Part shown: piece after piece, positions 1 through 64,000 of the stretch
How positions within the stretch are numbered: the stretch's first letter is position 1
Layout of the letters: each line of letters begins with the position of its first letter
Origin: Smithella sp. PtaU1.Bin162
Lineage (GTDB): Bacteria > Desulfobacterota > Syntrophia > Syntrophales > Smithellaceae
Length of the DNA stretch: 64,000 nucleotides
NCBI GenBank assembly: GCA_002068015.1
Contig: MVRV01000039.1
Location: 755-64,754, forward strand
Direction: 5' to 3'
Position numbers and translations under genes: made by a program
The notes under the pieces: generated by a model
Seen by the model: only the letters and a program-made list of their open reading frames with translations
The model's database searches: none
Told to the model about the DNA's origin: nothing

Positions 1-270
1 CTTTTAAACGGCACCTTTGAAGAAACAATCGGTTTTCTGGGCGAGCCGCGTTTGGTTGCCCTCTTGGGACCGTCTACCCCGCTCATTTCTTCAATTTTTC
101 AGGATACGCCCGTTACTCACTTAGGAGGGGCCGTCATTGCGGATCCGGCAAATGTATTGCAAATAATCTCCGAGGGAGGCGGCACTCCCGCTTTGAGGCC
201 TTATCTGCGGTTTGTTAATTTGAATTGCAGAGTCGGGAAACCAATAATCTCTCCGGGCAACTGTAGATGA
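1..270 (+). CDS. C-terminal fragment of a DUF364-like (Rossmann-like, putative metal-chelation) protein; 5' end is off-window
   Basis: Frame 1 is open from base 1 to the stop at 268-270. The tail LLGPSTPL..THLGGAVIADP..GGGTPALRPY resembles DUF364 C-termini from memory; not verified. Confidence 0.4.
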   Translation, partial: LLNGTFEETIGFLGEPRLVALLGPSTPLISSIFQDTPVTHLGGAVIADPANVLQIISEGGGTPALRPYLRFVNLNCRVGKPIISPGNCR

Positions 271-1030
271 AACCGCCCGTATTCCGGACATACCCCATAA
301 TAGTCACATTGTGTTCCCGCGCAAGCTTTACGGCGGCGGCAGTTGGCGTTGATTTGGAAACCACAACGGGAATGCCGATCCGGATAATTTTTGCCATAAT
401 CTCCGAAGATATTCTTCCGGAAGCAAAAACAATTCCCCTGCCTGATAAATATTTTTTGGCGGATTTCAGCAGAATTCCCGTCATTTTATCATAGCAGTTG
501 TGCCGCCCGATATCTTCCGTCAGTATTTCGCAATCCGGTGTGTAAAAAAGAACGCTGTGCACGCCGCCGACAGTGGCGAATATTTCCGATTTGGTGATAA
601 AAGCCGCCATTAAATCCAGGATGCCGTCGAGGGGGAAAGTTATTTTGGACGTAAGCGCTTCATATTGATTCTGTGCCGGCGGATTAATATGGTATCTGCC
701 GCCACTGGAAGTAATGCTGTTCGTGCTATATTGATTTCCGGGAACAATTCCCTCTTTCAGCTCAACGCTTACAGCCGGTATCTTGTCGTTAAAAGAAATA
801 TTTTTCACATCCTGCAGAGAATCAATAATTCCTTCATTATAAAGAAAACCTATAACCAGTTCTTCCTGCTGCTGATTGAGGCAGGAAATAGTTATCAGTT
901 CCATTCCGTTTAAAATAATTTTCAGAAATGTTTCGGTGATAACTTTTTTGCCGGTAGCGGAGAGACGGCAGCCGCTTTCATCTTTCGTAATCTCAAGAAC
1001 GGCAAGTTCTTCGAAAATATTATTTTCCAA
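215..1030 (-). CDS. fdhD: Formate dehydrogenase accessory sulfurtransferase FdhD
   Basis: 271 aa with FdhD-type motifs (GGVHS, GRHNCYDK). TTG start preceded by AAGGA. Divergent from the fdh operon. Confidence 0.88.
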   Translation of the reverse strand: MENNIFEELAVLEITKDESGCRLSATGKKVITETFLKIILNGMELITISCLNQQQEELVIGFLYNEGIIDSLQDVKNISFNDKIPAVSVELKEGIVPGNQYSTNSITSSGGRYHINPPAQNQYEALTSKITFPLDGILDLMAAFITKSEIFATVGGVHSVLFYTPDCEILTEDIGRHNCYDKMTGILLKSAKKYLSGRGIVFASGRISSEIMAKIIRIGIPVVVSKSTPTAAAVKLAREHNVTIMGYVRNTGGFIYSCPERLLVSRLCNSN

Positions 1031-1258
1031 AGCAGTATTCCTTTCCGGTCTGAATGTTTGCGTCGCTACTATATGAAGAAAATATTTTGCCTGTCAACGA
1101 CAGATTTTTTGATAAAACAAAACACGATTAAAATTTTATGACCAAAAGTCATTAATTGTCGGCAACTTTCGACCATGATGCCATACGGTACCGATCTTGT
1201 TACACTTTTTTGTTATGTCATAAATGGCATAAATAGCTAAAATCACTCATCTTTACCG

Positions 1259-1287
1259 TTGACAACACTACGCATTAAATATATAGC
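1259..1287 (+). promoter_or_regulatory. Candidate sigma70 promoter of the fdh operon
   Basis: TTGACA at 1259-1264, a 17-nt spacer, then TATAGC at 1282-1287. This would leave a leader of about 160 nt. Confidence 0.25.
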
Positions 1288-1448
1288 ATTTCTCCGGATT
1301 AAAACGTTATTTGCTGGAAAAATTCCTTGTTCTTTAGCCTTGATTTTTCCAAACAGATTTTCCTGGATAATGATTGCAATTCAAGGAAACGGCTGTTTAT
1401 TGAAGGTTAAAGATCATGAAAAGAATATCAGGAGAGGAGAAGGATTTC

Positions 1449-4400
1449 ATGAATGTCAGCAGAAGAAGTTTCTTGAAGATTTCCGGTGCTGTGCTGGCAA
1501 CCAGTGGATTGGGCGTGAGTCTTAAACCGATAGCCGCGCACGCCCGGGAGTTGAAAATCAAATACGCCCAGAAAACCACCACTGTTTGCCCTTATTGTTC
1601 CGTGGGATGCAGCATTATCGTATCCGTTCGTGACGGTAAGGTCATCAACACCGAGGGGGATCCCGACAGTCCCATCAGCCGTGGATCACTCTGCAGCAAA
1701 GGCGGATCGATCTATCAGATGGCCGTGAACCAAAATCGTCTGGGCAAACCGCTTTACCGTGCGCCTTTTGCCACATCCTGGAAAGAAGTTGATTGGGAAT
1801 GGGCGCTTGCGAAGATCGCCGAAAATATCAAGAAAAGCCGGGACGTCAGTTTTAAAAAAACCAACAGCAAAGGTGAGCTCGTCAACCGCACCGAAGGCAT
1901 TGCCTCTGTGGGATCGGCGGCAATGGACCTGGAAGAGTGCTTCACATACCAAAAATTCCTGAGGGGGTTGGGCCTTGTTTATATTGAACATCAGGCCCGT
2001 ATCTGACACAGTCCAACTGTACCGGCTCTGGCAGAGTCGTTCGGACGTGGTGCAATGACCAATCACTGGGTCGATATAAAAAACAGTGACGTGATATTAA
2101 TTATGGGAAGCAACCCCGCTTCCAATCACCCTGTTTCCTTCAAGTGGATAATGGAAGCGGTGGAAAAGCGGGGCGCTAAGGTTATTTGTGTTGATCCGCG
2201 GTTTACGCAATCGGCATCGAAGTCGCATCTTTACGCGCCGCTTCGTTCCGGAACGGATATCGCTTTTCTGGGCGGTATGATCAAATACATTTTGGACAAC
2301 AATCTTTATTTTGAAGAATATGTTAAAAATTACACCAATGCCGGTTTCCTCGTCAATCCGGCCTTTAAAATGCCGGGACAAAATAAAGGCGTTTTTTCCG
2401 GGCTGACAAACGGCAAGTATGAAAAAGACACCTGGACGTATCAAACGGATGCGGAAGGAGTCATTAAAAAAGATAAAACACTGAATGATCCGAATTGCGT
2501 TTTCCAGCTTCTGAAAAAGCACTATTCACGTTACACGCCGGAACTTGTCGAGAAAATTACCGGAACGCCCAAAGACAAGCTGATTGAAATATACAAACTC
2601 TATGGTTCTACCGGTAAACCGGATAAGGCCGGAGTTGAGCTCTACGCCATGGGCTGGACGCAGCATACCGTCGGTGTGCAAAATATCCGCACCATGTGCA
2701 TAATCCAGTTGCTTTTGGGTAATATGGGTATTGCGGGCGGCGGGATTGCAGCGATGAGAGGCGAGGGTAATGTGCAGGGTTCCACCGATCACGGCCTTTT
2801 ATTCCATATCTGGCCCGGTTATCTGGGAACGCCTACCGCGTCGCTTACGACGCTCAAAGAATTCAACGAAAAACGCACACCCAAGACCAAGGAAAAGGAT
2901 TCGCTCAACTGGTGGAAAAATTTCCCGAAATATTCGGCGAGCTTCCTCAGATCCATGTACGGAACGAATCTGTCGATAGAAGATGCCTACAAAGTGATGC
3001 CGAAGCTCGATGACGGTGCCAATTACTCCTGGCTGACGATTTTTGATCAGATGTATAAGGGGCAATTTACCGGATTCTTTGCCTGGGGTATGAACCCCGC
3101 ATGCAGCGGTGCTCATTCCAACAAGGTCCGTCAGGCGATGACCAAACTCGACTGGATGGTCAACGTTAATCTGTTTGATAACGAAACGGGGTCTTTCTGG
3201 CGAGGCCCGGGTATGGATCCCGCGAAAATCAAGACGGAAGTTTTCCTGCTTCCCTGTGCTTCTTCCATCGAAAAGGAAGGCAGTATTGCCAACAGCGGCC
3301 GTCTGATGCAGTGGCGCTATAAGGCGGTCAATCCTCCGGGAGAGGCTCTGCCCGACGGCGACATCATGAGCGAAATCTTCTTCAAGGTAAAAGAACTCTA
3401 CGAGCAGAAGGGTGGTCCGCTCAAAGAAGCCATTACACAATTAACCTGGCCCTACGGTAAAATGGCCGGTAAGCATTTCCATTATGAGCCCCGTAAAGTC
3501 GCGGCTGAAATCAACGGCTTCTTCCTTACGGACAAGAAATTGGAAAACCCAACCAAAAAGGGCGAATTTAAAGAATTTAAAAAGGGTGATCTTGTACCGA
3601 CCTTTGCCTGGCTGCAGGATGACGGTTCCACCTCGTCCGGCTGCTGGATATACTGCGGATCGGTCACAGAAAAAGGCAATATGGCCATGCGCCGTGGACA
3701 GGCTGATCCCACGGGTTTGGGGCTCTTCTCCGAATGGGCCTGGTCGTGGCCGGTCAACCGCCGCATCATTTACAACGGCGCTTCAGTTGATCCCCAGGGT
3801 AATCCCTGGGATCCCAAGCGGGCGGTTATTAAATGGAGCGGTGAAAAGTGGGTAGGCGATGTTCCGGATGGGACGGGCAATCCCGGCAAGGGGCGGCCGC
3901 CGTTCATCATGAAGCCGGACGGTGTGGCGAGCCTCTATGGTCCGGGACTGGTCGACGGTCCCTTCCCCGAGCACTATGAACCGGTCGAGTGTCCTATAGA
4001 AAAGAATATTCTGTCGCCACAGAAGAATAATCCTGTCATTAAACGTTTTGACGCAAGCGGTGTCGGTTCCGATCTGGATGTTTACTCCGGTGTGACAACT
4101 TGTGATCCGCGCTATCCATTCATCTGCTCGACTTATCGGGTCAGCGAACACTGGCAGACGGGAGTGCTTACCCGCTGGTGTCCGTGGCTGGCGGAAATGC
4201 AACCGGGTATGTTTGTGGAGATAAGCCAGGAATTGGCCAAAGAAAGAGGTATTGTCAACGGAGATGAATGTATAGTTAAATCCGTGCGTGGACAAGTGGA
4301 GGCAAGGGCAATTGTCACCCCCCGTTTCAAACCATTTAACATTGACGGTAATACAATTCATGAAGTCGGTATTCCCTGGCATTATGGCTGGATTACGACC

Positions 4401-4556
4401 AAAGACCGGAAATACAACCCCGGCGACAAGAAAGCGGAAGTCTTCACCCAGGGTGACGCGGCAAATCTTCTGACTTCAACCATCGGCGATGCCAACACCA
4501 TGATTCCGGAGAGCAAAGCCTTTATGGTGAATGTTGCGAAGAAGGGGGTGAAGTAA
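1449..4556 (+). CDS. fdhA: Formate dehydrogenase alpha subunit, molybdopterin-containing, Tat-exported, selenocysteine-containing (in-frame TGA at 2004-2006)
   Basis: The track splits it into 1416-2006 and 2055-4556. Both pieces are in one frame and read YIEHQARI-TGA-HSPTVPALAESFGRGAMTNHW, the classic FDH Sec site. Twin-arginine signal MNVSRRSFLK. A GGAGAGGAGAAGG Shine-Dalgarno sequence sits before the ATG at 1449. N-terminal CPYCSVGC FeS motif. Confidence 0.93.
2007..2046 (+). promoter_or_regulatory. Putative bacterial SECIS stem-loop directly 3' of the fdhA UGA
   Basis: Outer arms gtccaac (2011-2017) and gttcggac (2039-2046, one bulge). Inner arms ggctct (2024-2029) and agagtc (2033-2038) close a G-rich apical loop. 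Drawn by hand, not folded computationally. Confidence 0.45.
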
Positions 4557-4557
4557 A

Positions 4558-5358
4558 ATGGCCGAGAAAATTAAATTATACGATGATTCGAAATGTACCG
4601 CCTGCCGCGGCTGCCAGCTTGCCTGCAAGCAGTGGAACGCACTTACTGCCTCGCAGACGGAAAACAGAGGAACCTACCAGAATCCGCCTTCCCTTGCGCC
4701 TAATACCTTCATGATCATTCACTATCAGGATTATGTGGACGGCAAAGGCAACGTCAAATGGTTGTTCCGGAAGGAAGCCTGCATGCACTGCACCGACGCG
4801 GCCTGTGTGACGGTTTGCCCCAGCGGCGCTCTGCATTATAACAAAGAGACGAAAACCGTGGGATTGGATCACGAAAAATGCATCGGCTGCAGGGAATGTG
4901 TTGCGGCCTGTCCGTTTGAAATTCCCCGGTATGATGCGAAAACAGAGAAAGTTTATAAATGCGATATGTGCGAAAGCCGGATTACCAATAATATGGAACC
5001 GGCCTGTGTGAAGGCTTGTCCGACCGGTGCATTGCAATGGGGAGTCAAGGAAGACATTCTGAAGGCCGCTGCCAGGCGTGTGGAGACATTGGGCGGAGAT
5101 GCGGCGACCTATGGCGATAAATATGTCGGTGGAACGCATTTTATGTATGTTTTAAAAGAGAAACCGGCCGTTTATGAGAACATCCACAAAGATCCGAAAG
5201 TGCCGTTGTCGGTAACAATCTGGAAGGGCTGGTTAAAGCCGCTGAGTCTTTTGGCGGCAGCCGGCGTAGTCGGCGGATCATTCCTCCATTATATCCTTCA
5301 CGGGCCGAAGCGTCCTGATCCGGAGCCCACTGATGAAAAGACGGAAGGAGGGAAATAA
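4558..5358 (+). CDS. fdhB: Formate dehydrogenase beta subunit (4x[4Fe-4S] ferredoxin-type, C-terminal TM anchor)
   Basis: Multiple CxxCxxCxxxCP motifs. Hydrophobic C-terminal helix LLAAAGVVGGSFL. The ATG sits 1 nt after the alpha-subunit stop, with a GGGGGTG Shine-Dalgarno sequence. Confidence 0.9.
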   Translation: MAEKIKLYDDSKCTACRGCQLACKQWNALTASQTENRGTYQNPPSLAPNTFMIIHYQDYVDGKGNVKWLFRKEACMHCTDAACVTVCPSGALHYNKETKTVGLDHEKCIGCRECVAACPFEIPRYDAKTEKVYKCDMCESRITNNMEPACVKACPTGALQWGVKEDILKAAARRVETLGGDAATYGDKYVGGTHFMYVLKEKPAVYENIHKDPKVPLSVTIWKGWLKPLSLLAAAGVVGGSFLHYILHGPKRPDPEPTDEKTEGGK

Positions 5359-5359
5359 G

Positions 5360-6016
5360 ATGAAAAAGGGATTAATTTTGGTAACTTCCGGCTATGAAAG
5401 ATTCGTTCATTGGTTGCTGGCCATTTCCTGCCTGCTTTTATGTTACACGGGATTGGGAATGATGTTTGAATCACTGAACTTTTTCGGCGTCATTTTCGGT
5501 GGATTAAAGGGGTTAAAAATTGCGCATAACTTCATCGGTTTGGTTTTCGGAGTTGCCCTTGGCCTGGCGATCAAGATGTGGTGGAAGGAGGCCGGAGTAT
5601 TTGTATTTCCGGAGGATTTCGAATGGTTTAAGACGGCCGGCGGTTATTTATGGCACGTGGATAAAGTAGCCGAGACAGGCAAATACAATCCCGGTCAGAA
5701 GATGTTTTTTTTAACCGTGGCGGCATTTGGCCTGCTCATGTTTGTGACCGGTTTTTTCATGTGGTTTCAGGAATCATTTCCCTTGGGAAACGATCTGCTA
5801 CACTGGCTTTACCCATTGCATGCATTGGGGTTTGTGGTGATTTTCGCGTTTTTCTTTGTTCATTTGTATCTGGGTACCATAGGTAATCCCGGGACAGTTC
5901 AGGCGATGATCAGCGGCTGGGTGACCAAGGCCTGGATCAGGAAGCAGCATCCGGGCTGGCTCAAGGAAATGGAACGTGAGGGGACACTGATAGTTTACAA
6001 TAAAGAGGAGAAGTAA
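5360..6016 (+). CDS. fdhC: Formate dehydrogenase gamma subunit (cytochrome b, FdnI-like)
   Basis: Four to five TM helices with conserved His (FVHWLL, AHNFIG, HLYLG). GGAAGGAGGG Shine-Dalgarno sequence before the ATG at 5360. Confidence 0.8.
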   Translation: MKKGLILVTSGYERFVHWLLAISCLLLCYTGLGMMFESLNFFGVIFGGLKGLKIAHNFIGLVFGVALGLAIKMWWKEAGVFVFPEDFEWFKTAGGYLWHVDKVAETGKYNPGQKMFFLTVAAFGLLMFVTGFFMWFQESFPLGNDLLHWLYPLHALGFVVIFAFFFVHLYLGTIGNPGTVQAMISGWVTKAWIRKQHPGWLKEMEREGTLIVYNKEEK

Positions 6017-6043
6017 GGTTTTAAAAAATAACATTTAATGAAA

Positions 6044-6078
6044 AGGCCTGAAGTCGTCAACTTCAGGCCTTTTTTATT
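6044..6078 (+). terminator. Rho-independent terminator after the fdh operon
   Basis: aggcctgaag (6044-6053) pairs with cttcaggcct (6061-6070), followed by TTTTTATT. Confidence 0.8.
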
Positions 6079-6237
6079 AAGACTACAGTGGCACAAGCTC
6101 AGCAAAGCAGAATTAATAATCCTGCAAGTTCCAAGTGCGGTACAAAGAAAGAATTGTCATCCGATCCGTATACCGCAATTAAATAATAAGTTGTCCTAAT
6201 AATAAAAATATTATAGCTTAAATCAATAACACTCGCT

Positions 6238-6294
6238 GAAAACAAGCAAAGTGCAGTTTGAAGCGTTAGTGGAATTGATCCCGCAAGCGAAGCC
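6238..6294 (+). repeat. Intergenic repeat, copy A (paralog at 13039-13096)
   Basis: gaaaacaagcaaagtgcagtttgaagcgttagtggaattgatcccgcaagcgaagcc aligns by eye with copy B at roughly 80 percent identity in the same orientation. Confidence 0.7.
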
Positions 6295-6404
6295 AAGTAT
6301 GTTGAGCTATCCGGGATCCAGCGGGTCATATTCCCTGCCCCTTGGGACGAATATATTGGGGCAGAATCGTGAGGATTATTTAGGCCAAATAAGTGTAGTC
6401 ATGC

Positions 6405-7202
6405 ATGCTGGATAAATTTAACAGAGAAATAAACTACTTAAGAATTTCCGTAACCGACAAATGCAACCTGCGCTGTATTTACTGTATGCCCGAGGAAGGT
6501 GTGCAGTTTAAACAACATCAGGATATTCTGCGTTACGAACAGATTGAGCAAATAGTAAGAGAGTCCTCTCTCCTCGGGATCAACAAGATAAGACTGACCG
6601 GCGGGGAACCCCTGATAAAAAAAGATCTGGAAATCTTGATAGAGAAAATAGCAGGTATTCAAGGAATTAAAGAGCTTTGTCTGACGACAAACGGCATTAT
6701 GCTGGCGCAAAAGGCGAAAACATTGAAACAGGCCGGCTTAACCAGCATAAATATATCTCTGGATACACTGCAGCCTGAAAAATACAGGGATATAACAAGA
6801 GGCGGGAATCTGACCGATGTTTTAAGAGGTATAGACAAGGCGGTTAATGAGGGATTTAAAATTAAATTGAACATGGTTGTTCTAAAAGGCATCAATGAAG
6901 ATGAAATAGCCGCCATAAGAAGATTTTGTCTCGATAAGAACATCAGCACGCAGCTTATTAATCATTTCAGCCTGAAGAGTAATAAAAATGACGAGTATTT
7001 CTTTGACCGGCCTCCGAAATGCCTGAATTGCAACCGTATCCGGCTTTTATCCGATGGTGTCTTAAAACCTTGCCTGCATTCGGATATCGAATATAGAGTC
7101 GATTTTACCGATATCAGAAAAAGCCTGGAAAAGGCTATTCTGGCCAAACCGGAAAGGGGATTATCCTGCACGGCAAGAAATATGTTTGAAATAGGAGGTT
7201 GA
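6405..7202 (+). CDS. moaA: GTP 3',8-cyclase MoaA (radical SAM), short form
   Basis: CNLRCIYC radical-SAM motif. C-terminal second cluster motif CLNCNRIRLLSDGVLKPC. Confidence 0.85.
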   Translation: MLDKFNREINYLRISVTDKCNLRCIYCMPEEGVQFKQHQDILRYEQIEQIVRESSLLGINKIRLTGGEPLIKKDLEILIEKIAGIQGIKELCLTTNGIMLAQKAKTLKQAGLTSINISLDTLQPEKYRDITRGGNLTDVLRGIDKAVNEGFKIKLNMVVLKGINEDEIAAIRRFCLDKNISTQLINHFSLKSNKNDEYFFDRPPKCLNCNRIRLLSDGVLKPCLHSDIEYRVDFTDIRKSLEKAILAKPERGLSCTARNMFEIGG

Positions 7203-7654
7203 TGATGAAACTTTCGCACACAAATTCGGCGGGCCATGCTTTTATGGTTGATGTGTCTGCAAAAAAAATAGTAAAAAGGACGGCATCCGCTTATGGAAAA
7301 ATAATTCTGCAGAAAGAAACGATCAATCTTGTTAAATCCAACTTGCTGAAGAAAGGCGATGTTTTGGCAGTAGCCAAAATTGCCGGCATTATGGCCGCAA
7401 AAAAAACGGAAGAACTTATTCCTTTATGCCATTGTTTAAATCTGGAACACGTAGATATTAACTTTAAAATAGCAGACGACGGTATTGAAATAGTGAGCCG
7501 GGTGGTAACTTCCGGGAAAACAGGCGTCGAGATGGAGGCGCTCACTGCCGTTTCCATTTCCGCCCTGACCATTTATGATATGTGCAAAGCCGTTGACAAA
7601 AAAATGATAATAGAAAATGTCCATCTTGTAGAAAAAAAGAAAGAGGAAATATAA
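7199..7654 (+). CDS. moaC: Cyclic pyranopterin monophosphate synthase MoaC
   Basis: 151 aa with a typical MoaC sequence (MVDVS.K..T.R.A, IPLCH). Overlaps the moaA stop by 4 nt. Confidence 0.9.
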   Translation: MMMKLSHTNSAGHAFMVDVSAKKIVKRTASAYGKIILQKETINLVKSNLLKKGDVLAVAKIAGIMAAKKTEELIPLCHCLNLEHVDINFKIADDGIEIVSRVVTSGKTGVEMEALTAVSISALTIYDMCKAVDKKMIIENVHLVEKKKEEI

Positions 7655-7674
7655 TTACCCGGGAATCGGAAAAA

Positions 7675-8112
7675 ATGAAAAAATTTAAAATAGTATCTAT
7701 TAACATTTCGGATAAAAGGGGCGGTAGAAAAACTCCGATTGCGGAAGCCGTCTTGATGGAAAATTTCGGGATAGAGGGGGATGCTCACGGAGGAGACTGG
7801 CACCGGCAGGTCTCTTTGCTGGCCGAAGAAGAAGTTCAGGATATGATCAGAAGAGGCGCCGATGTGACCTGCGGAGACTTTGCCGAAAATATAACAACAC
7901 AAGGTGTTGATCTGGCCAATCTGCCGGTCGGTACCATATTGAATCTCGGCCAGGCGGTTTTGGAAGTTACCCAGATCGGTAAGGAATGTCATCATGATTG
8001 TGCCGTATTTCAACAGATCGGCGATTGCGTGATGCCGCGCAAGGGAATTTTTGCCAGAGTAATAAAAGGCGGGAAAATAAACAATGAAAGTGACTGTTAT
8101 TACAATATCTGA
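7675..8112 (+). CDS. MOSC domain-containing protein
   Basis: 145 aa. GIEGDAHGG..HRQVSLL and a conserved Cys near the C-terminus (GKECHHDC) fit a MOSC beta-barrel. Lies among Moco genes. Confidence 0.7.
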   Translation: MKKFKIVSINISDKRGGRKTPIAEAVLMENFGIEGDAHGGDWHRQVSLLAEEEVQDMIRRGADVTCGDFAENITTQGVDLANLPVGTILNLGQAVLEVTQIGKECHHDCAVFQQIGDCVMPRKGIFARVIKGGKINNESDCYYNI

Positions 8113-8551
8113 CCGGGCGGCCCGGGGGATTTATGAAGATCTTTCCGGTCCGGCAATTGAAAAAATACTGCAGGATAATCTGGAAAATATTGCCGTTGCC
8201 AGAATTGTTGTTCCCGACGAAAAGGATGAGATATTAAAAGCCTTGCGGGCCGCCGCTTCATCCGATTTCATATTAACAACCGGGGGAACCGGGCTTTCCG
8301 CCAGGGATATAACCCCGGAAATCTGCCGGGAGTATTGCGATCGCGAGCTGCCTGGTATTGCGGAGGCATTACGGAGCGAATCCTATAAAGAAACTCCCCA
8401 TGCCTTGCTCTCGCGCGGGTACGCCGGGATGAAGGACAAAACCGTGATCGTTAATTTCCCCGGTTCCGTAAAGGCCGTAACGCTCTGCACAAAGATACTG
8501 ATACCGGTTATGGGTCATGCAATAAAGATGATTAACAACGAGGGACATTAA
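8084..8551 (+). CDS. mog: Molybdopterin adenylyltransferase MogA/MoaB family
   Basis: TTGGTGLSARDITPE motif; 155 aa. Confidence 0.85.
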   Translation: MKVTVITISDRAARGIYEDLSGPAIEKILQDNLENIAVARIVVPDEKDEILKALRAAASSDFILTTGGTGLSARDITPEICREYCDRELPGIAEALRSESYKETPHALLSRGYAGMKDKTVIVNFPGSVKAVTLCTKILIPVMGHAIKMINNEGH

Positions 8552-8786
8552 TTCAAGTCTGAAAAATATCTCAGCGGCGGGGCGGGGACCGGAATCAGCA
8601 AAATTTTACGCATCTTAAGACCTGTTTTGACGGATTAAGAGAATTTTATTTTGCCCGGCGCATTGTAACTTTAAATCTCCGTTTTCGTTCTGCTTTTCAA
8701 TAACACCGGTTGATGAGTCAACGTAGCCGCTTTACCTGTTTTTGCAATAACATTTTATCGGAAGCAATTCGTTTTCCAAATAATAC

Positions 8787-8815
8787 TTGACAATAAAAAT
8801 AAACGAACGTATGTT
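8787..8815 (+). promoter_or_regulatory. Candidate sigma70 promoter of the TetR/beta-oxidation cluster
   Basis: TTGACA (8787-8792), a 17-nt spacer, then TATGTT (8810-8815). Confidence 0.45.
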
Positions 8816-8825
8816 GTCTATCAAT

Positions 8826-8843
8826 AAACAACAAGCGTTGTTT
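8826..8843 (+). promoter_or_regulatory. Candidate TetR operator (inverted repeat)
   Basis: AAACAAC-AAGC-GTTGTTT with perfect 7-bp arms, immediately downstream of the -10 element. Confidence 0.45.
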
Positions 8844-8945
8844 GTTTATAGTGAAATATTTGATGAAAAAGTCGTTGGACAGAGGGCAGGTATAAAAGAA
8901 ATTCTGATAAGTTAATTACACTATTGAGGGGGTGACGGATTAATT

Positions 8946-9605
8946 ATGGCCAGAAAACAGATTGTGCCCAAAATTGCCAATAAAGAATTGGTTAAGGAAA
9001 AGCATAAACGGATTGTTGATGCAGCCAGTGGTTTGTTTTTAAAAAAAGGCTTTCATAAGACCACGATGAGGGACATAGCTAAAAAATCTAAAATAGAACT
9101 TTCTTACCTCTATAAATATATTTCGACTAAAGATGACATTTTATATCTTTTTTATGAACATGTGACCAATCAATATGAGCCCAGATACAGAATGATCGAG
9201 TCTTCCAAAGACGAAGAACCGCTTATGCTTATGCAAAAGGCTCTGTTGTTGATACTGGAAGCAATCCATGGCCGGTTGCATGAAGTGCATACGATGTATA
9301 CGGAAAGCCGTCATCTGAAGCATGATTCCCTCTGTGCGGTTCTCGAAAGAGAAAGTGAGTTTGTTAAAATAATCGAAAGTTTAATCAGGCGCGGCATCAA
9401 AAGCGGTGTTTTTAAGGTTGAAGATCCCGTCATGGCGGCAAATATCGTCCAGTACATGGTCGTTATCGAGAGCTTGCGGGGTTGGAACTTCCGTGGCCGT
9501 TATTGCTTCGAAGATTTTGCTGAATCGGTTATTGATTTCATAATGGGCGGACTCAAGGTTGACGAAAAAAAATGGCAAAAAATAAAAAGTAAAAAGAAAG
9601 GTTAG
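8946..9605 (+). CDS. TetR/AcrR family transcriptional regulator
   Basis: N-terminal HTH (FLKKGFHKTTMRDIAKKSKIELSYLYKYISTKDDIL). 219 aa. Confidence 0.85.
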   Translation: MARKQIVPKIANKELVKEKHKRIVDAASGLFLKKGFHKTTMRDIAKKSKIELSYLYKYISTKDDILYLFYEHVTNQYEPRYRMIESSKDEEPLMLMQKALLLILEAIHGRLHEVHTMYTESRHLKHDSLCAVLERESEFVKIIESLIRRGIKSGVFKVEDPVMAANIVQYMVVIESLRGWNFRGRYCFEDFAESVIDFIMGGLKVDEKKWQKIKSKKKG

Positions 9606-9813
9606 AAATTTTGCTTGGTAGCGGAGGATACATATCGGAGGGGGTATGGCGCTGCCGGCGTCGAAGGAAATCCGCAAGAATTATTCGGAAGTATGGCAGC
9701 TTGAGCAATTCTCCTGTTTTTGGCGGATTGTCCGGTTGCACGTAATACTTAATCACTGTTTTGTTTTTTAGAAACGGAAGAAAGAAATGAACGACAGAAA
9801 AGGGAGGTGTTTT

Positions 9814-11028
9814 ATGAGAAAAAAGATTTTGGTAGTTGTAAGTATTTTCTTTATGGCCTTGATGCTGGCTGTGCCTTATGGCGTTAAGGCCGAGGACACG
9901 ATTAAGCTTGGTGCAATACAGGCTCTTTCCGGAACATTTAAGGATATCGGCGAACGTTATCTGGAAGGAGCAGTATATGCCGTGCAGGTTATCAATGAAA
10001 ACGGCGGACTCTTGGGCAAGAAGGTGGAAGTCATTCCGATTGATTCGGAATTTAAGCCGGATATTGCTACACGGAAAGCACAAGAATTGATTTTGAAAGA
10101 CGGTGTGAAATTTTTCTACGGTGGTACGGGAAGTGCCGTGGGATTGTCCATGGCTCAGCTTGCGGAAAAAAATAATGTAATCATGTTCACCTGCGATGCG
10201 GATGTTCCCGCCATGACCGGAGTAAAATGCAATAAAAACTTCTTCCGACCCGGTGGACACACGGACAGCCGTTCTTATGCCGTGGCACAATTGACTGCAA
10301 AAATGGGTTACAAGAAAATCGCCATTATTGCCCAGGATTATTCCATGGGACGTGAAGCTGTTGCCGCTTACAAAAGGAAACTTCTGGAGTTGAAACCGGA
10401 CACGCAATTCGTGATCGAAATTTATCATCCGGCAGGAACCAAGGATTATGCTCCTTACGTCAGCAAAATCATTTCGGCAAAACCAGATATGATTTTTACT
10501 CCGAACTGGGGCAATGATATGACACTGCTGCTCAAGCAGGGACGCCCCATGGGAATGAATCAGAAGATTCTTGCTTATTTTATGAATGACGAAGTAACAA
10601 TTCAATCAGTCGCCAACGACAGTTATCTGATCGGCAATATGGGTGCGGAAATCTACGATCTTTCCATCCCTACAAAGAAGAATCAGGAATTTATCGCCAA
10701 ATTTTACAAAGACAAGGGTTATTATCCGACCTGGCTGCGTGGGAAATCTTACATGGCGACAATGTTTTGGGCGGAAGCAGTCAAAAAAGCGGGAACAACG
10801 GATGTCAATGCCGTAATCAAGGCCTGGGAAGGCCTTACTTATGACGGTCCGGCCGGTCTCTGGACAATGCGGGCCTGCGATCATCAGGCTCAGGTGCCTT
10901 ACTGGTATACGGAAATTGTTAAGGAGAACAAATTTTTCAAACATGCTTATGGAAAGCTGACGGGTACGGTTTCCGCCAAGGATGTAGAAGTAACCTGTGA
11001 GGAAACAGGCTGCAAGATGAAGAAATAG
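9814..11028 (+). CDS. ABC transporter substrate-binding protein (LivK/Leu-Ile-Val-binding-like family), orphan
   Basis: Signal peptide MRKKILVVVSIFFMALMLAVPYGVKA. Type-1 periplasmic binding fold sequence. GGGAGG Shine-Dalgarno sequence before the ATG at 9814. No permease or ATPase genes nearby. Confidence 0.8.
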   Translation: MRKKILVVVSIFFMALMLAVPYGVKAEDTIKLGAIQALSGTFKDIGERYLEGAVYAVQVINENGGLLGKKVEVIPIDSEFKPDIATRKAQELILKDGVKFFYGGTGSAVGLSMAQLAEKNNVIMFTCDADVPAMTGVKCNKNFFRPGGHTDSRSYAVAQLTAKMGYKKIAIIAQDYSMGREAVAAYKRKLLELKPDTQFVIEIYHPAGTKDYAPYVSKIISAKPDMIFTPNWGNDMTLLLKQGRPMGMNQKILAYFMNDEVTIQSVANDSYLIGNMGAEIYDLSIPTKKNQEFIAKFYKDKGYYPTWLRGKSYMATMFWAEAVKKAGTTDVNAVIKAWEGLTYDGPAGLWTMRACDHQAQVPYWYTEIVKENKFFKHAYGKLTGTVSAKDVEVTCEETGCKMKK

Positions 11029-11294
11029 AAAGAACAAAATATCTTGCCTGTTAATAATTCTGTCTTTAAAGGCATTCCGGACGTCTCATCGCGCCGGGAT
11101 GCCTTCAGACAATGCATATATAAGCAAAAGAGTTGTTGCTCAAATCTCTTGTGTGCTTACCGGAGAAGTTTTTGATGAATTTCGAATCTTGCTTGTGACG
11201 TTTTTAGAACTTGTCTGCGGTAATTCTTAAAATGACAGATAGTTTTAATGCAAAAGAGGGATGAATTTGCTGTGAGTTTGAAGGAGTTAAAAAA

Positions 11295-12077
11295 GTGGAA
11301 TACAAAACAATTATTTACGAAAAAAAAGATTCGATAGGAACTATTACGTTGAATCGGCCGAAGAGCATGAATGCCTTAAACAGTGTTGTTTTTGGAGAGT
11401 TGAAAATATTATTGAATGAAATCGAGAGAGACGAAACGATTAAAGTCGTGATTATCAGGGGGAATGATGATTTCTTTGCAGCCGGCGCCGATTTGTCCGA
11501 AATAGAAAAGATAGAAACATCGGTTGATGCACATTTGTTTTTCAAGGATGCTCAGGTCGTTTACAATTCTGTAGAAAGTCTGGAGAAACCTGTTATTGCG
11601 GCAATAAGCGGTTTTGCCCTGGGAGGTGGTTGCGAACTGGCATTATCCTGTGATTTCCGAATAGCCGCAGAAAACGCCAAATTCGGCCTGCCGGAACTAA
11701 AGGTCGGTCTCATTCCGGGCGGAGGAGGGACGCAAAGGCTGCCGCGCCTGATCGGTACGGGGCTCGCCAAGGAACTTATTTTCACCGGCGATTTTATCGA
11801 TGCCGGAGAAGCATACCGTATCGGTCTGGTCAATAAAATATTTCCGACAGCTTCTTTAACGGAGGAAGTGAATAAAATCGCCCGGAAGATTGCCCGTCAG
11901 CCCGGTGTCGCCCTGAAGGCTGCGAAGCTTTCCATAAACGGTGGAATCAATATGGATATTAAGTCCGGTGCCGATTATGAAGCCCGTTGCTTTGAGTTGC
12001 TGTTTTCCACAAATGACCGTCGGGAAGGAACGCGGGCGTTTGTCGAAAAGAGAAAACCGGTTTTTATTGATAGATAA
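11295..12077 (+). CDS. Enoyl-CoA hydratase/isomerase (crotonase family)
   Basis: Crotonase fold motifs (FAAGADL, GFALGGGCELAL, GLIPGGGGTQRLPRLIG). GTG start after AAGGAG. Confidence 0.9.
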   Translation: MEYKTIIYEKKDSIGTITLNRPKSMNALNSVVFGELKILLNEIERDETIKVVIIRGNDDFFAAGADLSEIEKIETSVDAHLFFKDAQVVYNSVESLEKPVIAAISGFALGGGCELALSCDFRIAAENAKFGLPELKVGLIPGGGGTQRLPRLIGTGLAKELIFTGDFIDAGEAYRIGLVNKIFPTASLTEEVNKIARKIARQPGVALKAAKLSINGGINMDIKSGADYEARCFELLFSTNDRREGTRAFVEKRKPVFIDR

Positions 12078-12177
12078 CGGAGATTATATGATCAGATTCA
12101 CCGTAAATGTATTCTGAAATTTACGAAGATGAAATGATCTTGGAAAATATTGTAATGAAATTCAGGAGGAACATTTT

Positions 12178-13026
12178 ATGAAAATTACTAAAGTTGCCGT
12201 AATAGGAGCGGGCAGCATGGGCCGTGGTATTGCTCAGGTATCTGCGCAGGCCGGGTATCAGGTAGCTCTTTATGATATGAATAGGGAAGCGTTGAAACAG
12301 GCTTTTGCCAATATTGAGAATATGCTGGGAAAAGCAATTGAACGGAAAAAAATTACGGAGCAGCAAAAAGCGGACACATTGAAACGTATATTGACTCCGG
12401 CTTCTTTAAAAGAAGCATGCGAGGATGCGCAGCTTATTGTTGAGGCCGTATTTGAAAACCTGGAAATAAAGAAAAAAATGTTTTCCGAACTTGATTCCCT
12501 TGCCTCCGATAATGCCATCCTTGCGACCAATACATCTTCGCTTCCGATAACGGCAATCGCTGCGGCAACCAAGAAACCGTCAAGAGTGATCGGCATCCAC
12601 TTCATGAATCCTGTTCCTTTAATGAAAGGTGTGGAAGTTATTCCCGGCCTGGCCACAAGCCCGGATGTAACAAATGCGGCCATGCAATTTGTCGAGAGTC
12701 TGGGAAAAATACCCGCGAAAGCAGTGGATTACCCTGGTTTTATTGCGAGCCGTATTCTTGATGTAATGCTGAATGAAGCAGTTTATGCGGTCATGGACGG
12801 CAACGATCCGGCTGATGTGGATAAGGCGATGAAGGTATGCCTGAACTTCCCGATGGGTCCCCTGGAATTGATCGACCTGGCCGGTCTGGATATACTTCTT
12901 AATGTAATGGAGACAATGCAGAAGGAGCTGGGAGATAAATACAAACCGGCGCCGCTTTTAACAAAAATGGTTCGTGCCGGTTACCTGGGGAGAAAAACAG
13001 GCAGAGGATTTTTTGAGTATAAATAA
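12178..13026 (+). CDS. hbd: 3-hydroxyacyl/3-hydroxybutyryl-CoA dehydrogenase
   Basis: N-terminal Rossmann motif VIGAGSMGRGIA. Typical Hbd C-terminal domain. Confidence 0.9.
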   Translation: MKITKVAVIGAGSMGRGIAQVSAQAGYQVALYDMNREALKQAFANIENMLGKAIERKKITEQQKADTLKRILTPASLKEACEDAQLIVEAVFENLEIKKKMFSELDSLASDNAILATNTSSLPITAIAAATKKPSRVIGIHFMNPVPLMKGVEVIPGLATSPDVTNAAMQFVESLGKIPAKAVDYPGFIASRILDVMLNEAVYAVMDGNDPADVDKAMKVCLNFPMGPLELIDLAGLDILLNVMETMQKELGDKYKPAPLLTKMVRAGYLGRKTGRGFFEYK

Positions 13027-13038
13027 AAGACAACCGCA

Positions 13039-13096
13039 GAAAACAAGCGAAGCGAAGTTTGAAGCGAACGTGGAATTGATCCCGAAGGCGCAGTCC
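13039..13096 (+). repeat. Intergenic repeat, copy B (paralog at 6238-6294)
   Basis: gaaaacaagcgaagcgaagtttgaagcgaacgtggaattgatcccgaaggcgcagtcc. Followed by small hairpins, for example tccggcaaatgccgga. Confidence 0.7.
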
Positions 13097-13264
13097 GGCA
13101 AATGCCGGATGAAGCCATTCCGTGATACGGAGAGTCATACCCCGCTGCGAACTTGCGATTGAAGAAAAACCACTAATAATATGGTACAAATAATCCCCCC
13201 AATACTTCAGGGGCAATGAAGAAAGCGGTTACTTCAGGTATAATAACTATAAGGAGAATTAAAT

Positions 13265-14572
13265 ATGAAATTTCAAAAAAGTAAAAATGATGTGGTATGT
13301 GTCAGCGCAGTTCGTACACCATTCGGCCGTTTTGGAGGAGGTATGCGTGATATGGATATTTACGATCTCGGTTCCGTGCCCATGAAAAATGCTCTGGAAA
13401 GAATCAAACTGGATCCGGCTAAGATAGATGAAGTGTGGTGGGGTAATGGAGATACAAGCAATACGAAGGATCCCTATACTCCGGTTGTGGCCCGCCAGAC
13501 TATGCTTAAAGCCGGTATTCCGCCGGAGGTTCCGTCGGTAACATTTGATCAGGCCTGCATCTCGGCTATGGATGCCGCCAAATACGGCATACGAAGCATT
13601 CTTACCAATGAAGCGAAGATTATTCTCACCGGCGGTTCTACAAGCTTCAGTACAGTGCCTTTCCTGCTCAGAGATATACGCTGGCAGGGCCGAAGGCACA
13701 GTTCTTTTCTGGTGGAAGATCCTCTTATACCTCTCGGCTATAAGGATTATGCACCTGTCGCCGTAGATGCCGGCAATGTTGCTGTAGAGTACGGTGTGAG
13801 CAGGGAGGAGCAGGACGTACTTGCTTATGAGAGTCATATGAAATACGGAAAATCCCTGCAGAGAGGTTTTTTTAAAAACGAGCTTGTTCCTCTGGAAATA
13901 ACAAAAAAGGACAAAAAAGGTAATGTTCTTTCCAGTAAAACCATTGCAATTGATGAGCAGTATCGCTCCGACATCACAATTGAAGCCCTGGCCAAGTTAA
14001 AGCCGGTTTTTAACAATCCGACCTGCACAGCGGGAAACGCACCCGGCATGAACGACGGTGCGTCCGCCCAGATTCTGATGAAGCGGGAAACGGCGGATGC
14101 CTTATCACTGGAAGTTCTTTATACCGTCGTGAATATGTCGTCAATCGGGGCTGCAGCCCGGCTTATGGCTGCGGTGCCGGCCTTTGCCATTAAGAAATGT
14201 CTTGATGAAACCGGCCTGAATATTAGCGATATGAAATATGTTGAAATTAACGAGGCATTTGCCGCGGTTCCTCTGGTTTCTCTCAAACTCCTTTCCAATT
14301 CCCGATTTCTGTCTTCCGCCTATGCCCAGATGGTGAAAGAAGTGGCTTTAAAACCGATTCTGGATAATGATCAGGCGCAATATAATGCTTTAAGAAAAAT
14401 ACTGAATGTAAACGGTGGCGCGATAGCTATCGGACATGCCAATACCGCCACCGGTGCAAGACTGATGATGACGGCTGCTTATAATCTGAAGGAAAACGGC
14501 GGCGGATATGCCGCCTGCGGCATCTGTGGAGGTCTGGCCCAGGGCGCAGGCTGTATTATCTGGGTGGAATAA
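13265..14572 (+). CDS. Thiolase-family acetyl-CoA C-acyltransferase (long form, 435 aa)
   Basis: N-terminal VSAVRTPFGRFGG. Active-site region FDQACISAMDA. C-terminal NVNGGAIAIGHA and CGICGGLAQG. Confidence 0.85.
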   Translation: MKFQKSKNDVVCVSAVRTPFGRFGGGMRDMDIYDLGSVPMKNALERIKLDPAKIDEVWWGNGDTSNTKDPYTPVVARQTMLKAGIPPEVPSVTFDQACISAMDAAKYGIRSILTNEAKIILTGGSTSFSTVPFLLRDIRWQGRRHSSFLVEDPLIPLGYKDYAPVAVDAGNVAVEYGVSREEQDVLAYESHMKYGKSLQRGFFKNELVPLEITKKDKKGNVLSSKTIAIDEQYRSDITIEALAKLKPVFNNPTCTAGNAPGMNDGASAQILMKRETADALSLEVLYTVVNMSSIGAAARLMAAVPAFAIKKCLDETGLNISDMKYVEINEAFAAVPLVSLKLLSNSRFLSSAYAQMVKEVALKPILDNDQAQYNALRKILNVNGGAIAIGHANTATGARLMMTAAYNLKENGGGYAACGICGGLAQGAGCIIWVE

Positions 14573-14716
14573 AATATACATCCGTTCAGCCGGGGATCAG
14601 ATTTGTCTTTATCTGCGACAGTCCGAACAGCTGATTTTCAGCAGCAATGTATTTTCTTCGGCAGGATGAATGAAAAACATGTTTTACCGAAGTGTTAAAA
14701 TGAGGAGGATGCGTAA

Positions 14717-15862
14717 ATGGCTCATATTTACGAAGGAATTAGAATTATTGATTTGACGAATAATCTGGCCGGCCCTTTGACAACGGCGATGCTGGCTGAT
14801 TTCGGCGCGGAAGTGATCAAGGTGGAAAAACCGGTATACGGAGATGATTCCCGGGCCTGGCCGGTTCAGATCGGCGGCGGCAGCAGTTTGTTTGTTCAGG
14901 CCAACCGCGGTAAAAAGTCAATTGTCCTTGATTTCAAAATAGAAGCGGATATGGAAATTCTGCGTAAATTAATAAAAAAATCAGACGTTCTTGTGGAGAG
15001 TTTCAAGCCGGGAGTTATGAGCAAGCATAATTTAACTTATAGTGATTTATGCAAATTGAAACCGGATATTATCATGTGTTCCGTATCCGCTTTTGGTCAA
15101 ACCGGTCCCTACAGAGACCGGCCGGGTTATGACCTTATTGCCCAGGCTATGAGCGGAGTTATGGATTTAACCGGAAACACTGACGGTCCTCCGATGAGAT
15201 TGGGCCCGGCGGTAGCCGATAATACCACCGCCTATCACGCTTTCGGTGCCATCGCATCGGCTTTGTTTCACCGAAGCCGGACCGGTGAGGGGCAATTCAT
15301 AGACGTCTCGCTTCTGGAGTGCATGACGATGCAGATAGATACTTTTGAAGTAGCTTCGGCTGGTCAGTATGTAACCAGAAACGGCAATCATCATAGCGTT
15401 TTGACGCCCTACGGTATCTTCGGCAAAAAATCAGGCAGTATGATGATTGCAGCCTTGAACCCCAAATTGTGGGATATGTTGACCAAACTTATGGGCAGGC
15501 CGGAACTTGCCGATGATCCGAAGTACATCACTGTTGCGGAACGAAACAAGAATGAAAAAGAACTGATACCAATTATAGATGAATGGGTGGATTCATTCGG
15601 TGATCTGGATAGATTGGAAGAACTGCTCATGAAAAACAATATTCCCTGTGCCAAAGTCAGGGCAGTAAAAGATTTAATTGATGACCCACATCTTAATTAT
15701 CGCGGTACATTGGCGGAGGTCGATGTAAATTTTTCGCAGACAGTGCCGAAGCTCAAGATAAGGGGAACGGCAATTAAATTTTCCAAAACACCCGGTAAAC
15801 CCGGAAGTGCACCTGCTCTGGGCCAACATCAGGAAGAGATTCTGCGCTTGCTTGCGGAGTAA
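14717..15862 (+). CDS. Family III CoA-transferase (CaiB/BaiF family)
   Basis: GIRIIDLTNNLAGP..MLADFGAEVIKVE N-terminus. 381 aa. Confidence 0.88.
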   Translation: MAHIYEGIRIIDLTNNLAGPLTTAMLADFGAEVIKVEKPVYGDDSRAWPVQIGGGSSLFVQANRGKKSIVLDFKIEADMEILRKLIKKSDVLVESFKPGVMSKHNLTYSDLCKLKPDIIMCSVSAFGQTGPYRDRPGYDLIAQAMSGVMDLTGNTDGPPMRLGPAVADNTTAYHAFGAIASALFHRSRTGEGQFIDVSLLECMTMQIDTFEVASAGQYVTRNGNHHSVLTPYGIFGKKSGSMMIAALNPKLWDMLTKLMGRPELADDPKYITVAERNKNEKELIPIIDEWVDSFGDLDRLEELLMKNNIPCAKVRAVKDLIDDPHLNYRGTLAEVDVNFSQTVPKLKIRGTAIKFSKTPGKPGSAPALGQHQEEILRLLAE

Positions 15863-16005
15863 AAAATATTCGCAGCCGAAAGGTATTTCCCGATCAGCCG
15901 GTAATCGACAATAGGTTATCTTCAGTCTACGCCAATCATGATATTGGAGGCTGTGATGACGGTGTAGATTTCCTTATTCTACTGTATCGGCAGTAATTTT
16001 TCTGG

Positions 16006-19000
16006 CTATTTCCGGTCCAATTCCTTTCTGACGGCCAGGCCGATTTTTTCCAGGATATAGGGTTTCCGGACAAACTCTCCGGCACCCATGGCCTGGGCGT
16101 CCCTGACCCGCTCGGTTTCGGAAAAGCCGCTGACAATTACCGCCTTTTGACCGGGTTTAATCTCCAGAATTCTTCGGTATGTTTCCAGTCCGTCCATCCC
16201 GGGCTCCATAATCATATCTAAAACCAGCAGGTCCGTTTCTTTGTTTTTGAGGTATTCGATTGCCTCTTCCCCCGAGGCGACGGAATCAACCGAATAGCTC
16301 AGTCTGGAGAGCATGTTCATTGCCAGTTCCCGCTGCTCTTTCACATCATCCACTACCAGAATGGATTCACCCCTGCTCATATAGGCAATGGGAGATACGG
16401 CTTTTTCAGCTTTTGCCGGTTCTTCTCTGGTTACGGGAAAATAGAGTGTGAAGATGGTTCCCTTGCCTTCATCACTTTGTACATCAATATATCCGTTATG
16501 ATCCTTTACCGTCCCCCAGACTACAGCCAGCCCCAAACCCGTTCCGCTTCTGCCCATGACTTTCTTTGTATAAAATGGTTCGAAAATTTTGCCCAGATCA
16601 TTGGCGGAAATGCCGCTGCCGGTATCAGATACCATAAGGACCGCATAGTCTCCTTCCCGCATTGTGTCATACCCGCGGACGGGTTGATCCAGATAGCGGT
16701 TCGCCGTTTTTATCGTCACTTCTCCATGACCGGATATGGATTCCACGGCGTTTAAGATAAGGTTCATAATAGTCTTATTTAAATGTATTGGCGACCCTTT
16801 GATGTTGAGGAGGTTCTCTTCCAGGTTGGTACTGATTTTAACATTCGGATAATAAGATTTCAGCTTTTCAAACTCCGGCGCCCTCAGATAATCACGGACT
16901 AACCTGTTCAGATCGACTACCTCCGCAACATTTACACCTCTTCTGGCCAGAGTTAAAAGGTCCTGGATTATTGCGGATGCTTTCATGCTGGATTGCAGCA
17001 AATTATCGGCGTATTTTATGAGACTGCTGTCTGCCGGCAGTTCTTCCCGGATAAGCTCGGAATATCCAACCAGTATACCCAGAACGTTATTGAGATCATG
17101 GGCAACACCGCCGGCCAAAGTGCCCAGAGCTTCCATCTTTTCGGCCCGATTTACCCGTTCCGCTAATTTTTTATGTTCCGTATTATCGCGGATACACTGA
17201 ATGGCGGCTACTATCTCTCCTTTATCGTCCCGCAGAACAGACGCCGTACCGGCTACATGAATGTTACCGGGCGGCAGGTTCGGCACAAGTGATTCACCCA
17301 AAAGCTTGTCTCCCAACCGCTGAATGTCCGTGTATTGTTTTTCCATTTCCCTGTCCGGATGAAGGGCGTAATCGATAAGAATAGGTCTTCTCTCTCCATA
17401 AAAGGGAAGAGCATATTCGTGATCGCCTTTACCGATCATACTTTCCTTTTTAATGCCGGTCATGGTTTCTATGGCCCGGTTCCAGGCAATGATCCGGCCT
17501 TCCTTATCAATGACAAATGTGGCGTCCGGAAGGAATTCAATAATATCCGAAAATTCTCTCCGGCTTTTTTTCAACGCCTCTTCCGCCTGCTTTCGGCCGG
17601 TGATGTCCCGGACAAAGGCGCAGTAGCCCGATGGATTGTTATTCTCATCCCGAACAAGATAAATAGAGATTTCCACAGGTAATATTGTGCCGTTATTTCT
17701 TGTGAGTTCCTTTTCGTACAGACCGGAATAGCCTCTTTTCAGGACCTGTTCCGATAGAATTTCTTTTTCCCTGGCGGACCAATCAGGTGGTGTAATTTCG
17801 GTAAATTTGAGCGCAAGGATTTCTTCGGTTGTACCTCCGAAGATGTTTTGAAATTCAGTATTAAATTCGATAATTTTACCTTTCATATCAAACATTACCG
17901 ATCCATCGCGAAGATTTTCGTACAATTCACGGTATTTCTTTTCCGAGGCCAGGTGCTTCCGGCTTATTTCCATTATTTCCGCCGTACGTTCCGTAACTTT
18001 CTGTTCCAGATTGCCAATGGCATCCTTAAGCTGCCTTGCCATCAGATTAAATGATTCGGCCAGTTCTCCGATTTCATCTCGACGGTCAATTTCAATGATC
18101 TGAGACCATTCCCCTGCCGCGAGAGCTTTGGAAGCAAGATTCAACTTCAGAATCGGTTTGGTAATCCTTCTGGCGATTATAAATCCGGCAATAATGGTCA
18201 GAATAAGAGCAATTAAACTCAGCAGGATGATATTGCGATGGCTTTCCTTGACCAGGGACATGAAATCGTTTTCGGGAACAATTACGGCGATGAGCCAGTC
18301 AATGCCGCGGCCATCCTGGAAAGGGGTAAAATGGACAAAATATTTTTCCCCTTTTATATCGAGGGAAAATCTCTGGTTTTGGCTGATGCCGGACAAGTCT
18401 CCGAACCGCTCGTATATCAGGCGGGAAGCATGCCTGATCAAAGTGTTTTCGCTTTCCCGGGCGGCAATGCGTTTTTTGTCTGCTGTGGAAGTTGGATCAA
18501 TTGTTGATGTCGCTACCAGCATACCGGAGCGTTCCATAATGAATGTCTGTCCCGATTCGCCAATTTTGAGACTACGCAGGAACTGATTGATGTGGGAAAA
18601 GATAAATGAACTGCCCAGGACACCCTTCGTTTTACCGGTGACTTCATAGAGAGGTTTTGCTGCGGTGATGGTTAATCCTTCGCCGCCGGCATCGACAAAA
18701 ACCGGGCTCCATGTCGGTTTTCCCGCCTGTAGTGCCGCCTTGTACCAGGGCCGGGTTTTATGGTCATAAGAAGGTAGCGTGCTTACGGCTTCGGTACGGT
18801 GACCGCGGGCATCAGTATTGAAATAAAATATTTTTCCTCCGGTCGGTGTTTGGGTCGCAATAATTTGCAAAGTTCCATCGGCAAGCCTCCTTGCTCCCCA
18901 AAAACCTCCCCCGGCAGTGCCAAGATAGGAGTAACTGATGTACTCGAATGACCGCACCTGATTCCAGAAATGGATTTCCAGGGGAGCCACTTTCTTCAGG

Positions 19001-19275
19001 TCTATCTGTCCGGATTCTATGGCGTTGGCATTGATTTCGTTTACCCGATGCGCCCGGTTAAGAAAGAGCATGATCCGGTCCTGTATTTGAGCGGTGGTTT
19101 TGTCCATCAGTTGGCCGGCCATACGATCAATAGCTTTCCCGCTGTTGTAAAAGGAAAAAAAACCCATCAGGATGACTGTTACCAGAATGAGGAAAACAAA
19201 GGGATAGGTCAGAATAGTCTGCAGGGAAGTTCCCGGTTTATGCAGCCCAAGCCATTTAGCAATTCTCTTTGGCAT
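16006..19275 (-). CDS. Hybrid sensor histidine kinase: TM, Cache-like periplasmic domain, TM, HAMP, PAS repeats, HisKA, HATPase and a C-terminal receiver
   Basis: 1089 aa. H-box GGVAHDLNNVLG. ATPase G-boxes DTGSGI and GTGLGLA. Receiver ILVVDD..DLLVLDMIMPGMDG. Confidence 0.9.
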   Translation of the reverse strand: MPKRIAKWLGLHKPGTSLQTILTYPFVFLILVTVILMGFFSFYNSGKAIDRMAGQLMDKTTAQIQDRIMLFLNRAHRVNEINANAIESGQIDLKKVAPLEIHFWNQVRSFEYISYSYLGTAGGGFWGARRLADGTLQIIATQTPTGGKIFYFNTDARGHRTEAVSTLPSYDHKTRPWYKAALQAGKPTWSPVFVDAGGEGLTITAAKPLYEVTGKTKGVLGSSFIFSHINQFLRSLKIGESGQTFIMERSGMLVATSTIDPTSTADKKRIAARESENTLIRHASRLIYERFGDLSGISQNQRFSLDIKGEKYFVHFTPFQDGRGIDWLIAVIVPENDFMSLVKESHRNIILLSLIALILTIIAGFIIARRITKPILKLNLASKALAAGEWSQIIEIDRRDEIGELAESFNLMARQLKDAIGNLEQKVTERTAEIMEISRKHLASEKKYRELYENLRDGSVMFDMKGKIIEFNTEFQNIFGGTTEEILALKFTEITPPDWSAREKEILSEQVLKRGYSGLYEKELTRNNGTILPVEISIYLVRDENNNPSGYCAFVRDITGRKQAEEALKKSRREFSDIIEFLPDATFVIDKEGRIIAWNRAIETMTGIKKESMIGKGDHEYALPFYGERRPILIDYALHPDREMEKQYTDIQRLGDKLLGESLVPNLPPGNIHVAGTASVLRDDKGEIVAAIQCIRDNTEHKKLAERVNRAEKMEALGTLAGGVAHDLNNVLGILVGYSELIREELPADSSLIKYADNLLQSSMKASAIIQDLLTLARRGVNVAEVVDLNRLVRDYLRAPEFEKLKSYYPNVKISTNLEENLLNIKGSPIHLNKTIMNLILNAVESISGHGEVTIKTANRYLDQPVRGYDTMREGDYAVLMVSDTGSGISANDLGKIFEPFYTKKVMGRSGTGLGLAVVWGTVKDHNGYIDVQSDEGKGTIFTLYFPVTREEPAKAEKAVSPIAYMSRGESILVVDDVKEQRELAMNMLSRLSYSVDSVASGEEAIEYLKNKETDLLVLDMIMEPGMDGLETYRRILEIKPGQKAVIVSGFSETERVRDAQAMGAGEFVRKPYILEKIGLAVRKELDRK

Positions 19276-19587
19276 CCTTTGCCTCCATCGATTCTCTGAA
19301 AAAAATGTGTGTTTGTGGTGTGTTGTCTCGATTCTCCAGCCAAGGCGAGATAAGTTGATTTTGCTTTGTCGGTTTGTTCATTAACTTCCGGAATATCAAC
19401 CGTTACTGTTTAAACTTTACATACGGAACGGAGGTATGTCAATTGGCAAGTGCGGAAATCAATGCCTGCCTTTATTGGGAAAAGACTGCCCGTGTTTTTC
19501 TATCTCCTCAAAATTATTTTACCGATGATCAGGAATCCGTCGTTCATAAAGGAAATAATGGTTGGTGAGATCCGGCGGATATTGACA

Positions 19588-19614
19588 CAAAAAAAGGCTT
19601 GCTTGCGCAAGCCC
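19588..19614 (-). terminator. Rho-independent terminator downstream of tRNA-Lys
   Basis: ggcttgc (19596-19602) pairs with gcaagcc (19607-19613). On the minus strand it is followed by a T run (A run 19590-19595 on plus). Confidence 0.65.
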
Positions 19615-19621
19615 TTATTAC

Positions 19622-19696
19622 TGGTGGGTCGTGTGAGGATTGAACTCACGGCCAACGGATTAAAAGTCCGCTGCTCTACCTCTGAGCTAACGACCC
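19622..19696 (-). tRNA. tRNA-Lys (anticodon UUU), CCA encoded
   Basis: The reverse complement GGGTCGTTAGCTCAGAGGTAGAGCAGCGGACTTTTAATCCGTTGGCCGTGAGTTCAATCCTCACACGACCCACCA folds by hand into a cloverleaf. The 7-bp acceptor is GGGTCGT/ACGACCC, the anticodon loop is CTTTTAA and the T-loop is TTCAATC. Confidence 0.9.
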
Positions 19697-19807
19697 GCTC
19701 TTGGTGATTATTTTTGAACGTGCCTCCTTAACAGCTAGTTTGTGCCATGTCAAGAAGAAACTAAGGGAAACTTGGCAATCCGCTCCGAGCCGGTATTTTT
19801 TTCAGTT

Positions 19808-22703
<2,896 letters not shown>

Positions 22704-22717
22704 AACTATTCTCCTTG

Positions 22718-23842
22718 TTACAGATTCTGAATTTTTTCGTTATATATTTTTTCCAGTTCGGTCAGGGCTTCCCGAATATCACTCTCATTGATTGTCGGTC
22801 CGCACCAGAAACGGTATCCGGCGGGAGCATCCTTATAGGAATTAATATCATGGGCGATATTTTTTTTGCTTAGTTCCGAGGCGATGCTCTTAAGAAATTT
22901 CCCTTTATCTTCAGCGGGAAGTCCGTTGACTTTATCGCTTGTCACCATCAGACAAACGGAGGTATTTGAGCGTGTTTTGGTATCCCGGGCCAGAAAATCA
23001 ACCCAGCTTGTTTTGGCAACCCAGTCTTCAACCACTTTCAGATTGGCCTTGCTTTTTTTGATGAGACCGCTAAGGCCGATTTCGCCCGCCCATTTCAGGG
23101 CATCAAGATAATCTTCCACGCAAATCATCGATGTGGTGTTGATTACTTCGCCGTCGAAAACAGCACGGTTGATTTTGCCGCTTTTCTTGAGGCGGAAGAT
23201 TTTGGGCAGTGGCCAGGTCGGGTCGTAAGATTCCAGCCGGTCGACTGCCCGGGGACTTAAAACCAGCATGCCGTGGGCGGCTTCTCCACCCAGACATTTT
23301 TGCCAGGAAAAGGTAACCACATCCAGTTTGGCCCAATCCATTTCCATGGCGAAAACGGCGCTTGTAGCATCGCAGATGGAAAGACCTTCCCGGTTGTCCG
23401 GGACCCAGTCCCAGTTGGGTACTTTCACGCCGCTGGTCGTTCCATTGGCGACAAAGACCACGTCATTGGACCAGTCAATGGAGTTCAGGTCGGGCAGTTT
23501 GCCGTAATCGGCTTTTAAAATTTTCGGGTTGAGCTTCAATTGTTTGGCGACATCGGTGGCCCATCCTTCGGAAAAACTTTCCCACACTAAAACCGTAACC
23601 GGTTTTGGCCCCAAAAGGCTCCACATGGCGGCTTCAAAGGCGCCGGTATCGGAAGCGGGCATAATACCGACAAGATAATCCGCCGGAATGTTTAAAATCC
23701 TTTTTGTTTCATTGATTGCTTTGGCTAATCTTTCTTTACCCAGTGCGGAACGGTGTGAACGGCCCACGGGCGCATTCTGGAGCGCATTAAAACTCCAGCC
23801 CGGTCTTTTGCTGCAGGGTCCTGAACTAAAATTGGGGTTCAT
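22718..23842 (-). CDS. serC: Phosphoserine aminotransferase (short/actinobacterial-type)
   Basis: NFSSGPC N-terminus; PLP-enzyme sequence. I prefer the ATG at 23842 (MNPNF) because AAGGA sits 8 nt upstream of it. The track start is 23851. Confidence 0.85.
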   Translation of the reverse strand: MNPNFSSGPCSKRPGWSFNALQNAPVGRSHRSALGKERLAKAINETKRILNIPADYLVGIMPASDTGAFEAAMWSLLGPKPVTVLVWESFSEGWATDVAKQLKLNPKILKADYGKLPDLNSIDWSNDVVFVANGTTSGVKVPNWDWVPDNREGLSICDATSAVFAMEMDWAKLDVVTFSWQKCLGGEAAHGMLVLSPRAVDRLESYDPTWPLPKIFRLKKSGKINRAVFDGEVINTTSMICVEDYLDALKWAGEIGLSGLIKKSKANLKVVEDWVAKTSWVDFLARDTKTRSNTSVCLMVTSDKVNGLPAEDKGKFLKSIASELSKKNIAHDINSYKDAPAGYRFWCGPTINESDIREALTELEKIYNEKIQNL

Positions 23843-24033
23843 AGTACACATCCTTATAAAAAAGTTTGAAAAACAAGCCGCTTTTTATACCAGCAATGAT
23901 AGTTTTACTCAAGATATTTAAAAGTGCCGGTCCGCCTTGCCGCAGCATTAAATCAGGGTACTGCTTTGATAATATAAGTACTGGTAATAAAAGAAATATT
24001 ATTGAATAATGCTTTAGCGTGCTCCCATTGCCG

Positions 24034-24063
24034 TTGACACACAAGAGTCTTTTACCCTATACT
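24034..24063 (+). promoter_or_regulatory. Candidate sigma70 promoter for the cupin/GNAT genes
   Basis: TTGACA (24034-24039), an 18-nt spacer, then TATACT (24058-24063). Confidence 0.4.
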
Positions 24064-24088
24064 TCAAAGCGGAAAGGAGACTGTAAAA

Positions 24089-24436
24089 ATGACGACTCGA
24101 AAAAAACACGATGAGGCGGAAATAATTCCGGCAACTAAATTTAATTTGCAGGATGCCGTGGCCTATCAGGAAAACGCTATTGTCAGTAGAGAAATCGTCA
24201 GTAAAAACACCGGTACGGTCACATGTTTTGCTTTTGCCAAGGGACAGGGTTTGAGCGAACATACTGCTCCTTTTGATGCCCTTGTCTATGTCGTCGACGG
24301 AGAAGTGGAAATACACATTTCCGGGAAGCCTCACTTTTTGAAGGCGGGAGAAACGATCATCATGCCGGCTAATAAACCTCATGCCTTGAAAGCGCTCGAA
24401 AGATTTAAGATGCTGCTGATTATGATTCGATCGTGA
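24089..24436 (+). CDS. Cupin domain protein
   Basis: 115 aa. GxxxxEH..P and G..H.L cupin motifs (GQGLSEHTAP, PANKPHAL). Confidence 0.7.
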   Translation: MTTRKKHDEAEIIPATKFNLQDAVAYQENAIVSREIVSKNTGTVTCFAFAKGQGLSEHTAPFDALVYVVDGEVEIHISGKPHFLKAGETIIMPANKPHALKALERFKMLLIMIRS

Positions 24437-24454
24437 TCGGCGGCAGATAAAGAA

Positions 24455-24955
24455 ATGAGGCTGATTATGGATTGCACGATTGCCTCCGGATATATTCCCG
24501 GTGCCATAGGCAGAGTAACACAGTTACATGCCTGCTATTACCATGATAATTGGAATTTCGGCCTTTATTTTGAAGCAAAGGTAGCCTGCGAGCTTGCGCA
24601 GTTTCTGCAATCCTTCAACCCCGCCTGCGACGGTTTCTGGATTGCCATATGTGACGGCAAAATAATCGGATCGATTGCCGTTGTCGGAGAAAAATCGCCG
24701 CCGCGAAGGGCTAGATTACGTTGGCTCATTCTGGATCCGGAATTTCAGGGCCGGGGATTGGGGAAGCGCCTGATGAGCGGAGCGCTTGACTTTTGCCGGA
24801 AAACCGGTTTCCGGAAAGTCTATCTCACGACATTTGCCGGACTTGATGCTGCCCGCCATTTATACGAGATTGCGGGGTTTCAGCTTACCAATGAGCAGGA
24901 AGGCGCCCAATGGGGCAAAACCGTGACGGAGCAGACTTTTGAACTGATCCTTTGA
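24455..24955 (+). CDS. GNAT family N-acetyltransferase
   Basis: Acetyl-CoA binding motif LDPEFQGRGLGKRLM. The start could instead be the ATG at 24467. Confidence 0.8.
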   Translation: MRLIMDCTIASGYIPGAIGRVTQLHACYYHDNWNFGLYFEAKVACELAQFLQSFNPACDGFWIAICDGKIIGSIAVVGEKSPPRRARLRWLILDPEFQGRGLGKRLMSGALDFCRKTGFRKVYLTTFAGLDAARHLYEIAGFQLTNEQEGAQWGKTVTEQTFELIL

Positions 24956-24976
24956 TTGCCTGGTCTGAAGACGGGA

Positions 24977-25213
24977 TTAATGCCCGCAGGATGAACAGCT
25001 CCCCGAAGAACACGACGAGCATCCGCCGCCTGAGCTTTCGTAACTGCCGGCCGACGATGAAGAGTTTTTGCCGTAGGCAAAATTAGACATCATTTTGCTT
25101 ACTTTTTTGGATTTGCATTTGGGGCAGGCGGTGTTCACCTTTTCACCCATGCTCATCGTCATGACTTCAAATTGTTTTCCACACTTGCCGCACTTATATT
25201 CATATATAGGCAT
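24977..25213 (-). CDS. FmdB-family zinc-ribbon protein with a Cys/Ser-rich tail
   Basis: MPIYEYKCGKCGKQFE...CPKCKS zinc ribbon. Tail GGGCSSCSSGSCSSCGH. Start taken at the MPIYEY methionine rather than the track start. Confidence 0.75.
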   Translation of the reverse strand: MPIYEYKCGKCGKQFEVMTMSMGEKVNTACPKCKSKKVSKMMSNFAYGKNSSSSAGSYESSGGGCSSCSSGSCSSCGH

Positions 25214-25305
25214 AATGAAATTTCCTTTGTGGTTTTTTCTGAATTTAGAGCTTAAGTGCGAAAATGTCAATACCCATGAATCAACCGGATTAAATACCGG
25301 AATGA

Positions 25306-25929
25306 TCAAATGCTTTTAATGCCGAATGTTTTTATCAACCATTTAAGCGGGAAAAGCATGGATACTTTTTGTTGATATGCGCGGTAAGCATCGCCGAATT
25401 CCAGGATAAGCTTGCGTTCTTCCAGCAGCGTGCCGGTTAATGTGTATATGCTGAGGATGATGTTGATGATGAGTGCCGAAATGTCGAGATCACTTGCCCA
25501 CAAAAGCGGGAATATCCCGGCATAAAAAGGATGACGCACTGCGCCCAGAATTCCGCGCGAAGAAAGTTTTCCGCTTTTGTTCATCAGAATATGTTTTGAG
25601 TCGCTTTTAATCTGGGCCAGGCCGATAAAATGAGAGAAACTGTAATGCCGGGCACCCAGGACAAAAAACAAAATTCCGGTAAATAAGAGAAGATATTTAA
25701 CCGGTAACAAATAACCGGACCAGACAAAAAACGGCGGCTCTTTGATCGATAATGAATAAATTACAACCGGAATCAGGGTGACGATGGAAAAAATATTATA
25801 AAATAACCGGTGATAGCGGGAGAGCCTGCCGGCTTTGTTCTGAATAAAGCCGGTGAATGTGACGGAAATGAGGGCGCTGTGCAGCACGCAAAAAGCAATC
25901 CATAAAAAGGACAGGATGAAATATTGCAT
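25306..25929 (-). CDS. Membrane methyltransferase-like protein (isoprenylcysteine carboxyl methyltransferase / NnrU-like family)
   Basis: 207 aa and polytopic. C-terminal RHPFYAG...EERKL..FGDAY.Y motif typical of ICMT-like proteins. Confidence 0.6.
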   Translation of the reverse strand: MQYFILSFLWIAFCVLHSALISVTFTGFIQNKAGRLSRYHRLFYNIFSIVTLIPVVIYSLSIKEPPFFVWSGYLLPVKYLLLFTGILFFVLGARHYSFSHFIGLAQIKSDSKHILMNKSGKLSSRGILGAVRHPFYAGIFPLLWASDLDISALIINIILSIYTLTGTLLEERKLILEFGDAYRAYQQKVSMLFPLKWLIKTFGIKSI

Positions 25930-26099
25930 TGTACCTCGCTCGCTGTAATTAATTTATAACGGATTATCCAGCGGCTGTTTTGTGCAAACTTTTTCGGCTA
26001 TATTTTATTCTAACTTCATCAATCAGACAAAACAATATTCGGAGAAAGGGAAAGAAAAAAGGATTGGCCATTTTTAAAGCTAGACAATCCTTGTTGGTT

Positions 26100-26450
26100 T
26101 TACCGGCCGGGTACAACAAGACGGGAAGCTTCCTCGCGTTCCATCTTTTTGGCCTCTTCAATCATGGCTTGAACTGCTTTTTCAACTGCTTCGGGTAATT
26201 TGGCTGCCGCGTCGTCAAGGTTTTTTGCTCCTTCAATGATGCAATGAACGGGAATCGGACCGTTGGGGGAGGTGAGCTGGGTCATCCCGGCAAAAATAGC
26301 CTCTCTGCTTTCATCGATTGTGCCGTCGCTCTTTACAGGTGTGAGACGTCTTATTGTGGCATTGGTCAGGTCAGTGAAGGATTCTTCCTTGTAAAGGTTT
26401 TGGGAATTTATTTTGATGTTTGTTATTCTGGACTGATCGTTTGTGCTCAT
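26100..26450 (-). CDS. Hypothetical cytoplasmic protein
   Basis: 116 aa starting from MSTNDQ, with AGGAGG 7-8 nt upstream. I recognise no family. Confidence 0.45.
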   Translation of the reverse strand: MSTNDQSRITNIKINSQNLYKEESFTDLTNATIRRLTPVKSDGTIDESREAIFAGMTQLTSPNGPIPVHCIIEGAKNLDDAAAKLPEAVEKAVQAMIEEAKKMEREEASRLVVPGR

Positions 26451-26646
26451 GAACTTTTCCTCCTGAATGTGGTGTTTTGGTTCTGCCCGTAAGGTCAAGC
26501 GGTCTTCTTTCGGGAGCATCGCCCGCTTTCGTACACCTAAAAAGATGAATGGTCAAACGAATATTAGCCGGCAGCGGAAATACCTTCAGGGTAGGGGGAT
26601 AGCCTGGAGGGCAGAGAATTTTCTGTAATCGCGCCCCTGGTTGGGT

Positions 26647-27762
26647 TTAAAGAGAGTTCAGTGCCGCTTCTATTTCGCGGCAAACCAGGTCGTTATCATT
26701 TGCCCGCCGCGCTTCGAGCGCCGCTTTGGATTTTTCTCCGCCCAGTCTGCCCAGTGCCCAGGCGCACATACCGCGAACCGTTTCGTCAGGATTATTCTTA
26801 AGCGCAGTAATCAGTTCCGGAATATAGTCTCTGTCCGTTGTATTTCCCATGGCGCGGGCGGCGTTCATCTGCCATTTTGCCTTGTTTTTTCTCGATATAT
26901 AAAAACAAAGCGGCCAGATCTTTTCGGTGTAGTATTCATCCGTCATGTTAAGAAGCCTCTCCAGCCGGAAGTCAGCGGCCCGCGCTTCAAGCGGGACGTT
27001 TACGGGGAGAGGTTGATTCTCATAAGCTGCGTTGCGGGGACAGACCTGCTGGCAACGATCGCAACCATATACCCATGTGCCCATCGGTTCCCGCAATTCT
27101 GTATCCGTAATGCCGTTTCCGTAATAGGAATTATAGGCGATGCAGCGGTGCGGATTAATTTTCCCCGGCGCATAAATAGCTTTGGTCGGGCAGGCAGCCA
27201 TACAGGCATTGCGGCACCAGGAAGGGCAGTTGTAAGAAATGGTATGCTCATCCGGTTCCAGCTCTCTGTCCATAATCAGCGGAATGATTTCCAGCCAGGA
27301 TGCCCCGCGCATAACCCTGTTGGCGTAGGCAAAACAGTTTTTTCCGTAGTTGGCGACACCGGCCGTGGCTGCCGCCATCCGGGCGGGAATTTCCTGGTCG
27401 AGAAAGAAAAAAATGCCTTCGCTTTTAAGGAAATGGAAATAGGATATGAGCTGCCGGTATTCTTCCTTTTTTTCTTTACGTTCATCCACCTGGTAGCAGC
27501 GGCCGATTCTGCCGGTCATCTCCCGGGGAAACTGATATTTATGATAATTGCGGACAAGGACGACAAGTGATTTGGCCCAGGGATTTTTTGTGGGAATATC
27601 GGCGCCCCGGCGGAGACTGAAGGTGTCGTTTATTGTAAAACTGTACATTTCAGGTGGCCGCGAATCAACCTCCTGAATATAAAGATCCAGTGGTTTCGCC
27701 TCAGCAAATCCGATGTCGGCAAAACCGAGTTCAAGAGCTTTTTCCCGCAACCGGTTTTTCAT
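26647..27762 (-). CDS. queG: QueG-like epoxyqueuosine reductase family protein (corrinoid/2x[4Fe-4S] enzyme with C-terminal HEAT-like repeat)
   Basis: N-terminus LGFADIGFA. FeS motifs CPSWCRNACMAACPTKA and CDRCQQVCPRN. HEAT-like PDETVRGMCAWALGRLG. Confidence 0.7.
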   Translation of the reverse strand: MKNRLREKALELGFADIGFAEAKPLDLYIQEVDSRPPEMYSFTINDTFSLRRGADIPTKNPWAKSLVVLVRNYHKYQFPREMTGRIGRCYQVDERKEKKEEYRQLISYFHFLKSEGIFFFLDQEIPARMAAATAGVANYGKNCFAYANRVMRGASWLEIIPLIMDRELEPDEHTISYNCPSWCRNACMAACPTKAIYAPGKINPHRCIAYNSYYGNGITDTELREPMGTWVYGCDRCQQVCPRNAAYENQPLPVNVPLEARAADFRLERLLNMTDEYYTEKIWPLCFYISRKNKAKWQMNAARAMGNTTDRDYIPELITALKNNPDETVRGMCAWALGRLGGEKSKAALEARRANDNDLVCREIEAALNSL

Positions 27763-27806
27763 GTTTTTCTCCTTGGATAGATTTGATATTGGTTTGCAGC
27801 ATATAT

Positions 27807-28133
27807 TTAAGAGCAGCAGCCGACTTTATTTTTTTGAGCGGGATCGGCGGGATCGATACTGCAGCAGCATTCTCCTCCCTGTCTTCCCAGAAGAGAGTTG
27901 ATGACGGCGGCGGCACAGCCGACACCGCTATTTACGGAAACGGCACCAAACGGACAATTACGGCTGCATGCTCCGCATTCCATGCAGGCGTCGCGGTTTT
28001 GGATTACCACATGAGAACTATTCATTTTAAATACTTGATGGGGACAGACATCGAGACACATTCCGCAGCCGGTGCATTTGTTTTTGTCAAGTGTTAAGGT
28101 TGCCACATCTTTAAGGTAAACCAAGTTATTCAT
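27807..28133 (-). CDS. hgcB: Mercury methylation ferredoxin HgcB
   Basis: 108 aa. CTGCGMCLDVCP and CMECGACSRNCP motifs (the CMECGA signature). Conserved mid Cys (GVGCAAA). C-terminal ECCC and GCCS. GGAGA Shine-Dalgarno sequence 7 nt before the ATG at 28133. Confidence 0.92.
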   Translation of the reverse strand: MNNLVYLKDVATLTLDKNKCTGCGMCLDVCPHQVFKMNSSHVVIQNRDACMECGACSRNCPFGAVSVNSGVGCAAAVINSLLGRQGGECCCSIDPADPAQKNKVGCCS

Positions 28134-28144
28134 TATAATGTCTC

Positions 28145-29305
28145 CTAAGCAATGATTAGCGATGTTATCCATATAGCCAGACCGCAGGCGCCGGCGGCAA
28201 TCTCCGCGGGCAGCGCCCAGCGCATTTCTTTTTTTACTCCGGATAAAGACGTATAAGTGGAACAGCCCGTAAAATTCATAGCCAGATAAGCGGAAATTGC
28301 CGGAACAATCAAAAGCCAGGCGAGTGTTTCGATTCGACCCGTCCATGTCTGTAAATTTACACTGCGGACATAAAGAAGAATGAGGGTGATGAGAAAACCC
28401 AGAAAAAAACCTTTTGCCGCGAAAGCGCGGCCGGGAAGATAAGGCAAAAGCAGCGGATTAAGCACTGCTCCACCGAGGATGGCGCAAAAGAGTGCAAAAA
28501 CAGCAAATAATCCATAGTTCAAGATATTTGTCCAGAATCCGGCGGGGCCGCCTATTCCGCTCAATAAAAAGAAAACCGCAGCGACGATAAAATATGGCTT
28601 TACAGCGGCAAGAAATTCAATGGGAATTAAAACCACTCTGTCTTTTAAAGGAAATGTAATTTCCCGCATTGCCGGTGTTGTTTTCATTCCGGAGTCAAGG
28701 TAAGCCGGTAAATCTTTCGCCCGAATCGGACCGTAGTGAACTTTAAATCCTGAAGCCTGTTTTACCTGATGAGCGGCTACCCCCGGTGCTCCCAGTTGCG
28801 GCAGAATCAAGTTTTTATGGCTCACAATTTTTTTCAGACCGGAGGATTCAATTCTTTTTATCAACTCCACCGTGCCGAATGTTCCTTTGCCGGCGGCGCA
28901 CCAGACATTGATGCCTTTTGTATCCAGCACCAGAATCCAGGCGGTGCGGCCGGGAAGCTCCCGGCGCAGATAATCGAAGCTCATTTTGTAATTGGCGGTA
29001 ACGAGCACCGGCGAGTTATTGCCGGGGTTGCCCAAGGCATAAAGGCCGGGATCAACCATATAATCCATCCGGCCTTTCCCCCAGCGGGCTTTAACTGCTC
29101 CCCAGTGATCCTGGGAGGTAAGCTGCGGTGATACCTGCGGCAGATTGCCGATGCTTGTCTGAATAGAACCCGTAACAAAAGGTTGGTCCAACCGGGGAAT
29201 AATAACCGGGATATCTTTTACGGCTGAACAGCAATTGGATTCCTGCTGAATTACCTGCAATGTTATTGGGCTTTCCGGGCAGGAACAGCTTTTCTTTTTA
29301 TTCAT
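28145..29305 (-). CDS. hgcA: Mercury methylation corrinoid protein HgcA
   Basis: Diagnostic cap-helix motif NVWCAAGK. CFeSP-like corrinoid domain followed by about 5 TM helices. N-terminal extension carrying CSC and NCC. Confidence 0.95.
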   Translation of the reverse strand: MNKKKSCSCPESPITLQVIQQESNCCSAVKDIPVIIPRLDQPFVTGSIQTSIGNLPQVSPQLTSQDHWGAVKARWGKGRMDYMVDPGLYALGNPGNNSPVLVTANYKMSFDYLRRELPGRTAWILVLDTKGINVWCAAGKGTFGTVELIKRIESSGLKKIVSHKNLILPQLGAPGVAAHQVKQASGFKVHYGPIRAKDLPAYLDSGMKTTPAMREITFPLKDRVVLIPIEFLAAVKPYFIVAAVFFLLSGIGGPAGFWTNILNYGLFAVFALFCAILGGAVLNPLLLPYLPGRAFAAKGFFLGFLITLILLYVRSVNLQTWTGRIETLAWLLIVPAISAYLAMNFTGCSTYTSLSGVKKEMRWALPAEIAAGACGLAIWITSLIIA

Positions 29306-29318
29306 GACGATATCCTTC

Positions 29319-29783
29319 CTATTTGCAGCAACTGTATTCGGCAGTTGAATTTTTTATGGCATTGATGAAAACCCGGATGGCACTGAGAACATCCGTTCTT
29401 TTTCCCTCCGGGATATTCCTTGTTATTTTCTGAAAAAATCCGGCCAAACACAGCAAAATTTTCTCATGAGTTTTTTTGCCCTCCGGTGTCAGAAAAAGTG
29501 TTATTGCCCGGGAATCATGGATAGATTTATCCCGTCTTAAAAGGCCTTTTTGGATCAGGGGATTGACCAGACGCGTTGTTGTGCTTTTCTCAACCGCCAG
29601 AATTGTATGCAGATCGGTCATCGGCAGTTCTTCTTTTTCGGCTACGGCATCGAGGATCATAAACTGGTGAAAAGTCACGCCTTCGCAAAAGGCTACATCC
29701 TGACGGCAGCAGCGTGTCACCTGTGCCATCCCCATAAGTATTTCCATTAATTCATTGTCCGCTGCGGACATTTTCAGTTTCAT
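29319..29783 (-). CDS. MarR family transcriptional regulator with vicinal Cys pairs
   Basis: Winged-HTH core (LHTILAVEKSTTTRLVNPLIQKGLL.R). RCC near the N-terminus and SCCK at the C-terminus. Stops 13 nt before hgcA. ATG at 29783 preferred over the TTG track start at 29798. Confidence 0.85.
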   Translation of the reverse strand: MKLKMSAADNELMEILMGMAQVTRCCRQDVAFCEGVTFHQFMILDAVAEKEELPMTDLHTILAVEKSTTTRLVNPLIQKGLLRRDKSIHDSRAITLFLTPEGKKTHEKILLCLAGFFQKITRNIPEGKRTDVLSAIRVFINAIKNSTAEYSCCK

Positions 29784-29817
29784 GGTTGTATGATACAACC
29801 AAAAACATTTTTGTCAA
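29784..29817 (-). promoter_or_regulatory. Promoter plus palindromic operator of marR-hgcAB
   Basis: The minus strand reads TTGACA (29812-29817), a 16-nt spacer, TATCAT (29790-29795), ACAACC, then ATG. The perfect palindrome GGTTGTAT-N-ATACAACC spans 29784-29800. Confidence 0.55.
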
Positions 29818-30008
29818 TATCTTTAATGATATTAATTTCCCAAGCTTAAAATTGGTAAAGAATGCCGTAAAGAATTAAGGTGGTAACTTAAATAATTATT
29901 AATCAATCAATGTAAAAAATAATTTGACAATAACCAAATGATTATGATTATAATCAATATATAGATAGTCAATATAAAAAATGCAACTATAAAGGAGGTG
30001 CCTGCTTC

Positions 30009-30401
30009 ATGAAACTAACTAATCCTGATTATTGGAAGTCATTGATTAATATAGGATTTACAAAAATCCTTGTTTTGAGAGTATTGTCCATATGTCCCAA
30101 CCATGGTTATGGAATATTGAAGGAACTACAATCTATTACTTGTGGCTGTTGTATTCCCACACTGGGAACGATTTATCCTATCCTTAAGGAACTGACACAG
30201 CATGGTTATGCCGAGGTCGGAGAAGATCAGCAACTCAAGGGAGCACAGAAGAGACGGGTCTATACCCTGACGCAATCAGGAGTTGACGCTTATAAGGTGG
30301 CACTGGCGGCATGGCGATCTTCTATTCCTTATGTCTATAAGGCGATAGAAGGCGATGATTTTGTTTTTGCGGAAGAAATGAAGAAAAATAAGACTGAGTA
30401 A
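30009..30401 (+). CDS. PadR family transcriptional regulator with a CGCC insertion
   Basis: HGYGILKEL...GTIYPILKELTQHGY...RRVYTLT is a PadR wHTH. An unusual TCGCC sits just before the recognition region. AGGAGG Shine-Dalgarno sequence. Confidence 0.85.
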   Translation: MKLTNPDYWKSLINIGFTKILVLRVLSICPNHGYGILKELQSITCGCCIPTLGTIYPILKELTQHGYAEVGEDQQLKGAQKRRVYTLTQSGVDAYKVALAAWRSSIPYVYKAIEGDDFVFAEEMKKNKTE

Positions 30402-30422
30402 AAAATATGGGAGGAATTATAT

Positions 30423-31538
30423 ATGTTGGAGTTTAATAATTTTGTCACAGCCGGTAAATTTTTCCTGGTTATTGCCGGTGAGCTTATTCTGATATTTGTT
30501 GCCGTTTCCTTTCTCATTGGACTGCTGACGGAATATCTTCCCCCGTCACGCATCAGAGATTTTTTGTCCAATAAGTTTATCTGGGTGCAATACTTTCTGG
30601 GCGCTGGTCTGGGTGCTATCACACCGTTTTGCTCCTGCTCGACCGTCCCGATCACAGCCGGACTGTTAAAAGGAGGCGTCCCTTTCGGACCCGTCATGGC
30701 CTTTCTTTTTTCCTCGCCGGTTTTGAATCCCGTCATTGTTGCGCTGTTGTTCTCGCTTCTTGGTTATAAAGTTACCTTGATTTATGTCGTTGTCACTTTC
30801 ATCGGTTCCATTACAATGGCGGCGTTACTTTCAAAAATGAGAATGGAAAATCAGGTTAAGTCACTGATTGGTATGGAATCTTCCTGCTGTGGTCAAGCGG
30901 CAAAACCGGATGGTGGAGCCGTGAAATCAGTTGCAGATCCCACGGGTTGCTGTTTTTCCGGCGCCGCCTCACCCGTAACCCTGATCACCCTGCCGACAAT
31001 TCAGGCAGCAGGTAGTTGTTGTGCGAGCAAAGAACCGCCGGTTATGCAAAAGGCTGACCAATCGTCCTGCTGTGCCGTCAGCTTCGATGCGAACACAGGA
31101 AGCGAATCAGAGCGGGTTCCCTTTAAAGAAAAGATGAAAAGAGCATCATTGTCCGCAATCGACACATTCAAGGGAGTGTTCTGGTATCTTCTCCTCGGTG
31201 CCGGGATAGGGGCTTTTATCTATGGATTTTTCCCGCAGGACCTTGTTGTTCAATTGGCGGGGCCGGGAAATCCCTGGTCCATTCCGATCGCAGCGGTTAT
31301 TGGCGTGCCTATGTACATCCGGGCAGAGACCATCATTCCTATAAGTGCTGCATTGGTAGGCAAGGGCATGGGGGTGGGAACAGTTCTTTCCCTTATCATC
31401 GGCGGGGCGGGGGCAAGCATCCCGGAGATCATTATTCTCAGTTCCATGTTCAAAAAGAAACTGATCTTCGCCTTCGTGCTGAATGTTTTTCTGGTCGCAA
31501 TTGTAGCCGGTTATATTGTGAATATTCTCGTTTATTAA
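30423..31538 (+). CDS. ArsP-like/UPF0718 (PF03773-type) permease with a Cys-pair-rich central loop
   Basis: TPFCSCSTVP motif in an early TM helix. The central soluble loop (about nt 30870-31130) contains SSCCGQ, TGCCFS, GSCCAS and SSCCAV. 371 aa and polytopic. Confidence 0.8.
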   Translation: MLEFNNFVTAGKFFLVIAGELILIFVAVSFLIGLLTEYLPPSRIRDFLSNKFIWVQYFLGAGLGAITPFCSCSTVPITAGLLKGGVPFGPVMAFLFSSPVLNPVIVALLFSLLGYKVTLIYVVVTFIGSITMAALLSKMRMENQVKSLIGMESSCCGQAAKPDGGAVKSVADPTGCCFSGAASPVTLITLPTIQAAGSCCASKEPPVMQKADQSSCCAVSFDANTGSESERVPFKEKMKRASLSAIDTFKGVFWYLLLGAGIGAFIYGFFPQDLVVQLAGPGNPWSIPIAAVIGVPMYIRAETIIPISAALVGKGMGVGTVLSLIIGGAGASIPEIIILSSMFKKKLIFAFVLNVFLVAIVAGYIVNILVY

Positions 31539-31569
31539 TTGAATAAGTCCAATAGTTGGAAAATAATTA

Positions 31570-31598
31570 TTGACAATAATGTTACGAGGCAATACATT
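31570..31598 (+). promoter_or_regulatory. Candidate sigma70 promoter of the arsR-acr3 operon
   Basis: TTGACA (31570-31575), a 17-nt spacer, then TACATT (31593-31598). AATGT-N11-ACATT dyad within the spacer/-10 region. Confidence 0.45.
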
Positions 31599-31627
31599 CC
31601 TAAAAAAGAATATAAGGAATTGGCCAT

Positions 31628-31975
31628 ATGGATAAATTTATTAAAGTAATGAAAGCATTGTCTGATCCAAATCGGGTTAGATTGATAAAGATATTGCAGA
31701 AAAGAGCACTATGCGTTTGTGAAATACAGGCTCTGTTTGAGATGGCTCAGCCGACCGTATCCAAGCACATGAAGTTAATGGAACAGGCAGGATTGGTAAA
31801 AGGAAATAAAGATGGCCTATGGGTGAATTATACGGCCGCTCACGGAAGCGATAATCCCTATGCGGCTAGTATTTTGGGCAATCTCCAACATTGGTTATCA
31901 GATGATGTAGTGTTTAAAAAAATGGAGAAAAAATTGCCGGAAATTAAAAGGGAAAATATTTGTAAGAAAAGCTAG
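31628..31975 (+). CDS. arsR: ArsR/SmtB family repressor with the canonical CVC metalloid site
   Basis: ALSDPNRVRLIKIL..RALCVCEIQALF..PTVSKHMKLMEQAGLV. The LCVCE motif matches the As(III)-binding ELCVCDL-type site. Confidence 0.88.
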   Translation: MDKFIKVMKALSDPNRVRLIKILQKRALCVCEIQALFEMAQPTVSKHMKLMEQAGLVKGNKDGLWVNYTAAHGSDNPYAASILGNLQHWLSDDVVFKKMEKKLPEIKRENICKKS

Positions 31976-32015
31976 AATATTCTAATATTGTAATATAGCA
32001 AGGGGATTTGCGCAA

Positions 32016-32519
32016 ATGGATAATAAGACCATGCAGATTCAGGTGGGAGGCCGACTGACGGGCGTGGTCGGTCTGGAAAGTATACTTGCCGACGTTGCGC
32101 AATGGGCAAAAGGGAAAGAAGAAGCGGAAATCATGGTGGAGCTTCTCAGGCAAGTCGAAGTACGAAACTATATTCCTTCAAAAATTAACGAAATTTATGG
32201 GAAAGCCTTGTTGCGCGAATATAAAAAGTATTTGGGTGAAGCCGTCGAAGAAGAGGCAGTTGCCGGTTTGCAGGTTGTGATATTGGGGCCGGGTTGCGTC
32301 CAGTGCTCGTCTTTGGAATTACGCCTGCGGGATGTTATGGCCGAAATGAATCTGGCCGGCGATTTGACGCATATTACCGACGCGAATGATATCGCCCGAT
32401 ATGGTGTCATGGGAACTCCCGCGCTGATCATCAACGGAAAGGTCGTTGCCGTGGGCATTGTCCCGGAGAAGAAAAAAATCCAAGCCTGGCTCTCGGATGC
32501 CGTTGCGAAAATGGCGTAA
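32016..32519 (+). CDS. Thioredoxin-family protein: unknown N-terminal domain fused to a Thioredoxin_3 / redox-active disulfide protein 2 domain
   Basis: C-terminal half GPGCVQC...YGVMGTPALIINGKVV matches the small Trx-like family. I do not recognise the Cys-free N-terminal 80 aa or so. Confidence 0.7.
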   Translation: MDNKTMQIQVGGRLTGVVGLESILADVAQWAKGKEEAEIMVELLRQVEVRNYIPSKINEIYGKALLREYKKYLGEAVEEEAVAGLQVVILGPGCVQCSSLELRLRDVMAEMNLAGDLTHITDANDIARYGVMGTPALIINGKVVAVGIVPEKKKIQAWLSDAVAKMA

Positions 32520-32588
32520 TATCATGTTTCACGAATCATTATAGATACGCCGAAGTTAATATGACATGAAATCAGAAAGGAATTCATT

Positions 32589-33716
32589 ATGACAAAAAAA
32601 GCCCCGAAAATTTCAGAGCAGAATCTGCCACAATCAGGACCGAAGCGTCTAAATGTGTTTGAACGTTACCTCACGGTCTGGGTGTTGATCTGCATGGTCA
32701 TTGGCGTTGCTTTGGGTAAATTCCTTCCTGAGATTACAGCATCGCTCAGTGCAATGGAATTCGGAAAAGGATCTCAGGTCAATGTGCCTATTGCTATTCT
32801 TATCTGGCTGATGATTTTCCCCATGATGCTGAAGATTGACTTTGGGTCTTTAGGCAGCATTGCGCGTAAGCCCAAGGGACTGTTGATTACATTATTCGTC
32901 AACTGGTTGATTAAGCCTTTCAGCATGGCATTTTTGGCATGGCTGTTCATTCAGAATATTTTTTCTCTCTGGATTGATCCGGAAACCGCTAAAAGTTATA
33001 CTGCCGGTCTCATTATTCTTGCAGCTGCGCCCTGCACTGCCATGGTGTTTGTGTGGTCATACCTGACTGACGGTGACCCGGCCTACACGCTGGTTCAAGT
33101 GGCGGTAAACGACCTTATCATGCTGGTTGCATTTGCGCCGATTGTCATGTTTCTTCTTGGTGTGGCTGATGTTGTTGTCCCTTCCAAAGTATTGATTACG
33201 TCTGTTGTTGTATTTATTGTGATACCCTTGGTGGCAGGATTCATCACCAGGACTGTTTTGCTGAAAAAATACGGTACCAATTGGTTTGAGACTAAATTCC
33301 TGTCCAAGTTTCATCCCGTGACTGTAATTGCACTGCTTCTGACGCTTTTGCTTATCTTTGCTTTTCAGGCGGAAAATCTTACGACCAAATGGATCGCGGT
33401 TATCCTGATTGCCATTCCCATTTTGATTCAGGTTTATTTTAACTCCAGCCTTACCTATCTGCTCATGCGGTTGTTTAAGGTTCAACACAATGTGGCGTCT
33501 CCGGGTGCACTTATAGGAGCCAGCAATTTTTTTGAGCTTGCAGTAGCCGTGGCAATTACGCTTTTCGGGCCGAGTTCCGGCGCGGCGCTGGCCTGCGTAG
33601 TAGGCGTGCTGGTGGAAGTGCCGGTGATGTTGTCGGTCTGTACAATCTGTAACCGATCACAGGGCTGGTATAATCGAACGTTCCCTGCAAAAACAATGAA
33701 TGTGTGTGAAAAATAG
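32589..33716 (+). CDS. acr3: Arsenite efflux transporter, ACR3 family
   Basis: LNVFERYLTVWVLICM N-terminus. Signature ILAAAPCTAMVFVW. About 10 TM helices. Confidence 0.92.
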   Translation: MTKKAPKISEQNLPQSGPKRLNVFERYLTVWVLICMVIGVALGKFLPEITASLSAMEFGKGSQVNVPIAILIWLMIFPMMLKIDFGSLGSIARKPKGLLITLFVNWLIKPFSMAFLAWLFIQNIFSLWIDPETAKSYTAGLIILAAAPCTAMVFVWSYLTDGDPAYTLVQVAVNDLIMLVAFAPIVMFLLGVADVVVPSKVLITSVVVFIVIPLVAGFITRTVLLKKYGTNWFETKFLSKFHPVTVIALLLTLLLIFAFQAENLTTKWIAVILIAIPILIQVYFNSSLTYLLMRLFKVQHNVASPGALIGASNFFELAVAVAITLFGPSSGAALACVVGVLVEVPVMLSVCTICNRSQGWYNRTFPAKTMNVCEK

Positions 33717-33881
33717 CAATTATGAAGATGTTAAAAATGAATAAACAGAGCGAAGATTTACAAAACGTTTGTGCCAATTCTCGGTCGAAGAAAGCTTTCA
33801 GAATGCTTGGCGGTCTTAAGGAAGGTAAGGGAGATTGCGCCGCAACGGCGGAAAAATATAAGGAAGAATGGGGAAAACATA

Positions 33882-34130
33882 ATGACGGATAAAGAAATAC
33901 TGATTTACGGCACCGATACTTGCCCTTTTTGCAAGCAGGCACGTGCGGCCTACGGGGACAGGGCTGTCTTTATCAATGTGGAGAAGGACGAAGCAAAACT
34001 AAGCGAAATGCTGGCCTTATCAGGCGGCAGAAGACAGGTGCCGGTGATTGTGGAAGACGATAAGGTGACGGTCGGGTTTGCAGGAGAGGTATCGCTCCGT
34101 GGCGGGATACCACTGTTCGGTGGTACCTGA
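33882..34130 (+). CDS. Glutaredoxin-like protein (CPFC active site)
   Basis: MTDKEILIYGTDTCPFCKQA...RRQVPVIVEDDKV is a Grx fold. Start chosen at the ATG at 33882. Confidence 0.8.
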   Translation: MTDKEILIYGTDTCPFCKQARAAYGDRAVFINVEKDEAKLSEMLALSGGRRQVPVIVEDDKVTVGFAGEVSLRGGIPLFGGT

Positions 34131-34187
34131 TCTGTATGAAGTCTCTCGTGCAGAGATTATAAAGAAATGACAGAAGGAGATAAAGTG

Positions 34188-34483
34188 ATGTTTGAAGTAA
34201 CAGAAGAAGCAAGCCGTATGTTGAAAGACTTTCTGACCAAGCAAAAAAGCACAAAAGCCATCCGAATTATGATGCAAACCGGCTGAGGCAGGCCCAAACT
34301 GGGCTTGGCTATGGATAAGCCGCAGGATAACGACGTTACATTTAAGGTTCAGGATATTACATATCTCGTTGAAAAAAAATATTTGATCAAGCCAAACCGA
34401 TTAAGATCGATTTCGTTAAGTCCTTTATGAGGTCGGGATTTCAACTGACGTCAAGCCTCCCTGCGGGAGGCGGGTGCTGTTGA
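34188..34483 (+). CDS. HesB/IscA-like selenoprotein candidate (in-frame TGA at 34284-34286; the reading frame must shift -1 in the A8 run at 34372-34379)
   Basis: Translation is MFEVTEEASRMLKDFLTKQKSTKAIRIMMQTG-U-GRPKLGLAMDKPQDNDVTFKVQDITYLVEKK, then in the -1 frame IFDQAKPIKIDFVKSFMRSGFQLTSSLPAGGGCC. It aligns by eye with IscA: SGCSG matches TGUGR and LDFVKEG..GF matches IDFVKSF..GF. AAGGAGA Shine-Dalgarno sequence upstream. Not in the ORF track because of the TGA. Confidence 0.6.
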
Positions 34484-34735
34484 AACGGTTTTATGCGTAG
34501 GTTCTATTTCTAAAAACTCCAATTCCAAAAATGAAGCGCATAACTTGATAACCTGAATTTCACACGAGGTCACAAGTCGGAATTGGTTATTCGAATTGCC
34601 CCTTATAAGCGCGGATATAATTACCAGCAGCTTGCTGGTAAATCTATTTCCGAAGCGTGCGTTGGGATTTATACCAGCGATTCAGAGGCGCCGGACAGTC
34701 ATGACTGGTGCCATTTAATTTTTAAAAAAAAGTGA

Positions 34736-34772
34736 TTGACAGGTAATGGCTATTTGGCTAAATGACCAAATA
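34736..34772 (+). promoter_or_regulatory. Candidate promoter and ArsR operator of the second ArsR operon
   Basis: TTGACA (34736-34741). Dyad TATTTGG-N8-CCAAATA (34751-34757 and 34766-34772) overlaps the likely -10 (TAAATG, 34759-34764). Confidence 0.45.
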
Positions 34773-34791
34773 GCATAAAGGATAAAAACAG

Positions 34792-35124
34792 ATGGAAAGT
34801 TACGTAAAGCCTCAGCATGAGGCGCGGGCAAAAATTATCAAGGCCATGGCACACCCCAGCCGGCTGTTTATTATTGAGGAACTAAGTAAACATGAACGTT
34901 GCGTGGGAGAGCTGACGGAAATGATCGGATCCGATGCTTCGACCGTGTCCAAACATTTGAGTGTTTTGAAGAATGCGGGCCTGGTGACCGATGAGAAACG
35001 GGGGAATTCCATTTACTACAGCCTGCGCGTTCCTTGCATCATGCAATTTATGGGATGTGTGGAGGATGTGTTGTCCGCCAATGCGAAACAACACAATGCG
35101 ATTTTAAAATGCTGTAAGGGCTGA
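34792..35124 (+). CDS. ArsR/SmtB family regulator with C-terminal Cys cluster (CVG instead of CVC; C-terminal KCCKG)
   Basis: AMAHPSRLFIIEELSKHERCVGELTEM..STVSKHLSVLKNAGLV. C-terminal VPCIMQFMGC...ILKCCKG. Confidence 0.88.
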   Translation: MESYVKPQHEARAKIIKAMAHPSRLFIIEELSKHERCVGELTEMIGSDASTVSKHLSVLKNAGLVTDEKRGNSIYYSLRVPCIMQFMGCVEDVLSANAKQHNAILKCCKG

Positions 35125-35228
35125 GCGGCGGGCTGATGTATTGGTGCGTAAAAATAAAAAAATAGTTGCAATAAGCGTCTTGGAAAAAATAAGCAAATCA
35201 TTATCCTAAAAGTTAAGGAGAGATAAAT

Positions 35229-35465
35229 ATGAAAATAGAGATTCTGGGTGTGGGTTGTGCGAAGTGTCACAAATTGGAAGAGCTCGTTCGGGCGGTCGTT
35301 GGTGATACGGGAGTTAGTGCGGAAATCATCAAGGTCGAGGACATTAAAAAAATCATGGGATATGGCGTAATGACAACGCCGGCGCTGGTGATTGACGGCG
35401 AAGTCAGAATCGCCGGTAAGATGCCGACGACGGATCAAGTCAAAAGTTGGCTTACCGTCAAATAA
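35229..35465 (+). CDS. Small thioredoxin-like protein (redox-active disulfide protein 2 family)
   Basis: MKIEILGVGCAKCHKL...YGVMTTPALVIDGEV. 78 aa. Confidence 0.85.
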   Translation: MKIEILGVGCAKCHKLEELVRAVVGDTGVSAEIIKVEDIKKIMGYGVMTTPALVIDGEVRIAGKMPTTDQVKSWLTVK

Positions 35466-35527
35466 TTTTAGCAAAATGAATGATGAACTTAACGATACTG
35501 CAATTCTTTTAGAAAGGAGATTAATTT

Positions 35528-35944
35528 ATGGCTGAATGTTGTGGGTCTGGAACAAAATTAATTTATGCGTGTTCTGGTGCTGCAGATGTTGGCGAGATTG
35601 CCGACAGGGTAACGAGAAAACTGCGCAAAGAGGGAGATTTTCTGATGACATGTCTTGCTGGTATTGGTGCAGGATTATCAGGCTATGTCCAATCGGCAAA
35701 AGGCGCTGATGAAAATATCACTATTGACGGATGTCCGGTAGCCTGTGCGCGAAAAACACTGGAGAGGATAGGCGTAACGCCGACATCGTATATTTTAACA
35801 GATCTGGGACTTGTTAAGGGAGAAAGCCCCGTTTCGGAAAAAATAGTTGACCTGATGTGTGAAAAAATTAAAAAGGCCAAGGGTTCTAAAACGGTGCAGG
35901 AAAGAACAATAACCGGCGGCTGCGGTTGCGGCGGAAAATGCTAG
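35528..35944 (+). CDS. DGC-domain putative zinc/metal-binding protein
   Basis: ACSGAADVG..., IDGCPVACA (the DGC motif). N-terminal MAECCGSG and C-terminal GGCGCGGKC. Confidence 0.7.
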   Translation: MAECCGSGTKLIYACSGAADVGEIADRVTRKLRKEGDFLMTCLAGIGAGLSGYVQSAKGADENITIDGCPVACARKTLERIGVTPTSYILTDLGLVKGESPVSEKIVDLMCEKIKKAKGSKTVQERTITGGCGCGGKC

Positions 35945-36022
35945 ATACCTTTCGTAAATCAGGATTTGTGATCCAGAATTCAGGATAGCATCATCATGCA
36001 AATATTAAGGAGATTGTTACAC

Positions 36023-36445
36023 ATGAAATTGCGGTTAAAAGTAATGGGGATTTTAGTGTTACTGGCTGTATTTACACTTGTCCTTCTTTCGGCGAACTGC
36101 GGCAAAGCGCTTGCGCAGGATAAAACCGGCAAATCCACTGTCTCGAGGCCGTCCGTTTTTACGCCGCTGGTGACATTTGTTGAAATCGGTGCGGCCAGTT
36201 GTATTCCCTGTAAGGCCATGCAGCCGATCATGAAAGCTGTGGCAGAGGAATACAAGGGACAGGTCAAGGTTGTTTTTCACGATGTCTGGACGCAGCAAGG
36301 GAAGATTGATGCCGAAAAATATAATATTCGCGTGATTCCTACTCAGGTATTCCTCGATGTCAGCGGCAAGGAATACTACAGGCACGAAGGGTATTTCCCG
36401 AAAGAGCAGGTTGTTCAAGTTCTGAAAAAGGGAGGGGTTAAATAA
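36023..36445 (+). CDS. Secreted thioredoxin-fold protein (CIPC active site)
   Basis: Signal peptide MKLRLKVMGILVLLAVFTLVLLSA. Trx motif GAASCIPCKAM. AAGGAG Shine-Dalgarno sequence 8 nt before the ATG at 36023. Confidence 0.8.
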   Translation: MKLRLKVMGILVLLAVFTLVLLSANCGKALAQDKTGKSTVSRPSVFTPLVTFVEIGAASCIPCKAMQPIMKAVAEEYKGQVKVVFHDVWTQQGKIDAEKYNIRVIPTQVFLDVSGKEYYRHEGYFPKEQVVQVLKKGGVK

Positions 36446-37159
36446 ATGCTGGTTGACCTCTTTACCTCTCTCACTGCAGCCCTGACACAGTCACCTGGAA
36501 TCGCTATTGGCGCGGCGTTTGCCTGGGGCATACTATCGGTTATCCTTTCGCCCTGCCATATTGCGTGTATTCCCTTGATTGTGGGCTTCATCGACGGCCA
36601 GGGCGATATTACCACGCGACGGGCATTTGGTCTTTCACTTCTTTTCGGATTAGGGATTCTCATTACCATCGGCCTTATCGGCCTTATCACCGGCCTGGCG
36701 GGTCGGATGATGGGAGATATTGGAGGCTATGGAAATTATGTTGTAGCAATCGTCTTCTTTGCGATTGGTCTCAATTTACTGGGCATTTTGCCGCTGCCCT
36801 TTATGGAAGGTGGCGCGAATCCCAATTATAAAAGAAAAGGTTTTCTTGCGGCGTTTATTCTGGGGCTGATATTCGGCGTTGCCCTGGGGCCCTGCACATT
36901 TGCTTACATGGCGACGATGCTGGGCGTGGTGTTCAGTATGGCGGGAACGCAGTTGATGCTGGCGATGTTGATTCTGGCCGCGTTTGCTGTCGGCCACTGT
37001 TCGGTGCTGGTTTTTGCAGGCACTTTCACGGAAGTCGTGCAGCACTACCTGCACTGGAGTGAAAAGTCGAAGGGTGCCGTTATTTTAAAAAAGATATGCG
37101 GCGTACTGGTTATTTTAGGCGGTGTTTACTTAATTGCGCTGAATTTTATGCAAAGATAA
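36446..37159 (+). CDS. ccdA: CcdA/DsbD-family transmembrane thiol:disulfide electron transporter
   Basis: Six TM helices, with the two conserved Cys in LSPCHIACIPL and LGPCTFAYM. Confidence 0.85.
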   Translation: MLVDLFTSLTAALTQSPGIAIGAAFAWGILSVILSPCHIACIPLIVGFIDGQGDITTRRAFGLSLLFGLGILITIGLIGLITGLAGRMMGDIGGYGNYVVAIVFFAIGLNLLGILPLPFMEGGANPNYKRKGFLAAFILGLIFGVALGPCTFAYMATMLGVVFSMAGTQLMLAMLILAAFAVGHCSVLVFAGTFTEVVQHYLHWSEKSKGAVILKKICGVLVILGGVYLIALNFMQR

Positions 37160-37162
37160 CGG

Positions 37163-37329
37163 ATGAAAAGAATGGTTTTGTTCTTATGTACAGCCAATCC
37201 CTGCCGTTTGCAGATGGCCTAAGGTATTGCCAACTACTTTCGGGGCGACACAAGACCTTTTCTGCGGGAACTAAAGCTTCGTTTGTTAACTCGACGGCTG
37301 ATGATGGCTTTGAAGAAGTTCTGAAATAG
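37163..37329 (+). pseudogene. arsC: Decayed LMW-PTP-type arsenate reductase (arsC) remnant
   Basis: The ATG at 37163 gives MKRMVLFLCTANPCRLQMA-stop(TAA)-GIANYFRGD, which contains a CX5R P-loop as in ArsC (ICTGNSCRSQMAEG). A shifted frame continues ..FSAGTKASFVNSTADDGFEEV (compare [21 protein letters not shown]) and ends at 37329. Only about the first 60 codons remain. Confidence 0.5.
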
Positions 37330-37351
37330 TGCTGGATGAAGAGCATGGATT

Positions 37352-38395
37352 ATGACGGGCTTCACGACAATGATTAGAAAATATCGTCACATTCTCACCA
37401 TTGCGCTGGCGCTAGCCGGCATTGGGATCATGGCCTACTACGACTACTGCGATACGGCCTGCAGCTATCTCAGAGGCGATATCTGCGGCATTGATCTCAA
37501 GTGGGTGGGGATGGCGTTTATGGCGGCGGTGATTGTTTTTGCCGCGTTTAAACAGACTGCTTTTGTCCGGATGTTTCTGGCTGCCGGCCTGGGTGTGGAA
37601 GTGCATTTGTATGCCTTTCAGTTACAAAACGACGTCTATTGTCCGTTTTGTCTGGCCTTTTCGGTGCTACTGATTGCATCATTTGTCGTTAATTATGAAG
37701 TCCCCTCTGCGTGGCGGGGAGACCGTCGCCGGATGTGGCTCTATTTTCTCGGAGAGGTGAATTTTCCTATGTTTAAGATAAATAAGTTGCCCCTGTTACT
37801 GATCAGCGTGCTTGCCTACCTGTTAATTTTGGTGACGTTTAACGGATCAGTTACACCCGCCTACGGGCAGGAGCCGATAAAAGGCATTCCTGCACTGGGT
37901 AAAGGCCCCTATGAGATCATTATATTTGCCGACTACTTCTGCCCGCCTTGCCGCAGGATAGATACGAAAGCTGAACCTCTGTTTAAGGAAATATTGGTAA
38001 CTGGGCAAGTGCAGCTGGCATTTATTGATGTTCCTTTTGCCAGTGCGGCGCCTGTTTATGCCAAGTATTACCTTTATGCGGTCAATGCCGATCCGGGTGT
38101 AAACAATGTTTTTCACGTGCGCAGGGTACTTTTCAATGCGGCGCAGGATAAACGCATACAAAAGGAAAATGCTTTAATTGACTATCTTAAGGAGCAGAAT
38201 ATCAAATGGTTGGCTATGGATGAAAAGTCTGTTTTTCCGCTTCTCAGCGCTTCTATAAAAGAACATAAAGTTGACACTACGCCGACCTGTTTTATTAAAT
38301 ATTCTAAAGACAATGTTAAAAAATATGTTGGCGATGACAAGATATGGGAGGGCTTGACCCAATTCAAGGATCATCTGTTGACGCAGAAAAAATAG
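37352..38395 (+). CDS. VKOR-like membrane domain fused to a DsbA-like thioredoxin domain
   Basis: Loop cysteines YCDTACSYLRGDIC and an intramembrane CPFC fit a VKOR pattern. An extra TM helix is followed by a periplasmic domain with FADYFCPPC. Confidence 0.7.
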   Translation: MTGFTTMIRKYRHILTIALALAGIGIMAYYDYCDTACSYLRGDICGIDLKWVGMAFMAAVIVFAAFKQTAFVRMFLAAGLGVEVHLYAFQLQNDVYCPFCLAFSVLLIASFVVNYEVPSAWRGDRRRMWLYFLGEVNFPMFKINKLPLLLISVLAYLLILVTFNGSVTPAYGQEPIKGIPALGKGPYEIIIFADYFCPPCRRIDTKAEPLFKEILVTGQVQLAFIDVPFASAAPVYAKYYLYAVNADPGVNNVFHVRRVLFNAAQDKRIQKENALIDYLKEQNIKWLAMDEKSVFPLLSASIKEHKVDTTPTCFIKYSKDNVKKYVGDDKIWEGLTQFKDHLLTQKK

Positions 38396-38455
38396 TTGCG
38401 GCAAGATTTGAGGGAAATATCAAATATAAGATCATTGCTCGAGGATGGTGCTTTG

Positions 38456-39112
38456 ATGCAGGTTAACTGTTCTAAATTTATTTATGTTTTAGTAAATATG
38501 CTGTGCATCTTTATACTGTGCGCTGCGTTGACCCGTCCGACTCAAGCCGCCGAAAATGCACCTGTTTTCTCCTACGGTTCAGGTCCTTATGAGCTTATCG
38601 TTTTCTCGGATTATTTTTGTGCGCCCTGCCAGAAGATGGAAAAGGAATTGGACAAAATCATTTCCGGGATGATTGAGCGGGGAGGTGTCAGGGTCACTTT
38701 TGTTGATCTTCCCATATATAAGCTGACGCCGCTTTACGGTACTTATTTCTTGTATGTCTTAAATGCGGCACCAACTTACGCGGAAGCTTTGCGGGCCAGG
38801 CGCTTGCTGTTCGAAAAGGCTTCACGCATCGGCGCTATTACGGACAAACATTTGGAAACCGCCCTGCAGGCGGCAAACATACCTGTTAAGCCCTATGACA
38901 TTAAGCAATCTTTGGTCAGGTACAAAGATATGATCAGGAAGTATAAGATTCGTTCGACACCGACCTTCGTTTTCATCTATTCGTCAACAGACATCCGCAA
39001 ATATTCGAAAAGTGAAGCGATCAGGAAAGGAATGGTGGAACTGGCAAAGTCGATTGAAGAACGGGGAAATAATTCTTGTAAAAGCTGCAATTCGATGGAT
39101 ATTCCCCGATGA
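38456..39112 (+). CDS. Secreted DsbA-like thiol:disulfide oxidoreductase (paralog of the C-terminal domain of the preceding gene)
   Basis: Signal peptide, then GSGPYELIVFSDYFCAPC; compare GKGPYEIIIFADYFCPPC in the upstream gene. ATG at 38456 follows GAGGATGG. Confidence 0.75.
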   Translation: MQVNCSKFIYVLVNMLCIFILCAALTRPTQAAENAPVFSYGSGPYELIVFSDYFCAPCQKMEKELDKIISGMIERGGVRVTFVDLPIYKLTPLYGTYFLYVLNAAPTYAEALRARRLLFEKASRIGAITDKHLETALQAANIPVKPYDIKQSLVRYKDMIRKYKIRSTPTFVFIYSSTDIRKYSKSEAIRKGMVELAKSIEERGNNSCKSCNSMDIPR

Positions 39113-39169
39113 CCTGCACAGTGGCAAAAATAGTATTGATAAAAAATTGCAATATTAAGGAAATAAATT

Positions 39170-40342
39170 ATGAAAGAATGGCAAAAAATTTTATTAATCG
39201 TGGCAATATTCTTAGGTGCTTACTATATTCCCTGGGAGGCTGCAATTGTACGGCAGTCCGGTCTCGAAGCCTTTATGATGCTGCAGGAATATGCCCGCCA
39301 GCATGTATTGACGTGCCTGATTCCTGCGTTTTTCATTGCCGGGGCTATTACCGTCTTCGTTTCACAGGCTTCGGTTCTTAAATATTTCGGGGCGAAGGCC
39401 AATAAGATTCTGTCCTATTCGGTCGCTTCCGTTTCCGGTTCGGTGCTGGCGGTATGCTCCTGCACAGTGCTGCCTTTATTTGCCGGTATCTACACGCGCG
39501 GTGCGGGAATCGGCCCGGCAACGGCTTTTCTTTATTCCGGCCCGGCCATCAACGTGCTCGCGATAATACTTACAGCCAAAGTGCTGGGCTGGCAATTGGG
39601 AGTTGCCCGTGCAGTCGGTGCGGTGATTTTTGCCGTTGTGACGGGTTTGTTGATGGCCTTTATCTTCCGTAAGGACGATGCCAATCGTCAAACCGGTGAA
39701 ATCTTTCTGCCGGAGGAAGAGAAAACGGTAAGAACGCTGGGGCAGGATGGTCTCTATATGCTGACAATGGTGCTGATTCTTGTTTTTGCATCGTTTGCCC
39801 GGCCTTCTGAAAGTGACGGCGCACTGTGGCGATTTATTTTCAGCGCCAAATGGTATCTGACGGTTTTATTGCTGATAATTTTGGCCGTAATGCTCAAAAA
39901 ATGGTTTGTGAAAGAAGAACTTCGTTTCTGGATGGAAGCCACCTGGACTTTTTCCAAACAAATTCTGCCGCTTTTGTTCGGTGGCGTACTGGTTGCAGGA
40001 TTTCTTCTGGGGCGGCCCGGCTATCCGGCACTGATTCCGGAGACCGCTATTCAAACTCTCGTCGGGGGAAATTCGCTTGGGGCTAATTTCTTTGCTTCCA
40101 TCGTTGGTGCGCTCATGTATTTTGCCACGCTCACCGAAGTTCCGATTCTTCAGGGTTTAATTGGTTCCGGAATGGGGCAGGGGCCGGCCTTGGCGCTGCT
40201 TCTGGCCGGTCCGGCTCTATCGTTGCCCAATATGATTGCGATTGCCGGTATCATGGGCATCAAGAAAACAGTTGTTTACTGTACTATCGTGGTGATCCTT
40301 TCGACGATTTCCGGTATGATTTACGGCTGGTTAATGGGGTAG
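39170..40342 (+). CDS. ArsP-like/UPF0718 (PF03773-type) permease, second copy
   Basis: 390 aa and polytopic. AVCSCTVLP motif at the position equivalent to the CSC of the 30423 permease. No Cys-rich loop. Confidence 0.8.
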   Translation: MKEWQKILLIVAIFLGAYYIPWEAAIVRQSGLEAFMMLQEYARQHVLTCLIPAFFIAGAITVFVSQASVLKYFGAKANKILSYSVASVSGSVLAVCSCTVLPLFAGIYTRGAGIGPATAFLYSGPAINVLAIILTAKVLGWQLGVARAVGAVIFAVVTGLLMAFIFRKDDANRQTGEIFLPEEEKTVRTLGQDGLYMLTMVLILVFASFARPSESDGALWRFIFSAKWYLTVLLLIILAVMLKKWFVKEELRFWMEATWTFSKQILPLLFGGVLVAGFLLGRPGYPALIPETAIQTLVGGNSLGANFFASIVGALMYFATLTEVPILQGLIGSGMGQGPALALLLAGPALSLPNMIAIAGIMGIKKTVVYCTIVVILSTISGMIYGWLMG

Positions 40343-40401
40343 ATTTGGGTGCCGGCAAAAAACTTCGTTTTGAATTTACGTCGGAACCTTTACTTCTAAT
40401 G

Positions 40402-40574
40402 CTTGGGTAATCATGTAAAAAATGATTATACCAAGTCGTATTCAAACGCTAACTTTGTTGGCAACATTGTCGGCTCATTGCCCGGCGCATGCAGGGTCCT
40501 CAACGTATGTATAATACGCCTCGTCGCCTCCGCCTTGCCGCCGCGTTATCATTTTGAATGCAACTTGGTATAAT
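40402..40574. repeat. Nested inverted repeats (MITE-like element or enhancer sites)
   Basis: attataccaagtcgtattcaaa (40425-40446) is the reverse complement, at 20/22 positions, of tttgaatgcaacttggtataat (40553-40574). There is an additional local dyad: cttgggtaatcat (40402-40414) with atgattataccaag (40422-40435). Confidence 0.6.
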
Positions 40575-40728
40575 TCCGTGGAACCCTTATTTTCTGGATA
40601 TAAAGGAATCAACTGAATACCAGAAATGAATACAAAGTATCCAGTCCAGTTTCATAGACCATCTGTAATTTTATTGATCTTTTAAAATTCTCATATTATT
40701 ACAGTACCTTAACTCATTAAGACGATGT

Positions 40729-40743
40729 TGGCACGAGCTTTGC
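40729..40743 (+). promoter_or_regulatory. Sigma54 (-24/-12) promoter
   Basis: TGGCAC-GAGCT-TTGC matches the TGGCAC-N5-TTGC consensus exactly. It lies about 55 nt upstream of the ATG at 40797. Confidence 0.75.
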
Positions 40744-40796
40744 TGTATCACATGTTAACTTTAAAAAATAAAAAAACTCTGGAAGGGAGACTAATT

Positions 40797-41306
40797 ATGA
40801 AAAAGTTAACATTAGCAGTTATGGCCATTGCACTTGGTGTGCTCTTAACACAACCGGCTTTTGCCGCTTTCGGTAAAGCCAGAGGTCAGGGAAACGGACA
40901 GGGGTATTCTCAGAATGCTGCCTGTGACAGATTGAATCTTTCTGCTGAGCAGAAAACAAAAATAGAAGCATTGCGGACTGCTCATGATAAAGAACTAAGA
41001 CCGGTGAGAGAAAAGATGTTTGACAAGTCGGTCGAACTGCGCAGATTGTGGAGGCAGGCCAATCCGGATAAGGATAAAATCACTGCCGTCCAAAAAGAAT
41101 TGAACAGCCTGCGCAGTGAAAAACAAAATAAAGTTACGGCCAAACGCCTGGAAATCCGTAACGTGCTTACACCTGAACAGAAGGAAAAGCTGGCTACTTT
41201 CGGCGGAGGCAGAGGAGATGGTTTTGGCCAGGGTCGTGGAATGCAGGGCCAGCGTGGTGGTATGAGAGGCCAGGGCGGCGGTTTCGGAATGGGAATTTGC
41301 CGGTAA
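40797..41306 (+). CDS. Periplasmic Spy/CpxP/ZraP-family protein (LTxxQ repeats, Gly/Gln/Arg-rich tail)
   Basis: Signal peptide MKKLTLAVMAIALGVLLTQPAFA. LSAEQKTKIEAL and LTPEQKEKLA motifs. GGAAGGGAG Shine-Dalgarno sequence. Confidence 0.75.
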   Translation: MKKLTLAVMAIALGVLLTQPAFAAFGKARGQGNGQGYSQNAACDRLNLSAEQKTKIEALRTAHDKELRPVREKMFDKSVELRRLWRQANPDKDKITAVQKELNSLRSEKQNKVTAKRLEIRNVLTPEQKEKLATFGGGRGDGFGQGRGMQGQRGGMRGQGGGFGMGICR

Positions 41307-41330
41307 ATATATCTTTACCTCCTTTTTGAC

Positions 41331-41364
41331 GGGGGAAGCATTAGTCAGGCTTCCCCCTTTTTTT
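41331..41364 (+). terminator. Rho-independent terminator
   Basis: gggggaagc (41331-41339) pairs with gcttccccc (41349-41357), followed by T7. Confidence 0.85.
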
Positions 41365-41478
41365 AATTTCATCGACAAACTAACAATTTACATTTAAAAT
41401 AATTCGAAAAGAGATGTTGCCGGTTCATTTTTAGCAGGTGGATTTATTATTGAGAAATTTTTATCGGGAGGTTGAAAT

Positions 41479-42180
41479 ATGGCTTTGATTAAAGCAAAAA
41501 ACATCAGCAAGGATTACCAAACGGAAGATGTGGTGGTTCACGCTCTTCAGGAGGTGAACTTTGAAATAGAACCCGCCTCCTTCGTTTCATTTGTCGGGCC
41601 TTCAGGAAGCGGCAAGACGACTATTCTCAACATCATCGGTTGCCTGGACAAACCGTCGGCGGGAGAGTTGATGGTTGCCGATACGGAAGTCGCGTTGCTG
41701 GGCAGAAAAGAAAGCGCCTCCTTCCGGGGGAAGCATCTTGGTTTTATCTTTCAGGATTTCAATCTTATTCCCGTGTTGACGGTTTATGAAAATATCGAGT
41801 ATCCGCTCATTATGGTCCAAAACATTGAGCCTGCCGAACGCAGGGAAAGAATTTCCAGAATGCTGGTATCCGTGGGTATGAAGGACCAGGGAGATAAATA
41901 CCCTCAACAAATTTCAGGAGGGCAGAAGCAGCGGGTGGCGGTAGCGCGGGCGCTGGTAACACATCCGGCGCTTGTACTGGCCGATGAACCGACGGCCAAT
42001 CTGGATTCCCAAACTGCCTACGCGGTTATCGGACTCATGAAAAAAATGCGTGATGATTTCGGTACGACGTTTATCTTTTCTACTCACGATACCAAAATCG
42101 TTGGTGAGGCGGAAGTAATCTTTCGTTTGGAAGACGGCAAATTGAAAGCAAAGGAAATAAAAGGAGGTATAAAGCAATGA
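41479..42180 (+). CDS. ABC transporter ATP-binding protein (LolD/MacB-type)
   Basis: Walker A GPSGSGKTT, signature SGGQKQRVAVARAL and Walker B LVLADEPT. Confidence 0.92.
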   Translation: MALIKAKNISKDYQTEDVVVHALQEVNFEIEPASFVSFVGPSGSGKTTILNIIGCLDKPSAGELMVADTEVALLGRKESASFRGKHLGFIFQDFNLIPVLTVYENIEYPLIMVQNIEPAERRERISRMLVSVGMKDQGDKYPQQISGGQKQRVAVARALVTHPALVLADEPTANLDSQTAYAVIGLMKKMRDDFGTTFIFSTHDTKIVGEAEVIFRLEDGKLKAKEIKGGIKQ

Positions 42181-43412
42181 AAAATATTTTTAAAATTGCC
42201 GTCCGCAATCTTATCCGTTATAAAAGAAGAACATTGCTTACGGCATCACTCATTACCATCGGCGTTGTTTTTGTTCTGGTCTTTGTTTCCGTAACCGGTT
42301 CGTTTAAGTCAATAATGATCGGCGAGGTCACTGATTCCATGCTGGGACATCTACAGGTGCATCGTAAAGGATACGTTGCTTCCATTGACAGTCTTCCCCT
42401 GAATCTGAATATGAAACCCAAGGCCTATGCAAAAATGGCTGAAACGCTGAAATCGTCACCGGATGTGGAAGCCTTTTCCCCCCGCCTTAAATTCGGCGGT
42501 ATGTTCAGCAACTTCACCGAGACGACCAGCATTCGTATCAACGGTATCTATCCCGACCGGGAGTTTCAAACTGTTCCCCTTCTGACATCGCGCATATCAG
42601 AAGGCAAAAAAACCATCAGCCGCGGTGAAATAATGATTCCGCTGCTTCTGGCACGTGGTTTGAAAATAAAAATCGGCGATGCGGTTGTTGTTGTGGCAAC
42701 GAATGTTGATGGATCAGTAAACGGCAAGCAGTTTATTGTTTCGGGCATTCTGGAGAGCGCCACCGGACCCGGCGGACGTGACGGATATGTTCACATCGAA
42801 GATGCTGCCGAAGTACTGCGTATGACCGAGCTGGAAGTAAGTGAAGTGGCTGTTCGCCTGAAAGATTTCAATCATCTGCATCCGGTAATGCAGCAGTTGG
42901 AGGGTAAAATTGCCGCCGAGCTAAACAAAGAGGGAAAGCCTTTATTCGAAGTGCATTCCTGGGAACAGCTTTCTCCCTTCTTCAATATCGCCAAAATGAT
43001 TGATGTAATGACTTTTTTCATCAAGATAATGCTTATCGCCATTGTTCTTATCAGTATTATGAATGTGATGATTATGGCGGTATTCGAACGTATTCGCGAA
43101 ATCGGTACGATTGCTGCGATCGGAACACTGCCCGGCAAAATACGTTCCATGTTCATAATTGAAGGATTATGTCTGGGGGTCGTGGGTACTGTGATTGGTG
43201 ACATTATCGGTGGAATCATTATCCTGATCATCAATCTAACCGGCATCCGTTACAATTTCGGTCGTCAGGAACTACTGCTCCATGCCGATATTCTTCCCGC
43301 TGATGTGTTGACGATCTCTATCATTGTCATTATTGTTGCCGTAGCGGCCAGTCTGCAGCCGGCGATCAAGGCATCCAAAATGGAACCGATCGAAGCTTTG
43401 CGTCATGTTTAA
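42177..43412 (+). CDS. ABC transporter permease, FtsX/LolCE-like
   Basis: 411 aa. One TM helix, a large periplasmic domain, then 3 TM helices with an FtsX-type C-terminus (KMEPIEALR). Confidence 0.88.
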   Translation: MKNIFKIAVRNLIRYKRRTLLTASLITIGVVFVLVFVSVTGSFKSIMIGEVTDSMLGHLQVHRKGYVASIDSLPLNLNMKPKAYAKMAETLKSSPDVEAFSPRLKFGGMFSNFTETTSIRINGIYPDREFQTVPLLTSRISEGKKTISRGEIMIPLLLARGLKIKIGDAVVVVATNVDGSVNGKQFIVSGILESATGPGGRDGYVHIEDAAEVLRMTELEVSEVAVRLKDFNHLHPVMQQLEGKIAAELNKEGKPLFEVHSWEQLSPFFNIAKMIDVMTFFIKIMLIAIVLISIMNVMIMAVFERIREIGTIAAIGTLPGKIRSMFIIEGLCLGVVGTVIGDIIGGIIILIINLTGIRYNFGRQELLLHADILPADVLTISIIVIIVAVAASLQPAIKASKMEPIEALRHV

Positions 43413-43429
43413 GCCTAAAGGAGAATAAT

Positions 43430-44161
43430 ATGATTAAAAAAATATTGCTGATTTGTCTGTTGATTGTATCCATGTCCTCTCCCGTCTTTGCCGTGGACGG
43501 TAAGGCACTCTTGGAACAGGTGGACAGAAACCTTTCACCAGAATCGTACGAATCCTATCGAAAGCTCATCAATATCGAACCATCCGGTGCGAAAAAAGAA
43601 TTCACTCTTTTCACCGTTAAAAAGGGCGTGGATAAAGTTGCCTCACTGTTTATTGCTCCGGCCAGCGAAAAAGGCAGAAGTACGCTTAGACTTGGCGACA
43701 ACATGTGGCTCAATATTCCCAATGTCGGTAAACCCATTCGCATTACCAGCCTTCAGTCCGTTGTGGGCGGCGTCTTTAACAATGCCGATATTATGCAGCT
43801 CGACTATGCGGTGGAATACGATGTGGAGAAAATTGAAGAAGGTGCCGAATATCTTCTTTATCTGAAGGCGAAGACGAAAAGCGTAGCATATGACCGACTG
43901 AAAATATGGGTGAACAAGGATAAAAAGCTGCCGACCAGGATCGAGTGTTTAACGGAAGCCAATATGTTGATTAAAACACTTTATTTCAAGGACACTAAGG
44001 ATTTCGGAGGAGGAATAGTGCGGCCGGCGGTCATTGAAACGGACAGTCCGCTCTACAAGGGGTATAAATCCGTTATCATAATGGCCGGTGTGAAGAAACG
44101 CACCTTCAAAGATGAGGTTTTTACCCTGACATTTCTGCCCAACCTGGAGTCCTTGCGATAG
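43430..44161 (+). CDS. LolA-like outer-membrane lipoprotein-sorting protein family
   Basis: Signal peptide. The sequence pattern (..MWLNIPNVGKPIRIT..., ..LKIWVNKD..LP) fits LolA_like-domain proteins that accompany FtsX ABC systems. Confidence 0.6.
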   Translation: MIKKILLICLLIVSMSSPVFAVDGKALLEQVDRNLSPESYESYRKLINIEPSGAKKEFTLFTVKKGVDKVASLFIAPASEKGRSTLRLGDNMWLNIPNVGKPIRITSLQSVVGGVFNNADIMQLDYAVEYDVEKIEEGAEYLLYLKAKTKSVAYDRLKIWVNKDKKLPTRIECLTEANMLIKTLYFKDTKDFGGGIVRPAVIETDSPLYKGYKSVIIMAGVKKRTFKDEVFTLTFLPNLESLR

Positions 44162-45463
44162 ATGAAAAGCCTGGGGTGTATTTTTCTTATTTTATCGCTT
44201 TTGATGACGCCGTTATCGCTTTTAGCGGAAGAAGAGTACACATTTGATTTATCCGAAACCGAAAAAAAGCCGTATCATTTTGCGGGCTATATAGAGGCGA
44301 AGCCGCTTCTTTTCGGATTGGATCGGGACTCCGCTCTTTATAAGTTGCGTTATTTCGATAATCCTCAGGGACAAACTCAGCTGGAAGGCAACGGGCGGGT
44401 GCAACTGGAAGGAAGTTTTGAAAAAAATATCTTTCGGGTTTATGCAAAAACTAATACTGATTTGCAGTCTTCTTACTCGGGAGAATCGGAAAGGTCGACA
44501 TTTTACGAAATATATGCCTCGGCAAAACCAACGACCAGCTGGAAATTTGATGTCGGAAAGAAAACCATGAAATGGGGGAAGGGCTACGCCTGGAATCCCG
44601 TCGCCTTCATTGACCGGCCCAAGGATCCCGATGATCCGGAGCAGGCCATGGAAGGCTATGTTCTGGCTACCGCCGATTACATTAAAAGCTTTGACGGGCC
44701 GCTTACGACTTTCTCCTTTACGCCCGTACTCTTTCCCGTTTACGATCATATCAATGATTCCTTCGGTAATAATTACAATCTCAATCTGGCGGGCAGGTTT
44801 TATTTCCTTTTGTACGACACGGATATTGATCTTCTCTTTATGACCGGGGGCAGCAAACCAGACCGCTACGGTATGGATTTTTCCCGCAACATCACTACTA
44901 ATTTTGAAGTTCACGGAGAAATTGCGTACTTCCGAAATTCTCGGAAAAATGTAGTTGATGCAACAGGCAACCGCTATACGGTGGAAGGCGAATCAGTGAG
45001 CAGTGTTATCGGCATTCGCCACCTGACTTCATTTGACCTGACGACTATTATTGAATACTACCACAACGGATTGGGATTCAGCGGCGATGAAATGAAAAAC
45101 TATTACGGCTTGATTAACCGGGGTTATGATTCCTATAAATCGACAGGCAATACAAATACTCTTATTCAGGCACAGCAACTGGCGGAATCAGGTTATGTCC
45201 GAGCCAACTCCATGAAAAATTATCTTTATGCGCGTTTCAGCCAGAAGGAGCCATTGGATATCTTATATTTGACTACTTCGCTAACCGGGATGATGAATAT
45301 TGACGATCAGAGCTGGTCTTTAACGCCGGAACTTCTTTATACAGGTTTTACAAATTGGGAATTTCGTCTCCGCAGCGGTATTATCGTCGGCAGAAGAAAT
45401 TCAGAATTCGGTGAGAAGCAGAATGATTACCGTATTGAGCTGCGAATCGGATATTACTTCTAA
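44162..45463 (+). CDS. Putative outer-membrane beta-barrel protein
   Basis: Signal peptide. Alternating-hydrophobicity segments. C-terminal aromatic residue (..RIGYYF) typical of OMPs. Confidence 0.5.
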   Translation: MKSLGCIFLILSLLMTPLSLLAEEEYTFDLSETEKKPYHFAGYIEAKPLLFGLDRDSALYKLRYFDNPQGQTQLEGNGRVQLEGSFEKNIFRVYAKTNTDLQSSYSGESERSTFYEIYASAKPTTSWKFDVGKKTMKWGKGYAWNPVAFIDRPKDPDDPEQAMEGYVLATADYIKSFDGPLTTFSFTPVLFPVYDHINDSFGNNYNLNLAGRFYFLLYDTDIDLLFMTGGSKPDRYGMDFSRNITTNFEVHGEIAYFRNSRKNVVDATGNRYTVEGESVSSVIGIRHLTSFDLTTIIEYYHNGLGFSGDEMKNYYGLINRGYDSYKSTGNTNTLIQAQQLAESGYVRANSMKNYLYARFSQKEPLDILYLTTSLTGMMNIDDQSWSLTPELLYTGFTNWEFRLRSGIIVGRRNSEFGEKQNDYRIELRIGYYF

Positions 45464-45613
45464 ATAAGCGATGTTTTTACTGAATTTTTGGAAAATCAAA
45501 AACAGAAAACATTGTTTCGGAAATTTTGGTTTCCCTCCCGCGTCTCCAAATAAATTGCATCTTGTTACTTCGTAATTATATTAACCGCAAATAAAGTTAT
45601 CAGAGGAGACATT

Positions 45614-46207
45614 ATGAAAACATTACCGATAATTACCATAGCTATAATAACTATCATATTTGGTCAGATTTCCGGTGGAATTGCCCAGCCGGAGAAAAGC
45701 CTCATAAAAGAAAAAAAGGAGATAAAGATGAAAAAGAATAATTCGGTCAGTGCTGCAGTGGCTCAATCCGGCACTTGCGACTGGAAGAGTTTTAAAAAAC
45801 CGGACGACGCTGATTTAAAGAAAAAACTATCACCCTTGCAGTATGAGGTAACGCAGCAGGAAGGTACGGAATGGCCTCATGCGAATAAATATGACAAAAA
45901 TTACCGGGAAGGTATTTATGTGGATATCGTTTCCGGGGAACCGCTTTTCAGTTCCCGGGACAAATACGATTCGGGAACAGGCTGGCCGAGTTTTTTCCGT
46001 CCTCTGGAACCGGGTAACGTCGTAGAAAATTCGCTTACCCGGGAAGTCAGAAGCAAATATGCCGACTCCCATTTGGGTCATGTATTTAATGACGGACCGC
46101 AGCCTACCGGATTGCGTTATTGCATGAATTCGGCAGCTCTGCGCTTTATTCCCAGGGAAGACCTGGAAAAGGAAGGATACGGGAAATACAGGAAATTGTT
46201 TGAATAG
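45614..46207 (+). CDS. msrB: Peptide-methionine (R)-S-oxide reductase MsrB with an N-terminal export/anchor segment
   Basis: [17 protein letters not shown] and RYCMNSAAL motifs. Confidence 0.9.
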
Positions 46208-46324
46208 GAAATCAATTGCCTTGACTTAAGCATGCAACCGCTTATACTGACAGCAGTAGAAAAAATGTAATTTTTACAGACAACTGAATAACCGACCCTG
46301 TAAGTAAGATCGTAAGGAAATTGA

Positions 46325-46804
46325 ATGAATACTCAATCCGTACAAAAAACACTGGACGTTATGGCCGGCCTGGAACAACTCGAAAAAGCGATTGCCGGAT
46401 TATATGAACTTGCCGCAAAGAAATGGCCGGTTGATGCCGAATTATGGCGCAATATGGCCGGAGAGGAAATAAAGCATGCGGAATACATAAAATCACTGAC
46501 GGATATTTTGATAAAAAAACCTGCCGCTTTTGAAGTTGGTAGAGTGGTAAATATTGATGCAGTGAAATCAGCTCTTGACTGGATTAATAAAAACGTCGCC
46601 GAAATAGAAGAAGGAACGTTTAGTGATAAAAAGATGTTGTTCTTGGCACGTGACCTTGAACAGTCGATACTGGAATCTAAATATTCGGATATCCTTAAAA
46701 CGGAAAACCTGGAATATAATAAAATCGCAAAACAAATTGTCAGAGAAACCTTCGCTCATAAAAAAATGATTGATGAGGCTATCAGCAAACTTCCCAAAGG
46801 ATAG
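46325..46804 (+). CDS. Ferritin-like/rubrerythrin-like diiron-fold protein (hypothetical)
   Basis: Two ExxH motifs (EEIKH, ETFAH) spaced as in four-helix-bundle diiron proteins. Confidence 0.45.
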   Translation: MNTQSVQKTLDVMAGLEQLEKAIAGLYELAAKKWPVDAELWRNMAGEEIKHAEYIKSLTDILIKKPAAFEVGRVVNIDAVKSALDWINKNVAEIEEGTFSDKKMLFLARDLEQSILESKYSDILKTENLEYNKIAKQIVRETFAHKKMIDEAISKLPKG

Positions 46805-46808
46805 AGTC

Positions 46809-47864
46809 ATGCCGGAAAAAATTACAATTGAGTCGCTGGGTGAAAAAGGTACATTGCTCTCGGAAGTACTGAATACGCTTTTCGATGGTGTTTATATAAC
46901 CGACAGGCGCAGGCGAATTATTTTCTGGAATAAAGGAGCGGAAGAAATCACGGGCTATAGCGCGGAGGAAGTAACGGGTAAATATTGCCGGAATAATATT
47001 CTCAATCATATCGATGAAAACGGAAAATTGCTGTGCCGCAGTGCCTGTCCTCTTCGTTTAACCATAAAAACCGGTAAAGGTGTGAGCGAAAAAGTGTATC
47101 CACTGCATAAATCCGGCCATCGAATTCCTGTAGAAACCCATATTGCACCACTGCGGGATAATAAAGGTAAAATCATTGCCGGTATCGAAATATTCCGTGA
47201 TATATCCGTTGCGGAAAATTACCGCATCCTGCAGGAGAAATTCAATGCGCTGATTAAGAAATATATCTCGTCCACAACCATGGAAAAGATAAGGGAACAG
47301 ATTGAATCGGGCTGCGCCGCTTGCGGCGATTTGAAAGACCTGACCATATTATATCTGGATATTGCTGGTTTTACCCCCTTTTCCGAGACGCATTCTCCGG
47401 AAGATATAATGAAAATGCTCAACGAATTTTTTGGATTGAGTGAAGTTATTACAAAAAAGTATCAGGGAGATATCGATAAATTTATCGGTGACGCCATTAT
47501 GGCCGTTTTTGTCGATGCCAATGATGCGGTTGCGGCAGCCCAGGAAATTTTGCAGACGTTGAAATCTCTCAATGAGCAAAGAGAAGTACAAAAGCGGGAA
47601 CATATGAATATTCGCGTGGGAATAAATTCTGGTAAAGTTGTACAGGGAGAAATAGGGACGCTTTCCCGAAAAGATTTGACGGTTATCGGCGATGTCGTCA
47701 ATACGGCCGCGCGCATCCAGCAGGCGGCGGCTGTTAATAATGTTTGCATTTCTGAAGCGACGTGGAGCCGGATCAGAAATCCTGAACGCTTCGAGTTGGA
47801 CAAGGTGATGGCTCTCAAGGGGAAAAAACAAAATATATCTGTTTTTAAATTAAAAAACGGTTGA
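46809..47864 (+). CDS. PAS-domain class III adenylate/guanylate cyclase
   Basis: PAS domain (FDGVYITDRRRRIIFWNKGAEEITGY). Cyclase motifs (LYLDIAGFT, KFIGDAIMAVF, RVGINSG, GDVVNTAARI). Confidence 0.88.
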   Translation: MPEKITIESLGEKGTLLSEVLNTLFDGVYITDRRRRIIFWNKGAEEITGYSAEEVTGKYCRNNILNHIDENGKLLCRSACPLRLTIKTGKGVSEKVYPLHKSGHRIPVETHIAPLRDNKGKIIAGIEIFRDISVAENYRILQEKFNALIKKYISSTTMEKIREQIESGCAACGDLKDLTILYLDIAGFTPFSETHSPEDIMKMLNEFFGLSEVITKKYQGDIDKFIGDAIMAVFVDANDAVAAAQEILQTLKSLNEQREVQKREHMNIRVGINSGKVVQGEIGTLSRKDLTVIGDVVNTAARIQQAAAVNNVCISEATWSRIRNPERFELDKVMALKGKKQNISVFKLKNG

Positions 47865-47909
47865 GTTCAAAGTAATAAGTGCATATTTATCCGCATTGGA
47901 GAAAAAAAC

Positions 47910-48323
47910 ATGGCTGGTTTTAACCTTATTCATTGGGATCAAAAATATACGGTGCATGTAGATGCGATCGATCAGCAGCATCAAAAACTATTTGATATCA
48001 TCAATGATTTGATCGGCAGATACGAGGAAAACGAAAAGAAATGCTACGACATAATTGAACAACTGGTGGATTTTTTAGCGGAGCATTTTCGTGTGGAGAG
48101 GCGGCTGATGCTGGAAATAAATTATCCGGCTTTTGCAGCGCATATGCAGCAGCATGATAATTTTATGAATAAGATGGAGGAATTTATTAAAGCCTGCCGT
48201 TCCGGTGAAAATATTACGGCTGAGATGCTGGCTTTTTTAGAAAACTGGATATTTACTCATACAACAAATGTTGATACCAAATACGGCGAATACTTATTGA
48301 AAATCCGGCCCAAGGGAAAATGA
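47910..48323 (+). CDS. Hemerythrin-like metal-binding protein (bacteriohemerythrin)
   Basis: W...Y.V....ID.QH..LF N-terminus. HF..EE, H...H and W...HI-type ligand motifs. Confidence 0.88.
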   Translation: MAGFNLIHWDQKYTVHVDAIDQQHQKLFDIINDLIGRYEENEKKCYDIIEQLVDFLAEHFRVERRLMLEINYPAFAAHMQQHDNFMNKMEEFIKACRSGENITAEMLAFLENWIFTHTTNVDTKYGEYLLKIRPKGK

Positions 48324-48657
48324 TACTTATGGCCGGATTGCTGTAATGCTTTATTCTTAATAATTTACTTTTTTTGCGGCAAGACCGCCTTGTCAGTGCG
48401 CTGCATCTGTTCTTTTCAGCGGCGGCCTTTATTCGTTCTGCAATATCTTTAAGGACTGAATCTACGAGTTCACGGAGTGTTTCTGTTTTGTGATAATTCC
48501 CCCTTCTCTGATTTCAGCTGAGATAACTGATCGGCTTCTTTTTTGAGGGAGGCCGTTAAGTGTTGACGTCGCGGATTTTACCCTTAATATAGATTATCAT
48601 TGACATTGCGGCAAAAAATATGCTCTTGTCGGCAAGGTTATCCAAGGAGAGTAAGTT

Positions 48658-50016
48658 TTGAAAAAAAGCAAAACAGGCTTCGTCTGCCAGCATTGCGGTT
48701 ATATGTCGCCCAAGTGGTTAGGCAAATGTCCGTCCTGCAACGGTTGGAATTGCTTTGCCGAGGAGCTGCTTCCTGAGCCGGAATCCGGTGGCCGTGCAGA
48801 AATGAAGTTTGGCGGCAACCCGATGCCGATCGAAGAAATACCGGTTCAGGAGGGCGAGAGAGCCATAACCGGGATTGTCGAAATAGACAGGGTTCTGGGC
48901 GGAGGTATTGTAAACGGATCGGCAGTATTGCTCGGTGGTGAACCGGGCATCGGTAAGTCCACGCTCATGCTGCAGATTATGAAAAATCTGGCGCAGGCCG
49001 GGCGCAAAGTTCTCTATATTTCCGGTGAAGAATCGGCCAGTCAGATTAAATTGCGCAGCAGTCGCATCGGCGCATCGGCGAAGAATTTGCTGGTGCTGGT
49101 TGAGGTTTCTTTAGAAAGAATTCTGGAGCAAATAAAGGCGACGAGTCCCGCCGTAGTTGTTATTGATTCGATTCAAACGGTTTATTCGGCTGATCTGATG
49201 TCTGCTCCGGGCAGTGTGGGGCAGGTGCGGGAAGCTTCTTCCCGCCTGATTCTTTTCTCCAAAAAAAACAATATTCCTGTCTTTTTAATCGGTCATGTAA
49301 CCAAGGATGGTTCCATCGCCGGTCCCAAAGTTCTGGAACATATGGTGGATACTGTTCTTTATTTTGAGGGTGATTCCGGCCATGCTTACCGGATTATCCG
49401 CAGTATCAAAAACCGTTTCGGTCCGGCCAATGAAATCGGTGTTTTTGAAATGCAGGACAAGGGACTCCAGGAAGTACCCAATCCTTCCGCTTTTTTCCTG
49501 GCGGAACGGCCACAGGATGTTGCTGGTTCGGTTGTTGTGCCGAGTCTTGAAGGTACCCGGCCGATTCTTGTCGAAATTCAGGCACTGGTCAGTTCAACCA
49601 ACCTGGGCATGCCGAGGCGTACGGCGATAGGCGTGGATCATAACCGGGTATCGCTTCTGGTTGCCGTACTGGATAAGATATGCGGCCTGCACTTGGGCGG
49701 TTCGGATATCTTTATTAACGTTGCCGGAGGTGTCCGGGTGGAAGAACCGGCGGTCGATCTGGGCATCGTTGCCGCTATGGCCTCGAGTTTTCTGGACCGT
49801 CCGATCGACTCCCACACTGTTGTTTTGGGTGAAGTCGGACTTGCCGGAGAAGTACGGGCAATTTCGCAGATGGAAGTACGAATAAAGGAAGCCGCCCGTT
49901 TAGGCTTTAACCGCGCTTTGGTACCGAAGACAAAATTATCCCACAATACCTCCGGACCCCGGATGTCAGTCATCACCGTTAACTCGCTCCGAGAATTGCT
50001 CGAAAATTTATTTTAA
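48658..50016 (+). CDS. radA: DNA repair protein RadA/Sms
   Basis: N-terminal zinc ribbon CQHCGY..CPSC. Walker A GEPGIGKST. KNRFG motif. Lon-like C-terminus. TTG start after AAGGAGAG. Confidence 0.95.
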   Translation: MKKSKTGFVCQHCGYMSPKWLGKCPSCNGWNCFAEELLPEPESGGRAEMKFGGNPMPIEEIPVQEGERAITGIVEIDRVLGGGIVNGSAVLLGGEPGIGKSTLMLQIMKNLAQAGRKVLYISGEESASQIKLRSSRIGASAKNLLVLVEVSLERILEQIKATSPAVVVIDSIQTVYSADLMSAPGSVGQVREASSRLILFSKKNNIPVFLIGHVTKDGSIAGPKVLEHMVDTVLYFEGDSGHAYRIIRSIKNRFGPANEIGVFEMQDKGLQEVPNPSAFFLAERPQDVAGSVVVPSLEGTRPILVEIQALVSSTNLGMPRRTAIGVDHNRVSLLVAVLDKICGLHLGGSDIFINVAGGVRVEEPAVDLGIVAAMASSFLDRPIDSHTVVLGEVGLAGEVRAISQMEVRIKEAARLGFNRALVPKTKLSHNTSGPRMSVITVNSLRELLENLF

Positions 50017-50192
50017 TAATGGTTAAAATTATCTGTGATTGTGCAGTATTTGGTTTTAAATGTATTATTTTATCAATGAATTTAACTAAAAATTTTGCAT
50101 AAACCTTGACACAAGGGAAATAATGCATAATATATCGCCGCTTGGCAGCAATAATATATGAATTAAAAAAATCAGAAAGGAGAGGAAAACGC

Positions 50193-50483
50193 ATGAAAAT
50201 CAGACCTTTACAGGATAGAATCATTGTAAAACGTTTGGAAGAAGAGCAAAAAACCAAAGGGGGAATCATTATTCCGGATACGGCAAAAGAAAAACCGATC
50301 GAGGGCAAAGTCATTGCAGTCGGCAAAGGGAAAGTAGCCGATGACGGTAAATTAATCAAACCGGAAGTCAGTGTCGGGGATAAAGTCCTTTTCAGCAAAT
50401 ACGGCGGAACCGAAGTTAAGATTGACGGCCAGGAATACCTGATCATGAGGGAAGAAGACATTTTAGGCATTATTGAAAAATAA
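50193..50483 (+). CDS. groES: Co-chaperonin GroES
   Basis: [27 protein letters not shown]. Shine-Dalgarno sequence AAAGGAGAGG. Confidence 0.95.
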
Positions 50484-50491
50484 GAATATAA

Positions 50492-52150
<1,659 letters not shown>

Positions 52151-52192
52151 GAAATCAGGCTGAAGGCTAGAGGCTGAATGTCGGAAAGTTAA

Positions 52193-52226
52193 AGCCCCCT
52201 GTTCCAATGAGCAGGGGGCTTTTTTA
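52193..52226. terminator. Bidirectional rho-independent terminator between groEL and the convergent MFS gene
   Basis: agccccctg (52193-52201) pairs with cagggggct (52212-52220). T run downstream and A run upstream. Confidence 0.8.
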
Positions 52227-53474
52227 TTGAGTCGATCCGTATTGTCTGCCTTTTTTTAAAGTCAGCATGGCCAGAGTAATGAAAATCAGCACGATTATAT
52301 TAATTATCCAGAGATAACCGTAGGAACCGGCAAAATCGTAGATGAAGCCGCCCAGAAACGGACCGATGCTTCCTCCCAGGCCGATAAAGAATGTCAAAAG
52401 ACCGTAAATTGATCCCAAAACCTGTCTGCCGAAGCGGTCGGCGGCGATAATAGGTATTGCGGGAGCCAGTGAACCGTACCCGAATCCGTAAATGAGCGCG
52501 TAAAAATAGAGTTCGCCGACACTGCGTGCATTTATAAGCAGGATCATGCCGATCAGCATAAACGTGGTGCCCAGACTGAAAGAGTATTTCGGATCTTTGA
52601 TATGATCGGAGAGCCAGCCGAAAAAGAACTGGCCGATAAATCCGGTAAAACTGATTGCCGCGAGAGAAGTGGCTGCTGCAAGCTTGCCGATTCCATTATC
52701 CGTGGCATAGGCAACCTGATGGACGAAGACGGACATAGAGACCATAAAAGCCAGCCCCTGGCAAACGGCCAGTGTCCAGAAACGTGAATCTTTAAAAAGA
52801 ACCAGAGTGGAAATTTTATAAAAAGCCGGCGATAAGGATATTTGATGAGGAATGGCTGTTTTATCCCCATCGGGCAGCAGTCCGTGTGCCTCCGGGTTTG
52901 TTTTGCGCATAAGTGTTTGCGAGACGATAAGGCCGACCAGGAAAGTAATTATTCCCAGAACGATAAGTCCCGTCCGCCAGTTGAAAAAGTTTACAATGTA
53001 GCCCGCAAGGGGAGTGAGAACAATGGTTCCAAAGCTTATTCCCATGGAAGTAAGGCCTATGGCCAGTCCCCGTTTTTTAATAAACCATTTACCTACGGAG
53101 GAAGTGCAGGTGACAACGCCCATACCGGTTGTTCCCAGACCGACCATCAAACCGTAGGTGATGTAGAACCCAAGAGGGGAGCTGACAAAGCCGGTAAGAA
53201 TATAACCGCAGGCGGAAAGAGTGGCTCCCGCCGTTATTATCCAGCGTGGAGCGATGCGATCGAGCATCCGGCCGACAAAAATCGCACCTACGGCATAAAG
53301 AAGAATATTGATGGTTGCCGCCAGAGATATTACCGAGCGGGACAGAGCGAATTCCTCGGTCATCGGTTTGAGAAAAACGCCGAAACAGTAACGGGCGCCA
53401 TAGTTGATACCCATTACAAGAAATGCACCGGCAACGATGAACCAGCCCCAGAAAATTTTCCGATCTTTTACCAT
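52224..53474 (-). CDS. MFS transporter (oxalate/formate antiporter-like)
   Basis: 416 aa, about 12 TM helices and MFS loop motifs (GRMLDRIAPR). Confidence 0.8.
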   Translation of the reverse strand: MVKDRKIFWGWFIVAGAFLVMGINYGARYCFGVFLKPMTEEFALSRSVISLAATINILLYAVGAIFVGRMLDRIAPRWIITAGATLSACGYILTGFVSSPLGFYITYGLMVGLGTTGMGVVTCTSSVGKWFIKKRGLAIGLTSMGISFGTIVLTPLAGYIVNFFNWRTGLIVLGIITFLVGLIVSQTLMRKTNPEAHGLLPDGDKTAIPHQISLSPAFYKISTLVLFKDSRFWTLAVCQGLAFMVSMSVFVHQVAYATDNGIGKLAAATSLAAISFTGFIGQFFFGWLSDHIKDPKYSFSLGTTFMLIGMILLINARSVGELYFYALIYGFGYGSLAPAIPIIAADRFGRQVLGSIYGLLTFFIGLGGSIGPFLGGFIYDFAGSYGYLWIINIIVLIFITLAMLTLKKGRQYGSTQ

Positions 53475-53678
53475 GTTTATATTTACAGATTAATGTAAGG
53501 ATTAAGCAAGTACATTTTTTTGCTGCTTCCTTTACCATTAAAGTGCTTTATGGTACATGTAAAAAAATAGAAAGCTGGTTAATCAAGAGGTATAATTATT
53601 AAAAAAGATAAACATTTTTTTCCTTCACGGGGAAATTTTACTGCAAGAAGACACCGGCGAAAAGTTCATCCCCATCCG

Positions 53679-55676
53679 ATGAAGCCGGACATTGATCCTG
53701 TGTTGAAAAAGGTATTGGCACAGATCGGCAAACCTCCTGCGGTTCCTTTTGTTCCCGACAAATTTCAGACGGATGCCCTGCAGGCGATTAGAAAAACAGA
53801 CTGTCTGGTCATTGCCCCTACCGGTTCCGGCAAAACATGGATTGCCCGCGAAGCGATTTTGTCGGTGCTCAAAAATGGAGGCAGAGCTTGGTATGCTTCA
53901 CCGCTGAAGGCGCTTTCCAATTCCAAATGGATCGAATTCGGACTTCATTTCGACACTGCGAATGTGGGTATTATTACCGGAGACACCAAGGAAAATACGG
54001 AAGCGCCCATTATTGTCGGTACAACGGAAATATTGCGCAATCAGCTCTACGATGCCATGCATCAGGGAAAAGATTTGAATTGTGATCTGATTATTCTCGA
54101 TGAGGCTCATTTTCTGGGCGATCCGGACCGCGGTGTTGTCTGGGAGGAAATAATGATTTACCTTCCGGTGCGGGTTAATCTGCTGCTGCTTTCGGCAACT
54201 GTCGGAAATGGTGAGGAGATTGCACGGTGGCTCACGAGCATTCGCAAAAAGCATTGTGTGGTAATTTCGGAAGAAAAGCGTCCGGTGCCACTGCATCCCC
54301 TTTTTCTGCATCCTTCGGGCAGGCTTATGCCGTTTTTAGAAGGCAAAAACTTCTCCTCACCGGTTGCCGATTTCCTGAAGAAAGAATCCGGCCGTAAGAT
54401 TGCTCACCGGCACATGCCTGAATACGGTGGCATAATCAGAGTTCTGGAGCGGTTTAACCTGCTGCCGGCGATTTTTTTTCTGAAATCACGTGCGGAATGT
54501 GATGCCGCTTTGACGGCAAAGAATTTTCTTGCCGCGCTGCCTTACTCTGATGAATTTAATTATTCTCTGGAAGAGTTGCTGGGGCGTTTTCCTTCTTTGC
54601 GCAACCACCGGCAGTTGAAGGCGCTGCAGTCCTTCGGCATTGCCGCTCATCACGGCGGTCAGCTGCCGGCCTGGAAGCTGTTAATTGAGGAGATGATGAA
54701 CAGGGGTAATCTGCGGGTGATTTTTGCGACATCCACGATTGCCGCCGGAGTGAATTTCCCGGCGCGGACAATTGTGCTTTTTAATTCGGATTTGTTTAAC
54801 GGTCATGATTTTCAGCCGATGTCGGCAACTGAATTCCGGCAAATGACCGGCCGGGCGGGAAGGCGCGGGCAGGATAAAATTGGCTTTATGCTGGGGATTT
54901 CCGGAAAATTTATGGATTTGCACCATATCCGGCGGTTACTATTTAAGGCGCCGGAAGATATTGTCAGCCGGCTGAAAAATGATTTCTCCATGACTCTGAA
55001 CCTGCTGATGTCGCAGACGCCTGCCGATATTCGGAAAATATTTGAAAGATCACTGGCTGCTTATCAGCAAAGTGGAGAATGTCATAGCCCGTCGCCTGTA
55101 GCGGCTAAAACACTCTGGACTGATTTTTGCCGTTATCTGGATTTCCTGCAGGCGGAAGGATTTGTAAGTGCGGACGGCAGGCTTACCGCCGATGGTTTCT
55201 GGGCGGCAAAACTCAGGCTTGATTATCCGCTGCTCGTGGCGGAATGCTTGCGGCGGCAGTCTTTTCCCGGCCAGGAGGAAAGAATTCTGGCGGCGCTTGT
55301 TTCCGTCTTTGCTTATGATCGTGATAATGAAATTAATATTGCAGTAAAAGACCTGCCGTCAAAACTCACAGCGGCGTTAAAAAAAGTATTGCTCACTGTC
55401 CGTCCGCTGATGCGCCGTCTCCAGTCGGCAGGTTTTGTAACACCAAAACTTTATCCGGCGGCCGGAGTTGCCTTATATTACTGGGCGCAGGGGCGCAGCT
55501 GGGAAAGTGTGATTAAAGCGACAGGTTTTGCCGAAGGTGATATGGCGACGCTTATTTTGCGGACGGCGGATAATCTGAGACAAATAGCGTCACTGAAAGA
55601 TACCTATCCGGATGTGGCCGCCTGTGCGTATCGGGCGAGGGAGGCTATACTGCGTGAACCCGTCCTTTTCCTGTAG
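53679..55676 (+). CDS. Superfamily 2 DEAD/DEAH-box helicase, Ski2-like
   Basis: Motif I APTGSGKT, motif II DEAH, SAT, HHGG, and TSTIAAGVNFPA..QM.GRAGRRG. Confidence 0.8.
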   Translation: MKPDIDPVLKKVLAQIGKPPAVPFVPDKFQTDALQAIRKTDCLVIAPTGSGKTWIAREAILSVLKNGGRAWYASPLKALSNSKWIEFGLHFDTANVGIITGDTKENTEAPIIVGTTEILRNQLYDAMHQGKDLNCDLIILDEAHFLGDPDRGVVWEEIMIYLPVRVNLLLLSATVGNGEEIARWLTSIRKKHCVVISEEKRPVPLHPLFLHPSGRLMPFLEGKNFSSPVADFLKKESGRKIAHRHMPEYGGIIRVLERFNLLPAIFFLKSRAECDAALTAKNFLAALPYSDEFNYSLEELLGRFPSLRNHRQLKALQSFGIAAHHGGQLPAWKLLIEEMMNRGNLRVIFATSTIAAGVNFPARTIVLFNSDLFNGHDFQPMSATEFRQMTGRAGRRGQDKIGFMLGISGKFMDLHHIRRLLFKAPEDIVSRLKNDFSMTLNLLMSQTPADIRKIFERSLAAYQQSGECHSPSPVAAKTLWTDFCRYLDFLQAEGFVSADGRLTADGFWAAKLRLDYPLLVAECLRRQSFPGQEERILAALVSVFAYDRDNEINIAVKDLPSKLTAALKKVLLTVRPLMRRLQSAGFVTPKLYPAAGVALYYWAQGRSWESVIKATGFAEGDMATLILRTADNLRQIASLKDTYPDVAACAYRAREAILREPVLFL

Positions 55677-55990
55677 GCGTGCTGCTGAAAAATACCAATC
55701 TGCGGCGTTGTGCTCCGGTTTAGTCACTGCGGCCTACGCTAAAAGTAGGCCTCATTCCTAAATCCTCGCACGCCTTGCATCTGGGCATTTTTGAGCAGCC
55801 CGAAAAATGTGAGTAGATGTGACTCGGAGGCCTTGCATCTAGGCACGTTTGAATAGCCCTGAAAAAAAGAAGTGCATAATCGAATTTGTCATTGCCCGGT
55901 CAAGCCGGGCAATGACAAAAAAGAGTGCGTCTTGCAATAACGCTGCTTCCGTCATTTCCTTGCGAAGTGTAATGAGACAAGGAAATACAG
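55677..55990. repeat. Cluster of short intergenic repeats and long perfect hairpins
   Basis: Direct repeats gccttgcatctgggcatttttgagcagccc (55772-) and gccttgcatctaggcacgtttgaatagccc (55830-). An inverted partial copy lies at 55678-55697. A 15-bp perfect hairpin pairs tttgtcattgcccgg (55885-55899) with ccgggcaatgacaaa (55905-55919). A second hairpin pairs atttccttg (55953-55961) with caaggaaat (55978-55986). Confidence 0.75.
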
Positions 55991-56111
55991 TAAGCAATGC
56001 GAAACAGGTTGATAACATCATTAAATTAAAGTATTAATCACCTTCGATATTTTTTCAGGTAAACAGATCCGACACAACAAACTATTCAACAGATTATGAA
56101 TCAGGCCGCCT

Positions 56112-57476
56112 ATGGAAAATTTAAAAAGGAAAGAACCGACAACCATCAATACCCTACGGGATCTGATCAGCCAAAACCGCGAATTTGACATTATTGATCT
56201 CTTTTCCGATATGCATCCGGCGGATATAGCTGATCTTATCGATGAACTTGAAGAAGAAGACCGCTTGCATCTTTTTTCGCTTTTGGATGTCAACACGGCC
56301 TCCGACGTTATTCTGGAGCTTTCGGATACTTCCCGCGAGCAAATTATCGATGAACTCTCCAATGAAAAACTCACCGATATCATCGAAGAGATGGAGTCGG
56401 ATGACAAGGCGGATATTATTGCCGAGTTATCCCATGATCAGGCCAAAGCGGTTCTCGAATCCATTGAACCGGAAGAATCTCAGGAAGTAAAAGAACTCCT
56501 CAAATATGCCGAAGACACGGCCGGCGGTATCATGCAGTCGGAGCTGGTATCGGTAGGGGAGAAGGCGACCATTAACGATGCATTCCAGGCCGTTGTGAAT
56601 GCCAAAGATGAAGTAGAACACATTAATAACATCTTTGTCGTAGATGAAAAAAACAGACTGATGGGCACGGTTCCCCTGCAGAGATTAATTACCACAAAGC
56701 GTTTTACGCCGATTAAGGAGATGATTGACGAAGATATTCCAAGTGTCAATGCCCAGATGGATCAGGAAGAAGTCGCCCGCCTGTTTAAGAAATACGATCT
56801 TGTTTCGGTCGGTGTTGTGGATGATCAACACCATCTGCTGGGGCGAATTACCATCGACGATGTCATGGATACGGTCCAGGAAGAAACATCCGAAGATATT
56901 TATCGCATCGCCGGCCTCGGTCAGGACGATACTGTTTTTAATAAAACCACTGCGTCGGTTAAAAAAAGACTTCCCTGGCTCTATCTCAATCTGCTGACTG
57001 CTCTTGCTTCGGTGCTGGTTATAGGTTTTTTCGAGGATACGATTAAAATCATGGTTGCGTTGGTTTTTTTCATGCCGGTTGTGGCGGGCTTGGGCGGCAA
57101 TGCCGGCAGTCAGGCGCTAACCTTGATTGTTCGGGGAATGGCTCTGGGAGAAATAACATTTGAAAACGCCAGACGGGCTCTCTTGCGGCAGATAACCGTT
57201 GGAATCGCCAATGGTATTTTGGTTGGTGTTGTTATCGGTATTATCGGCTGGTTCTGGAAGGGGCTGCCTATTCTGGGGCTGATCCTCGCTCTGGCCATGA
57301 TCATTAGCATTTTTGCCGGGACACTGGTGGGAGCTTTAATCCCGCTGGTACTCAGGCGTTTGAAACTGGATCCGGCTCTCGGTTCACATATTTTTCTGAC
57401 GGCGTTTACCGATGCTTTCGGTTTTCTGTCCTTTCTGGGGCTGGCAACAATTTTCTTAAAACTTCTAAACAAATAG
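56112..57476 (+). CDS. mgtE: Magnesium transporter MgtE
   Basis: N-domain, tandem CBS domains, and a TM domain with the GGNAGSQ motif. Confidence 0.93.
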   Translation: MENLKRKEPTTINTLRDLISQNREFDIIDLFSDMHPADIADLIDELEEEDRLHLFSLLDVNTASDVILELSDTSREQIIDELSNEKLTDIIEEMESDDKADIIAELSHDQAKAVLESIEPEESQEVKELLKYAEDTAGGIMQSELVSVGEKATINDAFQAVVNAKDEVEHINNIFVVDEKNRLMGTVPLQRLITTKRFTPIKEMIDEDIPSVNAQMDQEEVARLFKKYDLVSVGVVDDQHHLLGRITIDDVMDTVQEETSEDIYRIAGLGQDDTVFNKTTASVKKRLPWLYLNLLTALASVLVIGFFEDTIKIMVALVFFMPVVAGLGGNAGSQALTLIVRGMALGEITFENARRALLRQITVGIANGILVGVVIGIIGWFWKGLPILGLILALAMIISIFAGTLVGALIPLVLRRLKLDPALGSHIFLTAFTDAFGFLSFLGLATIFLKLLNK

Positions 57477-57926
57477 GTGGACGCTGTTAACTTATGCTTC
57501 CTCAGAAAGAGAACAGCCAACGTTTTTCAACAACCTGTTCAACAGTCCTCATTCCCGTTTCCATAATTTTTTTCACAAAGTAATCGCTGTCGATGAAGTC
57601 TTCCGGGGCGAAACGGTGGCGGGGAGATGTTGTTGAACTGCAAGGTAAGTTTGCGGATTTTGTTTTTACCTTCAAAAGCGTGTTATTTTAATAACGTGGG
57701 CTGATTATTTGCCAAGATAATTTTTATTTAGTTTTTCGATTAAATCTATATCGTCCATTATACTGCACTAGAGGTAAAAATTCCTTGTATATTGTTCCTA
57801 AACTCAAATATAGTTCTGCTACTAAATTGCCGCGCCGCTGGAGAGGCGGCTCCTCAATTACAACCGTTTATTGCGACACAGTCCCATAAGCCGGTGTTCT
57901 CTGCCTGACTTGGGTCTGGCCGGGCA

Positions 57927-59942
57927 ATGACAAGTGAGCAAATTATGGAAAAGTTAAAGATGATTACGGATTTTATTCCGGCTGGCGATCAGCCGCAGGC
58001 TATCGATGAATTGTCACAGGGGCTTGCCTGCGGAAAAGATCATCAGGTTCTCCTTGGTGTTACCGGTTCGGGGAAAACTTTTACGATTGCCAATGTCATC
58101 GAGCGGGCAGAGCGACCGGCGCTCATTATTGCGCATAACAAGACGCTTGCTGCGCAACTTTATGAGGAATTCAAGGGGCTTTTCCCGGAAAACGCCGTCG
58201 GATATTTCGTCAGTTATTATGATTACTATCAACCGGAAGCCTATCTGCCTGCCACTGATACCTACATTGAAAAAGATTCCGCAATTAACGAGGAGATCGA
58301 CAAGATGCGTCATGCGGCGACTTATGCTCTTTTAAGCCGCCGAGACGTTATTATTGTCGCCAGTGTTTCCTGCATTTACGGCCTCGGATCGCCCGAAGAA
58401 TATCTGGGTATGACGCTCCCTTTGGAAGTGGGCCAGGATATTCCCCGTGAAGAAGTTCTGCATCGGCTTGTGGAAATTCAGTATGAACGAAACGATATCG
58501 ATTTTCACCGCGGCACCTTCCGTGTACGCGGCGACGTGGTGGAAATATTTCCGCCTTATGAGGATGAACAGGCACTGCGGGTGGAATTCTTCGGGGATAC
58601 GATCGAAGCGATTTCTCTGATTGATCCGCTGCGGAGCAGGAAGCTCGGTGCTCTTGCTAAGACGGTTGTTTTTCCCGGCAGCCACTATGTAACCTCGAAG
58701 AACAATCTTGAAAGAGCGACCGTTGACATTCGCGCTGAACTTGCCCGAACGCTTGCCGAACTGAAAACACAAAACAAACTTCTGGAGGCACAGCGCCTCG
58801 AGCAGCGTACCAATTTTGATCTGGAAATGATGGAAGAAATGGGCTACTGCCAGGGTATTGAAAATTACTCCCGCCATCTGACGGGACGCAGGCCCGGCGA
58901 GCCGCCGCCGACACTAATGGAATATCTGCCGAAAGACGCCCTGATCATTATCGACGAGAGTCACGCCACATTGCCGCAGCTTGCAGGCATGTTCCGCGGC
59001 GACCGGTCGCGGAAGGAAACACTCGTGAAATACGGTTTCCGCCTGCCTTCGGCTTTGGATAACCGGCCGCTGACATTTGAGGAATATGAGGCGCTGCCCA
59101 ATCAACGGATTTATATTTCGGCGACACCGGCCCAGTATGAAATATCAAAAGCGCAGGGGGTGCGGGTCGAGCAAATCATTCGCCCGACGGGACTCATGGA
59201 TCCGGAGATAGAAATCAAGCCGGCCCTTCAGCAGGTGGATGATCTGCTCGAGGAAATCCGCCGGCGGATTGAAAATAAAGAAAGGGTGCTTGTTACAACA
59301 CTGACCAAGCGCATGGCGGAAAATTTAACCGATTACTACAGCGGGCTTGGCATCCGGGTGCGCTATCTGCATTCCGATATTCACACGCTGGAACGCGTCG
59401 GTATCATCCGGGATCTGCGCCTGGGCGAGTTCGATGTACTGATCGGCGTTAATCTCCTCAGGGAAGGGTTGGATATTCCCGAAGTATCGCTTGTGGCGAT
59501 ACTGGATGCCGACAAGGAAGGATTCTTACGCTCCGAGCGTTCGCTTATCCAGACGGCCGGCCGTGCCGCGCGTAATGTCGGCGGAAAAGTCATAATGTAT
59601 GCCGATAAAATTACCAGATCCATTCAGGCCTGTTTAGATGAAACAAAACGCCGCCGTGCCATCCAGCGAAAATACAATGAACAAAATAATATAACGCCCG
59701 AATCAATCAAAAAAGCGATCAGCAATGTGCTCGGTTCCATCTACGAGGCCGATTACATGACGGTACCGGTTGATACTAAATCCAAGATTGTGCCGGCCAG
59801 AGAGGAAGATTTGCCGGTCCTCATTAAAAACCTGACGGCGGAAATGAAACAGGCGGCTAAAAATCTGGAATATGAAAAAGCCGCTGCCCTGCGGGATGAA
59901 ATTAAAGAGCTCAATAAAATTATGCTGGAGATGGGCGGTTAA
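57927..59942 (+). CDS. uvrB: Excinuclease ABC subunit B
   Basis: [21 protein letters not shown], and a C-terminal UVR domain ([11 protein letters not shown]). The true start may be the ATG at 57945, because 57927 lies inside a repeat fragment. Confidence 0.95.
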
Positions 59943-59974
59943 AAAAGAAAAAGTTCAAAGGGAGGTTAATTTTG

Positions 59975-60796
59975 ATGAGCAAAAAGATTAATGTGCTGTA
60001 TTTCAGTGCAACGGGAACAACTGAAAAAATCGTTACCGGAATTGCCGGGAAAATCACCAAGGACTTTAACGGGACAACTGCGATCAGTAATTTTAATTTT
60101 ACATTGCCGGAAGGGAGAAAGCAGGCTGTTTCTTTCACGAAAGATGATGTCGTCGTTGTTGGTGTTCCGGTTTATGCCGGCCGTGTGCCCAATGTATTGC
60201 TGAAATACTTAAATACGATTTCCGGAAATGGAGCATTGGCGATTGCCGTCGTTGTTTACGGAAACCGGCATTATGATGATGCCTTGATCGAACTGAAAGA
60301 TATTTTGGAAGCGGACGGCTTTAAAGTTGTCGCCGGAGGTGCCTTTGTCGGAGAGCATTCGTTTTCCAAAATAATGGGCGGCAAAAGACCGGATGAAAAA
60401 GATATGGCCGCAGCCGCCGATTTTGCCGATAAGATATACGATAAGATAAAGGTGACAGGTGAAATTTCCGGCGTTGCGGTCAAAGGGAATAAACCTTACA
60501 GAGACTACTACAAACCCAGGGACAAGAACGGCAACCTTGTTGATTTTCGGAAGATCATCCCCAAAACGAACGATGATTGTATTGACTGCAAGCTTTGCGC
60601 TGAGATCTGTCCCCTGGGGTCGATCGATGCGGAGGAAGTTTCCAAGATAATCGGCATCTGCATTAAATGCTGTGCCTGCATCAAGAGATGTCCCGTGGAG
60701 GCGAAATATTTTGATGACGAGAATTATTTAAAGCATAAAAATGAATTAGAGGCCGCATATACGGAACCAAGAAGAGAACCGGAAGTTTTCGCGTAA
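59975..60796 (+). CDS. Flavodoxin-like domain fused to a 2x[4Fe-4S] ferredoxin domain (EFR1-like)
   Basis: N-terminus VLYFSATGTTEKI. C-terminus CIDCKLCAEICP and CIKCCACIKRCP. Confidence 0.75.
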   Translation: MSKKINVLYFSATGTTEKIVTGIAGKITKDFNGTTAISNFNFTLPEGRKQAVSFTKDDVVVVGVPVYAGRVPNVLLKYLNTISGNGALAIAVVVYGNRHYDDALIELKDILEADGFKVVAGGAFVGEHSFSKIMGGKRPDEKDMAAAADFADKIYDKIKVTGEISGVAVKGNKPYRDYYKPRDKNGNLVDFRKIIPKTNDDCIDCKLCAEICPLGSIDAEEVSKIIGICIKCCACIKRCPVEAKYFDDENYLKHKNELEAAYTEPRREPEVFA

Positions 60797-60870
60797 GAAC
60801 ATATGGAAAAAGTTCAAAAACCACCTTATTACAGAGAATCGGCAATTAAGGATAAAGCGGAGACAGAACA

Positions 60871-61383
60871 ATGACAACACTTCCATCAGGACTGGAGCGC
60901 TTGAACATGCCGGAAAAGCGCATCGCCGAACTTCTTGATGAAACTCAATGGGCCAGGGATTTTTCCTGGAATCAGATTGTCAGCTTGAGCGGATATTTTA
61001 AGGTATACCGCGCGGCTAAGAGTACCGAAATATTTCATGAAGGGCAGCCGGAGCACAGTCTGGGTATTATCATCAAGGGTGAAATTGATATTTTAAAAAA
61101 CGATGTTAAACAAAAGGCAACAGCCTTGGCGCGGCTGAGAGCGGGGCAGACTTTCGGAGAGATGTCGCTTATCGACGACGAACCGCGATCGGCCAATGCC
61201 GTGGCCGTAACCGAAGTTACTTTTCTGCTTATCAGCCGGGATGATTTTGTCCGGCTCAGCCGGGAAAAAGCGCCGCTCGCCTTCGTATTTCTCTGGAAAA
61301 TATCGCGGCTTTTAAGTCAGCGGCTCCGGCGGACAAGCGGACAGCTGATAGAATATTTAAGCAGCGCGACGCCGGAAGAATGA
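60871..61383 (+). CDS. Cyclic nucleotide-binding domain protein (stand-alone)
   Basis: cNMP-binding motif FGEMSLIDDEPRSANAVA. 170 aa with no output domain. Confidence 0.8.
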   Translation: MTTLPSGLERLNMPEKRIAELLDETQWARDFSWNQIVSLSGYFKVYRAAKSTEIFHEGQPEHSLGIIIKGEIDILKNDVKQKATALARLRAGQTFGEMSLIDDEPRSANAVAVTEVTFLLISRDDFVRLSREKAPLAFVFLWKISRLLSQRLRRTSGQLIEYLSSATPEE

Positions 61384-61479
61384 ACATTTCCGGCCGTTTT
61401 GCTTCTTGATGTTCCGGCGCAAAAGATTATCGAATCTTAGCGGGCGCAGCTGTAAGTGAATCCGCCGGTTAATCTTTCA

Positions 61480-61508
61480 TTGACATCAGGCGGCCGTTTC
61501 CTTATACT
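61480..61508 (+). promoter_or_regulatory. Strong sigma70-type promoter
   Basis: TTGACA (61480-61485), a 17-nt spacer, then TATACT (61503-61508). Confidence 0.5.
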
Positions 61509-61573
61509 TTCCTTAACTTGAGGAAGCTCTCCGCAAACGGTTATTCCCTGCACAGGAGTGTGAAATAAATGCC

Positions 61574-62080
61574 ATGAAAGTATTGAAAATGAAATTTGGT
61601 GGAAGTGGTGAAAAGGTGGATGCATTTGGGATACGTTTTTATGGAGATATGGACCAAAAATCGGAAAAACTCGGCACTATCAGCGAAATACGTTCCAGTG
61701 CCGACGATTCATCTGCGCTGAAGCATAAAAGAATTACTCTTTGGTTTATAATGGAACGAATTCGTCCTTATGAGAAAATATCCGATCTGCTTGCCATGCT
61801 GGTGAAGATATTAAAAAAAGAAAGATATGAGATCGTCTTTTCATCTGTTGACGAGCTTGTTGATACGTCCGCAGCTGAATACGCCGATAAACCGGAAAGC
61901 GAATTTCCTCCTTCCGATAGAATGCATGGCTATAACGCCAGCAGGGGTTTCTCTGTTACGGCGGAAAAGAACGATGACGCAACCAAGTTTTCCATTGAAG
62001 AAATAAGAACAATCCGGGATTTGGCTGTAAACTTCGGCTGGGTAGTTTATAAACGGCCGCTGGCTCACATACCCGGTTAA
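61574..62080 (+). CDS. Hypothetical protein
   Basis: 168-aa ORF downstream of the promoter above. I recognise no family. The start is uncertain. Confidence 0.4.
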   Translation: MKVLKMKFGGSGEKVDAFGIRFYGDMDQKSEKLGTISEIRSSADDSSALKHKRITLWFIMERIRPYEKISDLLAMLVKILKKERYEIVFSSVDELVDTSAAEYADKPESEFPPSDRMHGYNASRGFSVTAEKNDDATKFSIEEIRTIRDLAVNFGWVVYKRPLAHIPG

Positions 62081-62143
62081 AAAGATTGTAGGTTTAGCGG
62101 CAATCGGATTCATATCAGGTAAAAAATAATTAAGCAGCAAATT

Positions 62144-63991
62144 ATGCCGGGAAACACCGTTTTAAAAGAAAAAATGACCTCTGCGCCGCGCAGTCCGGGT
62201 GTCTATCTGATGAAAGATGGCCGGGGGAAAATCATTTATGTGGGTAAAGCCAATGATTTGAAAAGCCGGATCGCCTCGTATTTTACCGGCAAGGATACGC
62301 GGCCGATGGCGCCTTTTTTGATGTCGCGTGTTGCCGATATTGAATTTCTTACCACTTCCACGGAAAAAGAAGCGCTCATTTTAGAAAACAATCTTATCAA
62401 AAAGCACCATCCCCGCTATAACGTCATTCTGCGCGACGATAAAACCTATTATCATCTGTCCGTTAATCCGGCGGAGGAATTCCCGCGTCTGCAATTGGTG
62501 CGCAAGCGCGGAAATAATGCCGCTTTGTATTTCGGGCCTTATCCTTCAGGACTTGCGGCTCGGGAGACTCTGCGTTTTGTGCAGAGTATCTTTCCGCTGC
62601 GCACCTGCAGCAACATGAATTTTCAGCTGCGCACGAGACCATGTCTGGAATATCAAATCGGCCGGTGCCTTGCACCTTGCCGGGGTATGATTGACGGCGA
62701 GGCTTATGGAAAACTGGTCGGAGGTGCCGTTTCGTTCCTGGAGGGACGGCGTCGTGAACTGGTTGCCGATCTGCAAAAGCAAATGGAAGACGCAGCCGAG
62801 AGTCTGAATTACGAAGAAGCGGCACGTCTGCGCGACCGCATCGCCGCGCTCGAACATGCGCTGGAAAAGCAGCATGTGGATCTGGCTGCGGGAGGGGATC
62901 AGGATGTGGTAGGTATTTTTGCAGACAATGACATATATTCTCTTGCCCTTTTGTTTGTGCGATCCGGCAAGCTGCTGGGAGTTAAATCGTTTATTCCGGT
63001 AAAAAGCAAGGCAGCAATCCCCGAGGTGGTGTCGATGACGCTTGGTCAATATTACGATGCGGAAATCGTTGTCCCTGATGAAATACTGCTTCCCTGTGCC
63101 CTGCCTGACGGCGATGTAATTGCCGAGTGGCTTTCCGATAAAAAGAAGAAGAAAGTACAATTCACTTTGCCGCAGCGCGGTTCTAAAAAAGCACTGCTCG
63201 ATCTGGCCTGCGCCAATGCGCGGGAAGTTTTTAACTCGGCGAAGAATAAGGAAGAATCCAGAAAAATCGCCCTTTCCGTTCTTCAGGAAAAATTGGCCCT
63301 TGTCCGCCTCCCCAGGAAAATTGAGTGCTATGACATTTCCAACATCAGTGGCAGGTACGCCGTGGGTTCACAGGTAACCTTTCAAGACGGTGAACCGGAT
63401 AAGTCCGGATACCGCCGCTTCCGTATTAAAACTATGGATGAGCCGGATGATTACGGTATGATGAGAGAGGTGCTCATCCGGCGTTTTACCGGGAAGGAAG
63501 ATTTGCCCGATCTGGTCGTTGTCGACGGCGGCAAGGGGCAGCTCAATATCGCTCTTTCCGTTTTTCATGATTTGCAGCTTAAACTGGATGTCGTAGGTCT
63601 GGCCAAGGAAGAGAGCTCCTATTCCGCTGCAAAAAATCGATTGAAAGGCAGGACAGGCAGGACGGAAGACCGCGTTTATCTGCCCCGGCGCAAGGATGCG
63701 GTTTATCTTTCTTCAACACCGGCGGCGCTCGCGATTTTGCAACGTGTACGCGATGAAGCGCATCGCTTTGCCGTGAGTTATCATCGCCGGCTGAAAGAGC
63801 AAAACGATTTCGGTTCACAACTTGATGCAATTGCGGATATCGGTGCCGAACGCAGAAAAATACTGCTTAAACACTTCGGCTCTGTGCACCGGGTGAAAAA
63901 CGCCACGCTTGCCGATTTGCAAAATGTTCCGGGAATCGGCGGGAAACTTGCCGAAAAGATTTATTCTTCCTGGAGAAGCAAAAATGAGTAA
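62144..63991 (+). CDS. uvrC: Excinuclease ABC subunit C
   Basis: GIY-YIG N-terminus (GVYLMKD..IIYVGKA). UVR domain (YEEAARLRDRI). C-terminal HhH (IPGIG). Confidence 0.95.
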   Translation: MPGNTVLKEKMTSAPRSPGVYLMKDGRGKIIYVGKANDLKSRIASYFTGKDTRPMAPFLMSRVADIEFLTTSTEKEALILENNLIKKHHPRYNVILRDDKTYYHLSVNPAEEFPRLQLVRKRGNNAALYFGPYPSGLAARETLRFVQSIFPLRTCSNMNFQLRTRPCLEYQIGRCLAPCRGMIDGEAYGKLVGGAVSFLEGRRRELVADLQKQMEDAAESLNYEEAARLRDRIAALEHALEKQHVDLAAGGDQDVVGIFADNDIYSLALLFVRSGKLLGVKSFIPVKSKAAIPEVVSMTLGQYYDAEIVVPDEILLPCALPDGDVIAEWLSDKKKKKVQFTLPQRGSKKALLDLACANAREVFNSAKNKEESRKIALSVLQEKLALVRLPRKIECYDISNISGRYAVGSQVTFQDGEPDKSGYRRFRIKTMDEPDDYGMMREVLIRRFTGKEDLPDLVVVDGGKGQLNIALSVFHDLQLKLDVVGLAKEESSYSAAKNRLKGRTGRTEDRVYLPRRKDAVYLSSTPAALAILQRVRDEAHRFAVSYHRRLKEQNDFGSQLDAIADIGAERRKILLKHFGSVHRVKNATLADLQNVPGIGGKLAEKIYSSWRSKNE

Positions 63992-64000
63992 GAAAGTTTA

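What the first reader, a model, noticed from the sequence alone, without database searches (positions are those of the whole stretch)
30009..31538. PadR(CGCC) with an ArsP-like permease carrying four Cys-Cys pairs in one loop, divergent from hgcAB
The permease (PF03773-like, with CSC in an early TM helix) has a soluble central loop of about 85 aa containing SSCCGQ, TGCCFS, GSCCAS and SSCCAV. This quasi-periodic set of vicinal dithiols is suited to binding Hg(II), MeHg or As(III)/organoarsenicals. Its PadR regulator carries an atypical TCGCC insertion next to the wHTH. The operon is transcribed divergently from marR-hgcAB across a 225-nt AT-rich region. How Hg(II) enters and MeHg leaves methylators is not settled, so a Cys-studded permease directly beside hgcAB is a concrete candidate. 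The second permease copy at 39170 lacks this loop.
Basis: partly seen in the sequence, partly recalled or inferred. Interest (0 to 1): 0.8.

Follow-up and report, generated by a model that had tools for sequence, protein, structure and literature searches.

The report
Cysteine-pair-studded ArsP exporter with thiol-sensing PadR
A small self-regulated two-gene cassette encodes a repressor and a membrane exporter that both carry conserved adjacent-cysteine pairs; it most likely pumps out a sulfur-loving toxic metal or metalloid, probably arsenic compounds, and its position next to the mercury-methylation genes recurs in some genomes but is not the rule.

Summary
A PadR gene (30009-30401) and an ArsP_1 permease gene (30423-31538) form an operon divergent from marR-hgcA-hgcB across a 225-nt spacer with 25% GC. 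The permease has TPFCSCSTVP in a broken helix and four Cys-Cys pairs in a roughly 90-aa disordered loop.

The loop is not lineage-specific junk. In 121 homologues the eight Cys columns are 92-100% conserved, against 51% for the rest of the loop. The PadR is LmrR-like. Only its GCC is invariant (120 of 120 homologues), and it lies in the loop just before the recognition helix; it is a substitution, not an insertion. In Smithella and Syntrophus the PadR is replaced by a MarR that also carries conserved CC pairs. A conserved dyad, TATATTGA-N3-TCAATATA, follows the -10 box.

The context is mainly an arsenic and thiol-redox island: 24 of 33 well-flanked loci have ACR3 and 29 of 33 have some ars-like gene. 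hgcAB lies within 10 kb in 7 of 71 genome loci and in S. aciditrophicus SB, and apparently in the same operon in Kiritimatiellia-type genomes. None of the 80 hgcA loci closest to this one has the permease.

Best reading: an inducible efflux cassette for a thiophilic metal(loid), probably trivalent (organo)arsenicals, with the loop acting as a built-in relay. A dedicated Hg/MeHg role is not excluded, but I rate it unlikely (about 0.1).

The parts
29924..29954 (+). Promoter-like site of the padR-arsP operon: -35 TTGACA at 29924-29929; -10 GATTAT/TATAAT within 29946-29954
   Evidence: Consensus scan. A TTGACA plus TATGAT/TATAAT pair at the same relative position upstream of padR in about 20 orthologous loci.
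29958..29976 (.). Conserved dyad TATATAGA-TAG-TCAATATA, the candidate PadR operator, immediately downstream of the -10 box
   Evidence: All 21 padR upstream regions match TATATTGA-N3-TCAATATA at 13-16 of 16 positions. The mean is 14.3, against 10.7 +/- 0.17 in shuffles. Spacing is N3 in 19 of 21, and the dyad lies 26-58 nt before the start codon.
30009..30401 (+). padR: an LmrR-like PadR-family repressor of 130 aa
   Evidence: PF03551 at 57.6 bits. The closest solved relative is LmrR, 3f8c/8qdf, E 2e-10. AF2 model with pLDDT 80: helices 6-28, 33-43 and 52-64, wing 68-87, helices 89-114 and 117-129.
30147..30152 (+). Codons for the invariant vicinal pair Cys47-Cys48, in the 8-residue loop between helix 2 and the recognition helix
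   Evidence: GCC is present in 120 of 120 homologues. G46, C47 and C48 are invariant columns. The model places residues 44-51 between H33-43 and H52-64. The pair aligns with 'GEM' of LmrR without a gap.
30423..31538 (+). arsP-like permease (PF03773) of 371 aa, 21 nt after padR and with its own Shine-Dalgarno sequence
   Evidence: PF03773 at 195 bits. It scores below the equivalog cut-offs of SaoE (116 vs 325) and SO_0444 (116 vs 300). Sequence.
30630..30638 (+). Cys70-Ser71-Cys72 of the TPFCSCSTVP motif, at the break of a discontinuous membrane helix
   Evidence: T67, P68, F69, C70, S71, C72, S73, T74 and P76 are invariant in 43 aligned homologues. The AF2 model has helices 53-66 and 71-83 with a break at 67-70.
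30861..31121 (+). Central loop (aa 147-233), predicted disordered, Ser/Ala/Gly/Pro-rich, carrying the four CC pairs
   Evidence: pLDDT is about 21-30 for residues 147-247. Loop columns other than Cys are 51% conserved, against 97% for the Cys columns.
30885..30890 (+). CC pair 1 (Cys155-Cys156)
   Evidence: 97% and 100% conserved; translation checked.
30948..30953 (+). CC pair 2 (Cys176-Cys177)
   Evidence: 97% and 97% conserved.
31017..31022 (+). CC pair 3 (Cys199-Cys200)
   Evidence: 93% and 92% conserved.
31068..31073 (+). CC pair 4 (Cys216-Cys217)
   Evidence: 99% and 100% conserved.
27807..29783 (-). Divergent neighbour module marR (29319-29783), hgcA (28145-29305), hgcB (27807-28133). 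This is context, not part of the cassette.
   Evidence: NCBIfam HgcA at 480 bits and HgcB at 120 bits; MarR Pfam hits. marR-hgcA-hgcB is conserved in 18 of 80 related loci.
31628..40342 (+). Downstream ars and thiol-redox island: arsR with a CVC motif (31628-31975), ArsE-like thioredoxin (32016-32519), ACR3 (32589-33716), glutaredoxin (33879-34130), arsR (34792-35124), Thioredoxin_3 (35229-35465), DGC (35528-35944), exported thioredoxin (35996-36445), CcdA/DsbD_TM (36446-37159), two Thioredoxin_4 proteins (37352-39112), and a second, loop-less ArsP_1 permease (39170-40342)
   Evidence: Pfam and NCBIfam scans. The same gene set is syntenic next to the CC-permease in Smithella-type loci L017, L027, L031, L043, L048 and L064.

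Best explanation
padR-arsP is a self-contained, autoregulated efflux cassette for a thiophilic metal(loid), most probably trivalent arsenicals or antimonials such as methylarsenite, aromatic As(III) or As(III)/Sb(III).

Proposed mechanism (every step is inferred; what is directly shown for each step is listed in the For line):
1. The LmrR-like PadR dimer sits on the dyad TATATAGA-N3-TCAATATA just downstream of the -10 box and blocks its own promoter.
2. A soft ligand bridges the invariant vicinal thiols Cys47-Cys48 in the short loop that positions the recognition helix. This distorts the helix-turn-helix and releases the DNA.
3. The ArsP-family secondary transporter is then made. Its roughly 90-residue flexible central loop, probably cytoplasmic, offers four two-thiol sites. 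These capture the ligand from cytosolic thiols and pass it by ligand exchange to the intramembrane Cys70-x-Cys72 site on the broken helix. From there it is exported, driven by the proton-motive force.

In effect the loop is a built-in ArsD-like metallochaperone.

The cassette is one module of a larger ars and thiol-redox island. Its position beside marR-hgcAB reflects the known tendency of hgcAB to sit in or next to ars islands, not a dedicated mercury function.
For: Shown directly:
- Family membership and the invariant TPFCSCS motif.
- The loop Cys pairs are 92-100% conserved in a loop that is otherwise 51% conserved.
- The loop is disordered, and the CSC motif lies at a helix break.
- GCC is invariant in 120 of 120 PadR homologues and lies in the loop between helix 2 and helix 3.
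- A conserved promoter plus dyad occurs in all 21 loci examined.
- The regulator and permease genes are always adjacent on the same strand.
- Where PadR is absent, a MarR with conserved CC pairs ('NCCENISHGEF', 'RICCV') takes its place in 23 loci, so two different regulator families converge on the same thiol theme.
- Context in loci with at least 5 kb on both sides: ACR3 in 24 of 33, ArsE-type thioredoxin in 24, the second ArsP in 21, and any ars-like gene in 29. LMW-phosphatase-type ArsC, DUF2703 and rhodanese also recur.
- The neighbouring ArsR proteins carry the classical CVC As(III) motif.

From the literature:
- ArsP of C. jejuni exports MAs(III) and Rox(III) (reviewed in PMC6205960).
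- MarR_ars senses As(III)/Sb(III) through Cys36-Cys37 plus Cys157 and occurs next to arsP (10.1101/2021.08.12.456183).
- An ArsP/ArsE/DGC operon is induced by arsenic in P. mercurii ND132 (10.1101/2022.10.17.512643).

Inferred:
- The loop is cytoplasmic. The K+R count on the loop side against the opposite side is 10.6 vs 7.8 for a plain 8-TM model. For a model with two re-entrant hairpins, my hand sum of the same per-loop counts gives 14.7 vs 3.7.
- Two-thiol sites suit R-As(III), which has two free valences (own knowledge: SpArsR Cys101-Cys102 and ArsD vicinal pairs).
Against: - There is no experimental datum for any member of this subfamily.
- The substrate cannot be read from sequence. Two-thiol sites bind Hg(II), Cd(II) and Cu(I) as well as, or better than, As(III).
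- Other members of PF03773 are linked to Cu/Zn (SO_0444, PMC3219624) and Cd/Cu (PMC10092412).
- Several loci place the cassette beside CDF, P1B-ATPase and ZraP-like genes rather than ars genes.
- The regulator is not an ArsR.
- The PadR keeps the Trp (W102) that in LmrR stacks on planar drugs, so a lipophilic inducer is possible.
- The topology is inferred from charge bias only, and the permease model is of low confidence (pLDDT 56).
- The operator is inferred from conservation alone.
- hgcAB adjacency in about 18% of well-flanked loci is far above random and is not fully explained.
Confidence: 0.55

Rival explanations
1. Mercury-specific role coupled to HgcAB. The permease either exports methylmercury (or Hg(II)) produced or handled by HgcAB, or delivers Hg(II) to it. 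The CC pairs act like those of MerT, MerF or the MerA C-terminus, and the PadR/MarR thiols sense Hg.
For: - hgcAB lies within 10 kb of the permease in 7 of 71 genome loci (6 of 33 well-flanked) and in S. aciditrophicus SB. There are at least four different arrangements across Syntrophia and the Kiritimatiellia/Verrucomicrobiota group.
- In L049, L056, L057 and L060 the order is hgcA-hgcB-arsP-acr3 or arsP-hgcA-hgcB-acr3, on one strand with gaps under about 200 nt.
- CC motifs also occur in the HgcA N-terminus, the HgcB C-terminus and the hgcA-linked MarR of this window. The CC/CU theme has been noted for HgcAB (10.1101/2022.07.06.499078).
- No Hg(II)/MeHg transporter of methylators is known.
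Against: - None of the 80 hgcA loci closest to this HgcA has the permease.
- Most permease loci (27 of 33 well-flanked) have no hgcAB nearby.
- In S. aromaticivorans UI and S. gentianae there is no hgcAB within 10 kb of the cassette.
- The closest permease relatives (76-82% identity) sit in unrelated contexts.
- The PVC operons also contain arsR and acr3, so they read as hgcAB embedded in an ars operon.
- No mer gene family was among the nine recurrent neighbour families identified; mer genes were not queried directly.
- Similar Cys-rich-loop permeases sit on enterobacterial plasmids in non-methylators.
Confidence: 0.12
2. Exporter of soft divalent or monovalent metal cations (Cd, Zn, Cu(I)), as proposed for the SO_0444 family. 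The Cys-rich loop would play the role that His- or Cys-rich loops play in CDF and ZIP transporters.
For: - The nearest named NCBIfam models are the SO_0444 Cu/Zn efflux family and SaoE.
- SO_0444 is required under Zn and Cu stress (PMC3219624). A Nitratiruptor homologue is induced by Cd and Cu (PMC10092412).
- CDF, ZraP-like Metal_resist, MamS_MamX, a P1B-ATPase and a MacB-type ABC system recur nearby.
- Other family members have His-rich central loops (P0222 has 29 His).
Against: - Scores are far below both equivalog cut-offs (116 vs 300 and 325).
- ars genes are the commonest neighbours.
- Regulators with a single vicinal pair per monomer are atypical for Zn/Cd sensors, which use three or four ligands.
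- The MarR alternative resembles the As(III)/Sb(III) sensor MarR_ars.
Confidence: 0.2
3. The loop is periplasmic and is kept reduced by the co-located CcdA / exported-thioredoxin system. The protein would then capture or import a thiophilic species from outside (MerT-like), or act as a periplasmic sink.
For: - CcdA is present in 22 of 33 well-flanked loci and exported thioredoxin in 20 of 33. VKOR-like and DsbA-like genes also recur.
- For the plain 8-TM model the charge bias is only modest (10.6 vs 7.8).
Against: - The loop is flanked by the most K/R-rich segments of the protein: 5.4 K+R in the 20 residues before TM5.
- The loop-less paralogue has two extra TM segments there, with K/R-rich outer flanks.
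- Every characterised family member is an exporter.
- The cassette often occurs without CcdA/TrxP.
Confidence: 0.08
4. The loop is only a flexible linker between the two halves of the transporter, and its cysteines have no specific role.
For: - The loop is disordered and compositionally biased.
- Its length and sequence vary, and the paralogue and many relatives lack it.
Against: - The eight Cys columns are 92-100% conserved, against 51% for their neighbours, across taxa from several phyla.
- Multi-CC loops arose repeatedly in distant family members, with 3-7 pairs.
- Both regulator types carry the same motif.
Confidence: 0.03

Closest known systems
ArsP of Campylobacter jejuni (Organo-Arsenical Exporter family, PF03773 / TC 2.A.119)
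   Same: Same Pfam family. It has the same conserved TPFCSCS-type CxC motif in an early membrane helix, which is required for MAs(III)/Rox(III) efflux in CjArsP (own knowledge of Chen et al. 2015; function reviewed in PMC6205960). It is also encoded in ars gene clusters.
   Different: To my knowledge CjArsP is shorter and has no multi-CC central loop. It is controlled by an ArsR, not by a PadR or MarR. No transport data exist for the subfamily found here.
SO_0444 Cu/Zn efflux family and SaoE (NCBIfam NF033936, NF040736)
   Same: These are the nearest named equivalog models. They share the CSC motif, which is USC in selenoprotein members (10.1101/2022.07.06.499078), and are proposed exporters of soft metals.
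   Different: Scores are 116 bits against cut-offs of 300 and 325, so the window protein is not a member. SO_0444 is paired with a ZntR-like MerR regulator (PMC3219624).
ArsD arsenic metallochaperone
   Same: It works alike. Several vicinal Cys pairs on a flexible protein bind As(III)/Sb(III) and hand it to a transporter (own knowledge).
   Different: No homology. ArsD is a separate soluble protein that serves the ArsAB ATPase pump, whereas here the pairs are built into the permease.
Mer transport and relay proteins (MerT/MerF/MerC, the C-terminal Cys pair of MerA)
   Same: They use vicinal Cys pairs to pass Hg(II) by ligand exchange across or along the membrane (own knowledge).
   Different: No sequence relationship (no Pfam hit other than ArsP_1). 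The Mer proteins import Hg(II) for reduction. No mer gene family was among the nine recurrent neighbour families I identified.
MarR_ars (Achromobacter AdMarR_ars)
   Same: A winged-helix repressor in which a vicinal pair (Cys36-Cys37) plus a C-terminal Cys sense As(III)/Sb(III), found next to arsV, arsN or arsP (10.1101/2021.08.12.456183). The MarRs that replace PadR upstream of this permease, and the MarR upstream of hgcA in this window, have comparable Cys patterns.
   Different: The window's own cassette uses a PadR instead.
LmrR (Lactococcus lactis PadR-family multidrug sensor)
   Same: The closest solved structure (E 2e-10). Same short single-domain architecture. The Trp that forms the drug-stacking pair in LmrR aligns with the invariant W102. 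It regulates an exporter.
   Different: LmrR has no cysteines in the loop between helix 2 and helix 3 ('GEM' in place of 'GCC'), and it senses lipophilic drugs, not metals.

Membership tests
ArsP_1 / PF03773 permease family | Match to the Pfam model above the gathering score over the full length | tested here: met
   195.1 bits against 32.3; residues 10-367 match profile positions 5-293 of 294.
ArsP organoarsenical exporters (CjArsP type) | Conserved CxC pair in the TPFCSCSxxP motif of an early membrane helix | tested here: met
   TPFCSCSTVP at aa 67-76; C70 and C72 are invariant in 43 homologues and in 119 of the 120 listed.
ArsP organoarsenical exporters (CjArsP type) | Efflux of MAs(III)/Rox(III), but not of As(III) or pentavalent species | not testable with these tools
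   Needs transport or resistance assays.
ArsP organoarsenical exporters (CjArsP type) | Location in an ars gene cluster | tested here: met
   arsR(CVC)-arsE-like-acr3 starts 90 nt downstream in the window. An ars-like gene lies within 10 kb in 29 of 33 well-flanked loci.
SO_0444 family Cu/Zn efflux transporter (NF033936) | Score at or above the curated equivalog cut-off | tested here: not met
   115.7 bits against 300.
SaoE (NF040736) | Score at or above the cut-off, and presence of the SAO ABC-transporter locus | tested here: not met
   115.9 bits against 325. No SAO-type genes were seen in the parts of the window I scanned.
PadR family (LmrR-like, short type) | PadR winged helix-turn-helix domain plus a single C-terminal dimerisation helix | tested here: met
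   PF03551 at 57.6 bits against 27. Profile hit to the LmrR structures. The AF2 secondary structure matches the fold.
hgcAB-dedicated accessory gene | Conserved co-localisation with hgcAB across methylators | tested here: not met
   None of the 80 closest hgcA loci has it. hgcAB is near the permease in only 7 of 71 genome loci (6 of 33 well-flanked).
hgcAB-dedicated accessory gene | Genome-wide co-occurrence with hgcA beyond phylogenetic expectation | not tested
Mer transporters (MerT/MerC/MerF/MerE) | Sequence homology to a Mer transporter family | tested here: not met
   Only ArsP_1 is found by Pfam. PDB sequence and fold searches give nothing relevant.

The most novel reading that the evidence does not exclude
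The PadR/MarR(CC)-ArsP(4xCC) cassette is a dedicated partner of HgcAB. Under this reading it is the missing transporter that removes methylmercury from methylating cells, or that handles Hg(II) or another organometal substrate of HgcAB. In Kiritimatiellia-type bacteria it would be co-transcribed with hgcAB, and in Syntrophia it would be repeatedly recruited next to it.
Probability: 0.1. Interest if true: 0.85.

Novelty: new variant of a known kind. Interest (0 to 1): 0.5.

Why it matters
The finding defines a coherent, widespread and so far undescribed subfamily of ArsP-type exporters. Its 90%-identity clusters number over 100 and come from Syntrophia, Syntrophorhabdia, Desulfatiglandales, Kiritimatiellia/Verrucomicrobiota and others. 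The transporter carries its own multi-site thiol relay.

Two unrelated repressor families, PadR and MarR, have converged on vicinal-Cys sensing upstream of this permease. A PadR that senses through a Cys pair beside its recognition helix would be a new sensing mode for that family.

For mercury research, the finding gives a concrete, clonable candidate that sits 3 kb from hgcAB in a cultured organism (S. aciditrophicus SB). In PVC methylators it sits inside apparent arsR-hgcAB-arsP-acr3 operons. This sharpens the current question of whether HgcAB's native role is tied to arsenic or other thiophilic metalloids. If the substrate is methylarsenite or a thioarsenical, the cassette is also relevant to arsenic cycling in methanogenic sediments and digesters.

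Tried and rejected
- PDB sequence search with the permease gave only spurious low-complexity hits to designed WD40 proteins over loop residues 145-173.
- Foldseek of the AF2 model against the PDB gave no match with E below 3.8. No ArsP_1 structure exists and the model is weak (pLDDT 56).
- Tandem Repeats Finder on the gene found no repeats, so the CC periodicity is not a recent DNA duplication.
- Rfam and tRNA scans of the window found only a tRNA-Lys at 19622-19696 and no riboswitch or leader in the spacer.
- Pfam scans of ten long homologues, looking for fused soluble domains that would fix the topology, found nothing besides ArsP_1.
- The plasmid search gave only about 42%-identical relatives next to a small HTH gene and was uninformative on substrate.
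- Literature searches (hgcAB + ArsP; PF03773 + mercury; PadR + arsenite; ArsP + cysteine-rich loop) found no description of this loop or of a thiol-sensing PadR. The primary CjArsP paper (PMC4681449) is not held.
- I considered an Fe-S cluster or a persulfide carrier role for the CC pairs. I rejected both as primary readings because the loop is disordered, the pairs are about 20 residues apart, and the matching regulators point to ligand sensing.
- I rejected the 'insertion' description of the PadR motif.
Full report
**What is there.**
- padR is at 30009-30401 (PF03551, 57.6 bits).
- A permease gene follows 21 nt later at 30423-31538 (PF03773 ArsP_1, 195 bits).
- On the other strand lie marR (29319-29783), hgcA (28145-29305; NF040863, 480 bits) and hgcB (27807-28133; NF040864, 120 bits).
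- The spacer 29784-30008 is 225 nt with 24.9% GC.
- The permease has TPFCSCSTVP at aa 67-76 and CC pairs at aa 155/156, 176/177, 199/200 and 216/217, in a Ser/Ala/Gly/Pro-rich stretch.
- The second ArsP_1 gene (39170-40342) is only 22% identical, has no CC pair, and has two extra hydrophobic segments where the loop would be.

**Is the loop meaningful?** The 120 best database homologues (69-99% identity, 363-375 aa apart from two of 349 aa) come from Syntrophales, Syntrophorhabdus, Smithella, Desulfatiglandales, Desulfosudis, Bacteroidales bins and others. Nearly all keep the pairs.
- In a 121-sequence alignment the eight Cys columns are 92-100% conserved. The remaining loop columns average 51% and the membrane parts 89%. 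Of the sequences, 98 have four pairs and 22 have three.
- AlphaFold2 predicts residues 147-247 as disordered (pLDDT about 25). It places the CSC motif at the break of a discontinuous helix (53-66 / 71-83), with equivalent broken helices in the second half.
- The cysteines are therefore under purifying selection within an otherwise free-running linker.
- At 50% identity the whole subfamily collapses into one cluster. More distant ArsP_1 proteins have independently acquired three to seven CC pairs, or His-rich tracts, at the same place.
- A 42%-identical permease with a Cys/Ser-rich loop is present on about 1000 enterobacterial plasmids.
- A thiol-rich central loop is thus a recurrent design in this family and is not a peculiarity of methylators.

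**The regulator.** The PadR is of the short LmrR type. LmrR is its closest solved relative (E 2e-10), and the alignment is gap-free across the motif, so 'GCC' replaces LmrR's 'GEM' rather than being inserted.
- The AF2 model (pLDDT 80) puts residues 44-51 (T-C-G-C-C-I-P-T) between helix 2 (33-43) and the recognition helix (52-64).
- GCC is present in 120 of 120 homologues. The first Cys of the window's CGCC is Ser in 94 of them.
- W102, which aligns with the drug-stacking Trp96 of LmrR, is also invariant.
- Upstream of padR, all 21 loci examined have a TTGACA/TATAAT-like promoter followed by the dyad TATATTGA-N3-TCAATATA. Matches are 13-16 of 16, with a mean of 14.3 against 10.7 +/- 0.17 in shuffles. 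In the window the dyad is at 29958-29976. I read this as the operator of an autorepressor.

**A second regulator family with the same theme.** In 23 loci (Smithella, Syntrophus and others) the gene in front of the permease is not a PadR. It is a MarR with two conserved CC pairs ('NCCENISHGEF' and 'RICCV'), and three pairs in S. aciditrophicus. An As(III)/Sb(III)-sensing MarR subfamily that uses Cys36-Cys37 plus Cys157 and occurs next to arsV, arsN or arsP has been described (10.1101/2021.08.12.456183). Two different winged-helix families converging on vicinal cysteines in front of a permease studded with vicinal cysteines argues strongly that sensor and transporter see the same thiophilic ligand.

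**Genomic context.** One scan of species-representative genomes returned 71 loci with this permease.
- Among the 33 loci with at least 5 kb on both sides:

| Neighbour within 10 kb | Loci (of 33) |
|---|---|
| ACR3 | 24 |
| ArsE-type Thioredoxin_3 | 24 |
| Loop-less ArsP | 21 |
| CcdA | 22 |
| Exported thioredoxin | 20 |
| Any ars-like gene | 29 |
| hgcA | 6 |

- Clustering the unexplained neighbours added CDF transporters, LMW-phosphatase-type ArsC, DUF2703, flavodoxin, a C_GCAxxG_C_C protein and rhodanese. No mer family was among the nine recurrent neighbour families identified.
- The window's island 31628-40342 runs arsR(CVC)-arsE-like-acr3-grx-arsR-Trx3-DGC-Trx-CcdA-Trx4-Trx4-arsP2. It is syntenic with Smithella loci in which MarR-arsP heads the same array.
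- Further metagenomic contexts show the cassette beside CDF, ZraP-like, P1B-ATPase or MacB-type genes, or in unrelated surroundings.
- The two-gene cassette therefore behaves as a portable module that mostly lands in metal(loid) islands.

**Relation to hgcAB.**
- hgcAB lies within 10 kb of the permease in L004, L014, L047, L049, L056, L057 and L060, and in the window itself. All of these HgcA proteins have the NVWCAAG(K/E) cap-helix motif.
- In the complete genome of Syntrophus aciditrophicus SB, hgcA is 3.2 kb downstream on the same strand.
- The arrangements differ: divergent in the window, arsP-hgcAB in L004, and hgcAB 4-9 kb away in L047 and L014.
- In four Kiritimatiellia/Verrucomicrobiota genomes the order is hgcA-hgcB-arsP-acr3 or arsP-hgcA-hgcB-acr3, with gaps under about 200 nt and an arsR upstream. 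This looks like hgcAB embedded in an ars operon.
- In the reverse direction, I took the 80 metagenomic hgcA loci most similar to this HgcA (47-72% identity), of which 46 have at least 2.5 kb on one side. None has the permease, 18 have marR-hgcA-hgcB, and 3 have ACR3; about 10 have an ArsR-like gene (my count from the listing).
- Co-localisation of hgcAB with arsR, acr3, arsC and arsM is already published (PMC7438021, PMC11984097, PMC10349881). ArsR-dependent, arsenic-responsive hgcAB transcription is shown in ND132 (10.1101/2022.10.17.512643).
- The permease itself is not mentioned in those papers or in my searches.
- So the adjacency is real and recurrent, but it is a minority pattern. It is parsimoniously explained by the ars-hgcAB link.

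**Mechanism proposed.**
- Shown: family membership, the conserved CxC motif, conserved CC pairs in a disordered loop, a conserved CC pair next to the recognition helix, a conserved promoter-proximal dyad, strict regulator-permease adjacency, and ars-dominated neighbourhoods.
- Inferred: PadR represses from the dyad. A soft ligand bridging Cys47-Cys48 releases it. The loop, acting as a tethered ArsD-like chaperone, collects the ligand and passes it by thiol exchange to Cys70/Cys72 for export.
- Topology: charge counts favour a cytoplasmic loop. On the loop side against the opposite side, K+R is 10.6 vs 7.8 for a plain 8-TM model. If helices 3 and 7 are re-entrant hairpins, summing the same per-loop counts by hand gives 14.7 vs 3.7. 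This remains unproven.
- Substrate: every site offers two thiols, and the characterised ArsP exports R-As(III). I therefore favour trivalent organoarsenicals or antimonite/arsenite. Hg(II), Cd(II) and Cu(I) fit the chemistry too, and relatives are linked to Cu/Zn/Cd (PMC3219624, PMC10092412).

**Verdict.** The cassette is a new variant of a known kind, namely an ArsP-family exporter with a built-in multi-dithiol loop and a novel thiol-bearing PadR (or MarR) sensor. I rate it of moderate interest. Its value is mainly as a well-defined, testable candidate at the arsenic-mercury interface, with S. aciditrophicus SB as an available cultured host.

Noticed in passing
window 29319-29801 (marR and its start region); L078-L099, L115: marR-hgcA-hgcB is a conserved module. 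Of the 80 closest hgcA loci, 18 have a MarR hit directly upstream; 14 of them are 46-63% identical to the window's. These 14 MarRs keep Cys at about positions 30/31 and 37 and a C-terminal CxC/CC cluster, which is reminiscent of the As(III)/Sb(III) sensor MarR_ars (Cys36/37/157). A perfect palindrome TGGTTGTAT-g-ATACAACCA (29783-29801) overlaps the marR start codon. Its DNA is conserved in the other loci, where it shows up as a translated 'LYxTTM'. It is a likely operator through which hgcAB could be controlled by a thiol-reactive metalloid. MarR upstream of hgcA has been mentioned only in passing (PMC10349881).
   Followed up: partly
L169 (Syntrophus aciditrophicus SB, CP000252.1) 9434-15902: This cultured strain with a complete genome has the order marR(3xCC)-arsP(4xCC)-DUF2703-...-arsR(CVC)-...-hgcA-hgcB on one strand. 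A divergent arsR-acr3-arsP2-Trx3 operon lies on the other side. It is a ready experimental model for the cassette and for its relation to hgcAB.
   Followed up: partly
L057 4215-4922; L143, L144, L147 (and, about 1 kb upstream, L155), just upstream of hgcA: A DsbD_TM/CcdA-like membrane protein is encoded directly upstream of hgcA in the PVC-type loci and in several unrelated metagenomic hgcA loci. It is a second recurrent thiol-bearing membrane neighbour of hgcAB.
   Followed up: no
L049, L056, L057, L060 (Kiritimatiellia/Verrucomicrobiota MAGs): hgcA-hgcB appear embedded in an ars operon (arsR ... hgcA-hgcB-arsP-acr3, or arsP-hgcA-hgcB-acr3). A conserved 227-aa protein with no Pfam match lies upstream (L057 3522-4202).
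   Followed up: partly
L158 (E. coli plasmid NZ_CP072987.1) 6542-8002, and about 1000 PLSDB records: Conjugative enterobacterial plasmids widely carry a 42%-identical TPFCSCS permease with a Cys/Ser-rich central loop (7 Cys). It lies divergent from a small HTH gene and is annotated only as 'permease'. Its function is apparently unstudied.
   Followed up: no
window 28145-29305 and 27807-28133: HgcA has an N-terminal extension with CSC and NCCS motifs (the non-selenocysteine form of the CU/CC extension described in 10.1101/2022.07.06.499078). HgcB ends in ...ECCCS...VGCCS. The CC theme therefore runs through HgcA, HgcB, MarR, PadR and the permease within 4 kb.
   Followed up: no
window 40725-44161; L159, L163: A ZraP/Spy-like Metal_resist protein, a MacB-type ABC transporter (ATPase plus FtsX/MacB_PCD permease) and a LolA-like protein follow the island. 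The ABC transporter and LolA-like genes recur next to the CC-permease in other contigs, with the Metal_resist gene as well in L163.
   Followed up: no
window 30009-30401 (PadR W102): The Trp that forms the drug-stacking pair in LmrR is invariant in this PadR subfamily. An aromatic or lipophilic moiety may therefore also be recognised, for example an aromatic arsenical.
   Followed up: no

Follow-up and report, generated by a model that had tools for sequence, protein, structure and literature searches.

An unannotated IscA/HesB-type selenoprotein gene with a one-base deletion in an A8 run, at the end of an arsenic-type operon of Smithella sp. PtaU1.Bin162

We analyzed a stretch of 64,000 nucleotides from Smithella sp. 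PtaU1.Bin162 (the window) and found that positions 34188 to 34483 of its forward strand hold a gene that is missing from the annotation and that has lost one base relative to its orthologs. The gene is a member of an already known IscA/HesB-type selenoprotein family; what is new is an unannotated copy with a real one-base deletion, located in a run of eight A's (A8). We consider it probable that this deletion is recent, lineage specific, and not programmed and that it left the gene inactivated or strongly attenuated, possibly leaky.

RESULTS

Layout of the gene

A preliminary description, made from the sequence letters, had proposed a gene at this locus that was absent from the open reading frame (ORF) track. 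Inspection of positions 34188 to 34483 recovered its ATG, the in-frame TGA, the A8 run, and the -1-frame remainder where they had been placed; all features of the gene lie on the + strand. The proposed Shine-Dalgarno sequence AAGGAGA was found at 34174 to 34180, 7 to 8 nt 5′ of the ATG at 34188, and the orthologs have a GGAG-type site at the equivalent place, 5′ of their MFEVT start. Codons 1 to 32 (34188 to 34283; MFEVTEEASRMLKDFLTKQKSTKAIRIMMQTG) begin with the N-terminal MFEVTEEA that is kept in all orthologs. They are followed by an in-frame UGA as codon 33 (34284 to 34286), which we read as selenocysteine (Sec). Frame 0 continues through codons 34 to 64 (34287 to 34379; GRPKLGLAMDKPQDNDVTFKVQDITYLVEKK), a segment of 31 sense codons that ends with GTT GAA AAA AAA, and the frame is broken within the A8 run (34372 to 34379), where one base is deleted relative to the orthologs. 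The last seven positions of the run (34373 to 34379) form an A_AAA_AAA heptamer in phase with frame 0.

Beyond the run, frame 0 encodes an out-of-frame tail of 16 residues (YLIKPNRLRSISLSPL) and stops at a TGA at 34428 to 34430 (tail and stop, 34380 to 34430); no similarity of this tail to any family member was found. The -1 frame encodes the C-terminal 34 codons (IFDQAKPIKIDFVKSFMRSGFQLTSSLPAGGGCC) and ends at a TGA at 34481 to 34483 (segment and stop, 34379 to 34483). This segment bears the C-terminal Cys-Cys of the family (GGGCC-stop), and both the break inside the A8 run and the continuation of the -1 frame to GGGCC were as originally described. Across the run, the full-length peptide would read ...YLVEKKIFDQAK..., versus ...YLVEKKYLIK... 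in the unshifted frame. The mechanically generated ORF list contains only two short fragments at the locus (34167 to 34286 and 34305 to 34430), which fits an annotation that missed the gene. An exact look-up of the 41-aa frame-0 ORF returned no record, and no second, intact copy of the gene was present in the 64-kb window.

Family membership and the selenocysteine position

For scoring by hidden Markov models (HMMs), the translation was used with Sec read as Cys and with one A added (the repaired product; 98 aa). It matched NCBIfam model NF038090 (IscA_HesB_Se) with 105.4 bits (E = 1.5e-30; cutoff, 85), residues 1 to 98 aligning with profile positions 1 to 99 of 101, and the proposed identity as an IscA/HesB-like selenoprotein was thereby upheld. 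The unrepaired frame-0 product scored 61.3 bits, under the cutoff of 85, so that only the ancestral or repaired gene counts as a member of NF038090. Both halves of the gene, 5′ and 3′ of the frame break, aligned with the same orthologs, which together with the full-length score of the repaired product places the match well beyond chance. Model TIGR01911 (HesB_rel_seleno) gave 37.5 bits, below its cutoff of 66.35; the gene is related to that subfamily, is not a member of it, and belongs to the NF038090 branch. The HesB-like proteins have long been recognized as a family of selenoproteins (PMC1794560).

The general Pfam model Fe-S_biosyn barely detected the repaired protein, which also did not reach the cutoff of TIGR00049 or those of the IscA, SufA, and ErpA models. 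The best match among solved structures was E. coli IscA (1r94/1s98), covering residues 5 to 89 with a weak score (22 bits). The Sec codon aligned exactly with Cys35 of E. coli IscA, and IDFVKSFMRSGF of the -1 frame aligned with LDFVKEGLNEGF, in agreement with the earlier suggestion that this frame matches the IscA LDFVKEG..GF region.

Orthologs were retrieved from metagenomes and metagenome-assembled genomes (MAGs) at 65 to 78% identity. The TGA occupied the same codon in at least 10 of them (L002, L008, L009/L023-26, L010, L012, L018/L019, L020, and L021) and in a more distant ortholog, L013. An exhaustive profile search, in which the C-terminal fragments of the orthologs served as queries, yielded many full-length homologs with a Cys at the Sec position in GC[SG]GP contexts (P0014, P0041, P0044, P0078, and others). 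Alignment with the HesB-like family and its Cys-containing orthologs, which had been recommended as a check, thus revealed a Sec/Cys pair, and the TGA indeed stands at the first conserved Cys. Orthologs with neither Cys nor Sec at this position had been named as evidence that would speak against the assignment. A paralogous Trp branch of this kind exists (GGW[RK]GP; L003, L004, L005, L014, and L015; 41 to 46% identity; different C-terminus), and we rejected it as a refutation; the Sec assignment stands because the close orthologs all have TGA and many homologs have Cys.

The intact protein of the relatives is 98 aa long and shares the C-terminal SSLPAGGGCC. The HesB-like motif has been tabulated as U-x-G-P (PMC13188914), and all orthologs read U-G-G-P or U-S-G-P, unlike the window and the closely related contig L011, which read U-G-R-P (codon AGG). 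This Gly-to-Arg substitution is a lineage-specific change at an otherwise invariant Gly.

Candidate SECIS hairpins and Sec decoding

Two overlapping, mutually exclusive hairpins were found after the UGA and were compared with the published bacterial SECIS (bSECIS) consensus, namely, a loop of 3 to 9 nt with a G in its first two positions, a stem of at least 4 bp, a spacing of 16 to 37 nt, and an MFE of -7.5 kcal/mol or lower. Hairpin H1 (CAGGCCCA-AAC-UGGGCUUG; 34289 to 34307, with stems 34289-96/34300-07; -11.0 kcal/mol) has a conserved CCCA/UGGG core. It corresponds to the structure placed at 34287 to 34309 in the preliminary description, which is present but departs from the consensus in two of the four points: there is no G in its AAC loop, and only 10 nt separate the loop from the UGA. 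The second hairpin (CUGGGCUUG / UAAGCC-G-CAG, with an 8-nt loop, GCUAUGGA; 34299 to 34325, with stems 34299-307/34316-25; -11.5 kcal/mol) has a loop that begins with G and a spacing of 21 nt, and it agrees with the consensus in all four points. The region from 34284 to 34340, singled out earlier for a SECIS prediction, therefore does contain a SECIS-like structure, in the form of this overlapping hairpin.

The lower stem in the orthologs, at the same place, is CUG/CAG, and the upper stem is GCUC-UGGAY-GAGC; the window lineage has three nonsynonymous substitutions (M40L, E44K, and Q45P) that jointly give one longer helix. No covariation was detectable for either candidate hairpin, as the region is conserved coding sequence that encodes the GGPKLGMALDE segment. 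A SECIS function of the hairpin at 34299 to 34325 would be compatible with these data, as far as the predicted folding goes.

Two other genes of the window contain a Sec UGA: that for the formate dehydrogenase FdhA (HQARI-UGA-HSPTV) and the glutaredoxin (Grx)-like UXX-star gene described below. As had been expected from fdhA, their presence implies a genome that would decode Sec. No tRNA-Sec was found within the 64-kb window, and no sel genes were found among the ten large ORFs of the window that were scanned. An Rfam scan of positions 33700 to 34900 (E up to 10) gave chance-level matches to eukaryotic snoRNAs and miRNAs only.

Operon context and the upstream UXX-star selenoprotein gene

The HesB-like gene is, as described, the last gene of the arsR-acr3 operon. 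It is preceded by genes for ArsR (31628 to 31975), an ArsE/MTH895-type thioredoxin-like protein (32016 to 32519), Acr3 (32589 to 33716), and a Grx-like protein (33882 to 34139, + strand) and is followed by a second ArsR/thioredoxin unit. The nearest named relatives of the neighboring gene are from Syntrophales, Syntrophus, and Smithella MAGs.

The Grx-like gene matched NF041114 (UXX-star selenoprotein family 1) with 89.7 bits (cutoff, 72). The TGA at 34128 to 34130, which looks like the stop of the gene, is the Sec codon; it is followed by TCT GTA TGA, with the true stop at 34137 to 34139, giving the ending ...GGT-Sec-Ser-Val-stop. All nine orthologous loci that carry the upstream Grx-like gene have GGT-TGA-(S/A)-V-stop. 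That this gene is itself a UXX-star selenoprotein gene was missed at first reading. Between the two genes lies a noncoding hairpin, GUCUCU-CGUGC-AGAGAU (34141 to 34157, + strand). Its general form, GUCUCU-CGUGN-AGAGAC, is conserved in nine of nine loci even though it is noncoding, and it also occurs 5′ of the gene remnant in L006. This hairpin is likely the SECIS of the upstream UXX-star gene.

Wherever the Grx(UXX-star)/HesB(Sec) pair was observed, it was syntenic, with Acr3, an ArsM-like methyltransferase, or DUF169 encoded on its 5′ side and, usually, ArsR plus thioredoxin on its 3′ side. The intact HesB-like protein would have an IscA fold in which Sec takes the place of the first Cys that binds a cluster or metal, together with a Cys-Cys end; it has been proposed that the Sec residues of such proteins may serve as ligands of metals or metalloids (PMC13188914). 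From the synteny with arsenic-type operons, we infer a role of the pair related to As(III): it may constitute a Se/S thiol-redox or metalloid-binding module that serves as a chaperone or reductase helper in As(III) handling.

The one-base deletion is present in the DNA

Homopolymers are classic sites of indel errors, and the A8 run had been flagged as a possible sequencing error; the true genome would then have A9 and an intact gene, and the frame break would have arisen during sequencing or assembly. The same A8 run, however, was found in JGI metagenome contig L011 (Ga0228535), which aligns with the window over 6293 nt at 99.33% identity (42 mismatches and not a single gap), as well as in L016 (a Logan assembly of SRR7110664) and in L017 (a contig of a different JGI sample). 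Including the window, four assemblies thus contain A8, and the three others come from at least two further samples, with two assemblers represented. The remaining homopolymers of the window also argue against an error. The window has 11 stretches of eight A or T residues, with no longer homopolymer, and ∼60 stretches of 7 nt; apart from 34372 to 34379, those of at least 7 nt lie inside long intact ORFs or outside ORFs, so that none of the ten other 8-nt runs and none of the 7-nt runs breaks a long frame. A product of the A9 type (a C-terminal ORF of 57 to 59 aa at ∼100% identity) was missing from 5.8 billion protein clusters, a collection in which equivalent C-terminal fragments have been called for six other lineages. 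The one-base deletion is real in the DNA, and a sequencing or assembly artifact is very unlikely. A further contig, L007, has an identical N-terminus and ends 14 nt after the UGA, which makes it uninformative on the A-run.

The same data bear on phase variation, in which A8 (off) and A9 (on) would interconvert by replication slippage and produce on and off subpopulations. Runs of 8 to 9 A's are hypermutable. A8 belongs to the longest homopolymer class of the window, where long runs are underrepresented (11 observed versus 24 expected), and an A9 run would be unusually unstable. Against such switching, all four consensus sequences read A8, no A9 allele appeared in the protein collection, and nothing else suggests homopolymer switches in this organism. 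We therefore give phase variation little credence.

Origin of the frame break

The orthologs read the site in a single frame, GAA AAA GAA TTA (or CTG) TTT GAT (E-K-E-L-F-D), without an A-run; this was the case in nine of nine distinct orthologous lineages and in P0001 to P0006. The window reads GAA AAA AAA -TA TTT GAT, a sequence that can be reached by changing a G to A and a T to A, or by equivalent steps, together with the loss of one base. The deletion is absent from all orthologs. The A8 run is shared only with the 99.3%-identical strain represented by L011, and the two-frame arrangement is not conserved beyond it.

Programmed -1 frameshifting on the heptamer, as envisaged at first, was not borne out, since no ortholog has an A-run or a frame change and no convincing stimulator was found. 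The heptamer has the slippery form X_XXY_YYZ in the correct phase, but a one-base deletion in poly-A creates such a heptamer automatically in two of three phases; the heptamer alone is thus no evidence of programming. No Shine-Dalgarno-like element was located 10 to 14 nt 5′ of the A8 run (the closest AGGA ends 18 nt before it). The predicted downstream structure (-25.3 kcal/mol over 91 nt) was not significant, with a z score of -1.49 and 15 of 200 shuffled sequences being as good. In E. coli, A_AAA_AAA is frameshift prone, the motif is frequent in IS3 and IS1 elements, and heptamers that lack stimulators yield 2 to 10 times the background of ∼0.055%, that is, roughly 0.1 to 0.5% frameshifting (PMC4066793).

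Transcriptional slippage usually involves conserved runs of at least 9 nt, and the run in the window is 8 nt long and unconserved. [quoted passage not shown]

These observations also bear on a selected double recoding. Here, SECIS-directed UGA-to-Sec decoding at codon 33 would be combined with restoration of the frame 29 codons later, either by a -1 slip of the ribosome on A_AAA_AAA or by the insertion of one extra A when RNA polymerase transcribes A8, and selection would keep expression very low or conditional or would favor the formation of two products. In addition to the in-phase heptamer and the precedents from IS elements (for the heptamer itself, PMC4066793; for productive slippage on 8 A's, PMC1088944), several features are consistent with this scenario: -1 is the direction that restores the frame, the downstream frame is intact, the arrangement is common to two strains, and an imperfect stem-loop begins 5 nt 3′ of the run. 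However, the arrangement is confined to two strains that are 99.3% identical, whereas the nine other lineages are single frame; the heptamer is of the kind that poly-A deletions produce by default; the downstream structure is weak and the upstream element is missing; and, with inefficient Sec insertion added, the yield would be very small. We consider a selected double recoding to be unlikely.

A nonprogrammed deletion, our preferred reading, would have arisen in a few steps. Two substitutions would have turned GAA AAA GAA TTA into a long A-run, from which one base was then lost, leaving A8. Under normal decoding, the allele would yield either a 32-aa peptide, if the UGA terminates translation, or an 80-aa product without the C-terminal Cys-Cys, if Sec is inserted; with either product, the gene would have become a pseudogene recently or would be a strongly attenuated allele. 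Judged from the sequence, the A8 allele has presumably lost its function. By analogy with the cases cited above, a low-level accidental rescue is plausible, in which RNA polymerase slippage on A8 (+1 A) or -1 ribosomal slippage would produce a small full-length fraction.

Decay or constraint

The -1 frame after the A-run is fully intact and keeps every family motif, with no further sign of decay. The divergence of the HesB-like gene relative to that of the Grx-like gene was 1.45 for the window versus 1.34 for the other lineages and thus was not elevated. At seven columns where the other lineages show no variation, the window has a different residue (G35R, E44K, E78K, and G82R among them), and L021 likewise has seven such deviations. 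Since M40L, E44K, and Q45P lengthen the SECIS-like stem, these substitutions are not clean evidence of decay; the lineage seems to have remodeled the SECIS-like hairpin by three joint substitutions rather than to have lost it. The two A8 strains differ at 0.67% of positions, with one substitution in the gene, and are therefore too close for selection to be measured.

Lesions were also found in relatives. L010 carries a nonsense mutation (CAA to TAA) at codon 19, the Smithella MAG L006 has a deletion of ∼200 nt that extends from the Shine-Dalgarno sequence through codon 63, and L027 has a TGA-to-TTA (Sec-to-Leu) change. The HesB-like partner has thus been damaged repeatedly in nature, in line with published accounts of selenoproteins being lost frequently. 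Overall, the evidence for decay is mixed and, on balance, favors a lesion of recent date over long-standing decay: the loss of an invariant Gly and the lesions in relatives stand against an intact frame, normal divergence, and a retained helix. The intact frame, the normal divergence, the kept helix, and the sharing of the allele fit a very recent lesion and a selected, slippage-expressed allele equally well.

DISCUSSION

Standard gene callers truncate or overlook the two tandem selenoprotein genes of the window, and the HesB-like copy should be flagged in annotation as frameshifted and not be silently repaired. The Grx(UXX-star)/HesB(Sec) pair constitutes a tightly conserved two-gene module on arsenic-type operons (Acr3, ArsM-like, ArsR, and ArsE-like thioredoxin), and its occurrence in Syntrophales-type anaerobes points to a candidate selenium-based step in metalloid handling. 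Expression of the A8 allele by slippage would make this small gene a rare example of combined Sec and frameshift recoding, a reading that the evidence does not favor.

With the NF038090/HesB-like family (Zhang, Gladyshev, and co-workers; PMC1794560), the gene shares a full-length HMM match with Sec at the first IscA Cys, a length of 98 aa, and the MFEVTEEA and SSLPAGGGCC termini of its orthologs. It also shares the occurrence in selenoprotein-rich anaerobes of the Syntrophales/deltaproteobacterial type, as indicated by the names of related Grx proteins and by the literature (PMC1794560). It differs from its NF038090 orthologs by the one-base deletion in a lineage-specific A-run and by the U-G-R-P motif. 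The A-type Fe-S carriers IscA, SufA, and ErpA of E. coli match at the level of the fold, and their first ligand Cys aligns with the Sec; in contrast to these carriers, the C-terminus encoded by the window gene is Cys-Cys-COOH instead of C-G-C, and the genomic context consists of arsenic and thiol-redox genes instead of isc or suf.

The in-phase A_AAA_AAA is a feature in common with the programmed -1 sites of dnaX and of IS1/IS3 elements, the motif being frequent in IS3 and IS1. Unlike those sites, the window site shows no conservation, no Shine-Dalgarno-like stimulator at the right distance, and no significant structure, and its frame-0 product has no plausible role. A resemblance is also seen to genes with frameshifts that are rescued at poly-A tracts, such as apoB (A8), endosymbiont tracts, and tssM of Citrobacter rodentium (PMC1088944 and PMC4256274). 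The run in the window is at the lower length limit, and its rescue, unlike in those genes, is only predicted. As in those genes, the indel lies in an A-run of at least 8 nt, the downstream frame is intact, and the addition of one A to the mRNA would be mechanistically plausible.

A second selenoprotein gene upstream of the HesB-like gene

The glutaredoxin-like gene that lies directly upstream of the HesB-like gene encodes a second selenoprotein, which is of the UXX-star type. Together with its 3′ hairpin it spans positions 33882 to 34157 of the window, and it matched the NF041114 profile with 89.7 bits (cutoff 72). The apparent stop codon TGA at 34128 to 34130 is directly followed by TCT GTA TGA, so that the gene ends in Sec-Ser-Val-stop. 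A conserved, noncoding hairpin is located 3′ of this ending (34141 to 34157) and probably serves as the SECIS of the gene. Both the Sec-containing ending and the hairpin were retained in all nine orthologous loci. Sec decoding by this genome follows from the formate dehydrogenase alpha subunit (1416 to 4556), which carries a twin-arginine-type signal and reads HQARI-U-HSPTV across an in-frame TGA (2004 to 2006); ORF callers cut this gene into pieces of 196 and 833 amino acids.

The HesB-like gene in related loci

Independent lesions of the HesB-like gene were found in three related contigs. Codon 19 was changed from CAA to TAA in L010 (3055 to 3057), and the Sec codon TGA was changed to TTA (Leu) in L027 (1162 to 1164), while five sibling contigs of the latter kept TGA at this position. 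In L006 (1 to 165), a Smithella MAG, approximately 200 nt had been deleted, from the Shine-Dalgarno sequence up to and including codon 63; only the C-terminal third of the gene remained, placed after the upstream hairpin.

A third contig, L007 (ENA k141_575042), carries a rearranged copy or else is a short chimera. Its positions 545 to 695 correspond to 34150 to 34300 of the window, with an identical N-terminal half of the HesB-like gene; codon 35 is ATG in L007 versus AGG in the window. Left of 34150, the two sequences are entirely unlike: L007 lacks the glutaredoxin-like gene, and a 93-amino-acid ORF runs into the HesB-like gene. The contig stops short of the A8 run (34372 to 34379).

Five further contigs (L003, L004, L005, L014, and L015, from position 4001 or 3001 onward) contain a paralogous branch of this small protein family. 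It shares the MFEVTEEA start with the HesB-like proteins; Trp in the motif GGW[RK]GP replaces their Sec or Cys, and the C terminus is longer and Cys rich (e.g., CHEICSSC).

Flanking elements of the ars operon

A conserved GGCTATTTGGCTAAATGACCAAATAGC-like palindrome was observed at 34745 to 34790, immediately 5′ of the second arsR gene (34792 to 35124), and was found in the same location in L006 (265 to 300) and in the related contig L008 (960 to 1000). The palindrome is probably the ArsR operator. Just upstream of the ars operon, a 371-amino-acid membrane protein with many CC and SCC motifs is encoded (30423 to 31538), which may constitute a distinct family of metal or metalloid exporters. Selenoproteins occur among some members of the SaoE and SO_0444 Cu/Zn efflux transporter families, which the membrane protein resembles with a score of about 116 bits, far under their cutoffs of 300 to 325.

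Follow-up and report, generated by a model that had tools for sequence, protein, structure and literature searches.

What does a bacterium do with a set of genes that, behind a single ArsR-type repressor, appears to combine the means to reduce thiols in its envelope with the means to oxidize them? The question is raised by eight genes in a 64,000-nucleotide stretch of contig MVRV01000039.1 from Smithella sp. PtaU1.Bin162 ('the window'). The explanation we favor, with a probability of about one half, is that they form an extended ars operon of the Smithella/Smithellaceae lineage, one that supplies co-inducible copies of both periplasmic thiol-redox pathways.

ORGANIZATION OF THE CLUSTER

All eight open reading frames of the preliminary description are present, in the order it gave and on the + strand (Table 1). 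They are co-directional and tightly packed, with the metalloid-type regulator first, and are preceded by a conserved promoter and operator. As described earlier, both envelope thiol arms occur together—CcdA with a secreted thioredoxin (Trx), of the reductive type, and a VKOR-like domain with DsbA, of the oxidative type—alongside a small cytoplasmic Trx_3, a DGC protein and an ArsP_1 permease. Seven of the domain calls clear their Pfam or NCBIfam thresholds; the exception is VKOR (PF07884), which goes undetected in the window protein. There could be internal promoters in two of the intergenic gaps (104 bp and 192 bp). A gene for a CpxP/Spy-like periplasmic chaperone lies 3' of the operon in the window, and also in two related loci (L004 and L006).

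Table 1. Features of the cluster, numbered from the first nucleotide of the window. Scores are in bits, followed by the cut-off (for Pfam, the gathering cut-off)
Feature	Coordinates	Strand	Evidence
Promoter and operator	34736..34774	+	Sequence read, inverted-repeat search
-35, TTGACA (perfect)	34736-34741	+	Sequence read
Candidate -10, TAAATG	34759-34764	+	Sequence read
Perfect 9-bp inverted repeat, GCTATTTGG-N8-CCAAATAGC	34749-34757 / 34766-34774	+	Straddles candidate -10
ArsR/SmtB-family repressor, 110 aa, …KCCKG	34792..35124	+	PF01022 (HTH_5) 51.9/22; NF033788 89.7/55
Trx_3, small cytoplasmic thioredoxin-like protein, CAKC active site	35229..35465	+	PF13192 99.2/24.8; TIGR00412 105/62
DGC-domain protein, cytoplasmic, Cys-rich	35528..35944	+	PF08859 93.8/27
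Secreted or membrane-anchored thioredoxin, CIPC	35996..36445	+	PF00085 41.5/23.5
CcdA-type thiol-disulfide electron transporter (DsbD transmembrane domain)	36446..37159	+	PF02683 43.5/27.1
arsC pseudogene remnant, thioredoxin-type arsenate reductase	37163..37330 (end approximate)	+	In-frame stop, frameshift, truncation
Five-TM VKOR-like domain fused to periplasmic DsbA-like domain	37352..38395	+	PF13462 (Thioredoxin_4) 42/23.2
Secreted DsbA-like paralog, CAPC	38396..39112	+	PF13462 35.8/23.2
ArsP_1-family permease, 390 aa	39170..40342	+	PF03773 255.9/32.3

RELATED LOCI AND THE ARSENIC CONNECTION

Our comparison set comprised 79 related loci, almost all from Smithella or Syntrophaceae. Their core order—ArsR, Trx_3, (DGC), secreted Trx, CcdA, VKOR-DsbA, ArsP-like permease—recurs across dozens of genomes. 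The exact eight-gene order, for which the preliminary description proposed a survey, turned up only on this genome's own contigs (L001, L002); L030, L067 and L074 come next closest. Many relatives carry, between CcdA and VKOR-DsbA and with gaps of 0–40 bp, a thioredoxin-type arsC and an ACR3 that passes its threshold (TIGR00832, 455.5 bits against 282.8). L067, for example, reads (gaps in bp) ArsR-9-Trx_3-40-DGC-10-secreted Trx-0-CcdA-10-ArsC-10-ACR3-(-4)-fusion…ArsP, and minimal ArsR-ACR3-fusion operons occur in L018, L031 and L034. Several orthologous operons also contain inserted genes for a secreted rhodanese (c21, c40) and a TauE-type exporter.

Neither a functional arsC nor a functional ACR3 belongs to the operon in the window; an ACR3 sits in the neighboring operon. 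Part of the 192-bp gap between CcdA and the fusion is filled by the remains of an arsC. With relatives' ArsC as query, tblastn matches 37163-37249 at 65% identity over 29 aa (MKRMVLFLCTANPCRLQMA, then a stop), and a second match, SAGT…VN…, lies in a different reading frame. An intact arsC occupies this very position in 16 related loci. Because arsC and ACR3 are embedded in relatives' operons, and because the window retains an arsC remnant, we read the cluster as an extended ars operon. Mercury and selenium had been suggested as cues alongside arsenic; judged by gene content, arsenic appears much more likely than either.

Might the redox genes, then, simply supply electrons for arsenate reduction (Castillo & Saier), with Trx_3 and/or Trx reducing a thioredoxin-dependent ArsC, and CcdA as an accessory? 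A neighborhood survey in SEED, bioinformatic only and covering eight cases in seven organisms (PMC2963123), found operons like the window's, with ArsR first, a small Trx_3, a separate thioredoxin, CcdA and an ArsP_1-family permease; seven of the eight include arsC, an association that the window's relatives share, and ArsC directly follows CcdA in the 16 loci above. The survey proposed that electrons flow to ArsC. That proposal cannot account for the secreted Trx or for the window's decayed arsC: a signal peptide is present on the operon's Trx but not on ArsC, CcdA would send electrons outward, and the Trx_3, secreted Trx and CcdA genes remain intact although arsC is lost. The VKOR-DsbA oxidase—which, like the second DsbA and the DGC protein, is not described in the survey—is left unexplained as well, and we regard this reading as very unlikely.

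Genes for mercury methylation are close by. In the window, hgcA (28145-29305) and hgcB (27807-28133), both above NCBIfam cut-offs, lie 5.4 kb upstream of the cluster. In L005 hgcAB is next to the orthologous cluster, in L037 it is within the ArsR operon, and in L061, a Nitrospirota MAG, it comes after the fusion; linkage of hgcAB to ars genes and arsenic-responsive regulation of hgcAB have both been published (PMC7438021; 10.1101/2022.10.17.512643). The cluster could thus be an accessory to methylation, serving Hg(II) uptake, thiol ligand exchange or methylmercury export, but this is extremely unlikely: of the 79 other loci, just 3 have hgcA within their 8-kb flanks, the window's hgcAB is on the opposite strand, behind its own MarR gene and two other operons, and it is arsC and ACR3 that are embedded in the orthologous operons.

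PROMOTER, OPERATOR AND REPRESSOR

The TATTTGG-N8-CCAAATA dyad noted in the preliminary description exists, and is longer than was claimed, with perfect 9-bp arms. It begins 7 bp after TTGACA, and its TATTTGG core 9 bp after. The promoter went uncalled in a consensus scan because the -10 of the window is missing its last T; in the orthologous promoters the dyad center is TATATT (n = 30). Dyad (with up to two mismatches) and TTGACA precede, with their spacing unchanged, 30 of 35 ArsR orthologues. With this spacing kept and the gene order kept in dozens of genomes, the organization of the cluster is far beyond chance. ArsR would repress its own operon through the dyad that overlaps the -10, and a trivalent arsenical, we infer, would derepress it.

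Among the same 35 orthologues, C37, C82 and C89 of ArsR are invariant, C108 is present in 31 and C107 in 20. The nearest solved structures are Rv0081, NolR and SrnR, none a characterized As(III) sensor. The repressor is weakly similar to BigR (48 bits against a cut-off of 155; PDB 3pqj, 2.3e-9), and the spacing of C37 and C108 is like that of the cysteines in BigR/SqrR-type persulfide sensors. Together with the TauE-type and rhodanese genes of relatives, this might make the cluster a reactive-sulfur or thiol-oxidation stress operon under a two-Cys redox sensor of the ArsR family, and not under an arsenic sensor. The invariant C82 and C89 and the frequent C107 misfit a two-Cys model, however, as do the ArsC and ACR3 genes of orthologous operons such a function, and we hold this to be most improbable.

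TRX_3, DGC PROTEIN AND PERMEASE

Trx_3, in which a scan found no hydrophobic segment, belongs to a family that NCBIfam names 'MTH895/ArsE'. The DGC protein has 10 cysteines, among them those of a CC near its N terminus and of a GGCGCGGKC near its C terminus; C15, C42 and C69 never vary, and C4, C5, C73, C132 and C134 hardly do. Its AF2 model is of low confidence (pLDDT 57), with weak fold matches. The permease has a CSC motif inside a TM segment, and in 21 of 64 loci an orthologue (78–89% identity) lies 3' of the fusion.

The same families are found in operon C of Pseudodesulfovibrio mercurii ND132, a mercury methylator: ArsR5-ArsP-ArsE(PF13192)-DGC(PF08859), which RNA-seq shows to be up with both As(III) and As(V) (bioRxiv 10.1101/2022.10.17.512643). 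The comparison is by family only, and the function of operon C is known as far as induction, but it is the only expression evidence for an ArsR/ArsP_1/Trx_3/DGC module. Unlike the window, it lacks CcdA, a secreted Trx and VKOR-DsbA. This operon and the ArsE family name overtake the earlier statement that the pairing of Trx_3 with a permease is without assigned function. The companion statement, that no system of such composition has been characterized, holds in part: some of the parts are published, as in ND132, but the VKOR-DsbA arm within an ars operon appears to be new. The window's Trx_3, DGC protein and permease would be the counterpart of operon C, and most likely handle and export a thiol-reactive trivalent arsenical.

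Five of the cluster proteins have their best or near-best NCBIfam neighbors, all below cut-off, in families from selenoprotein-containing operons: SaoE, SaoT, TsoR, TsoB and Rcas_1661. Scores fall far short of the curated cut-offs (SaoE 114.5/325, for the permease, which also matches the SO_0444 Cu/Zn efflux family at 108.6/300; TsoR 42/115; TsoB 24/805). The likeness lies in the types of component—a regulator of the ArsR type, an exporter of the ArsP_1 type, a small protein resembling thioredoxin and a membrane domain of the DsbD type—and the Sao/Tso families are likewise uncharacterized. SaoE is an efflux transporter, TsoR a regulator, SaoT a thioredoxin-like (seleno)protein and TsoB a rhodanese/DsbD-like selenoprotein, whereas the window proteins have Cys, not Sec.

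THE TWO ENVELOPE ARMS

The secreted Trx has one N-terminal hydrophobic segment (residues 7–25; JGI places its start at 36023, giving 140 aa), and its stop abuts the CcdA start with a gap of 0 bp, in the window and in relatives. CcdA has six hydrophobic (TM) segments; Cys37/41 lie where TM1 ends, and Cys150 where TM4 ends.

In the fusion, a loop pair (C33-X3-C37) is followed by a membrane CXXC (C97-P-F-C100) and a DsbA CXXC (C197-P-P-C200), all invariant; AF2 helices span residues 12–29, 49–65, 69–92, 98–114 and 148–162. By the predicted topology, the first two Cys pairs and the DsbA domain are outside the membrane. PF07884 fails to match the window protein, even with the N-terminal 175 aa taken alone and E<=10 allowed. 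It matches 47 of 76 relatives of this domain at E<=0.1 (best, 4.3e-9) and, when ten relatives were scanned singly, seven, all below threshold (14–22 bits against 27.5). The window domain is thus identified as VKOR only indirectly, by sub-threshold and transitive support. Bacterial VKOR and its fusions to a thioredoxin fold are known, for example Synechococcus VKOR and Mycobacterium tuberculosis VKOR with DsbA. The order is the same—TM1, loop Cys pair, TM2-3, CXXC at the start of TM4, TM5, outward Trx-fold domain—but the window protein differs in its first periplasmic loop, of about 18 residues with C-X3-C, and in its want of a PF07884 match. The clade is small: 127 clusters at 50% identity in 1.8 billion representatives. 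Structurally, the fused DsbA domain matches ScsC (4gxz, 6nen, 5idr and 7rgv are among the best), alpha-DsbA1 and BdbD at E~1e-6. The separate DsbA paralog (JGI start 38456, 218 aa) has one N-terminal hydrophobic segment, is 30% identical to the fused domain, and is found in few related loci.

The same fusion occurs at loci without ars genes. In L041, L043, L053, L057, L058 and L071 it occupies the same chromosomal position in an ars-free flavodoxin<…MFS/c10/c7 neighborhood; besides this position, two further non-ars contexts were seen. Some orthologues are in a NifX-like/PdaD context, and one copy is in a conjugation cluster (conjugative T4SS). The fusion looks like a portable disulfide-forming module, and its presence at non-ars loci and in the conjugation cluster agrees with a general protein-disulfide module having been recruited to the operon. 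Because the fusion can occupy the same position with no ars gene, and has other contexts besides, its link with ars could be partly historical. Could the whole be a housekeeping disulfide-bond system, then, and/or CcdA for cytochrome c maturation, with ars genes inserted beside a resident VKOR-DsbA gene? The ars-free and NifX-like/PdaD loci, and a 149-bp gap before the fusion in some genomes (L018), would suit such a history. Elsewhere, though, the fusion lies 25–33 bp 3' of ACR3 or overlaps its end by 4 bp (L004, L005, L033, L037, L067), and several genomes have a second copy (e.g. L022/L044, L021/L055), as would be the case were the ars-linked copy an additional one. We think it quite unlikely.

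A cytochrome c maturation locus, which the preliminary description had named as its own alternative, is improbable: no ccs or res genes (ccsBA, resBC) are near the cluster, and ArsR, ACR3 or ArsC accompanies CcdA and secreted Trx, upstream of the fusion, in all 24 loci with enough flank.

On the reading of the preliminary description, the arms make up a dithiol/disulfide cycle in the envelope that is dedicated to a thiophilic substrate such as As, Hg or Se species, to which thioarsenicals may be added; the cycle would work directly on this small molecule in the periplasm. A metalloid might be bound and released at CXXC, pentavalent or thiolated species reduced outside the membrane, or the substrate exchanged with the permease. 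Every cluster protein has CXXC or vicinal Cys motifs; the rhodanese and TauE-type genes of orthologous operons hint at S/Se/As-S chemistry; five proteins resemble, below cut-off, the Sao/Tso/Rcas_1661 families; and ND132 makes unidentified thioarsenic species (10.1101/2022.10.17.512643). Were both arms to act on a single substrate, however, electrons would leak futilely from thioredoxin to quinone, and the fusion family occurs in non-metalloid contexts including the T4SS cluster, where a protein-disulfide role is obvious. We consider the cycle unlikely.

A PROPOSED ROLE DURING ARSENIC EXPORT

Precedent for metal-specific periplasmic redox maintenance exists in ScsABCD (suppressor of copper sensitivity), a copper-induced envelope thiol system (PMC7716197). 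In Salmonella, Proteus and Caulobacter, as perhaps in the window, a DsbD-type membrane reductase feeds DsbA-fold periplasmic and Trx-like proteins. The resemblance is only functional, and not one of membership: ScsABCD is purely reductive/isomerizing, has CpxRA and not ArsR as its regulator, is tied to copper and not to arsenic, and has no quinone-linked oxidase.

In the extended ars operon that we favor, the envelope genes would be arsenic-inducible copies of both periplasmic thiol-redox pathways. Along the reductive arm, electrons would pass from cytoplasmic thioredoxin (possibly the operon's own Trx_3) to CcdA and on to the secreted Trx, which would hold selected periplasmic cysteines reduced, or repair them; the arm may also reduce the CAPC DsbA paralog, as ScsB does ScsC. 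Along the oxidative arm, the VKOR-like domain and quinone would reoxidize the fused DsbA domain, and so close disulfides in exported proteins. Why both? As(III) released to the periplasm by ACR3 and ArsP would attack reduced vicinal or CXXC dithiols, and it is on such dithiols that both pathways and their clients would depend. With more capacity co-induced in the two arms, the folding of envelope proteins would be shielded. Most likely, the two arms protect or repair the cysteine proteins of the envelope while As(III) is being exported.

The operon and its products

Eight genes follow one another on the forward strand, as the preliminary description had claimed and as the ORF listing bears out, motifs included: ArsR, Trx_3, a DGC protein, a secreted thioredoxin (sTrx), CcdA, a VKOR-DsbA fusion, a DsbA paralog (DsbA2) and a permease (gene 8). 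Seven of the eight domain assignments score above the curated thresholds of Pfam and NCBIfam; that of VKOR does not. Domain scores and synteny together rule out chance ORFs, and Rfam has no matches between 30000 and 42000.

Features of the window and of related loci, with bit scores given against the curated cut-off
Feature	Positions	Strand	Details
hgcB and hgcA	27807-29798	-	hgcB 121.6 bits vs 99; hgcA 480.5 vs 275; MarR-family gene directly upstream, QueG-like Fer4/HEAT protein gene after hgcB
Two further metalloid-type units	30009-34130	+	First: PadR, ArsP_1 permease; second: ArsR, Trx_3 with 85-aa N-terminal extension, ACR3, glutaredoxin (Grx)
ACR3 of the second unit	32589-33716	+	378 bits vs 282.8
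Candidate IscA/HesB-type selenoprotein gene	34188-34484	+	In-frame TGA 34284-34286 (…MMQTG-U-GRPKLG…); A8 run 34372-34379
Terminator-like hairpin	34621-34641		Just upstream of the ArsR promoter
Dyad	34749-34774		Perfect 9-bp inverted repeat
Eight-gene operon	34792-40342	+
ArsR		+	HTH_5 match; NF033788 89.7 bits vs 55
Trx_3		+	PF13192; TIGR00412 105 bits vs 62; CAKC
DGC protein		+	PF08859 match above threshold
sTrx (gene 4)		+	Thioredoxin domain above curated threshold
CcdA		+	DsbD_TM, PF02683 43.5 bits vs 27.1
arsC remnant	37163-~37330	+	In the 192-bp gap between CcdA and fusion
Fusion DsbA domain and DsbA2		+	Thioredoxin_4, PF13462 42 and 35.8 bits vs 23.2
Gene 8 permease		+	ArsP_1, PF03773 255.9 bits vs 32.3
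Block past the operon	40725-46207	+	CpxP/Spy/ZraP-like periplasmic protein, MacB-type ABC ATPase, FtsX permease, LolA-like protein, unknown 433-aa protein, probably secreted MsrB
L005, same divergent hgcBA-MarR / ArsR arrangement as window	819-9032
L037 (Smithella MAG), hgcA-hgcB within orthologous operon	2530-9032		ArsR-hgcA-hgcB-Trx_3-ArsP-TauE-ACR3-fusion
L061 (Nitrospirota MAG), fusion then hgcA-hgcB	7992-10663
L083, VKOR-like/DsbA fusion in conjugative T4SS cluster	8001-8993		37% identical

Simple hydropathy finds no hydrophobic segments in ArsR, Trx_3 or the DGC protein, and a single N-terminal one in each of sTrx and DsbA2. Trx_3 has both the profile and the CXXC of TIGR00412, a family that NCBI currently names "MTH895/ArsE family"; the name ArsE goes back to work on ArsEFG, to go by its citation in PMC9144182. 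CcdA has six TM segments, with Cys37/41 at the end of TM1 and Cys150 at the end of TM4, as in the TM domains of CcdA and DsbD. For the DGC protein a profile search of the PDB returned no relatives, and its structure is predicted with little confidence (pLDDT 57); matches of the predicted fold to PTS IIB, LMW-PTP and lumazine synthase, all with E>1e-3, were not used as evidence.

Gene 8 is of the ~390-aa ArsP type, scores under the NCBIfam cut-offs for SaoE and SO_0444, and shares just 22% identity with the other ArsP_1 permease of the window, in which one loop has many vicinal CC pairs. ArsP types of ~300 aa and ~400 aa have been distinguished, neither with an assigned function in that survey (PMC2963123), and none is given there for the ~390-aa type (section 3.6). 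The characterized ArsP of C. jejuni, a protein of ~300 aa, is a methylarsenite exporter (reviewed in PMC6205960).

The fusion protein

The VKOR domain (PF07884) assigned to the fusion in the preliminary description is not recovered by its profile: the N-terminal 175 aa match no Pfam family even at E<=10, and the whole protein likewise gives no VKOR match. Among 76 relatives of this domain, 47 match PF07884 at E<=0.1 (best 4.3e-9). Ten relatives scanned singly gave seven VKOR matches below threshold (14–22 bits vs 27.5), always covering profile positions ~40–133, and three proteins with no VKOR match. A profile of the 76 relatives found DsbA-type chains only, and no VKOR chain, among PDB sequences, and Foldseek results for the full-length model are dominated by the DsbA domain. 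The family is small: phmmer, run exhaustively against 1.8 billion representatives, yields only 127 clusters related to the N-terminal domain, stand-alone (~150–200 aa) as well as fused (~310–350 aa).

C33, C97 and C100 are invariant among relatives down to 23% identity, and C37 is present in at least 90%. Hydropathy and the AF2 model give five helices, with a Cys pair in the loop that precedes TM2, a CXXC where TM4 begins, and a fifth TM that leads into an outward Trx-fold domain; the modeled helices and the charge distribution place the cysteines outside the membrane. VKOR has its elements in this order, and DsbB in the opposite one. 'Divergent VKOR-like' is the best reading of the domain, although it fails the direct profile test. 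The DsbA assignment is solid: the fusion and DsbA2 fit the DsbA pattern of a Trx fold with helical insertion, CXXC (CPPC and CAPC, respectively) and cis-Pro loop, with T310-P311 invariant in the fusion, and the top structural matches of the fusion's DsbA domain are ScsC, Wolbachia alpha-DsbA1 and BdbD, with DsbA among them also (Foldseek, E~1e-6).

Promoter, operator and repressor

The dyad proposed upstream of ArsR is there: GCTATTTGG-N8-CCAAATAGC, an inverted repeat of 9 bp without a mismatch. It starts 7 bp past a perfect TTGACA (9 bp, if counted to its TATTTGG core), and TTGACA is kept 9 bp upstream of the dyad in the relatives. With no more than two mismatches, the dyad is present at 30 of 35 ArsR orthologues, ending ~19 bp ahead of the start codon. 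In most relatives its centre is TATATT—a -10 element at 17-bp spacing—and in the window, TAAATG. Dyad and -10 overlap. In this respect the cluster resembles an ars operon: it encodes a repressor of the ArsR/SmtB family, and the promoter of the repressor gene has an operator. A repressor bound to the dyad would, on this layout, occlude the -10 element.

C37, C82 and C89 of ArsR are invariant in the 35 orthologues. The C-terminal KCC pair to which attention had been drawn is present, but is less conserved (C108 in 31/35, C107 in 20/35). The closest solved relatives of ArsR—Rv0081, NolR and SrnR—do not reveal the sensor type, so that homology does not identify the effector.

A scan for promoters and terminators missed the ArsR promoter and placed no terminator-like hairpin in the intergenic gaps of the operon; its totals were those that shuffled sequence gives. 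In related operons these gaps are typically 0–40 bp, and in one of them (L067) they run, in order, 9, 40, 10, 0, 10, 10 and -4. Co-transcription of genes 1–8 is plausible.

Relationship to ars operons

Homologues of the fusion at 60–90% identity number in the hundreds. Scanning one genome per species gave 79 loci, nearly all from Smithella, Smithellaceae or Syntrophaceae MAGs, plus one from a Nitrospirota MAG; the window's proteins were compared with these by tblastn, and ORFs were then called and clustered. The recurrent order is ArsR - Trx_3 - (ArsP_1, TauE-like or ProC-like) - (DGC) - secreted Trx - CcdA - (ArsC) - (ACR3) - fusion - (DsbA2) - (secreted rhodanese) - ArsP_1. The core of the eight-gene order recurs; the exact set of eight turned up only on contigs of this genome itself. 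A reactive-sulfur regulon was considered as an explanation of the cluster. In L030, L033, L037, L054, L067 and others, the stretch after the ArsP_1 gene often encodes a radical SAM/SPASM maturase (nearest the tungsten-cofactor oxidoreductase maturase TIGR04317, 304 bits vs 380), secreted rhodaneses and a CDF transporter.

An ars marker accompanies 38 of the 57 fusion copies that have at least 5 kb of upstream sequence, and all of the 24 among them that have CcdA and sTrx (24/24). Fifty copies have both flanks; ArsR, Trx_3, sTrx, CcdA and ArsP occur together at 12, and DGC also at six of these. A generic cytochrome c maturation locus is ruled out: there are no ccs or res genes, and CcdA plus sTrx always comes with ars markers.

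Further evidence lies in the gap between CcdA and the fusion, which holds the remains of an arsC gene disabled by an in-frame stop, a frameshift and truncation. The remnant reads MKRMVLFLCTANPCRLQMA up to the stop, 65% identical to the N-terminus of the relatives' thioredoxin-type ArsC, and a second fragment follows in another frame. At this same position, 16 related loci have an intact arsC (best family TIGR02691, 144 bits, under the equivalog cut-off of 174). Orthologous operons have ACR3 immediately upstream of the fusion (TIGR00832, 455.5 bits vs 282.8); in the window no arsenite efflux permease, ACR3 or ArsB, occurs between 34792 and 40342, and a functional ACR3 belongs to the adjacent upstream operon, ArsR-Trx_3-ACR3-Grx. 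Because of the remnant, we regard the window operon as a derivative of the form that contains ArsC and ACR3, and consider it highly probable that the cluster is an arsenic-linked ars operon derivative. Electron supply to ArsC was weighed as its purpose; the window operon has no intact arsC, only the remnant.

Operons of this general kind are not new. A survey of ars operons with CcdA and thioredoxin found eight cases, with arsC in 7/8 (PMC2963123), and Gionfriddo et al. describe ArsR5-ArsP-ArsE(PF13192)-DGC(PF08859), up-regulated by arsenic, in Pseudodesulfovibrio mercurii ND132 (bioRxiv 10.1101/2022.10.17.512643). The cluster is thus a known, functionally unexplained kind of ars operon to which an oxidative arm and a DsbA paralog have been added; a limited literature search turned up no ars operon described as containing a VKOR/DsbA-type oxidase. 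The cluster is not categorically new, its apparent novelty being due in part to published work that the preliminary description did not take into account. The closest functional analogue of the envelope thiol arms is ScsABCD (PMC7716197). This is analogy rather than membership: the window's CcdA lacks the periplasmic domains of DsbD, the regulator is ArsR where Scs is under copper or Cpx control, and the only link is the structural similarity of the fusion's DsbA domain to ScsC.

The fusion outside ars operons

Fusion orthologues share one conserved chromosomal slot, flavodoxin< fusion MFS/c10/c7 (c7 and c10 are ORF clusters). Four loci (L014, L018, L031, L034) have ArsR-(Trx_3-ArsP)-ACR3 just upstream in this slot, and six (L041, L043, L053, L057, L058, L071) have no ars genes, a pattern which suggests that ars genes have been inserted or lost more than once next to a disulfide oxidase gene already in residence. 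Other orthologues lie between NifX-like and PdaD genes, and some genomes have two copies. A more distant fusion (L083) sits among TraU, TrbC, a VirD4/TraG-type coupling protein, a lytic transglycosylase and TrwC relaxase; conjugation clusters are a familiar setting for disulfide enzymes that are encoded on plasmids and assist secreted machinery. Because of these several non-ars contexts, the fusion behaves as a portable, self-contained disulfide-forming module and, as far as gene neighborhoods can tell, is not arsenic-specific. Housekeeping Dsb genes that happen to adjoin ars genes were among the explanations considered, and so was the direct substrate cycle of the preliminary description, a dedicated envelope dithiol/disulfide cycle for Hg, As or Se species. 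Taken as a whole, the interpretation given there is partly borne out.

Proximity to hgcAB

The window's hgcAB genes are on the opposite strand, 5.4 kb from the operon; linkage between hgcAB and ars genes has been published (PMC7438021). The cluster adjoins hgcAB, and in some relatives encloses these genes; it therefore bears on the unexplained link between arsenic and mercury methylation, and an accessory role in Hg methylation was among the explanations considered. Ahead of the operon, the candidate IscA/HesB gene has an apparent frameshift at its A8 run; once the frame is mended and C put in place of U, its product scores 105 bits vs 85 for NF038090 (IscA_HesB_Se). Two readings fit, a genuine Sec gene misassembled at this point or a pseudogene.

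A possible function

The mechanism we propose starts from four observations: the genes present, the topology of their products, the conserved operator, and the embedding of the cluster among arsC and ACR3. A trivalent arsenical would free ArsR from the dyad. Induction of the operon by arsenicals would have its parallel in the arsenic-induced ArsR5-ArsP-ArsE-DGC operon of ND132. Trx_3, the DGC protein and the permease would then handle and export a thiol-reactive arsenical, by analogy with the ND132 module. Once outside, As(III) may endanger reduced CXXC and vicinal dithiols of the periplasm, those of the Dsb and Ccd machinery included, and the operon might co-induce spare capacity in both redox arms. 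VKOR-DsbA and DsbA2 would close cysteine pairs; Trx_3 or TrxA, through CcdA and sTrx, would keep or restore cysteines that need to be reduced; and sTrx may reduce DsbA2, as ScsB does ScsC. The gene immediately downstream, in the window and in relatives, encodes a CpxP/Spy-like chaperone, which fits an envelope-stress theme. The Spy-ABC-FtsX-LolA block also follows the cluster in L004 and L006.

We give this overall reading, an ars operon with co-induced envelope thiol maintenance, a probability of about 0.5, and hold the specific logic of client protection more tentatively. We rate each of the five rival explanations (direct substrate cycle, housekeeping Dsb genes, electron supply to ArsC, Hg methylation, reactive-sulfur regulon) as less likely. 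It is unlikely, in our view, that both arms, with the ArsP_1 permease, Trx_3 and DGC, form an arsenic-specific envelope pathway that makes or breaks As-S bonds, beyond supplying spares for protein folding. Such a pathway could use quinone-driven oxidation to strip As(III) off periplasmic dithiols, for example, or could process thioarsenicals. If it exists, it would connect the quinone pool with the way strict anaerobes detoxify metalloids and, recurrently, with hgcAB.

Since 2010, genes for CcdA and thioredoxin have been known from ars operons with no explanation for their presence, and this lineage adds the opposite, disulfide-forming arm. It also offers dozens of natural variants, with and without arsC, ACR3, DGC, DsbA2 and rhodanese, through which the question can be tested. 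Should export of arsenic need co-induced maintenance of envelope thiols, metalloid resistance in anaerobes would have a new principle, one that parallels Scs for copper. The cluster is a tractable handle on a 15-year-old question, and on the link between arsenic and hgcAB.
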